A stretch of 35,980 bases of DNA, from contig MU271531.1 of NCBI GenBank assembly GCA_021432655.1, positions 13,120 to 49,099 of the forward strand, in the 5' to 3' direction. The DNA comes from Atractiella rhizophila. Its lineage: Eukaryota. A program made the translations under genes and the position numbers. This document shows, in pieces, positions 1 to 35,980 of the stretch. The number at the start of each line of letters is the position of its first letter. Positions within the stretch are counted from its first letter, which is position 1. The notes beneath the pieces are model-generated. The model was not told where the DNA came from. It was given only the letters and a program-made list of their open reading frames with translations, and did not search any database.

Positions 1-3000
1 CATTGTTACCATCGTTTCTCGGTCGATACATTTGGAGATTTCAAGTGGCAGGAGTGGGGGCGAAAGAATGATGCCGTAGGAGGTACGATGGCTTACATGG
101 AAGCGATGAAGCATGAAGTGTTGAGCGTTGCTCAATCGCTGGCGAAAGGTATACTCTTCGTCATTGGTAATTGTATGCTAACATTCCGCTATGTAGACCA
201 TAAAGATCGTGTCACAGTGCACAGGAAGGTCCCTTTACCTCCTCGAGCGGCTTGCTACGGAAGAGAAGAGGAGGTCAAGAAAGCGATAGAATTCATCCTT
301 ACCGGCAAGAAGCACCTTGCTATCATTGGTGGCGCAGGGAATGGCAAATCTACCGTTGCACTGGAAGTCTTACATGCAGACAGAATCAAAAACGCATTTA
401 GGACGGCCACGGATGGGAAGGAAGAAGACTTTCGCTTTTGGATGCGATGCGACGCTTTCTCCAATTTCTCCTCTCTCTCGACCAACCTTTGCAAGGAAGT
501 TTTTGGATTAGCTCCTCCGCCTAGTGAAGATGAGCTTATTGCTGTCGCACAATATTTCAATGCTCACAAGTGTCTCCTTGTCCTCGATAATTTTGAGACC
601 CCTGCACGATCTGACAAGAATAACCTACAGTCATTTTTCCAGACTCTTTTTTCCACCAAATGTCCTTCTGGTTCCATTCTCGTCGTAGTACATCGAGGCC
701 ATCAGGTTGAACATGTGAACTCACCAGGCGTAAAATTGCAAAAGCTGGCGATTGGAGGCTTGAGCAACGATGGCGCACTGGGTATGTTCGAATACATGTA
801 CATTGCTCGAGAAGGTTATTGCCCGGATGATGAACAACTAGTGAAGACCATTGTCTCCAAACTGGATCACCATGCCTTGTCCATCAAGCTCTTCATTCTT
901 CGTGCAAACGAAGAATCGACCAAGGAGCTAAGGGTTTTGGTCGATGAATGGGAGGCAAAGAAAACCAACGTACTCTGGAATGAAGACAGCAAAGAGACAC
1001 AGACGCTTGCGACTTCGATCTCCTTTTCATTCGATTCCCCCCTGCTCAAGAAGAATGAGGTCCTCAGTGCTTTTATCCTTGCCCTTCTATCCTGGACCCC
1101 TGATGGTCTTCTGGCCGACGACATTATTGCCTTTGGCAATAACTCCAGCCTTCCCCATTCAGAGGATTCTGCTGTGCTCGTCACCTCAATCTTAAAGGTC
1201 GGACTTGCTGAAAATGTTGATGATATTAAACGATTGCGCATGCTGGCCCCAATTCGTGAATATATCAACCGTTTAGTCTTGGGTCCTCTTCCTCCTTTCA
1301 AAGTCACCACTTTATCACTTGAACCCTTAACTGAAGGTCTAATTGAGAAGGCTGATAAAAGTTTTCGACAGTTTGAAGATGATGCTGAAAGGATCGGACT
1401 GTTGACTTTTCGCAACGATTTTCCAAACCTTGAACACGTACTTCTAGCTGCCTTCAAACATCTCAAAGATCCAACAATGGGATTCAATTTCATCGTCAAA
1501 ATTTGGAGATTTCTATATCTTCAAAGGCTCCTCTCAGTGGCATTGATACAGAGTGCTTTATCCTGCAAGAAGCTTACATCACCTCCAGCAATCACAGCCG
1601 AATTGAACAGGGTTCTTGGGTTATGTTTCCAACAGAAAGGGAACCCGCAACAGGCACTGAAACAGTTTGAGGAGGCAAAGCAGCTGTATTTGGTGTTGGA
1701 AGATCGGCGAGGCCTGGCCCACTGCATTCATAGCATGGGGGAGATCGAGCAGCTCCGTGGGAAGAATGAGGACGCACTGAAACAGTTTGAGGAGGCAAAG
1801 CAGCTGTATGTGGTGGTGGAAGATCAGCAAGGCCTGGCCCACTGCATTCACAGCATGGGGGAGATTGAGCACCATCGTGGGAAGAATGAGGAAGCACTGA
1901 AACAGTTTGAAGAGGCAAAGCAGCTGTATCTGGTGGTGGGAGATCAGCAAGGCCTGGCCCACTGCATTCTCGGGGTGGGGAAGATCAAGCAGCATCGTGG
2001 GAAGGATGAGGATGCACTGAAAACAGTTTGAGGAGGCAAAGCAGCTGTATCTGCTGGTGGAAGATCGGCAAGGCCTGGCCCACTGCATTCGCAACATGGG
2101 GGAGATCGAAAAGCATCGTGGGAAGAATGAGGAAGCATTGAAACAGTTTGAAGAGGCAAAGCAGCTGTATGCAGTGGTGGAAGATCGGCGAGGCCTGGCC
2201 CATTGCATTTACAACATGGGGCTGATCGAGCAGCGTCGTGGGAAGAATGAGGATGCACTGAAACAGTTCGAGGAGGCAAAGCAGCTGTATGTGGTGGTGG
2301 AAGATTGGCAAGGCCTGGCCACTGCATCCGCAGCATGGGGAAGATCGAGCAGCTCCGTGGGAAGAATGAGGAAGCACTGAAACAGTTTAAGGAGGCAAAG
2401 CAGCTGTATCTGCTGGTGGAAGATCGGCGAGACCTGGCCCACTGCATCCGCAGCATGGGGGAGATCGAGCAGCATCGTGGGAAGAATGAGGAAGCACTGA
2501 AACAGTTTGAGGAGGCAAAGCAGCTGTATCTGCTGGTGGAAGATCAGCGTGGCCTGGCACACTGCATTTACAGCATGGGGGAGATCGAGCAGCATCGTGG
2601 GAAGAATGAGGAAGCACTGAAACAGTTTTAAGGAGGCAAAGCAGCTGTATCTGCTGGTGGAAGATCGGCGAGACCTGGCCCACTGCATCCACAGCATGGG
2701 GGAGATTGAGCAGCGTTGTGGGAAGAATGAGGAAGCCCTGAAACAGTTTGAGGAGGCAAAGCAGCTGTATCTGGTGGTGGAAGATCAGCAAGGCCTGGCC
2801 CACTGCATCCGCAGCATGGGGAAGATCGAGCAGCTCCGTGGGAAGAATGAGGAAGCACTGAAACAGTTTGAGGAGGCAAAGCAGCTGTATGTGGTGGTGG
2901 AAGATCGGCAAGGCCTGGCCCACTGCATTCGCAGCATGGGGGAGATTGAGCAGCGTCGTGGGAAGAATGAGGAAGCACTGAAACAGTTGGAAGAGGCAAA

Positions 3001-4312
3001 GCAGCTGTATCTGCTGGTGGAAGATCAGCGAGGCCTGGCACACTGCATTCACAGCATGGGGGAGATCGAGCAGCGTCATGGGAAGAATGAGGAAGCACTG
3101 AAACAGTTCGAGGAGGCAAAGCAGCTGTACGTGGTGGTGGAAGATTGGCAAGGCCTGGCCCACTGCATCCGCAGCATGGGGAAGATCGAGCAGCTCCATG
3201 GGAAGAATGAGGAAGCACTGAAGCAGTTTGAAGAGGCAAAGCAGCTGTATTTGCTGGTGGAAGATCGGCAAGGCCTGGCCCACTGCATTTACAGCATGGG
3301 GCTGATCGAGCAGCGTCGTGGGAAGAATGAGGATGCACTGAAACAGTTTGAGGAGGCAAAGCAGCTGTATCTGGTGGTGGAAGATCAGCAAGGCCTGGCC
3401 CACTGCATCCGCAGCATGGGGAAGATCGAGCAGCTCCATGGGAAGAATGAGGAAGCACTGAAACAGTTTGAAGAGGCAAAGCAGCTGTATCTGCTGGTGG
3501 AAGATCGGCAAGGCCTGGCCCACTGCATTTACATCATGGGGGTGATCGAGCAGCATCGTGGGAAGAATGAGGAAGCACTGAAACAGTTTGAGGAGGCAAA
3601 GCAGCTGTATCTGCTGGTGGAAGATCGGCGAGACCTGGCCCACTGCATTTACAGCATGGGGGTGATCGAGCAGCATCGTGGGAAGAATGAGGAAGCACTG
3701 AAACAGTTTGAGGAGGCAAAGCAGCTGTATCTGGTGGTGGAAGATCGGCAAGGCCTGGCCCACTGCATTCGCAGCATGGGGGAGATTGAGCACCATCGTG
3801 GGAAGAATGAGGAAGCACTGAAACAGTTTGAGGAGGCAAAGCAGCTGTATCTGCTGGTGGAAGATCGGCAAGGCCTGGCCCATTGCATTCGCAGCATGGG
3901 GGTGATCGAGCAGCGTCGTGGGAAGAATGAGGAAGCTCTGAGACAGTTTGAAGAGGCAAAGCAGCTCTATTTAGCCCTCGAAGACGTGGGAGGTCAACTC
4001 AATTGTCTTTACAGTTATGCTTCCATTTTCATTCAGGATTCTCAGTTCACAAAGGCGATTGGGCTTTACAAGGAAGCGATCACTTTGAGTCAGACAGTGG
4101 GTGGCTATATGGAGGCCATCTGTAGACAGACAATGGCACAACAACTCTTCATACTGTCCAGGTATGCTGAAGCAAGGGAGGAAATTGAGAAGGCTCACTG
4201 GCTTTACACGGAATGCTGTGCAGCTTCAGACATTGAAGACTGTGATAATTTGCTTGACAGAATTGGACAGGGAGAGAGAGCTATGAGTGTGACAAAAGAA
4301 CCTGCTACGTAA
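1..4312 (+). CDS. Fungal NLR-like protein: probable patatin-like N-terminal domain (5'-partial), STAND/NB-ARC-like NTPase, TPR repeat array; three 1-nt frameshifts in the array
   Basis: Frame 1 is open from base 1 (HCYHRFSVDTFGDFKWQEWGRKNDAVGGTMAYME). In-frame 48-nt GT-AG intron 149-196 with GCTAAC branch site. Walker A GGAGNGKST, Walker B LLVLDNFE. 40-aa TPR units ALKQFEEAKQLY..GLAHCI.SMG.IE. ORFs 88-2031, 2057-2380, 2305-2631 and 2657-4312 join through single-base indels at about 2020-2023, 2319-2320 and 2626-2629. Confidence 0.9.
1654..3982 (+). repeat. Tandem array of about 19 full plus 1 partial 120-bp units encoding TPRs
   Basis: Unit start gcactgaaacagtttgaggaggcaaag recurs every 120 +/-1 bp: 1654, 1774, 1894, 2014, 2135 ... 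3815, 3935. Confidence 0.97.
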
Positions 4313-4870
4313 AAGGCTTCGAGATGGCAAGGAATTGTTGGATCGTTTTGGTACATTTCACTTCACAGTCTCCATATAAATTGATCTTCTGTAGGGGTGA
4401 AGCTTCAAGCAAACTAAACAAGCCAACATAAGGGAAAAGGAATATCAATTAAAACTCTATCCATCAAGGGATCTCTGGCAATCCATTCATGTTTCATCAT
4501 ATATGTTGTAGACAGTGGAGGAGTGTTGCTATAGCATGTCACTTTCTGAGGACATGATGTCATATGCAGGTATGAGATGCAGGATACACGCCTCCATAGC
4601 CCAGAAAAGTTGATGCAAGTCATTCTCAGGCTTGCTCGTACACATTATTGAAATATACTTGTCCAGGTCAGATGACTTACTTTCCTAATTCGCTAGTCAG
4701 CGTTCTTACCAATCGCCGCTTTACCTCTTCCTGTACTCTTTGCTGCTCAGTACTCCTATTCATTTTGCTAATCTGCATCACAACTGTTTTTATCTTGACA
4801 TCCATTCATATTATTCCCCTTCTTATAACTTATTTCTGACTATTTCCTTTGTTGCCTTCCCGATTTAGAT

Positions 4871-5081
4871 ATCTTACATGTTTCATATGATATGCTTTAC
4901 AGTTCATGGCAGTGCTCCTACACATATATATAAATCAAGATGTAGTGGTGATGACCCTAGAGTATTCTCTTAGGTTTATCGCTATTATAGGTTAGTCACT
5001 TCATGTCATGATATCTCTTAGGTTTATCTCTACTACAGACACATCGTTCATCAGCGACTGTACATATTGTCAACTCAAACA
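4871..5081 (+). mobile_element. Old degenerate LTR copy, same family as 5203-5554 and 21331-21770; left boundary uncertain
   Basis: Aligns by eye to the LTR 3' half (cttacatgtttcat...tatatata...agagtattctcttaggtttatc...tgtcaactcaaaca versus tgtcagccctaaca) with many transitions. Confidence 0.75.
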
Positions 5082-5202
5082 GAAGAATATTTTCTCATAT
5101 CTTCAAAATCAAATTTTAAGAAGTTAGCAAAATGTCGGAAGTCTGGGGAGATATGGAGACATATGATTTGCTATCAATGGAGGAATATATCCAATTAGAA
5201 AC

Positions 5203-5554
5203 TGTTAGGGCTGACACTATGTGCGGTCGCCAATGGGCGATGCGTCTGTAGTGGAGATAAACCTAAGGGCATGATATGACATGAAGACTAACCTGTAGTG
5301 GAGATAAACCTAAGAGAATACTCTAAGGTCACCTCGGATCTATATATACAAGCGGAATAACACTGCCACAAAGTGTAGAGGAGAGCAGATGAAACATGCA
5401 AGAGAACTGAAAGGGGAAGCGACAGTGGGATTATGCGGAGTTAATAAGAGGAGGATAGGCACAATTGGGCTAAGTGGTGATGTAGGTGCAAATAGGCGAC
5501 GGGAGACGCAGAGTGGCGAACGGATGCTGATTTGCGTAAGATGCAAACCTGACA
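5203..5554 (-). mobile_element. 3' LTR (352 bp) of the Ty3/gypsy element
   Basis: Minus strand reads TGTCAGG...CCTAACA (TG..CA ends, short inverted termini), contains TATATA, lies just downstream of a purine tract; homologous solo copy at 21331-21770. Confidence 0.88.
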
Positions 5555-5570
5555 ACACCCCCCAGTTTCT
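5555..5570 (-). promoter_or_regulatory. Polypurine tract of the gypsy element
   Basis: Minus strand AGAAACTGGGGGGTGT directly abuts the TG of the LTR. Confidence 0.7.
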
Positions 5571-5780
5571 GTGGTGCTTGCAGTAAGCAGAAACTTCTGC
5601 TTTGTGAGGTTTGCCAATTTTTGTGAAAAGTGCCTGAAGTACCAGCCGCCGCTCGGACAGAGATGAAATTGTCGGAGTAAAGAGACATTGTGTACCTCAC
5701 AATTTGAGGAATTTTTTTTGAAGTTGACCAGGTGTTGTTTTGGTGTACTAAGTGCGCATCCTGCGAAAACGGGCTGGACA

Positions 5781-6140
5781 ACTCACCAACAAACCGGTCG
5801 CCGATCTGCCTGTTGAGGGGCAGATCGGCGCCTCGCCTAGACCTATGTTCAACAATGTGACTAGGGATTCACCCAGCGAGGCGTGTAGAGGAGTAGGACT
5901 TCTTAAAGTGAGGGGGAGGGGACCTCGTGATTGAGGGCAATTTTCGTAAATGCGACATTGGTGATGGTGCGAGAATGCAATGAGCATTCGTCTTTGACGG
6001 GCGACGCATGGACTCACCAACAACCAAGTCGCCGACTTGCCCGTTGAGGAGCAAGTCGGCACCTTGGCTTGGCCTAAGTATCAAAGACTAGGATTTCACC
6101 CGGCAAGGCATATAGGGGTGTTGGATCCCTTAAAGTGAGG
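5781..6140 (-). repeat. Two diverged ~130-bp direct repeats (5781-5913, 6012-6140) in the gypsy 3' UTR with conserved stem-loops
   Basis: Both run actcaccaacaa...cttaaagtgagg on +. Stems cgccgatctgcc/ggcagatcggcg (5799-5830) and gccgacttgc/gcaagtcggc (6031-6060). Confidence 0.85.
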
Positions 6141-7965
6141 AAGACCCTCTAGTGCTTTTTCGTCGAAGGTTACGAGAACGCGCATTTGGGCGATTTTTGG
6201 CGGAGTTTGGTATGGAATCGGGACGAACCGCGAGAAGGTGTGCAGTGTGATAGTCTCTTATAGCATCCTGCGAATTTTCTAGATCTGCGATGTTGATCCA
6301 CTCGTCCTCAGATGGTGAATACCCTTTGTATCGAACGCGATATTTGAAAACTCTATTTCGGGTACCGAACCATTTTCCATCGACAATTTTCTCCACTTCC
6401 CATTCTTCAATTCCATTCACCAATTCCGGAGGTGGTTTGGGCAACTGGACTCTGCCCGGGATGTCGTCTTCGTTGACTTTTCGTATTAGACCTACATGGA
6501 ACACTGGATGTATCTTCCATGAGGATGGCAACTCGAGTTTAAGGTTGAGGGGACCCAAAACTTGTGAAACGCGAAAAGGGCCATGCCATTTGTCCTCTAA
6601 CTTTTTGACAGGTCTCGTCAATTTGATGTTTTTCGCGCTCAACCAGACGAAATCGCCGACGTGATATTCGGGCGCCGGTGCGCGTTTTCTGTCATAATGT
6701 TTTGCCATAAGATCTGCTGCTTGCTCGAGTGCCGCTTGTGCTTCCCGGTCGGCGATTTGCATCTTTTCGACGAATTGCGCCGCCGCGGGAACGTCCTCGT
6801 CGGAGATGGGTTCAAAGGCCATGCGGGGATGTTGGCTGCAATCGAGCGAAAATGGAGTTACGCCCGTCGCCGAACTGACGCGATTGTTGAGGGCAAATTC
6901 TGTGTTGGGAAGTCCTTCCACCCAATTATCTTGAAGGTGGTTGCAGAAAATGCGCAAATATTGTTCAACCTCTTGGTTCATGCGTTCAGTCTGACCATCA
7001 CTTTGTGGGTGATAGGCTGTCGATGGTGAACCTTTGATATCTAATAGGCGAAAAAGCGCGGATGTGAATTTGGACACAAACTCTTTGCCTCGATCGAAAA
7101 TTGCAACATCGAAAAGTCCATGTAACTTCCATATGTGATTGCAAAAAAGTCTTGCAAGGCCTTCTGCATCCATCATCGAATGGGTGGGCATGAGATGGGT
7201 GCGTTTTGAGAGTCTGTCTACGATGACGAAAATCGTGTCAAACCCCAGATTCTGGGAGTGATCCAACCAAGTCCATGCTGACAATTTGCCATCGGCGCTT
7301 GGGAATGTCATTTGGTTGCAAAAACCCGACAGGTGGGGAAGGAAAGTTTTTCGTTCTGTGGCAAGTGTGGCAGGCGTTGACATAGCGGCGAACGTAATGC
7401 GCCAAACCTGGCCGCCAGTAGTACCTTTTTACGAGAGCCATTGTCGATTTTACTCCTGGATGACCGGCGATTTGCGAATCGTGCAGGTCTTGCAAAATCG
7501 AGAGGCGAATTTCGTCGTCGCGGGGAATGTAGAGTTCTCCGCGAAAATAGACAGCGCCATCGACTTCTTGCCACTCCCGTTGGCGAATTGCGTGGACTGG
7601 TTCGTCTAGGATCTCTCTCAAGGCCTTGACTACTTGTTCTTCCCGTTCGGGTACCTTTTTCATGCGTTCCAGTATACTGAACTCTGACATTTGTCTTGTG
7701 AGCGCAACCGCGCTCCCAGTCGCGTTGATCGTGATACGATCCGTGTTGAAAAAACATTCCGGGAGCAATGCTACATTGAAATTGTCGCAAGTCGCCGGTT
7801 TGTGATCTGACCGCCGACTGAGCGCATCTGGTTTTGCGGAGTTTCGTCCAGGACGGCGTAAAAGCGTGAAGTTGAAAGTTGAAGTTCAGTGATCCACCGC
7901 GCTTGTCGCCAATTTAACTTTTGTGGCATCCTGAAATATTCAAGGTTTTTGTGGTCTGTCAAGAT
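6130..7965 (-). pseudogene. Ty3/gypsy (chromovirus) pol remnant: RNase H C-terminus, integrase zinc finger and DDE core, chromodomain; frameshifted, 5'-truncated
   Basis: ILTDHKNLEYF..QKLNWRQARW (RNase H); LHDSQIAGHPG..CHTC (HHCC); SMD, FDRG, TAYHPQSDGQTERMNQ (DDE); WHGPFRV..HPVFHV (GPY/F); EEWEVEKIV..YRVRYKGYSPSEDEW (chromodomain). Confidence 0.95.
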
Positions 7966-8555
7966 CAGAAGAAGGACACATGGAGAATCGTCCGTGGTGC
8001 GAGTAGAATAGAACATTTCGCCATGACCCAGGATAGGTACTTTGATTCCGTTGCCAACTTCGAGGGTCTCATTACCCGATTCCTCTCTGAAATTGTGGAT
8101 GAGTTCCCTCCGAAACTCCGTGGGCTTAGAACAGCCTGAGTCGAGACACCTTTGATTTGAGCCGCGAAGAGAGCGATGTCGCCGAGGACAGACAAGGCAG
8201 GAGATAGAGACATGACTTTGGGAATGGGGATCTCATGTCGGACGGCTAAGTCGAGCAAAATGAGGGCATGAGCAGGCTCTGCACCATTGATATCAAGAGA
8301 ATGTGCATTGATATCCCCATTCTAACCCGGCTGATGTCACCAACGTAGCAGGCGTAGTGAGAGACTTCTTGTGTCCCAAAGCTGCCACTGACATCCTGAT
8401 GCCTATCACCCCAATTGGCATTGGTAGGGAGCACGTTCAATCCTGAGAGAAAGGAAGGAGGCATAGAAACTGTGATAGGCGTGTCCGAAGAAACAGCAAC
8501 ATTGGCGGCGAGAGATAAGGAAGCCTTCTTAGCACGGAATTGTTCGAGTTTTTCG
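7966..8555 (-). pseudogene. Ty1/copia gag C-terminal tail and aspartic protease (continuation of 19889-20975)
   Basis: My minus-strand translation from 8148: CLDSGCSKPT...LEVGNGIKVPILGHGEMF, the copia protease pattern DSG...VGNG..I.G.G. Upstream KLEQFRAKK continues gag ...FQLHPE in frame once 8556-19888 and one TSD are removed. Confidence 0.85.
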
Positions 8556-8595
8556 TATACTGGCGGGAGCCTTCAGCCCAACTCTAAGCTTATTT
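8556..8595 (+). repeat. Left terminal inverted repeat of the large element
   Basis: TATACTGGCGGGAGCCTTCAGCCCAACTCTAAGCTTATTT versus the right-end reverse complement TACGGTTGGCGAGAGCCTTCAGCTCAACTTTGAGCTAGTTT. Confidence 0.85.
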
Positions 8596-8671
8596 CGGGT
8601 GTTCACAGAATTTTCACATGGACCTTGACTGAACTGCTACCAAAGTTACAAAGCCGAGCACCAAGGAAAGC

Positions 8672-10827
8672 TAGTCTCGGGCCAGACTCCACGCGCTGCT
8701 GGATATTTGGAAAAAAGCTACTTTGCAAAAAATCACGTGCGTACACTACATTGGTAATATGAACTACTACGTCATTACAATTTAAGAAATCAACGTATCC
8801 AAAATCCAGCAGCGCTGGAGTCTGGAACCACTCGTGTGGGGAACCTGTCGAAATCCGAACCGACCATTTTTGAACGCAAATATCTCAACCACAACAGCTG
8901 GTACGGCTTTGGAGTAAGCGTGAATCCGGATAGTTTTAGCAAAATATTGGTTTGCGCGCTTTTTTGGTGAGTTTTCGTCCTTTTTTCAGCTTTGGATGTA
9001 ACCATCTTTGCAGGTCTATATCTCGTTACATACGCGGTATTGAGCTCCATGGAGCCTCAGGGAGGTCCAATGTGACCTCCTTTATCCATTCCAGGCGGCG
9101 GAACACGCAGAGATCGCATACCCACCGAGAACGACAACCATCCACCTCACCCTACCAGCGTCCTGCCAACCCCTCTTCTCGGTCGCTAGCCTCTCAAACT
9201 GCGCTGAGAAGATAAGAAAGGGCTCCCAGACTCTCTGTGAGTGTTTTCAGACCTTTAGCGCCTTCCTATCCCGATCCATCGCTCCTCTCCGGTACCGTCC
9301 TTTCACCTCCCTCCCTTTCCTCTCTCTCCATCTCGTGAAGCTTGCTAATGATCTAAAACGGCTCTAGTGACACTTACGAACGAAATCCACGTGGATCGCC
9401 AGCTCCTACAAGCACTTATGAGGAACGACACCCCTGCCTTTCTCCGCCTCTCTTGCCTTAGATGTCACTCTAAAGAGCGCCAAAGCGCTTACAAGAAGGT
9501 AGAACGGTGTACAAGGACACGTTGATGTTTTTATAAGATGATATGAGCATGTGTGGGTGGAATGATATCAAAGAGGGCGTAGGGCATTCTATTTCATGAC
9601 TCATGCTGCAGATGGACTCAACTGGTAAGTATTGAAGTTTTCAAGCTGCCAGCAGTTTCTGCATTGCAATATGTCCAAGTGTAGCTACATGAATAAATAC
9701 CTCCTGCAATCAAGATTTTACACCTGTAAGCTGACCTGAAAGGCACGCGCGAACGCATTCCGACATGCAGAATGAGAACCTGAAAAAAACTCAATACCGC
9801 CCTGACTTGTCTCCTCTTCTACGTCTAATGCTCCCACGTGGCAACGATGGATGGTATAAAGGCGGAGATGTGGAGGCACACGGGGAGGGGCAGATTGGTT
9901 CTGAGTGGTACGGTGGGTTGGTGGATCTGGCGGAGTTAGTGATATTCTTTCATAAGGAGCATGACTGCCTTCGTACTTCGTTCTAGGTGTCTCGCAGGCT
10001 CTGTAGAACGTTTGGAGGCGTCGTCCAAGCGAGGGAGAGACAAATTGCACTTGGAAAGGCGGAGGAACGACCGTTCCTCATAAGTGCTTGTAGGAGCTGG
10101 CGATCCACGTGGATTTCGTTCGTAAGTGTCACTAGAGCCGTTTTAGATCATTAGCAAGCTTCACGAGATGGAGAGAGAGGAAAGGGAGGGAGGTGAAAGG
10201 ACGGTACCGGAGAGGAGCGATGGATCGGGATAGGAAGGCGCTAAAGGTCTGAAAACACTCACAGAGAGTCTGGGAGCCCTTTCTTATCTTCTCAGCGCAG
10301 TTTGAGAGGCTAGCGACCGAGAAGAGGGGTTGGCAGGACGCTGGTAGGGTGAGGTGGATGGTTGTCGTTCTCGGTGGGTATGCGATCTCTGCGTGTTCCG
10401 CCGCCTGGAATGGATAAAGGAGGTCACATTGGACCTCCCTGAGGCTCCATGGAGCTCAATACCGCGTATGTAACGAGATATAGACCTGCAAAGATGGTTA
10501 CATCCAAAGCTGAAAAAAGGACGAAAACTCACCAAAAAAGCGCGCAAACCAATATTTTGCTAAAACTATCCGGATTCACGCTTACTCCAAAGCCGTACCA
10601 GCTGTTGTGGTTGAGATATTTGCGTTCAAAAATGGTCGGTTCGGATTTCGACAGGTTCCCCACACGAGTGGTTCCAGACTCCAGCGCTGCTGGATTTTGG
10701 ATACGTTGATTTCTTAAATTGTAATGACGTAGTAGTTCATATTACCAATGTAGTGTATGCACGTGATTTTTTGCAAAGTAGCTTTTTTCCAAATATCCAG
10801 CAGCGCGTGGAGTCTGGCCCGAGACTA
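8672..10827. mobile_element. 2,156-bp non-autonomous foldback DNA transposon with 756-bp TIRs and 9-bp TSD (AcademH-like; MULE is the alternative)
   Basis: Arms 8672-9427 and 10072-10827 are gap-free inverted repeats (one mismatch noticed, 8741/10758). TSD AAGGAAAGC at 8663-8671 and 10828-10836. Termini 5'-TAGTCTCGGGCCAGAC. No transposase in the 644-bp core. Confidence 0.93.
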
Positions 10828-11063
10828 AAGGAAAGCATGGTACGCAGATTGCATAGGTACCAAGCAGCATACATTTTTTTTCTGTTTTGCCATGAAGTAT
10901 AGAGCATTAAGACTTCGATCATATAAACAATCTTAATTGGGTCATATACCATTCAAATATTCACTTTGTTTTAGAATGAGGATTATGGAGCACTTTGGCA
11001 TTACTTAGCATCATTTAAAGATGATCGGGAAGGCTGAAAGTCCAAAGTATATTTGTAGACCCG

Positions 11064-11107
11064 TTCGGAGGGTTTCAGATCACCTGACGGAACAAAGACC
11101 CCTACGA
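11064..11107 (+). repeat. Left subterminal inverted repeat of the large element (partner 19605-19648)
   Basis: ttcggagggtttcagatcacctgacggaacaaagacccctacga matches the reverse complement of 19605-19648 at 38/44. Confidence 0.9.
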
Positions 11108-11186
11108 ATTAGCACTCAGTTTTTGTTCAAGGAAATGAAAATGGACAGTAATCATCGCAAAGCTGTATTGTAGCACTGGAAATTAT

Positions 11187-11990
11187 CTATGCTATGTTTG
11201 TTACCTCAAGCTTGTATGCTGCTTTGGTCCTACAATGAAGCGCAAATCCAAAGAAGTATGACTCCTTTCTGAGCTCATTAGCCTGCTGCAAATCCAACGT
11301 TGGGAAATCTTCTGAAATTAACCATACTGCCATTTGTGGAACGAGCAATGGTCGTAGCACCTGGTCATTAGTCCATAATGGTTTTGTTTGTTAAGAATCA
11401 ATGCTGTCAGATTGCCATTCTTGACGTAGAGTGGATTCGATAATTGATGCACCTTGAGGGCCATAGCTATGTAACGATCTACTTAGGGGTATTATTCTAA
11501 TGTTAAGATGAGTAACGTACTATCCAGCTCCGAAAAGATGATCACTATTATACTGCCATTGCTTGTCCCGTAATCGTGTTTGTAGGGATCCTCCAAATGT
11601 GTCCTGCACTTGTTTGAACATGAAAAGATTTCCAAGGTCATCCATGTTCTCCAATTTTTGTTCGACCATCAATTTGCAGCATCTTCCAAGTGCAGCAGGT
11701 AAGAGTATGAACTGAGCAAGTTATTACAACGTACCTCACAAAGTCCGCCCAGTTTACTGATGATGGCCAGCCCTTTTCCTTTCCTTTGGGGATGATAGTC
11801 TGAAGCGCATCATGAGAAAGCAAAATTCATGGCATTTTCCCAATGAGAGATTGACATGTTTTGGATTCAACAGAGTTGGATTCGGTTGCGCATCTTCATC
11901 GACCAATAGTCTTTGTAGTTTTTCCCTTAATGATTTAGGAAGCACTGAAGGCAAATATGCATCACAGAAGGGGCACAATGCTTTTCTAAG
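11187..11990 (-). pseudogene. RTC4-like domain exons, possibly the C-terminus of the alpha-kinase gene; in-frame TAA at 11391-11393
   Basis: Spliced translation: LCPFCDAYLP, GWPSSVNW, FGAGY|YGPQGASII, VLRPLLVPQMAVWLISED..ESYFFG, matching the RTC4-like pattern GYYGP.G and LVP.A..LI.ED. Confidence 0.65.
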
Positions 11991-12039
11991 AATGTTTTGA
12001 ATAAGCTAATAAATTGTATCTTAACTGAATCATGCTACC

Positions 12040-14653
12040 AGTGACTCATCCTTCTTTTGCAGTTGCAAGGGCAACTGTATCCTTTCATCCTCCTTCTGCT
12101 CGTCTTCGTGATTTCCTTCATCCTGGATGCCTGAACCAGAACCGGAAGCCTTTGGAGAAGAAAGTGAATGTTCAGGTTTGGATATAGCTTTTAATCCCAA
12201 GAGCATGCAGGTTTGCTGGCATTGATGTAAATGTTCAAAGCTTAAGATAGCTTCTGGTGAATATTGTAAGCCCCTATGCCTATCTGAATATGTTAGAATG
12301 ATTATACGGAAAGAAAATTCTACCCATTGAGGTTATCATCACAAATCACTAACACATCTGTAATGTGTGGCCAGACCCCTGTATCAATTGTATTAGATGT
12401 CAATAGCGATTAAGATCAAGTTGGCATTACCCTGCAAGTCACAAATTAACATTGACCCCTTTGTAATCTCATATACGGCGTGTTGTAAACCTAGTAAGAC
12501 GTCTATCCTTTTAAAATCTTCGGTCACCTTTTCCGATGGCTCAATCACAATCTCGATGTTTGAACTGGCATCAATCCACTTTGTCCACTTCTCTCCCATC
12601 TTGATAGCACTCTCTAGGTTTGGTTCAAGAAGCATATATTGAATTGCCAAGCCTTCCTTTTTTCCTTTCCCTCTAGCTGCCAGTGGGACCAGTCGTAAGC
12701 AGCGGCAATAGGTGTGACAAGTTGTGGGAGGAGCTGTGGAAAGTTATGCTGCCGGTCTGCTTGTACTCGTAATTTACGAGAAAGTGACTGGTTGATGATT
12801 TGTTCGAACAGACTATGGGTCCAACAAAAAGCTTGAATATCGTGGAAGCAATAACCTCATTGCTTTCGGCGACTGTCAACATACTTCCATGAAACCGTTA
12901 TCCCTTTCCCCTTTTTCCCCACTCCAACAAGCTTAATCCATTTCTTAATTACTACCTCTTTCTGATCCAAACATCCATCTTCCTGCAACCAACCTGTCAA
13001 AGCCACCCGACTAGCTCCTCGCCCTACTCCACGCTGCGAGATAACCAATCGTGCTGTTGTAAAGGAAAACATAGATAGAAAGGGTGAAGTTGAGTCTTGG
13101 CGCAATAGTTCTTCTAACGTTGATGGTTGGATCGGAATAATTCTGATCATGACGCCCCCATGAGATAAACAAGGTGGCAGGAGATCATCAGCAGCCAAAG
13201 CTGATCCCTGTTTACGCTCTTCAAATTGGAGTAAGGTCGGAGAAAGCAGAGGTAGTGCATCGGAATCGGAATGATCAACTAGCTGAGGGGGGGGAGACGT
13301 TGATTTAGGTAGAGAGCTTGATGGAGTAGAATGATCTGGAAGGGGTTTGAAATTATTCATAACCTTCCTTGGCGGACTCTGAGTGTCTGGAGAGATAGAA
13401 AGCTGTGAGAACCCCCTCTTCCTCCTTCCGTCTCCAATCCCATCTCTAATCTCATCCTCATTATTTCCAACCATGTTCCTATCATTGTCAAATAGATAGT
13501 CTTCATTGCGACTAGTGTCCTCCTTTGCTGCATGCTCGAATAGAAGTAACCAATTGTCGGCAGAGATTAGCATGACCGCACGATATTTGTTCTTAAGAAC
13601 CAACTTCTTCATTTTGGCCTTGGTATTTGTCTTCGCTTCTATGGATGAAGGGAAACTGAATCCAGCTTTCTTCAGAATATATCGAAATGGTGTGGCATTG
13701 TTTGGAGGAAGTGACAAATGAACACCTTGAGCGCTTAAAAGATGAACACATGATTCGTGAAGAGGTAGAATGTGTCCTGCTAGGTGGGAAATCTTCAAAT
13801 TGAGACTTTGAAGGCAAAGTTTGATAAGTTCCTCGTATGTTGTATCTGCTCGAACTGGATCGATTACAGCCCATATATCCATTGGTTCATTGGTAGAGCT
13901 GTTGATGGGTAAATCTGGGTGAGGCTTGCGGCTTGCGGTGTTCTTGACGACAATACCATGGGTTGGGTTCCATGTATCGTAAAAAAGCTGGACAAAGAGA
14001 GACTCTGTAACATCTTTCCACGTTCTAGGGCATCCTGACTGATCAAGCATGGATATCTTTTTAGCGAGTGCAACCTTCTTGCCATCATATTGACTATAAG
14101 CCAAATTGGTAACACTTGACTGATAGAGTACAGATCCTCCTGGAACAGTGGCTTGCTGGATTCCTAATATTACCTCATTATTACAGAATACTTCTATTTG
14201 CTTTCATGTGGAACATACCTGGAATAGAATTTTGTCGGGACTTCTGGGTTTGGCTTGATAGCTGCTTGATGTCGAACTTGGATTCTACAGATCCTGCGGA
14301 GCATGAACACAGACGCTAACAATATTTAAATATCACCCACCTCTTCCTCTTGTATTTGGTAGTACCGTTAAATTGCCAACATCTACAGGTTCCTTGTTTC
14401 TTCTTTTCCACTCATCAAAACAAGCCTGACACCAATGTCGTATCTCCTCTTGTGATCCAGCTCCGCCTTTGACTGCGACCAGATCTGAGAGGCGATATAA
14501 ATCTTTTGGCTTCCAGCAGCTACTTTTCTGACATTGATGATATGTTTGTCCTGGAAGAACGGTAAGTTCACCGACATCTACAGGGTTCATCATTGGCCCA
14601 ATCTTGACTGATGGATTGTCACAAAAATTTGAGGCTAGATAGAGAGACTTCAA
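12040..14653 (-). pseudogene. Alpha-kinase (eEF2K/MHCK-type atypical kinase) with Cys-rich N-terminal region; spliced, at least one frameshift near 12880-12920
   Basis: GVGRGASRVA (G-loop), EVVIKKW (Lys), YMLLEP, LQHAVYEITKGSMLICDLQG (H.Y...G..L.CDLQG signature), FEHLHQCQQTCMLLGL (C-terminal zinc site H.C..C..LGL at 12193-12239). Start uncertain. Confidence 0.85.
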
Positions 14654-14731
14654 ATTGAGGCGGTTGTCTCTGACTACAGCAGTTGTGGCTGAAGCTTTTG
14701 TTGTCTAGTTTTCAATTCCATCCACTTCATT

Positions 14732-15500
14732 ATGCCTCCTACGAGAGACAGAGCATGTCCTGCTCCGCCCGCAGGCTTCGATGATACCTCAAGCTCTACT
14801 TCTCGGCCAAAGCAGAAAAATCAATATAGTGTTAAACGTAAGTGTCTTAACATGTGTAAATGTTATAGTGCTCAACTCTTACATGAATATATGATTGTAG
14901 CGAGTAGTACTATTCTAGTACCTTTGATCAAGAAATATCAGCAGAGAGGCGAAACTGAGGGAAACTCGCTCATGCTTATTAATGCAGAGCTAGCAAAGAT
15001 GAAGGAGAATTCCATCAGGTGAATAGTGATACTCTCAAAGCGAATGTTAGTCCTGATTGGGTTTAAGTCTATCCCATTTACAGCGAGTTAAAAGGAGTGA
15101 GAATCTTCAAGGAGCTCGAGGTTCTGGGCACAAACAGACGAATCTTGGAAACTGTATGCTCTGGAGTTCATGACCAGGTTTCCAAATATCAGGAGCAGGC
15201 TGCTCTTTTCTCATCTACGTCAACAGATGATTCTGATTCCTCAGTATGTTTAACCATGAATAGATATAACCTAATCATTTCGGCGGCCATAGTGACACTG
15301 TGTGAGAGTTGTAAGAGAAAATAAGTTGGAGAGTTCTATGCCCAATAAAGAGTTGGAGCCCGCAAACATTTCTGGGTTGTTGGAAAGAATGATCGCTGGA
15401 CATTCGATCAGCATGACAAGGTCGGTTAAATATCCATAGTCCTTAGGGTTAATTGAGGCTGACTCATACCTTTATGTATGGAGCTGAAACGATTTGGTAT
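14732..15500 (+). CDS. Small multi-exon hypothetical gene divergent from the alpha-kinase; 3' end uncertain
   Basis: ATG at 14732, GT-AG intron-like segments (about 14838-14900, 15019-15083), charged helical coding-like segments. No family recognised. Confidence 0.4.
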
Positions 15501-15653
15501 CCGTTTTCATGTTGGAATTGAGCCATATTCTGGTAAGACAAGTGTGTCAACGGCCTTCGTCCCTCAGGCCCCTCACCCACTTGCAAGGGGCATGGCCCCT
15601 TGAACCCTACTGTGACTGTTGTCAGGGTTCGAGCCCAGTACAAAACACAATTT

Positions 15654-17630
15654 TCAACCTTTCAGAATAAAATTTCCTTGCAGGTTCAGAAAGGGGCTTG
15701 GTAGCTGTTTTCTGGTGTATTTTTTTTGTTTAGAAGGATCAGGTGTAGCACCTTGACAGATCTGATGGGTCAGTGTGGCGAGTCTGGAGATGGTGTCTAA
15801 GTTTTTATCATTGAGCTCAAGATGAGCTAACACGTTATAGTCGTCAGATAAGGGTTCTGCCTTCCTTCCAAGAACCTGAGATTTGGCCTCGCTTGTTGTG
15901 AACAATAAAGGACATGGATGAAAACAAACTTCTTGAACAGCGGCCGTCCAAAAGATATCCTCTTTCTTATGGGCCAGTTTCCAGAAAGCTGTGATCAAAC
16001 GCCATCTTGGAAGCTCTCTGCTTAACCAGTCCTCAAAATCACTAGCCTTTTTTACAGGTTGACCAGTATCGGTACGATCATGATTTCGTAGGATGGGATA
16101 GACAAACCCTTGTAATAAGGTGTGGATTAAAAGAGTGATAAAGGTTTGGCGGAAACGACCGTCTTCTATTGCTTTGGACCCTGAGGTAGGTTTCCAATTG
16201 GTTGGAGACAAACAATCCCTACAGTCTTTGAATGGCGAACTGAAGCAGGAAAGATTGAGAAAAGATCCAAAGTCGAGGGGGGTAGATCTCTTGGCTGCTG
16301 AGTCTGATGGCACTTGTCAAGGTGACCAAGCATTTGACGCCCATAGTCTAAATTACTGAGAAAGTGCGGGATCTAACACCTCTGCTGTATCGTTCTCACT
16401 TCCAAGGACAGAAAAGACCCAACCAGCCATGGCAGGAGCTTGAATCGATGTCCAGTGATGTATTCTTCGTCTGAAGGAGAGTTGGACATATTTTGCAAAG
16501 CGAAAGAGGATGTGAGCCATAGATTCAACAGTCTGTGCTACTTCAATCTTTGTAGCCAAATTAAAAAGATGGATAGGGGACTTGAGGTACTGATTGAGTG
16601 GGACTGCTCATCAGAGAGTTCTATTGAGAGCAAGAGATTTGAGATGGCAGGAATATTGTCCAATCTGATCAGTGACCGGTCCATTGACAGGAGGCCTTCC
16701 AAATCTTTCAGCTTTCCGCTCTTGAGTGATTTTCCAGCTGCATAGTATCCTTTGACAACTTCAAGCTCCTTGTGAAGGCAATTAAGACTAAGATTCTTAG
16801 TAAAGAAATCCATATTCACGGGATTCTTGATGCGGATAGGGACATTGGTTCGTGGTCGAGAGAGAGATGCAGCTTTTCTGTTTGCCTTTGTTGATGTTTT
16901 TACTCTTTTTCATCCCTGATATAGCTATGTTGATATAAGCAAAATTTCCATACCTTTTTAAGCTAGCGAAAGATGTTTGCTTACATCTTGATCTAAATCA
17001 GCCGAGTCTTCAGCTGCTTCTCCCAAGGTGTTTGTCTTCCACTATGACCGGATTAGTTGATACTCTGAAGAAATTACAAAATATGGTACCTTGTTACGCT
17101 GACCTGTAAAGTGATTATGAACATGCTGGAGAATATATTTAGGCTGAGAGATACAAATAAAAGTGGCAGAGGCCTACTGAAGAACCTTTTACAGACATCT
17201 GGCCCTGAAAGAGCACCTCACGACAATGAGAATCAGCCATTAGGATTCACTGGAAATCTGGGGGTAGTTGATGTTGAATTCAGGAGAGATAGGTACGAGC
17301 AGCTTATTGTTCAACATCCGTTTGCCTAATATATGGTCAACAATATGTAAATCCAGGTGTTAAGGCTTACAATTCCTCAATACCAACCCATAAACCTGTT
17401 TTAGCCCACGTTTTAGCTGAAACTGCATACCATAAATAGGTTATAACTTCAGATATAAGAATCTGTCTTACCAATGACTGCCTCTCATAAAACCTCCAAT
17501 CACTGAACTCCAAGCCATTCGCCTCATCCACATCCAATTCTTCATGACCAATCCCTTCGTTACAGTGTAACAGTGAGATAACCTTTGGGGAAAGCTTTCC
17601 AATTTGGCTAGGCCGAATGTTGAGTGAAAT
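15654..17630 (-). pseudogene. Disrupted coding region collinear with the TET/JBP gene (C-terminal extension or separate unknown gene)
   Basis: Same-strand ORF pieces 16538-16819, 16353-16559 and 15654-16313 linked by frameshifts or stops, with intron-like segments in 16900-17600. No family recognised. Confidence 0.5.
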
Positions 17631-19545
17631 TTATCTTCCACCACAAACAGTTTCTGAGCACTTCAGCACTTCTTCACGTCCCACAATATCTTGTGGGTCT
17701 AACTTAAGTCTTCCAATACTCTGTCGCTCGCCATTCTCTCTAGGAAGAAAAGTAATAGCATCTGTAATTTTGTTGAAATCAAACTGGATTTGATAGATCG
17801 GATTGAAGTAATGTGTGGACTTGTGTAACTGAAGTAGACGTTCATGAAGGATGGAGGTAATATGGTGTGAGGGATCACTCATGACAAGAAGACCATGTTG
17901 TGTCCAGTTCTTGTCTTTTCTTTCATCTGGAGCGGCCTCCCATGTGTGAACACGGTTTGGAATAAAACTTGATGTTGGAAAACGCTGGTGGATAGTTGTA
18001 GTTCCTTCACTAGCCTCATCCTCTTCATCTGAGTCTATGTTGGGCATTCTGAACTTTGTCTTGTGCTTTGAAGGTAAGGACTTTGTAGTGAGCTCTGTGT
18101 TGATATCTGCGGGCTGGAGAGAGAGAGGTATCTGACAGTGGATTGCCAATTCAGTTGCGTAGTTGATGTAACCAATACGAACGGCATCAGCAGGGAGTTG
18201 CTCAAAGGTTCTTTGATCCATGTCGCTTGTCGAGTCCACCTCCATCTCACCATTTGCCAAGCTCTCTTGCAAGTCCCTCAAGCTACATAACCTGCTCCCT
18301 CCATGCGGTTTCTTCCACTCAGGACCATAATGACGAAATCATCTCCAATTTCACAATATTCGCCTGAATGGACGAGACCGAATCTTGCTCCATGAATGCC
18401 TAACCAATCCAATAATTCATCAGCTCAAAGCCTTGCTTGAGCAGAAGGACATAAATTTGAAGACAAAAGGACCTACCACAGCTATGATTCAAAAAGAACA
18501 ATGCTACCGTTCTTCCCAAGATTGCGTCCTTCATATCCACATGTAGTTGGCCGTACTTTGCTAACCAGGTGCTCAAATCCTTATCTTCATGGAGAGTTGA
18601 TTTTGACCGAAGACCGTGTTGGAAAGAAGAGGTTGCTTTTGACCATAGGGATATCTCAGCAACATTGGGTTGAAGCGTGGTGAAAGTATAGTTCTTGCTA
18701 CTGCCGTATGTAAAGGGTGGACAAGTTTCGCACGCGCTTTGAGGCATTCAATATATGAGGGTCTCTCCGCCATTTCTAACACCTATCCATTGTCTCTCGT
18801 AAATGATTGGCTCATAGCGGTTTGATGATAAATAAATACATTTACCTGTATTGCAATTTCGGCATTCAACCTGTGAATCTCCTTCATGCGTTCCTCAAAC
18901 CCTTCCATCACCGCTCCTTCCTTGCCAGCTACACTAGCAGGAGGCTGCGCACGCGGCGCAATCAATCCATATGAGTGATTTACTTGTCTGCCTCCCATCG
19001 TATGCGCCCCACTAACTTTAGCTTGATGACCTAGACCTCCCTTCCAAATAGGTATCGCACCACCCAGCCTGTCTTCCAAAGCAGAATCTACGACAGGAAT
19101 ACCATCTGGTCCAAACTTTTGCCCAAAAGTAAAGGGTTTTAACTTCTCCGCCATCTTAATGACAGAAGCTCCTCTCTCTCCCATAGATTCCATTGAGCAG
19201 CGGCTGTGAGCATAAGAGATCAAGGATACTTCAGAGCAGTTGTCCTTGTTTTCTGAAAAAGTAAGAATCCCAAAGTCAATAGCTTGCATGTTGGGGATGA
19301 CTGTGCAGCGTGCACTGTAGAACTTAGGCCGGATGGCCAGCAGCAGCCAAAAGCTGAGCTTTGAGGAGCGTTTTCCCCTCTTCACTCAGATCATGGGAGA
19401 TGATCCGTACTTGATGATACGCCAGCTTGTCGGCTTTGGCGAAGATTTTGAAGGCCGGGTGCTTCTGGGCTTGAACGATGGATCCTGTTTGGAGCTGAGG
19501 GTACCAGGGTTTCTGACATAGTTCTGACGGAACTGGCCGCTAAAT
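17631..19545 (-). pseudogene. TET/JBP-family 2-oxoglutarate/Fe(II) dioxygenase, fungal transposon-associated type; about 3 frameshifts
   Basis: With introns 18783-18845 and 18400-18476 removed: LKARAKLVHP/FTYGSSKNYTFTTLQPNVA, KYGQLHVDMKD (HxD at 18543-18535), GARFGLV, VLSGR/PHGGS (distal His 18305-18303), AVRIGYINYA (2OG-binding Arg 18179-18177). Frameshifts at about 19328, 18715 and 18310. Start uncertain. Confidence 0.75.
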
Positions 19546-19604
19546 GAAGGGCGGGCTTTATGACTTTGGTTGGTTCCTTGTTCCTTTGTTAGAGGTGCAA
19601 CAAG

Positions 19605-19648
19605 TCGTAGGGGTCTTTGCTCCGTCATGTGACTTACAACCCTCCGAA
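19605..19648 (-). repeat. Right subterminal inverted repeat of the large element
   Basis: 38/44 inverted match to 11064-11107. Confidence 0.9.
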
Positions 19649-19847
19649 GGGTCCTACGAATAAAGTTCCAACTTTGAGCCTTCTGATTGCAATGATTGGC
19701 TGGAAGGTTGGGCACCCGGCTTTGTGCGGATGTAAACGGTGGACGGCGTTAGGAGGATCAAACCATTGCACACCAAGTGCACCAAATTAGTGCAGCATAC
19801 GGAATTGAGACCCGAAGTTTGTGTCAGCCACAGTACCTTTCACAAAA

Positions 19848-19888
19848 AAACTAGCTCAAAGTTGAGCTGAAGGCTCTCGCCAACCGTA
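19848..19888 (-). repeat. Right terminal inverted repeat of the large element (begins TACGG on minus strand)
   Basis: Inverted match to 8556-8595, followed on + by the TSD TTTTCG. Confidence 0.85.
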
Positions 19889-20975
19889 TTTTCGGGATGG
19901 AGTTGGAAACATTCAGCTTTCTTGTGTCCTTTCTTTTTGCAGTGATCACAAGTCCTACTGAATCTGGAACTAGCCTCCACGAAACCACAACGACTGGGAT
20001 GAACATTGTTGATACTCCCACCAGTCCCATCAGATCGTTGCATAAGAAACGCTCTGTCTCCATCTTGAGCAAGAGATTCCCTTCCCACGATCCCGCTAAT
20101 TTCTTCAACGATGGTGTCAGGGGAGATGTGCTCGATTTTGATAGGGGTTCCGGGATGTAAAAGTTCGTGTCGTTCCTGCAGAACCTTGAATGATGTCTCC
20201 CATTTGATGCTGAGAGACTCAGGAATCATCGAAAGTAGATGTAAGGAGATAATCTTGTCAGGTCCTGTAATCTTGCCGGCATATCGTTCGATCTCTACCC
20301 ACGATTGTCGAACAGAGTTGGCCCAATCCACATACGAGGACGAGGAGATGGGTTGGGAGATAGTGGAAAGGAAAGCTCGCCATGCTGTTTTAGCTTGAAG
20401 GGTACCTTCAGCCGTGCATTTGGACTGAAGAAGCTTCCAGATCATATGTGCGGTATTCTCCTCGTCACTCCATTTCAACTCTTTCGCCTTAATAACTTCT
20501 TTCAAAGCATTGTCAATCAAAGCCTTTAAGAATGCACTGGCAGCCCAATCCCCTTTCAGCCAGGCAGAATTCTCCTTGCTGAAAAGAATAGCCTGAGACG
20601 GTCCAGCCGCCTTGTAAAGCTCCCTAACTGGTCGCACCATTAGGACTTCCCCTTTGGCGTTCTCCACAATATATCCCCAAAGCATCATCGTCTTCAAGCA
20701 TTCTTTCGCCTTTTCTGACCATGACTACCAATTCGCTCGAGTGAGTTTCTCCAAAATCTTGATATTGTCTGGAGGCATGATGGGCACTTCGTCGTCGATT
20801 TCGATGGGAAGATAGAAGAGTTGTCGCATGTGAAGAAAGGAGGTGGTGAGCTGAGCAGATCGGCCGTAGATAGCGTGGGAATGCTTGGTTCTTCGATGTT
20901 GAGACCTTGGAGGGACTCCAAACATCTGGAAGAGATGGAGGAGGTTGACGGTGATCTTGGTTGCTCCTGATTCAC
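19889..20975 (-). pseudogene. Ty1/copia gag (UBN2-type) with CCHC zinc knuckle; premature TAG at 20725-20727
   Basis: KLTRANW*SWSEKAKECLKTMMLWGYI...W..GD..A...TAHMIWKLL is the copia gag pattern; CDHCKKKGHKKAEC is the knuckle; lies downstream of a copia-type PBS. Confidence 0.88.
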
Positions 20976-21120
20976 ATCCTACGCGACATACATCGAATAG
21001 ATGAGATGTACGAGATTTATAGTCGCTCTGGACTCCAGAAGATACGTCGTCCGATCAGGAAATAACAATGAAAAAGATCGATTTGCCACCTGAAAGAGAG
21101 ATGCCTCAGATTCGAAGGTT

Positions 21121-21133
21121 TGGGCTCATAACC
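21121..21133 (-). promoter_or_regulatory. Copia-type primer binding site (internal tRNAiMet fragment type)
   Basis: Minus strand GGTTATGAGCCCA between the LTR and gag, like the GGTTATG(G/A)GCCC PBS of copia/Ty5-type elements. Confidence 0.8.
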
Positions 21134-21804
21134 TCATAGAATCTGGATTCTCCAATCGTTCACGATGGTGGAAGACGATCAGCAATGCAAAATACTATGG
21201 AGGAGGAGACAAACCTGGATTTCCCAATCGTTCACGATGGTGGAAGACGATGGGGAATCTAGTGAACGAAGAGGAGGTATATATGAGCGGACGGCATTGG
21301 CTAAGTGTGGGAAGATATGAGATGTGAGACTCTCAGGTTTGCATCTTACGCAAATCGGCGCCCATTCGTTGGATTGCATCTCCTATCGCCCATTTGTGTT
21401 CCCCCCGAATGGGCGCCTGTTCGCCCGTTTGCATTCTATACAAATCTGCGAACTGCCGCCATTCTGCGTCTTCCATCGCCACTTAGCTCATTTGTGCCTA
21501 TTCTCCTCTTCTCTTATTAATTCCACGTAATCCCACTGTCACTTCCCCCTTTTAGTTCTCTTACATGTTTCATCTACTCTCCTCTACACTCTGTGGCAGT
21601 GGTATTCCGCTTGTATATATAGATCGGAGAGTAGTGGAGGTGACCTTAGAGTATTTCTCTTAGGTTTATCTCCACTACAGGTTAGTCTTCATGTCATATC
21701 ATGCACTTAGGTTTATCTCCACTACAGAGGCATTGCCCATCGGCGACCGCACATAGTGTCAGCCCTAACAGAGACATAACTAGAACGAAGTGAAGAGACC
21801 AACA
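21134..21804 (-). mobile_element. 5' LTR of the copia element (about 226 bp after removing the inserted solo LTR)
   Basis: Minus strand starts TGTTGG at 21804, has TATATA, an internal direct repeat ccaatcgttcacgatggtggaagacgat (about 21153 and 21224) and abuts the PBS. 3' end reads GA rather than CA; no second LTR to confirm boundaries. Confidence 0.6.
21331..21770 (+). mobile_element. Gypsy solo LTR (440 bp) with 5-bp TSD GAGAC
   Basis: TCTCAGGTTTGCATC...GCCCTAACA, homologous to 5203-5554 in opposite orientation; GAGAC at 21326-21330 and 21771-21775. Confidence 0.92.
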
Positions 21805-22671
21805 ACCACCAGATGGGAAAGCCCTGTGAAAGATCATAATCCAACAGTGGTTCCACTGTCTCTAGGAGGGGTAGTCTGGAGTCCAGCAATTGTAAAATTC
21901 GGTCGTAATAAGATATACTGAGCAGTACTAGTGAGAAAGGATAATAAGGCGAAAATGGAGACAGTGCAGACCGGCAAAACGTATAAGGTTTGCTGAGCGG
22001 CGATTCGTGTGAGAAAGGGAAAGCGGGGGGATAGTGCGGGCATAAGCAAAGCGGCGATGGGTAAGCACGTGATCCTATGACGTGGCAAAGTAGGTCACAT
22101 GATTTCAGATGGTGCATTTCAGTAATGCGTAGGGGCAAGCCTGACAGATAGGAAGAATCCTAGGTGACTTTCTTCTACAATGTATGCTTCCCAGTGTGGT
22201 AGGAAGAATCCTAGTCTCAACATCCTGGACAAGCTGGTCAAAGAGGTCAGTACAAACATCAAAAAGTGGCTGATAAGAGCAGTCTGCAGCTCTTGAGCAA
22301 CAGTGTTCCCTATGTGGTCAAACATTCTGTTTAGCATGCAAGAGATTCCCCACTTCTACCATCCCCTTTACTCATTTGGTACTTGGTATGAGAAGGCTCA
22401 CTGCGTCAATGCCAAATGTAACAGCCCCTCCATCTATTAAGATACTCTGCATCGTACCGTTGTGAACACCTTCAACTATCCATCAATATTGCAATATTGC
22501 ATCAATCCCACACTGGTGGAACGTACACGACGAACCAAAGGCGAACGCCGAACACGTCGCATTCGCAAAAATTTCTGCCACTTTCTCACCAACTCACGCG
22601 TCCTTTGAGATCGTTCCTACACCAGTAATAGTTAGTAATAGTCAGATTAATCTTATCACGGGTGCATAGAT

Positions 22672-24105
22672 ATGTCCGGCTCAGCCTCCTCTTCAAAATC
22701 GATATCTTTCTTCCCTGCCCAGTCATGGGTCCACTTCGTCGCAGGCGGGTGAGCCTCTCGTTGCTTTGCACCATTTCAGATTCCAGATCACTTACCATCT
22801 GTGTTGTGTCGCAGGACGGGTGGAATGTGCGGAGCCATAGCCACTGCTCCTTTTGATTTGGTAAAGACGCGGTTACAGAGCGATTTGTATGATGGGAGTG
22901 GAGGAAAGAAGGATTTGAAGGGAAAGGGGAAGGAGGTTGTTGGTCCAAGTCGGAGTGGAATCAGGAGGGCCTGGGTGCATTTTAGGGAGACAGGAGGGAT
23001 TCTTAGGTACGCTTGTCTCCTCTACTTTGTCACTAGGTTGTTTTCAATTTTCAGCGCAAGGCCGTTACCAGAGGTTATCTAATCATAATGTTGACACTCT
23101 CGTTTCTGTCTTTCGCTTGATCTCTCTTTGAATGGGTTGGACTTATGAGGAGTTGTCCATAGGGATATCTACAAATACGAAGGACCGCGTGCACTCTTCA
23201 AAGGTTTGGGTCCAACATTAGTCGGCGTAGTGCCCGCCCGGTTCGTTCCCATCTCTCCTCTTACATTCTGCTGGACTCACGACAAGAAGGCAGTTCGATA
23301 AACTTCTTCACATACGGGAACGGCAAACAAATGTATGCACATTACCTCAACGACGGCAAAGAGAATCCGGCGATTCACCTCCTCGCTGGATTCACGGCTG
23401 GCCTTGCGACCGCTACATTCACAAACCCGATATGGGTGGTGAAGACGCGACTTCAGTTGGAGAATTCCCAGCGAGAGCCGTCCAGCGCTAAACCATCGAC
23501 GTCACATGCTTCTTCCTCATCAACAGCTTCGACGTCCTCACGTCACGTCTCTTCGACCTCGTCGATAAGAACAGCAAACGCTTACTCTACAGCAGCCATC
23601 CCCCAAAAAACAACCTCTGTAATCGTCATCCGTCAGATCTTGAAAAATGAAGGTATCAAAGGGTACTATCGCGGTCTGTCAGCTTCGTATCTTGGCTGTG
23701 CGGAGGGAACGCTGCAGTGGACACTTTATGAGCAGTTTAAGCGATTGGGGAGGAGGGATGGAAAGGAAGTGGGCACCATACAGCAGATGCTGGCTAGTGG
23801 AGGGGCGAAGCTTATCGCCACTGCTATTACTTATCCTCATGAGGTGCGTGTTCTCTAACATGCTCTGGAATGCTGATCATGATGTTGATTCCTAATAGGT
23901 TGTCCGCACCCGACTCCGTCAGGCTCCACCGGCCAATGGGGAATTGAAGTATAAGGGATTGTGGCAAACTTTCCGCGTGATAGCCATGGAAGAGGGTGTA
24001 GTGGCTTTCTATGGGGGGATGAGCGCGCATCTCATGAGGGTGATACCAAATGCTGTCGTCATGTTTTACGTCTATGAAGGCGCGCTGAAATTGTTTCAAA
24101 AGTGA
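22672..24105 (+). CDS. RIM2: Mitochondrial pyrimidine nucleotide carrier (SLC25A33/36-like), copy 1, spliced
   Basis: [59 protein letters not shown]: three carrier signatures; stop TGA 24103-24105. Confidence 0.9.
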
Positions 24106-24590
24106 TGGTGAGTCTGTCAGCGTCATTTTTTTTGGTGTGACCAAATGAGCTGATGATCAGAAATGGGTAGAATTGTGTCGCGGTTATCATTATTTATCTT
24201 ACTCCCACTCCCTACGCAACCGTACGCATGCCCGATAGATCGCAATTCACGACTCTACCTATCCCTGCTTGCTCTTTACTATTAGCTTACCTAAGTAAAT
24301 ACCCCGTATCGTCCATCAGATTTTGCAAATGGATGGATTAATACCATGAAATCATTCGACCTCTCCCCCTTCTCCTCAAGGGACCATGTTTTCAAAAGTA
24401 CAAAGTTGAAGCATCAAGGAAGCACAGAAGCCAATTACCAACAAAAGAAGTACAAAGCTGAACTAAATCCCCGAAAAAGTAAAGATTGGTCGAGTAAGCG
24501 TAGATTCTCGATCAACGTCGGGTAACAGTATAAAAAAACAGCGAGCACTCACGTTCCTCCTCCATAGGCTTAGAGACCTTTTTGACCAGC

Positions 24591-25794
<1,204 letters not shown>

Positions 25795-26000
25795 ACACCT
25801 TCAACTATCCATCAATATTGCAATATTGCATCAATCCCACACTGGTGGAACGTACACGACGAACCAAAGGCGAACGCCGAACACGTCGCATTCGCAAAAA
25901 TTTCTGCCACTTTCTCACCAACTCACGCGTCCTTTGAGATCGTTCCTACACCAGTAATAGTTAGTAATAGTCAGATTAATCTTATCACGGGTGCATAGAT

Positions 26001-27434
26001 ATGTCCGGCTCAGCCTCCTCTTCAAAATCGATATCTTTCTTCCCTGCCCAGTCATGGGTCCACTTCGTCGCAGGCGGGTGAGCCTCTCGTTGCTTTGCAC
26101 CATTTCAGATTCCAGATCACTTACCATCTGTGTTGTGTCGCAGGACGGGTGGAATGTGCGGAGCCATAGCCACTGCTCCTTTTGATTTGGTAAAGACGCG
26201 GTTACAGAGCGATTTGTATGATGGGAGTGGAGGAAAGAAGGATTTGAAGGGAAAGGGGAAGGAGGTTGTTGGTCCAAGTCGGAGTGGAATCAGGAGGGCC
26301 TGGGTGCATTTTAGGGAGACAGGAGGGATTCTTAGGTACGCTTGTCTCCTCTACTTTGTCACTAGGTTGTTTTCAATTTTCAGCGCAAGGCCGTTACCAG
26401 AGGTTATCTAATCATAATGTTGACACTCTCGTTTCTGTCTTTCGCTTGATCTCTCTTTGAATGGGTTGGACTTATGAGGAGTTGTCCATAGGGATATCTA
26501 CAAATACGAAGGACCGCGTGCACTCTTCAAAGGTTTGGGTCCAACATTAGTCGGCGTAGTGCCCGCCCGGTTCGTTCCCATCTCTCCTCTTACATTCTGC
26601 TGGACTCACGACAAGAAGGCAGTTCGATAAACTTCTTCACATACGGGAACGGCAAACAAATGTATGCACATTACCTCAACGACGGCAAAGAGAATCCGGC
26701 GATTCACCTCCTCGCTGGATTCACGGCTGGCCTTGCGACCGCTACATTCACAAACCCGATATGGGTGGTGAAGACGCGACTTCAGTTGGAGAATTCCCAG
26801 CGAGAGCCGTCCAGCGCTAAACCATCGACGTCACATGCTTCTTCCTCATCAACAGCTTCGACGTCCTCACGTCACGTCTCTTCGACCTCGTCGATAAGAA
26901 CAGCAAACGCTTACTCTACAGCAGCCATCCCCCAAAAAACAACCTCTGTAATCGTCATCCGTCAGATCTTGAAAAATGAAGGTATCAAAGGGTACTATCG
27001 CGGTCTGTCAGCTTCGTATCTTGGCTGTGCGGAGGGAACGCTGCAGTGGACACTTTATGAGCAGTTTAAGCGATTGGGGAGGAGGGATGGAAAGGAAGTG
27101 GGCACCATACAGCAGATGCTGGCTAGTGGAGGGGCGAAGCTTATCGCCACTGCTATTACTTATCCTCATGAGGTGCGTGTTCTCTAACATGCTCTGGAAT
27201 GCTGATCATGATGTTGATTCCTAATAGGTTGTCCGCACCCGACTCCGTCAGGCTCCACCGGCCAATGGGGAATTGAAGTATAAGGGATTGTGGCAAACTT
27301 TCCGCGTGATAGCCATGGAAGAGGGTGTAGTGGCTTTCTATGGGGGGATGAGCGCGCATCTCATGAGGGTGATACCAAATGCTGTCGTCATGTTTTACGT
27401 CTATGAAGGCGCGCTGAAATTGTTTCAAAAGTGA
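26001..27434 (+). CDS. RIM2: Mitochondrial pyrimidine nucleotide carrier, copy 2
   Basis: Appears identical to copy 1 at offset 3329. Confidence 0.9.
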
Positions 27435-27920
27435 TGGTGAGTCTGTCAGCGTCACTTTTTTGGTGTGACAAGATGAGGCTGATGATCAGCAATGGGTAGA
27501 ACTATTTCGCAGTTATCATTATTTATCTTACTCCCACTCCCTACGCAACCGTATGCATGCCCGATAGATCGCAATTCACGACTCTACCTATCCCTGCTGG
27601 CTCTTTAGTATTAGCTTACCTAAGTAAATACCCCGTATCGTCCAGCAGATTTTGCAAATGGATGGATTAATACCATGAAATCATTCGACCTCTCCCCGTT
27701 CTCCTCGAGGGACCATGTTTTCAAAAGTACAAAGTTGAAGCACCAAGGAAGCAGAAGCTAATTATTACCAACAAAAGAAGTACAAAGCTGAACTAAATCC
27801 CCGAAAAAGCAAAGATTGGTCGAGTAATCGTAGATTCTCGATCAACTTTGGGTAACAGTATCAAAAAAACAGCGAGCACTCACGTTCCTCCTCCATAGCT
27901 TAGAGAATTTTTTGACCAGC

Positions 27921-29605
27921 ATGGCACCAATGACACCCGTAGTGGACAATGCGGCTGGAGGCAGCTACTTCACCCTCCCGAATGGGCTGGGACTCAACAT
28001 GATGGACGACACGAGAATCAAAGGCTACCGTCCTCTGCTTCCACCCCAGATCCTCATGGAGGAATACCCTGCGAATATTAACGCTATTCAGACTGTAGCA
28101 AAAGGACGGAAGGGAGTTGAGGACATCTTGAATGGGAATGATGATCGGCTGTTCGTGGTATGTGGATCTCCTCAAGGTATTCTGCTAGGTTGCGGTGGTG
28201 AAGTGTCCAAACAGGTTGTTGGACCTTGTTCTGTGCACGATGTAAAAGCTGCTTTGGAATATGGTATGTTGCCGTGCTGTGCTTCAGTCCGACGCTGAGC
28301 ATTGCACCGTAGCCGAAAAATTACGACAATATGCTACAGAGGCGAGAGGCGATTTGCATATCCTGATGAGGTGAGATTCTCTCTCATTTCACCGTATATC
28401 AATACGCTAACAGGTTAACAGAGTATATTTCGAAAAGGTCCGCTTTTTTCTCTATGATCTGTGACAAATACCAATATCGAGCTGTTCAGCCGAGGACTAC
28501 AGTAGGATGGAAAGGGCTGATTAACGACCCTCACCTAGATGGATCTTTCAATATCAACACAGGTCTACGTTTAGCTCGAGCTCTCCTCCTAGAAATCGTG
28601 AGGACCATCTGTTGCAGCATCATTCCCATCTGAATTCGTGGATTCAGGTTTCAAGTGGTCTCCCCACCGCTTGTGAATTCCTCGATGTTATCAGCCCACA
28701 ATATACGGCCGATCTCGTCTCATGGGGCGCGATCGGAGCTCGAAGTCTGTTCTTTCTCAACCGTTTAACAATTATCTCATTCTTCTTTCCAGCAACGGAG
28801 TCACAAGTGCATCGGGAACTGGCTTCTGCCCTTTCAGCACCAGTAGGATTCAAGAACGGCACTGATGGATCCGTATCGATCGCTATTGATGCTATTCGGG
28901 CTGCGAGTTCCGAACACGTCTTCCTCTCTGTCACAAAACAGGGATTGAGCGCCATCTTTGAGACGACTGGCAATCCTTCAACGCATATCATCCTTCGAGG
29001 CAGTAATAGTGGACCAAACTATGAAAAGGAATTTGTGAAGAAGGTAGCTGGGGAGCTGGAAAAGGCCCAGCTTACCCCAAAAATCATGATCGGTTCGCCA
29101 TAGCTCCATTCCATGCCACAACATAACCTGAGAGATGGATACAGACTGCTCACATGGCAACTCTAAGAAGGACTACCGCAATCAGTCTATCGTCGCTGAG
29201 GATATCATGAAGCAACTCTCTGATCCTGATGGTTCTGGAACAGCGAAGAACATCGTTGGTGTGATGATCGAATCAAACCTCAATGAAGGCAAGCAGAGCA
29301 TCCCTCAGGAGGGACCTGAAGGATTGAAATATGGAGTGAGCGTGACTGATTGTAAGTTCTGCTCCGTTATGCGCTTTCTCAAACAAGCTCACACTTGTTT
29401 CTCTGTAGCATGCCTCTCCTGGGAAAAGACGGTCGAAGTTCTGGAGATGCTCCGCCAAGGAGTAAAGGCTCGACGCATGAACAGCAAGACGAACGGCTCC
29501 ATCTCTCCCAAGCGAAATAGCGCCTGGAGTGGCGCTCAGACCCCAGGACAAGCGCCGCCCACTGGCCAAAAGTTCAATTCATTGGACATGTTCAAGAGAC
29601 ATTAA
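27921..29605 (+). CDS. DAHP synthase class I-alpha (ARO3/ARO4 family), complete, spliced
   Basis: [94 protein letters not shown]3 versus ARO4 not resolved. Confidence 0.96.
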
Positions 29606-29870
29606 ATTCAAAAGCTGATTGGATCGGCGCCACTTCTTTTTTGTCAATTGCTCATGAGCATGACACCTGATCAATGTAGAAAACAGGCTGTAGATATACC
29701 TTTGTCCAAGGGGGGATGTGTGAAGTGGAAAGATCTGTCCCTACTCATTAATTGCACATAAGGGTGTAGCTACTTATTGCGATTTACCATTGTACCTATA
29801 TACTGATACGGATAAGTAATGGCACAACAAACATCATCTCACGAAATGCATATCCTCAACAAACTGGGCA

Positions 29871-31249
29871 CTATCCCCTCAGAAAGTAACTGCGACTGCC
29901 GTGAACGAATGAATCTGAGGGTCGAAGAATCTATGAGAGCTCGTCAGGATATACAATGGTAGTCTAGCAAGCACTCGCTTTGACATTGCAAACGAGGTAT
30001 TCGTCAACGCAAAGCATTGCAGCTGCGTTATCGAACTGACCAGCATAGTTCGGTGCACTGAAGACCGTCAGGAGCTGCCGATTGGCGAAGAACTCGTATC
30101 CGTCTTCGACAACCTGATCACAGCATACGATAAATGTGTTGAGGGGCAAAGTGGCATTACGAAAGACGTACTTGGTGAGCTCTGCAGATAAGGTCCAAGT
30201 TGTGTTCTGCTAAGAAAGACGCAACCACGTCCGGTCCGAAAGTGTATGACCTGACTTGATCCGTCAACGAGATTGGTTGACCTTTTGAGGAGAAAGACTT
30301 ACGCCCCTCTATCATTCGCTCCCCATCCTTGAACATCGGGATCGGGATCGGACCATAACAAATCACACAGGAGGCCTATGTGATTTATTTCAGGACGTCT
30401 GGAGGACATGGCAGAGAAACCAAAGCCAAACCAGTATCAGGAATGTCGGTTGGCCGCATCATCGAACGAATCTGGTCCAAGGAGTGCAGGTCCGGACTCA
30501 AGCCGCCATGCATCGCAAGGATACGGTCTTCGATGAGTGCTACGGCGGGTAGACAGTTGAAGAGGTCGGTAAAGGTTTTCCACAGCTTGATGTTGAACCG
30601 TCGTTTGCCTATAACTAGATCGCTCAATCTCCATAACCAGGTTAGCAGTGAGAACACACATTCGTCGTAGAATCCATATATTCGATTTACCGAAGCACTT
30701 TCGTGATTCCCTCCTGCGGGATGGTTAAGGTGGGGAAATGAGAAGGTAGAACGCACGAAGGAGGAACATGTTTTCGGGATATTTAATCTTGTAAGCTAAA
30801 AGTAGGCAGATCGTCTCCAAGCTGTGCTTGCCTCTATCGACATAATCTCCCAAGAAGAGATAATTGGCGTCAGGTGGAAACCCTCCCATTTCGAAAAGGC
30901 TCAATAAGTCACTGAATTGGCCATGAATATCGCCTACTCCCACGAAGATTCAACATATATCAGCGCATCCAGGTCTATGATTAGAGAGAAACGAACCACA
31001 AATATTGACGTTCCCTTCAAGCTCAAGTAGCATGGGTTGGCTTAAGAATATCTCTCTAGCAGTCGCACAGAGCCATCGTATCTCTGATTCGCGCAAGAAG
31101 ACTTCTCTCGGGGTTCGACGACCGCGTACTGGTAAAAGAATCAATAAAGATTTCTCCTTGGGCCGTGAACTTTGACGAAACAGACCTGCAAGCAAGCGCG
31201 CTATTATGTCGTCCACGTCTACCTCTAGCTCTAAGTGGAATGAGGGCAT
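29871..31249 (-). CDS. Protein phosphatase 1 (PP1/Glc7-like) catalytic subunit, divergent, spliced
   Basis: [49 protein letters not shown]. Last intron is GC-AG (29931-29978). Stop TAG 29871-29873. Confidence 0.93.
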
Positions 31250-31645
31250 TTTTAACGTGTAGATTACTGAGTAGTTTGGTAGTCGTAATGCCAGTAAAGT
31301 AGCAATAATGTGATGTTAAGCTGGCCGAGCAGACGTGACGTTAAAAGAGGCAGACCAGCAGTAGGTTGTCGCCTGTAATAGCTCGAGTGCAAGGATATAG
31401 GAATGTTGGTGCAGCTGCAGGAATAAGACCGGTAAGATGCGAGGAAAACTCGAAGAAGTGTTGGCGGAAGACGCTACTAGTAATCAGTACGAGTATTAGT
31501 GCAATGAATCGTGCCCAAGGCAATTACGCAACAATTTCAAATTCAGGATGGAAGGGCAAGGGATCAGGTGCAGGATCAGGTGACACGACACAAACTGGCA
31601 TTCTAATTCACAACACATCTATATTCCTTTTATAAACAAACCAAC

Positions 31646-33715
31646 TCAGATTAGTTTAGCCACGTCCATAAGACCTCCAATAAGATGCAAGCTGCCCGTA
31701 ACAAGGACATCGACTGTTCCCTCCGTCTGTACCAACTGGATGGCATCTTCAATCGACGGGAGGACGGATACTGCCGTCTCTGAAGTTCTGAATGGCGTCA
31801 GATCGTCGCGTTGAACGAGGACCCTCCAAATATCCGCGAGCTCCTGTTGAACCGTCATCTGCTGTAGCGATTCGGGCGAGATGTTCGACGCCTGCAGATC
31901 TAGCATCAATTTGCAGCGGTCAGCATCGTCTCAGGGCACACGAAGGCGAGACGCACCTCCTTTGAACCCTCCATCTTTGTAGGTGACATTGGTGCAAAAG
32001 ATGACATTGTCGAAGAATCGATCGAGCGTCTTTTTGCCGTCTTCAAACGCGACCCCAGCGGCGGTGGTGAGGAAGGAATCGAGGAGCGACTCCCCCGATC
32101 TTCCGGAGGTACAGTTGAAAATCAAGACGCGCTTCCTGTTCGGACTTCACGGTACACCGTCAGCAACCTCACCACAGAAAGAGGAGACGAAACCCACTGT
32201 GTCTTTACTGTGTCTACCCACCATTCAGCACAGACCTTGAGACTTTCCACAGTGTGAGCGCCGTCCAACAACCACCTGAGCCTCCCCCTCTCTGCAATCT
32301 GGCATCTCCCTGGCCATCGCACTTCTTCAAGCCCTTTGACGATGAGAGGAGGAAGGGGAGAAGGAGCGATGATGGATGAATGGAGATGCGGAGGAGTTGT
32401 AGAGGTGGCGAGGTCCGCGGTGGGATTGAGGAAGGCTAGGACCATGGAGACGGCGAGGGAAGCATTAGAGAGCTGATGTACTCCAGCTAGCCCAAGTGTT
32501 AGGTGTCGAAGCTCGGGATTGATGGTGACGACGTTGAAGGAGCGGACCTATTCATTTACTCATGAACAGGAATCGGTAAGCAAAGTCGAGAAAGGACCTA
32601 CATTGGCTTCTGTGGCTTTCCGCTTGAGAACTTCGAATCCTTCTTGTGGCTGTTCCACAGTGAAGGCAGGCACGTCTTGCTACACCCAGCTTTAAAGCTC
32701 GTTCTACAGGACAAATGCAACAGAATAATACCTTGTAAATCCCTCCTTTCTGATCTGCGATCTCAGGTATAGTTTTCCCTAAAACGGTGACATGATCTAT
32801 GCCCAAGCTCGTGATACCAGCAATCTTCGGCTTTGGGACAATGTTAGTCGAGTCAAAAGTGCCTCCGATGCCGACCTCTACTATTGAGGCGTCGACCTAG
32901 ATTTTCAACGATCAAATCATCTTTGCGTAACGGAGAGGGAGGAGGCAGGATACCTTCTCGGAGAGAAAGACGTGCCACATCAGGAGCGTGAGGTACCGAA
33001 AATACATTGGTTTGGGTTTCATGTCACTCTCATCTCCGACCTATTGTACCGTTATGTCAGAAATTGAATTCTTCATCAACAGATGAGTAAGAGGAGTACA
33101 CACCTTCTTTGCGCTTTCTTCCAGGCGATCCCAAACTTCCCAAAAAGTATTTAGCAAACTTCTCCTCCTCCAAAGGCCGACCATCGATCATTATCCGCTC
33201 CCTAACAGCGACCAAATGGGGGGATGTGTACATTCCGACCTTGAGCTCAGGTTTCATACAACGCAAGAGCGAATCGCAGAAAGCTGATGTCGATCCTTTG
33301 CCTTTCGTTCCCGTGATATGGATGACATTCAGCTTGTTGAGGTCTTCGAGCTGTTGATATCTCAGTCTTCTTTCTGTGAATGTTGAGGAGGAAATTCGCG
33401 TACTTGGTACCCTATCCGCTTAACGTATTCCCTGTCTTCGTCTATGCTCCTTCTACCATTCACGTTAGGTCTCCCTGACTTCCGGATCTGGTCTAACACT
33501 TGATGGTTGGTCTGAAGGCTGTTGAGGGCTTCCACAGCTGACTGTGAGCGCTATTCAGCTGAGAAAACGCGTGATACCAGGGAGAGAGTTACCTTGTAGT
33601 CTCTAGTAGCCATACTGTGACTTCTCCTGCTTAACAGCCTTTTGACAGAGAAACAACGGCGGAGGCGTTGGACGAGCATCGAAACTTTCGAAAGCCTGCT
33701 AAACCTTACTAACAT
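31646..33715 (-). CDS. Folylpolyglutamate synthase (MET7/FOL3 family), spliced; apparent +1 frameshift at about 33139-33146
   Basis: LNSLQTN, VIHITGTKGKGST, YTSPHL..VRERI, EVGIGGTFDSTN, SLGIDH, WPGRCQ, LDGAHT, LVTGSLHLIG. Confidence 0.93.
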
Positions 33716-33862
33716 CAACCACAACCGCGCGGATCCGCTGCAGACGACAACGAAGACAATTTCTGAATTTAGGCAGGAATCTACGTGCTCTTGAAGAGCA
33801 TATCACACATCCATCAGCACCTTCACTCGTTCACATCATTAGGTCAACAGGCACTCGTTACC

Positions 33863-34560
33863 ATGCCACAAGAGAAGAAATCAGCCCTTGTCGCAGACTC
33901 TGAACTTGGAGGTTCGCTTTCCTTGTGGCCGCCTAACATGTATGCGACAACGATGCAGCTTCTGACGTTTGAGATGTGTAGATATCTGCGACGAAGGAGG
34001 TAAGCATGTCTGGAACAAAGCAGCCACTCCAGTCGACTATTTTCTTGCCGTCGCCTGCTGCCCTTGCTACATGTATGTAGCGCAATCTCTCTCAGTCTCC
34101 ATGGCTAACTAGTTCCACAAAGCTTTCTATCTCTCGTAATGTCTCAATCCTCAGCGCTCGCCAATCCCCTGCTCGAACAATGCACTGGAAACAAGAGACA
34201 CAAGGAAGGTGAAGAGGTGCCTCCCTTCCTCTCCTCTCCTTAAATCTAGAGCTTGACATCGCCTTTCTTTCCTTCGTCCAGGCAACCTGTATCAAGTGTG
34301 GCCTCACGCGAGTCGAAGCGCAGGTACGCTAGCCGTCCACTTTCTTCCTCCGAGCCCTCTTTCAAGGCTTTCGAAGCAATGTTTATTGATCATGACCTTT
34401 GAATAGAACCTCAACGAAGCGCGAAGGCGCGAAGCTCAGAATCAAGGAAATGCTGCTCCGGGCTACTTCAGCAGTCAGATGCGCGTATGTCTTTCCCCCT
34501 TCTCTCCTCATCTTGAACCTCTCAAACGACAGCGTTAATGTAAAATCAGGTTCCGGAGGC
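33863..34560 (+). CDS. Small spliced Cys-rich hypothetical protein, loosely BRI3/LITAF-like; exon structure and end uncertain
   Basis: ATG 33863 (MPQEKKSALVADSELG), exons ICDEGGKHVW..YFLAVACCPCY and ATCIKCGLTRVEAQ bounded by GT-AG signals; I could not reconcile all phases. Confidence 0.4.
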
Positions 34561-34876
34561 GGTTGCATGAGCTCTCGCTCCTTCTTTCCTGTACGGACTT
34601 ATACACGTTCTCTAGTTCTGTCTCTTCCCGTTCTGTAGATATGAAACGGCGCTATTTGGGATAATGCAGTCTCTCTTTCGTGCATACCTCAGTTTCATCT
34701 CTCAGCATTTAGAGCGGTTGCACGATTACGTTCCTAGTAAAGCTGCAGATAGAACCTTTAGCGACACCTGAAATGATTTCGACGAACAAAATCGATGGCT
34801 TGCGAAGACAAGTAAACCTCATTATTCTACATTCGTTAATTTTGTTCCTCTCACCGTCACTGGCATAACAGGGCAA

Positions 34877-35980
<1,104 letters not shown>

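Follow-up and report, generated by a model that had tools for sequence, protein, structure and literature searches.

The closest described counterparts of the element presented here are the TET+ IS3EU transposon families found in seven species of Pucciniales, the rust fungi (Kojima 2025, PMC12730594 sections 3.1.3 and 4.1). All of these families carry a TET/JBP gene between the transposase gene and an alpha-kinase gene, with the transposase and kinase in opposite orientations (PMC12730594). The rust elements have 6-bp target site duplications (TSDs), terminal inverted repeats (TIRs) of more than 30 bp and ends of the form TAYGG..CCRTA (PMC12730594 section 3.1.3), and consensus lengths range from 8.3 to 12.9 kb among the accessible Table S1 entries. 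The IS3EU/GingerRoot superfamily in general has termini of the form TA..TA and, in most cases, 6-bp TSDs (PMC10045372). TET/JBP passengers are also carried by the KDZ and Plavaka transposons of fungi, which are characterized by KDZ- or CMCT-type transposases and have different ends: Kyakuja elements have 7-bp TSDs and CA..TG termini without TIRs, Dileera elements have 8-bp TSDs, and Plavaka elements have 2-3-bp TSDs and either TGT..ACA or CATCA..TGATG termini (PMC12730594).

An analysis of a 35,980-nt window of the genome of Atractiella rhizophila revealed an inserted block that is probably (at a probability of about 0.6) a non-autonomous, transposase-less member of an IS3EU-type lineage, carrying a TET/JBP-like gene beside an alpha-kinase gene. 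The initial annotation of this locus knew of no IS3EU-type element with such cargo. That claim of novelty fails because TET+ IS3EU families with an alpha-kinase have been described in rusts (Kojima 2025, PMC12730594), and the combination of alpha-kinase and TET-like genes in IS3EU transposons has thus been on record since 2025. New here are the class to which the host belongs, the lost transposase and the apparent fusion to an RTC4-like region.

Insertion into a retrotransposon gag ORF

The element proper occupies positions 8556-19888 (11,333 bp, or 9.2 kb without a foldback nested inside it) and reads 5'-TATACTGGCGGGAGCCTTCAGCC ... GGCTCTCGCCAACCGTA-3', with the termini 5'-TATAC ... CCGTA-3', i.e., TA..TA (Table 1). 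Read inward, the right TIR is TACGG..GAGCCTTCAGC. The TIRs are about 40 bp long and imperfect, as first annotated: a repeat search found a 35-nt inverted pair (8561-8595 and 19848-19882) matching at 83%, and an end-to-end alignment of the two ends shows identity in 29 of its first 40 columns. A degenerate 23-nt TIR core has exactly two matches in the 36-kb window, inverted and one at each end, a result obtained in 0 of 100 shuffles. A further pair of inverted repeats lies subterminally, 205-286 bp from the right end and about 317-398 bp from the left end. These repeats, originally given as 44 bp, are longer, at 82 nt by repeat search and about 95 nt by end-to-end alignment.

Table 1. Features of the Atractiella rhizophila element and its target (positions in the window).
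Feature	Position	Strand	Basis or remark
Left TSD copy, TTTTCG	8550..8555		Sequence and empty-site joint 8549->19889
Left TIR, starts TATACTGGCGGGAGCCTTCAGCC	8556..8595	+	Repeat search, degenerate-core search, end-to-end alignment
Nested foldback with 9-bp TSD AAGGAAAGC	8663..10836		Repeat search; contigs without the foldback
Left subterminal repeat	11029..11110	+	Inverted partner of 19602-19683; 82 nt, 79%
Alpha-kinase gene with C-terminal region suggestive of RTC4	11190..14704	-	Genome's own model P0001, 786 aa, 99% identical
Short, very high-copy repeat, about 160 bp	15538..15697 (approximate limits)		Contig depth and loose ends
TET-like gene remnant	15909..19812	-	Homology with paralog P0003 spans residues 810-1868 of the latter
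Right subterminal repeat	19602..19683	-	Repeat search and end-to-end alignment
Right TIR, reverse complement starts TACGGTTGGCGAGAGCCTTCAGC, end CCGTA	19848..19888	-	Same three as for left TIR
Right TSD copy, TTTTCG	19889..19894		Sequence and empty-site joint
Interrupted retrotransposon gag ORF, upstream part, CCHC knuckle	19895..20724	-	Continues at 8249-8549

On the minus strand, excision of the block together with one TSD copy fuses ...ECFQLHPE with KLEQFRAKK... without a shift of frame, so the gag ORF is indeed rejoined exactly as the initial annotation had it. The empty site is also present in Logan contigs, with one contig in each of the sequencing runs X1 and X2 and a second, variant contig in each. 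The two runs come from one sample in one study, possibly the source of the assembly, and their contigs provide an uninterrupted target for comparison from that sample. The TSD on both sides, the TIRs and the empty-site contigs bear out the single insertion event that had been proposed: 8556-19888 is one cut-and-paste insertion into a retrotransposon gag ORF, which duplicated 6 bp, this TSD being read at one copy of the family, that in the window. The original label of copia for the interrupted retrotransposon is weakly supported: Pol_BBD (E 1.9e-4) and zf-CCHC (E 0.42), the Pfam families matched, both fall below the cutoff.

Two repeats arrived in the element after its own insertion. The larger one is a foldback of 2,156 bp (8672-10827), the arms of which (8672-9427 and 10072-10827, 756 nt each) are 100% complementary, flanked by its 9-bp TSD at 8663-8671 and 10828-10836. 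Some contigs lack the foldback, with 8662 joined to 10828 across 9 ambiguous letters. From its 9-bp TSD and long TIRs, it is presumably a Mutator-like element. The smaller repeat stands out by a summed contig depth of 8,000-11,500 in the bins at 15148-16035, compared with about 300-1,100 beside them, and by loose contig ends at 15538, 15572, 15661 and 15694/15697. Within its limits, no tRNA was predicted and no Rfam family was matched.

The alpha-kinase gene and the TET-like remnant

The alpha-kinase/RTC4-like gene still reads open. Its first large exon (12860-14203) encodes 448 aa, the alpha-kinase core lies at about 12040-12900 and the RTC4-like pieces fall within 11190-12005. The Pfam family Alpha_kinase (PF02816) matches at 12396-12743 with E 5.5e-7, its score of 30.3 bits exceeding the cutoff of 21.3. 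DLQG, TD and H..H.C...C can be read across two GT..AG introns and are taken here to represent the catalytic DxQG and zinc-binding H/C motifs. With a match above the Pfam cutoff and clean GT..AG splicing, the kinase was correctly recognized in the initial annotation.

The RTC4-like domain named alongside it is suggestive only. Two partial matches to RTC4 (PF14474), one at 11190-11390 (E 0.0041, 17.7 bits, profile positions 81-120) and the other at residues 733-781 of P0001 (E 0.0035, 17.9 bits, profile positions 12-60), are collinear, but both are under the Pfam gathering score of 23.7 bits.

Adjoining the kinase gene, on its right-end side, is the TET-like remnant, with a putative dioxygenase core at about 18308-19325 and an HEDKD motif within 18475-18717. 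The motifs HED, GGRF, PHGGS and SRLCSLR appear in the order expected of TET/JBP proteins, both in the window and in a paralog, P0003, and on visual comparison they look similar to the PU-type domains given in Table S1 of PMC12730594. A TET/JBP dioxygenase is characterized by a double-stranded beta-helix that bears an HxD...H iron triad and an Arg for binding 2-oxoglutarate, and is recognizable by profile or fold. The region has no Pfam match even at E<=10 and no PDB match by phmmer, and a phmmer search of 1.84 billion representatives returned the window's own gene model as the sole match. Its scores in the Atlas are at most 0.84, with no TET/JBP support, and a single-sequence AlphaFold model has a pLDDT of 35.7, too low for fold assignment. 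The motif order is consistent with the TET/JBP dioxygenase originally claimed, but profile, PDB and fold do not confirm it and the window copy is broken, which leaves an identification that is weakened and rests on the order of the motifs. Compared with P0003, the remnant has three 1-base frameshifts (indels near 19326, 18714 and 18308) and three nonsense codons between 17178 and 17400, and is a pseudogene relative to that paralog.

Copies, gene models and superfamily

Other copies were expected in the genome, and they are present: the element is a member of a multi-copy, diverged family. The contigs placed on 7600-20900 (the element and its repeat-rich flanks) number 698 from X1 and 625 from X2, with 85 to >99% likeness, and diverged pieces are located over the kinase and TET-like region. 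At least two further loci, on two other contigs of the assembled genome, encode paralogs: P0003, which is 94% identical over the matched parts, and P0004, which is 90% identical.

The element was thought from the start to lack a transposase, and no transposase domain (rve, DDE, hAT, KDZ or other) was found at Pfam E<=1 in the 154 of 195 ORFs of >=35 aa that were scanned. The first stretch with a match to P0003 begins no more than about 380 bp from the right end. In principle, a transposase that escapes recognition could reside upstream of the kinase domain (about 520 residues) or downstream of the TET-like core (about 600 residues), large regions that have no Pfam family and, in the searches made, no relatives outside the A. 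rhizophila genome. The element would then be autonomous, which is most improbable, as the TET-like reading frame carries stops and frameshifts in the window copy, no DDE-like signal was observed in the element, and the published relatives encode a separate, recognizable transposase (PMC12730594).

With no transposase seen, the superfamily label is based on the ends, the TSD and the cargo. The TA..TA termini, 6-bp TSD, CCGTA right end and alpha-kinase partner fit IS3EU, and the absence of a DDE transposase is compatible with derivation from that superfamily, since a non-autonomous member would lack one. The left end is TATAC rather than the TAYGG of the TET+ rust families. In an alternative reading, the block is a TIR element that belongs to some other superfamily, or to none yet classified, and that gained its kinase and TET-like genes independently, its IS3EU-like ends and 6-bp TSD being coincidental. 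In favour of this are the departure at the left end, the lack of a transposase by which to classify the element, the report that TET genes have often moved from one superfamily to another (Kojima, PMC12730594) and the lack of a sequence-level match to the published families in the accessible part of Table S1. Such a coincidence is decidedly improbable, as five independent features (TA..TA, the 6-bp TSD, TIRs of >30 bp, CCGTA and the alpha-kinase) agree with TET+ IS3EU, and KDZ and Plavaka elements do not fit in their termini and TSDs (7-8 bp with CA..TG, or 2-3 bp).

A different origin is raised by P0003, a gene model of 1,872 aa in which about 780 N-terminal residues precede, and are co-oriented with, the TET-like part. 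This N-terminal part includes DGWT, RCFDHILNL (CxxH), PTRWNG (RW) and SVDVERAFSGG, taken here to be hAT transposase motifs, in hAT order. A rival reading is that the element is a hAT transposon with 6-bp TSDs, with the P0003 locus as its autonomous form (hAT transposase, TET-like gene and presumably kinase gene) and the window copy as a derivative in which a deletion next to the right TIR, on the side of the TET-like gene, removed the transposase. The hAT-like part precedes the TET-like gene, the expected place for a transposase, and it has no match in the window. Weak Atlas leads point to the hAT-derived ZBED1_RNase-like and DUF659 (scores 0.81-0.84), and hAT families with TET genes and 5-7-bp TSDs are on record (PMC12730594 section 3.1.2).

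Nevertheless, a hAT origin is unlikely. No Pfam family was matched at E<=1 by P0003 as a whole or by its first 774 residues. Elements of the hAT superfamily have 8-bp TSDs, rarely 5-7 bp, against 6 bp here, and their TIRs are short and start with YARNG, a rule from which TATAC and TACGG depart, and no hAT domain was found in the scanned ORFs of the element. Published hAT7 elements have CAACGG ends and 7-bp TSDs, and an alpha-kinase partner, reported for IS3EU families, is not mentioned for them (PMC12730594). The mirrored subterminal repeats argue that 19600-19888 is a true terminus and that the hAT gene is either external or nested. An anchored alignment of P0003 residues 778-812 with the translated terminus beats shuffles (p 0.004, with a start chosen post hoc). 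An unanchored test for TIR-like sequence at the P0003 junction, which counts for the hAT reading, is not significant, with 182 of 200 shuffles reaching the observed score and 35 of 351 other windows scoring as high. Gene callers do join a flanking transposon ORF to the TET-like gene through the TIR: the window's own model P0002 runs from the gag ORF through the TIR into the TET-like gene. Indeed, P0002, P0003 and P0001 all look like artefacts, the first two fusing transposable element ORFs and the third being mis-spliced in the kinase domain, and the window is a cautionary example for public gene models at transposable elements.

On the preferred IS3EU-type reading, the element would have been mobilized in trans: an IS3EU relative that is autonomous would have supplied a DDE transposase able to recognize both the outermost 40 bp and the subterminal repeats. 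The TET-like enzyme of intact copies might oxidize the 5-methylcytosine of the element, which would thereby resist methylation-based silencing.

Comparison with described transposons

The presence of the element in Atractiellomycetes could mean that the link between IS3EU-type transposons, TET-like genes and alpha-kinases predates the rust fungi or extends beyond them, persisting in this class as a transposase-free, multi-copy cargo element. This is a tentative and rather doubtful proposal. If true, an open kinase gene beside a broken TET-like gene, seen in one copy, would suggest that the kinase is a core accessory factor or one co-opted by the host. If the IS3EU reading holds, the TET and alpha-kinase IS3EU lineage, published from Pucciniales and in one Tuber family, is present in a second Pucciniomycotina class as well and spawns non-autonomous derivatives that retain their cargo. 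The least understood feature is that an alpha-kinase is always the partner, in this case one joined to what may be an RTC4-like region.

Among other transposons, the element resembles Kyakuja-Dileera-Zisupton and Plavaka in being a fungal DNA transposon with a TET/JBP-like passenger; its 6-bp TSD and TA..TA termini are not theirs, and neither KDZ nor CxC Pfam domains occur in its scanned ORFs. TET+ hAT7 of Puccinia (PMC12730594 section 3.1.2) are likewise TIR elements of Pucciniomycotina with a PU-type TET gene, comparable to the hAT-like ORF upstream in P0003, but differ from the Atractiella element in their starts and TSDs. With IS3EU/GingerRoot in general, the element shares the termini and TSD length given in the available part of PMC10045372, whereas membership there is set by an IS3/IS481-like DDE transposase, which it lacks.

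The closest likeness is to the TET+ IS3EU of Pucciniales (e.g., IS3EU-1_PGra, IS3EU-2_PGr and IS3EU-2_PTrit), with which the element has in common a 6-bp TSD, TIRs of more than 30 bp (35-40 bp here), TA..TA termini, a right end that fits CCRTA, a TET-like gene beside an alpha-kinase gene, a size class of 8-13 kb and a host in the subphylum Pucciniomycotina. Unlike them, it has no transposase gene, and its left end does not fit TAYGG. The TET-like gene, decayed in this copy, lies between the kinase and the right end. Its TIR strings have no match in the Table S1 text of PMC12730594, taken as the first 400 letters per cell, and the host class has 0 occurrences in the accessible text of that table. 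The Atractiella kinase also differs in its apparent fusion to an RTC4-like region, RTC4 having 0 occurrences in the main text of PMC12730594, while the pairing of kinase and TET-like gene is the one described in the rusts.

A single insertion into a gag reading frame

The element is a block bounded on both sides by the hexamer TTTTCG, read directly at the boundaries as a 6-bp target site duplication (TSD). It starts with TATACTGGCGGGAGCCTTCAGCC and ends with GGCTCTCGCCAACCGTA, and a repeat search recovered one inverted pair at the termini and a second, longer one. The right terminal inverted repeat (TIR), read inward, is TACGG..GAGCCTTCAGC. A 23-nt degenerate TIR core has exactly two occurrences in the window, one at each end in inverted orientation, and appears in none of 100 shuffles. 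With the nested element removed in silico, the two ends are identical at 29 of the first 40 alignment columns, and a further match of about 95 nt follows in this alignment roughly 200-400 bp inward.

Features of the element and its surroundings (window positions)
Feature	Position	Strand	Description
NACHT-TPR gene	1-4309		fungal NLR-type
TPR part of this gene	1546-4126		20 copies of a 120-nt unit
Chromovirus fragment	6133-8232	-	Ty3/gypsy, very high copy
TSD copies	8550-8555 and 19889-19894		TTTTCG
Element	8556-19888		11,333 bp
Terminal inverted pair	8561-8595 / 19848-19882		35 nt, 83%
Nested foldback	8672-10827		2,156 bp; 756-nt arms, 100% complementary; 644-bp centre
Second inverted pair	11029-11110 / 19602-19683		82 nt, 79%
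ORF with RTC4 partial match	11190-11390	-	profile positions 81-120
ORF with Alpha_kinase match	12396-12743	-	E 5.5e-7
N-terminal kinase ORF	12860-14203	-	448 aa
Second nested repeat	~15538-15697		~160 bp
Stop codons in TET-like gene	17178-17400	-	three
1-base indel	near 18308		CC vs CCC
1-base indel	near 18714		TTT vs TTTT
1-base indel	near 19326		makes TAA
Tandem duplication	~22321-28980		~3.33-kb units

On the minus strand, the flanks of the element read ...ECFQLHPE and KLEQFRAKK..., and removal of the block with one TSD copy restores a single open reading frame (ORF) with a CCHC knuckle, so that the in-frame rejoining of gag claimed in the initial annotation holds. The "copia" label given there to the host is weakly favored by the profile matches of the interrupted ORF, zf-CCHC at E 0.42 and Pol_BBD at E 1.9e-4, both below cutoff. 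The host ORF is replaced about 500 bp further on by an integrase-chromodomain fragment of Ty3/gypsy type, present in very high copy. This chromovirus fragment carries an RNase H end, Integrase_H2C2, rve, SH3_Tf2-1 and Chromo domains and abuts the gag/Pol_BBD ORF at ~7880-8040, showing that the host retroelement is itself truncated.

The contigs used to look for other copies are Logan contigs of two public sequencing runs (X1 and X2), which come from one sample in one study and may be the source of the assembly itself. They were placed on 7600-20900, comprising the element and its repeat-rich flanks, at a likeness of at least 85%. In each run, one contig joins 8549 directly to 19889, skipping 11,339 bases, and a second contig has this junction within diverged sequence. 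The uninterrupted host repeat, which had been predicted, is thus present in the same genome. Together with the TSD and the paired TIRs, these empty-site contigs bear out a single insertion event into a repeated gag ORF, one that left the 6-bp signature of a staggered cut. Segmental duplication and assembly chimerism were also considered as origins of the block and were rejected, since neither accords with an exact TSD, paired TIRs and contigs that carry the empty site.

Later events in this copy are nested insertions and decay of the TET-like gene. The foldback near the left end has the 9-bp TSD AAGGAAAGC on both sides and, from this TSD and its long TIRs, may be a Mutator-like non-autonomous element. 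Contigs from both runs (two in X1, one in X2) pass from 8662 to 10828, skipping 2,165 bases with 9 ambiguous letters at the joint, so the host element also exists, as other copies or as alleles, without the foldback. Subtracting this foldback together with its TSD leaves an element of 9,168 bp. The second nested repeat contains GGTTCGAGCCC and has many loose contig ends. Contig depths sum to 8,000-11,500 over this repeat and to a few hundred in the adjacent sequence, a 10- to 30-fold excess that is not a copy number. Neither a tRNA (ARAGORN) nor an Rfam family was matched in this repeat, which is possibly a SINE or a MITE.

Outside the element, many units in the TPR part of the NACHT-TPR gene are 90-94% identical to one another, and near-identical units of this kind are typical of rapidly evolving repeat domains. 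The tandem duplication has a spacing of 3,329-3,330 and blocks that are 95-100% identical, and each copy holds a mitochondrial-carrier gene and a DAHP-synthase gene.

The cargo genes

The alpha-kinase reported as cargo is confirmed by a Pfam Alpha_kinase match over the cutoff (30.3 bits against 21.3). When the DNA is read across two GT..AG introns, the domain continues through ...ICDLQG, VWPHITDVLVICDDNLN and DRHRGLQYSPEAILSFEHLHQCQQTCMLLGL, which we take to be the catalytic and zinc-binding motifs of alpha-kinases. The N-terminal ORF is 99% identical to an Atractiella rhizophila hypothetical protein of 786 aa, given by the public gene model P0001. P0001 itself has no Alpha_kinase match because the model splices out the core of the domain. 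Among proteins of 785-2,240 aa, this N-terminal region found no relative but itself (one match among 4,477 candidates). The RTC4-like domain of the initial annotation is represented by two collinear partial matches, one from residues 733-781 of P0001 to profile positions 12-60 (E 0.0035) and one from the ORF listed in the table (E 0.0041), both below the Pfam cutoff. An RTC4-like tail on the kinase gene is therefore likely but unproven.

The second cargo gene had been called a TET/JBP dioxygenase. Pfam returned nothing for the ORFs of this region, for the public model P0002 or its paralog P0003, or for a 330-aa stretch at E<=10, a silence that is expected because Kojima notes that PU-type TETs were recognized by HHpred only (section 2.1, PMC12730594). 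A phmmer search of the PDB with the TET-like protein gave no match. One segment of the gene, exon A, found by phmmer the window's own model as its sole match among 1.84 billion representatives, and the Atlas gave no usable match for another, exon B, and scores of at most 0.84 for residues 940-1250 of P0003. A single-sequence AlphaFold model of the TET-like part was too poor to use (pLDDT 35.7). The identification is instead suggested by the order of motifs in P0003, the better-preserved paralog (...MGG.., ..STLHEDKDLSTW.. with HxD, ..HGGRFGLV.., ..VIMVLNGRNPHGGSRLCSLR..), by a resemblance, judged by eye, to the PU-type domains, for example ...NETHFDSDANNW..., ...GGQFTFRDF... and ...HHHQT... 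(Table S1, PMC12730594), and by the adjoining alpha-kinase. On this basis, we put the probability that the gene is a TET at about 0.7.

Judged against P0003, the putative TET gene is decayed in this copy, while the kinase gene is still open. Three 1-base indels interrupt the frame relative to P0003; two of them fall in short homopolymer runs, and the indels may be assembly errors. Homopolymer errors cannot account for the three nonsense codons, which align with Q, R and R in P0003 and would fit C-to-T transitions (CAA/CAG/CGA to stop). Changes of this kind are the expected outcome when methylated cytosines are deaminated or a RIP-like process acts. Among the copies in X1 and X2, the substitutions taken overall show no direction.

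P0002 starts in the flanking gag, reads straight through the TIR into the TET-like exons and sidesteps the indels and stops by exon skipping and a change of frame. The model thus fuses a retrotransposon gag to the TET-like exons, and in P0003 a putative hAT-like transposase has apparently been joined to the TET-like gene. All three models, P0001, P0002 and P0003, look like annotation artefacts of TE-rich DNA.

Family copies and the source of the transposase

A total of 698 contigs from X1 and 625 from X2 were placed, divided among likeness classes of 99+, 95-99, 90-95 and under 90 as 222/196/214/66 and 195/184/180/66, respectively. Both the kinase and the TET-like parts are covered by contig pieces, 300-1,000 nt long, that differ by 1.5-5%. 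Elsewhere in the assembly, P0003 (BT69DRAFT_1297867; 1,872 aa, on an 85-kb contig) is 94% identical over exon B, and a second paralog, P0004 (447 aa, on a 23-kb contig), is 90% identical over its match to the TET-like region. The element is thus one member of a diverged multi-copy family. Three metagenome matches to a 21-nt TIR core were dismissed as chance, as they lie in high-GC or unrelated coding-like context and lack a TA terminus.

The claim that the element has no transposase is upheld for the ORFs scanned. The element is overlapped by 195 stop-to-stop ORFs of at least 35 aa, and no transposase family, be it rve, DDE, hAT, KDZ/CxC or another, was matched by the 154 scanned against Pfam at E<=1; the other 41 are located within or next to the nested foldback or extend beyond the element. 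At the right end, the stretch that matches the paralog P0003 starts 76 bp from the terminus, which leaves no space there for a transposase gene.

P0003 raises the question of whether the autonomous form of the family is a hAT element. Its first ~780 residues, which have no counterpart in the window, contain DGWT, RCFDHILNL, PTRWNG and SVDVERAFSGG in that order, presumably a hAT transposase signature. The Atlas gave weak hAT-related leads, and Pfam gave no hAT support for this N-terminal part. P0003 is clearly homologous to the window as far as ~19798-19826. Over the last 60 nt, an anchored comparison of P0003 778-812 with the translated terminus beat shuffles (p 0.004, with the start chosen post hoc); in unanchored tests, 182 of 200 shuffles reached the observed score, as did 35 of 351 other windows. 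Alternatively to a hAT autonomous form, the gene caller may have joined a neighboring TE ORF to the TET-like gene, as it did with gag in P0002. The subterminal repeats are placed symmetrically, the termini are not hAT-like and an alpha-kinase partner is present. A hAT autonomous form is thus unlikely, and we favor a hAT-like ORF that lies outside the element or is nested in it.

If the element is of IS3EU type, its mobilization would depend on a DDE transposase of that type, supplied in trans and binding both the TIRs and the subterminal repeats. In intact copies, the putative TET-like enzyme might oxidize 5mC on the element and thereby allow it to escape methylation-based silencing, as Kojima proposed for the TET+ group as a whole (PMC12730594).

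Relationship to the TET+ IS3EU families

The initial annotation knew of no IS3EU-type element with such cargo. However, Kojima 2025 described TET+ IS3EU families with an alpha-kinase from seven species of Pucciniales. These families have TSDs of 6 bp, TIRs of more than 30 bp and ends of the form TAYGG..CCRTA; in all of them, the TET gene lies between the transposase and the alpha-kinase gene (PMC12730594). The novelty of the cargo is thus largely pre-empted by that paper. Literature searches on alpha-kinases with DNA transposons in fungi found nothing relevant beyond it, and those on Atractiella and transposable elements returned general works and no further relevant report. The TIR cores of the element and the string LHEDKD do not occur in the first 400 letters of each cell of Table S1, a range that excludes right ends and internal parts (PMC12730594).

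The element resembles these families in the lengths of its TSD and TIRs, in its TA..TA termini, in ending with CCGTA on the right and in having a kinase partner, but differs in its left end (TATAC rather than TAYGG) and in lacking a transposase (PMC12730594). The IS3EU assignment is likely. Its kinase has an RTC4-like tail, and RTC4 does not occur in the main text of the paper; its host belongs to a class for which the string "Atractiell" is absent from the searched text of the supplement (PMC12730594). Atractiella rhizophila is placed in Pucciniomycotina, class Atractiellomycetes. What is new here is this host class and the non-autonomous form of an element that probably belongs to the known TET+ IS3EU lineage.

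Follow-up and report, generated by a model that had tools for sequence, protein, structure and literature searches.

A decayed copy of a probable TET/JBP-like dioxygenase gene in a low-copy repeat of Atractiella rhizophila

Does the minus strand of Atractiella rhizophila contig MU271531.1, on which the motifs of a 2-oxoglutarate dioxygenase lie scattered over several reading frames, hide a working enzyme of the TET/JBP kind? We investigated this question in a window of 35,980 nucleotides (the whole stretch of DNA analysed), for which a preliminary description had proposed a cryptic enzyme at 17631-19545, concealed by two introns and by frameshifts, some of them possibly sequencing errors. Fungal DNA transposons that carry TET/JBP genes are believed to use them to remove the cytosine methylation by which they are silenced. 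Our analysis instead points to a pseudogene, a TET/JBP-like gene of transposon type that has decayed in one copy of a low-copy repeat of about 4.1 kb, and we give this explanation a probability of about 0.72, a figure that covers the pseudogene, the repeat and the TET/JBP-like nature of the intact form together.

Anatomy of the split gene

We first mapped the four motif strings in the ORF list of the window. On the minus strand they follow one another in the order NYTFTTLQPNVA, HVDMKD, PHGGS and VRIGYINY, distributed over three different frames, and the order of HxD, distal His and Arg motifs behind NYTFTTLQPNVA is indeed the one originally described. The strings NYTFTTLQPNVA (18658-18693) and HVDMKD (18526-18543) lie within the ORF at 18400-18747, and PHGGS (18294-18308) and VRIGYINY (18159-18182) within that at 17631-18338; none of the ORFs listed for the window contains all four, as had likewise been stated.

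The paralogous gene model P0002 reads uninterrupted through the core and provided a guide to the split reading frame. In a tblastn comparison with the window, P0002 residues 810-1868 were collinear with 19812-15909 on the minus strand, and the alignment followed frame -2 to 19327, frame -3 at 19325-18846, a predicted intron at 18845-18783, frame -3 to about 18712, frame -2 at 18717-18477, a second predicted intron at 18476-18400, frame -1 from 18399 to about 18309, and finally frame -3 at 18314-17631 (Table 1). The two introns and three shifts of the preliminary description (noted at 19328, 18715 and 18310) are accordingly real features of the sequence, the shifts falling at about 19327, 18712 and 18307 in this path. 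Two of these three are, as proposed, losses of 1 nt in short runs (18712-18714 and 18307-18308), and the third (19327) is a gain of 1 nt. The path also contains a fourth shift, at 19510-19512 and only three codons past the probable start ATG, which had been missed together with a frame excursion at 17623-17660 and three downstream stops. Each of the four early shifts falls in a short run, 2-3 identical bases long. Removal of the second predicted intron joins NHSCG to IHGARF in an alignment that is gapless with both P0002 and the Lentinula sequence PDGWEGGRF.

Table 1. Features of the TET-like gene and its surroundings, in window positions
Feature	Position	Strand	Basis and remarks
Upstream part of the repeat unit	19520..19888	-	tblastn; corresponds to P0002 residues about 810-896, common to paralogues; no open frame in the window
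Probable start ATG of the TET-like gene	19517..19519	-	MSE.. in the window, MSEPWYPQ in P0002; presumed start
Frame shift 0: 1-nt gain in a coding-strand A run, AAA for AA	19510..19512	-	Relative to the paralogous copy; variant contig lacks 1 nt at 19513
N-terminal coding segment, frame -2 (..PWYPQLQTGSIVQAQKHPAFKIF..AAAGHPA)	19327..19509	-	ORF list and tblastn
Frame shift 1: 1-nt gain, CC for C relative to the paralogue	19327..19328	-	Variant contigs lack 1 nt at 19327
Coding segment, frame -3 (KFYSARC..GGAIPIWKGGLGHQ..AEIAIQ), N-terminal half of the domain	18846..19325	-	phmmer match to P0004 begins here
Predicted intron 1, 63 nt, GTAAAT..ATAG, in phase	18783..18845	-	Not represented in the P0002 protein; read-through would meet a stop codon at its end
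Coding segment, frame -3 (VLEMAERPSYIECLKARAKLVHP)	18715..18782	-	tblastn
Frame shift 2: 1-nt homopolymer loss, coding TTT for TTTT (plus strand AAA for AAAA)	18712..18714	-	Relative to paralogous copies
Coding segment, frame -2, with NYTFTTLQPNVA and the HxD motif HVDMKD	18477..18717	-	94 % identical to the P0002 core; inside the hhalign match to the Lentinula family (query: P0002 core, not the window copy)
Predicted intron 2, 77 nt, GTAGGT..TTAG, phase 1	18400..18476	-	Sequence and paralogue continuity
Coding segment, frame -1 (IHGARFGLVHSGEYCEIGDDFVIMVLSGRN), GGRF strand region	18309..18399	-	tblastn and alignment
Frame shift 3: 1-nt loss, coding CC for CCC (plus strand GG for GGG), immediately 5' of the distal His codon	18307..18308	-	One additional G follows 18306 in a variant contig
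Coding segment, frame -3, with distal His (PHGGS) and candidate 2OG-binding Arg (VRIGYINY); long C-terminal extension then begins	17631..18308	-	ORF list and tblastn
Decayed C-terminal extension, no assigned function	15909..17630	-	Corresponds to P0002 residues about 1425-1868

We then examined the putative catalytic residues, all of which had been described as retained. The HxD and distal His motifs carry no mutation: HVD is encoded at 18535-18543 and the His of PHGGS at 18303-18305, with a spacing of 53 residues in P0002, and the H/D/H triad aligns with invariant or near-invariant H/D/H residues of the Lentinula-related family. The Arg is a candidate, its position being ambiguous, since the R of VRIGYINY lies 43 residues past the distal His and has Y at R+6 as in the family sequence RSVVVLY, whereas in the MAFFT alignment the Arg of the family falls on the R of GGSRL. 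Further downstream, the C-terminal extension undergoes the excursion at 17623-17660 and further frame changes, and is interrupted by the stop codons TAA (17304-17306), TGA (17280-17282) and TGA (17247-17249).

The decayed window copy and its paralogues in the repeat

The locus belongs to a repeat unit of about 4.1 kb, extending from about 15803 to 19888 and present in at least three copies in A. rhizophila. Indeed, the sequence recurs in three annotated proteins of this fungus, each encoded on a different contig (3 matches among 883 candidates). The ORF in the window matches the annotated P0001 at 100 % identity and P0002 at 77 %, a similarity far above chance. P0001 was also the one shorter relative of the core recovered by a word-seeded protein search among 3820 candidates. 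Among the Logan contigs of the sequencing runs X1 and X2, pieces identical to the window have a k-mer depth of about 60-133, and diverged pieces, which are also present, one of about 119-390. The repeat apparently ends at about 19865-19888, where contigs of the other copies diverge (behind 19865 and behind 19888) and where a gag-like ORF (19840-20724, open for 294 codons) starts.

We next considered the four shifts, all of which fall in the first 400 codons, after the start codon and ahead of the distal His. If they were homopolymer sequencing errors, splicing would yield an active TET/JBP enzyme, and the short runs in which all four occur, together with the unmutated catalytic motifs, fit this idea. 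Three of the four, however, are spanned without gaps by independently built read contigs, two of them matching the window exactly and one differing from it in a single letter, although the runs may derive from the very sample that was assembled, in which case the agreement checks the assembler and not the biology. Thus the window version at 19510-19512 is found in identical contigs of X1 (19372-19626) and X2 (19446-19626), that at 19327-19328 in an identical X2 contig (19226-19389), and that at 18307-18308 in an X2 contig (18240-18431) with 0 gaps and 1 other letter. At 18712, by comparison, the window version occurs in none of the listed contigs over 18711, all of which carry the frame-restoring extra A along with other differences and are hence paralogues, so that a base-calling error may be involved at this site alone. 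Contigs drop the rarer variant, and regions that lack a window-identical contig (e.g. 17133-17860 and 18711) are uninformative either way.

The paralogue contigs restore the frame at 19513, 19327, 18711, 18306, 17659 and 17623. They also have G for A at 17306, 17282 and 17249, so that the TAA, TGA and TGA of the window read CAA, CGA and CGA there; the downstream defects of the window copy thus comprise three C>T nonsense codons and a pair of deletions of 2 nt and 1 nt (17623/17659), at places where the paralogues are open. Because of the four 1-nt shifts, the further indels and the three C>T nonsense codons, the window copy is unable to make the protein. These downstream lesions, the reproduced shifts and the fact that the annotators' model had to skip the HxD exon make a working gene highly improbable, and the suggestions of a cryptic enzyme and of sequencing errors both give way to a decayed repeat copy. 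Programmed frameshifting was rejected as well, given four shifts of both signs, the nonsense codons, and open frames in the paralogues at these positions. We also discarded a directional RIP-like bias, since transitions between the window and the other copies run about equally in both directions (in X1, A>G 27 and T>C 24 versus G>A 31 and C>T 23).

The public model of the window locus, P0001, leaves out the HxD exon entirely and joins what is left to the gag-like ORF; it is thus chimeric and conceals the catalytic exon. The locus might conceivably be expressed in this form, as a non-catalytic and possibly domesticated protein of 966 aa with a gag-like region, TET remnants devoid of HxD and the C-terminal extension. 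Such a gene model exists and the gag-like ORF is indeed open for its 294 codons, but the pieces of P0001 stand in several frames, joined through many short 'introns' that coincide with the defects, and Pfam detects in it no domain at a meaningful level, which leaves this possibility very slight beside a pseudogene in a repeat.

The P0002 model has 800 residues upstream of the TET-like part, a region with hAT-like motifs that we take to derive, possibly, from a hAT-like transposase. Pfam found no transposase domain in P0002, the window contains no transposase homology, and a search for terminal inverted repeats flanking the unit of 15.8-19.9 kb gave only short pairs at chance level. Because the gag-like ORF abuts the window copy, this copy would have lost whatever stood upstream in the paralogue. 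P0002 may itself be defective, since gaps in the model fall precisely at the place of a 1-nt deletion (19122) in a variant contig, so that an intact copy is hypothetical.

Family assignment of the dioxygenase core

To which family would the intact product belong? A HMMER search of 1.84 billion representatives with the P0002 core gave two proteins at E <= 0.001, one being the model of the window locus itself and the other P0004 of Lentinula edodes; no rust proteins appeared at this threshold. The core matched P0004 with E 4.4e-5 and 33 % identity (phmmer; query 76-275 to 156-332), and an hhalign comparison with an alignment of 14 sequences of the Lentinula family gave a probability of 95.3 % and E 2.3e-8 over 116 columns with 34 % identity, aligning the motifs FT..QLN, G.HxDxxD...GRT, GGRF.LV..G.Y.E and HGG[ST]. 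The core is therefore homologous to a basidiomycete protein family.

The link to TET/JBP runs through this family. Its member P0018 matched the Pfam profile Tet_JBP (PF12851) with E 1.8e-6 at profile positions 85-162 of 164, with a score of 27.7 bits, under the gathering cut-off of 34.9, and P0008 matched it with E 0.09. In the relatives, no Pfam family other than Tet_JBP gives any signal over the dioxygenase region, and the matched profile positions are those expected. In a protein atlas, residues 140-400 of P0004 had neighbours with scores of 0.95-0.96, sharing 206-210 of 256 features, and 22 of the 30 neighbours were PF12851 sets. A direct match to the Tet_JBP profile, by which the preliminary description had proposed to check its assignment, was obtained neither for the seven window ORF translations nor for the three Atractiella proteins P0001-P0003, and the 342-residue P0002 core matched no Pfam family at E <= 0.1. 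What survives of the earlier assignment is a split dioxygenase-like core, which, judged from remote and transitive sequence evidence, most probably belongs with the TET/JBP enzymes of fungi.

Other searches gave little. Sequence searches of the PDB with the core, P0002, P0018 and two family profiles returned no TET chain, the profile matches lying outside the dioxygenase core, chiefly in the C-terminal chromodomain of the family. The P0002 core reached a best atlas score of 0.82, at noise level, with hAT-type and not TET names. PHROGs contained nothing for the core, and its unnamed family phrog_24024 matched P0018 (6.1e-6) and P0004 (0.025). NCBIfam gave no relevant match, a metagenome locus scan gave 197 pattern matches of which 0 were confirmed, and P0018 had no tblastn match in a phage collection.

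The decayed gene could instead have encoded another Fe(II)/2OG oxygenase with a double-stranded beta-helix (e.g. prolyl-hydroxylase-like or AlkB-like), or could be a mere mimic of the motif order. The lack of a direct Pfam or PDB match to the core, the sub-threshold PF12851 scores in the related family and the best atlas neighbour of P0004, a cluster automatically named prolyl 4-hydroxylase-type 2OG dioxygenase that has no common Pfam family, would all accord with such an origin. We nevertheless regard it as unlikely in view of the predominance of PF12851 sets among the atlas neighbours, of Tet_JBP as the only Pfam signal in the relatives, and of a motif order, including TFTT and HxDxxD, that agrees with PU-type domains in Table S1 of PMC12730594.

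Comparison with known TET/JBP systems and proposed function

The assignment to the TET/JBP kind invites comparison with the rusts, where seven DNA-transposon lineages in Pucciniomycetes, hAT among them, carry TET/JBP genes (Kojima 2025, PMC12730594). The rust PU-type TETs, including those of hAT7 elements, resemble the Atractiella gene in belonging to the same subphylum, Pucciniomycotina, and in being multi-copy, repeat-borne genes (PMC12730594). In a comparison of motifs by eye, the PU-type sequences of Table S1 show GG..G.GWRK, TFTT, H.D(KGD), GG[PR]F, H.T and R.G.S.Q in the same order; the HxD motif reads HFDKGD or HIDKGD in some of them, and the first and last motifs become GG..G.G..K and R.G.[SI].[QN] when matched to Atractiella (PMC12730594). 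The two differ in class, Atractiella being a member of the Atractiellomycetes, with 0 mentions in the main text or Table S1 of that study, and in the distance from TFTT to HxD, which is about 50 residues in Atractiella versus about 9 in the PU type (PMC12730594). Further differences from the PU type are the stretch of about 43 residues from the distal His to the candidate Arg, the C-terminal extension of about 570 residues, and the state of the window copy, which is dead and has no adjoining transposase. A possible further likeness is that one paralogue model runs upstream into the region with hAT-like motifs, as judged from these motifs and a noise-level atlas lead.

The only family found by sequence comprises proteins of Omphalotaceae (Lentinula, Rhodocollybia and Collybiopsis; P0004-P0017) and P0018 of Cerrena zonata. 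It shares FT..QLN, HxDxxD...GRT, GGRF.LV and HGG[ST] with Atractiella, but belongs to the Agaricomycetes, has shorter loops before HxD and between His and Arg, and in many members bears a C-terminal chromodomain that Atractiella lacks. Its proteins are unnamed ('hypothetical') and match PF12851 at sub-threshold level only.

CcTET of Coprinopsis cinerea and the AG-type TETs of Kyakuja/Zisupton are 5mC and 6mA oxidases (PMC12730594). Like them, the Atractiella gene would be a fungal, transposon-linked TET/JBP with the HxD...H triad, its link to a transposon being presumed. In CcTET, Gly at H+5 and Asp at H+11 are quoted as needed for handling 6mA/5mC (PMC12730594), and in a naive register these positions are Asp and Thr in Atractiella; nothing in the Atractiella sequence supports 6mA activity.

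An intact repeat would encode about 975 residues from a gene with at least two short spliceosomal introns, comprising a divergent TET/JBP-like Fe(II)/2-oxoglutarate dioxygenase domain of presumed double-stranded beta-helix fold and the C-terminal extension. The predicted Fe(II) ligands are His and Asp in HVD together with the PHGGS His, and the Arg that would bind 2-oxoglutarate is probably the one in VRIGYINY. By analogy with transposon-borne fungal TET/JBP enzymes, the product may oxidise 5-methylcytosine on the element's own DNA and thereby allow escape from methylation-based silencing.

A broader and more tentative proposal, to which we give somewhat less than even odds, is that A. rhizophila harbours an undescribed lineage of repeat-borne TET/JBP dioxygenases, distinguished by the long loop before HxD, the His-Arg insert of about 43 residues, the extension of about 570 residues and a possible hAT linkage. 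Such a lineage would place TET-bearing transposons in a second class of Pucciniomycotina and link the rust PU type to the unclassified chromodomain family of Omphalotaceae, and one paralogue may be active. If transposon-borne TET/JBP genes served to erase silencing methylation here as well, the locus indicates that they were also present in Atractiellomycetes, a class beyond the three fungal groups covered by surveys to date, and that they decay like other transposon cargo. The dead window copy offers no enzyme for study, and its value lies in pointing to the paralogues.

Anatomy of the split gene

The minus-strand locus at 17631-19545 is most likely a dead gene copy, borne by a repeat, whose intact form would encode a divergent TET/JBP-like dioxygenase (probability roughly 0.7); that it is a pseudogene is very probable, and its assignment to the TET/JBP family is quite probable. 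The preliminary description had proposed a TET/JBP enzyme here, of which the split motif set was confirmed and, through relatives in Lentinula, the TET/JBP-like family is probable, but this copy is broken by shifts and stop codons. As it had also stated, no single ORF carries the motif set: in the ORF listing of the window, the longest minus-strand ORF between about 19545 and 17631 had at most 235 codons, and the motif strings were spread over four ORFs in three frames. Residues 810-1868 of P0002, an Atractiella rhizophila paralogue that reads through the dioxygenase core, were collinear with 19812-15909 by tblastn, and the junctions were read off the window sequence under the guidance of this alignment. 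Both proposed introns and all three proposed shifts were indeed found, but one of these shifts is a gain rather than a loss. A further early shift, the fourth, and the damage downstream of it had been overlooked. Further frame changes beyond the stop codons extended as far as 15909 in the tblastn alignment with P0002.

Features of the locus, all on the minus strand (motifs were read in ORF translations, the other features from the sequence against P0002)
Feature	Position	Window-matching read contigs
Probable start ATG (MSE..)	19517-19519	
1-nt gain in A run	19510-19512	19372-19626 and 19446-19626, both exact
1-nt gain	19327-19328	19226-19389, exact
Predicted intron 1, 63 nt, GTAAAT..ATAG	18845-18783	
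1-nt loss	18712-18714	
NYTFTTLQPNVA	18658-18693	
HVDMKD (HxD)	18526-18543	
Predicted intron 2, 77 nt, GTAGGT..TTAG, phase 1	18476-18400	
IHGARFGLV..	18371-18397	
1-nt loss directly ahead of distal His codon	18307-18308	18240-18431, 0 gaps, 1 other letter
PHGGS (distal His)	18294-18308	
VRIGYINY	18159-18182	
Deletion pair in downstream part, 2-nt and 1-nt	17659, 17623	
Three stop codons (Q, R, R in P0002)	17304-17306, 17280-17282, 17247-17249	

Read contigs and copies of the repeat

Logan contigs from two DNA runs of one sample were compared with 15800-19900; the runs may stem from the assembled sample, and the comparison is a test of the assembler, with no independent individual. As a result, short contigs of two kinds were found, window-identical ones at a k-mer depth of about 60-133 and diverged ones at about 119-390, the latter differing from the window by 4-24 positions and representing further copies of the repeat. 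These diverged contigs carried exactly the indels that restore the frame, at 19513 (-1), 19327 (-1), 18711 (+A), 18306 (+G), 17659 (+CA) and 17623 (+G), together with G instead of A at 17306, 17282 and 17249, by which TAA, TGA and TGA of the window become CAA, CGA and CGA. Since window-matching contigs span them, the reads contain three of the four early shifts and do not support the earlier suggestion of sequencing errors there, but at 18711 only the variant form occurred among the contigs listed, so that a window error is possible at that single site. Contigs of other copies diverged from the window before 15803 and behind 19865-19888, which bounds the common unit at about 4.1 kb. One variant contig had its own 1-nt deletion at 19122, precisely where P0002 has a 10-residue gap relative to the window; the P0002 model may therefore have been patched by the gene caller, and it is only a candidate for an intact copy.

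A word-seeded search with ORF 17631-18338 gave three A. rhizophila proteins among 883 candidates: P0001 (966 aa, 100 % identical), the public model of the locus, and the paralogues P0002 (1872 aa, 77 % identical) and P0003 (447 aa, C-terminal part only). They lie on three different contigs, and the sequence is therefore repeated in the genome. P0001 is a chimera of a gag-like ORF (19843-20976) and pieces of the locus; it jumps from ..AEIAIQ (18846) to WKKPHGGS (18320) and thus lacks the entire HxD exon. The open gag-like frame, 294 codons at 19840-20724 (minus strand), directly abuts the TET-like unit, to which it is fused in P0001, and has a CX2CX4HX4C knuckle, with a zf-CCHC match at only E 0.42. 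An 82-nt fragment at 11029-11110 (plus strand) is a stray bit of the unit's upstream part: it matches 19602-19683 in the opposite orientation, with 79 % identity.

Family of the encoded protein

Seven ORF translations of the window gave nothing relevant in Pfam, P0001-P0003 and the 342-residue dioxygenase-like core of P0002 matched no Pfam family, and phmmer found no PDB chain for the core. Atlas neighbours of the core had hAT-type names and did not score above 0.82, the level of noise, and its AlphaFold2 model from a 20-row alignment had a mean pLDDT of 29.6. When the core was compared with 1.84 billion representatives by full HMMER, only two proteins were found at E <= 0.001, one being the locus's own model and the other a Lentinula edodes protein, P0004, whose positions 156-332 match core 76-275 with 33 % identity (E 4.4e-5). 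Relatives of P0004, 14 among 1882 candidates, occurred in Lentinula, Rhodocollybia, Collybiopsis and Cerrena, many with a chromodomain at the C-terminal end, and hhalign aligned the core with the 14-sequence family alignment at 95.3 % probability (E 2.3e-8, 116 columns, 34 % identity). The Cerrena zonata relative P0018 matched positions 85-162 of the 164-position PF12851 profile (E 1.8e-6), but its 27.7 bits fall short of the 34.9-bit cut-off; the Omphalotaceae relative P0008 gave E 0.09, and in a 20-row alignment PF12851 was matched by 2 rows in all. Atlas neighbours of P0004 140-400 scored 0.95-0.96, with 22 of the 30 best in PF12851 sets. Several lines, namely the sub-threshold PF12851 matches and these neighbours, would tie the Lentinula family to TET/JBP.

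P0004-P0017 are unnamed Omphalotaceae proteins with a TET/JBP-like core and a C-terminal chromodomain of Swi6/HP1 type (E 2.6e-7 to a PDB chain), and are the closest relatives of the Atractiella core; their N-terminal domain of about 115 residues had an AlphaFold pLDDT of 70-84.

Motifs of the Atractiella protein and of its comparators
Atractiella	Comparator	Comparator and basis
NYTFTTLQLNVA	NVCFTGVQLNIA	Lentinula family, hhalign
GQLHVDMKDAILGRT	GGVHIDKGDSNGGRT	Lentinula family, hhalign
HGGRFGLVHSGEYCEI	EGGRFHLVEFGLYIEL	Lentinula family, hhalign
NGRNPHGGS	SGLRLHGGT	Lentinula family, hhalign
LGGAIPSWKGGLGHQ	WGGKMWGIGWRK	PU type, Table S1, by eye
NYTFTT	HLTFTT	PU type, Table S1, by eye
LHVDMKD	PHFDKGD	PU type, Table S1, by eye
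GGRFGLV	GGRFVFP	PU type, Table S1, by eye
PHGGS	KHCTLP	PU type, Table S1, by eye
VRIGYINY	RLGLSLQI	PU type, Table S1, by eye

Kojima 2025 (PMC12730594) describes TET/JBP genes on eleven lineages of DNA transposons from three groups of fungi, with escape from methylation-based silencing as their proposed role; the PU type belongs to rusts, on seven lineages including hAT7, CcTET is of the AG type, and in the PE type HxE replaces HxD. Atractiella is absent from the main text and Table S1 of that paper, and no paper in the literature searched mentions Atractiella together with JBP. Compared by eye, the PU-type domains of Table S1 have the same motif order as the Atractiella protein, which, with its HxD, is therefore not PE-type as described there. 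The CcTET residues given in PMC12730594 for 6mA and 5mC handling are Gly at H+5 and Asp at H+11, whereas the Atractiella protein has Asp and Thr at these positions in a naive register; the earlier suggestion of 6mA is therefore without support.

Surroundings of the repeat unit

We infer that the repeat unit (about 15803-19888) was carried by a transposon. The P0002 model extends 800 residues further upstream, with motifs that we take to be hAT-like; Pfam found no transposase domain in P0002, the window had no homology to these 800 residues, and no terminal inverted repeats were found flanking the unit. The finding would gain somewhat in interest if an intact, transposase-linked paralogue were found.

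The unit lies inside a 16-kb repeat island that also contains foldback-like repeats, a gag-like ORF and remnants of Ty3/Gypsy integrase, chromodomain and RNase H; the island is bordered by an NLR-like gene on one side and by a duplicated carrier/DAHP-synthase block on the other. The Ty3/Gypsy pol remnants (6133-8232, minus strand, several frames) comprise an integrase zinc-binding domain and core, a Tf2-type SH3, a chromodomain and RNase H. Inverted repeated segments at 4952-5552, itself internally palindromic, and 21333-21772 bracket the roughly 16-kb island (117 nt at 97 %, 84 nt at 93 %, 64 nt at 78 %) and could mark the two ends of one large element or be two copies of an element of foldback or MITE-like type. 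The 756-nt arms of another inverted repeat, at 8672-9427 and 10072-10827, are 100 % identical and separated by a 644-nt spacer; this repeat either arose very recently, as a palindrome or foldback, or is an artefact of assembly. A fragment of an alpha-kinase domain (PF02816, E 5.5e-7; 12396-12743, minus strand) adjoins a 448-codon ORF at 12860-14203 that matched no Pfam family.

The NLR-like gene (1-4312, plus strand) encodes NACHT/NB-ARC and many TPR_10/TPR_12 repeats, and its DNA holds a 120-nt unit in 20 tandem copies (1546-4126, 61-94 % identity), which fits the hypervariable repeats typical of fungal NLRs. On the other side, a tandem duplication at 22321-28197, with a period of 3329-3330 nt and 95-100 % identity, contains a mitochondrial-carrier exon and DAHP-synthase exons.
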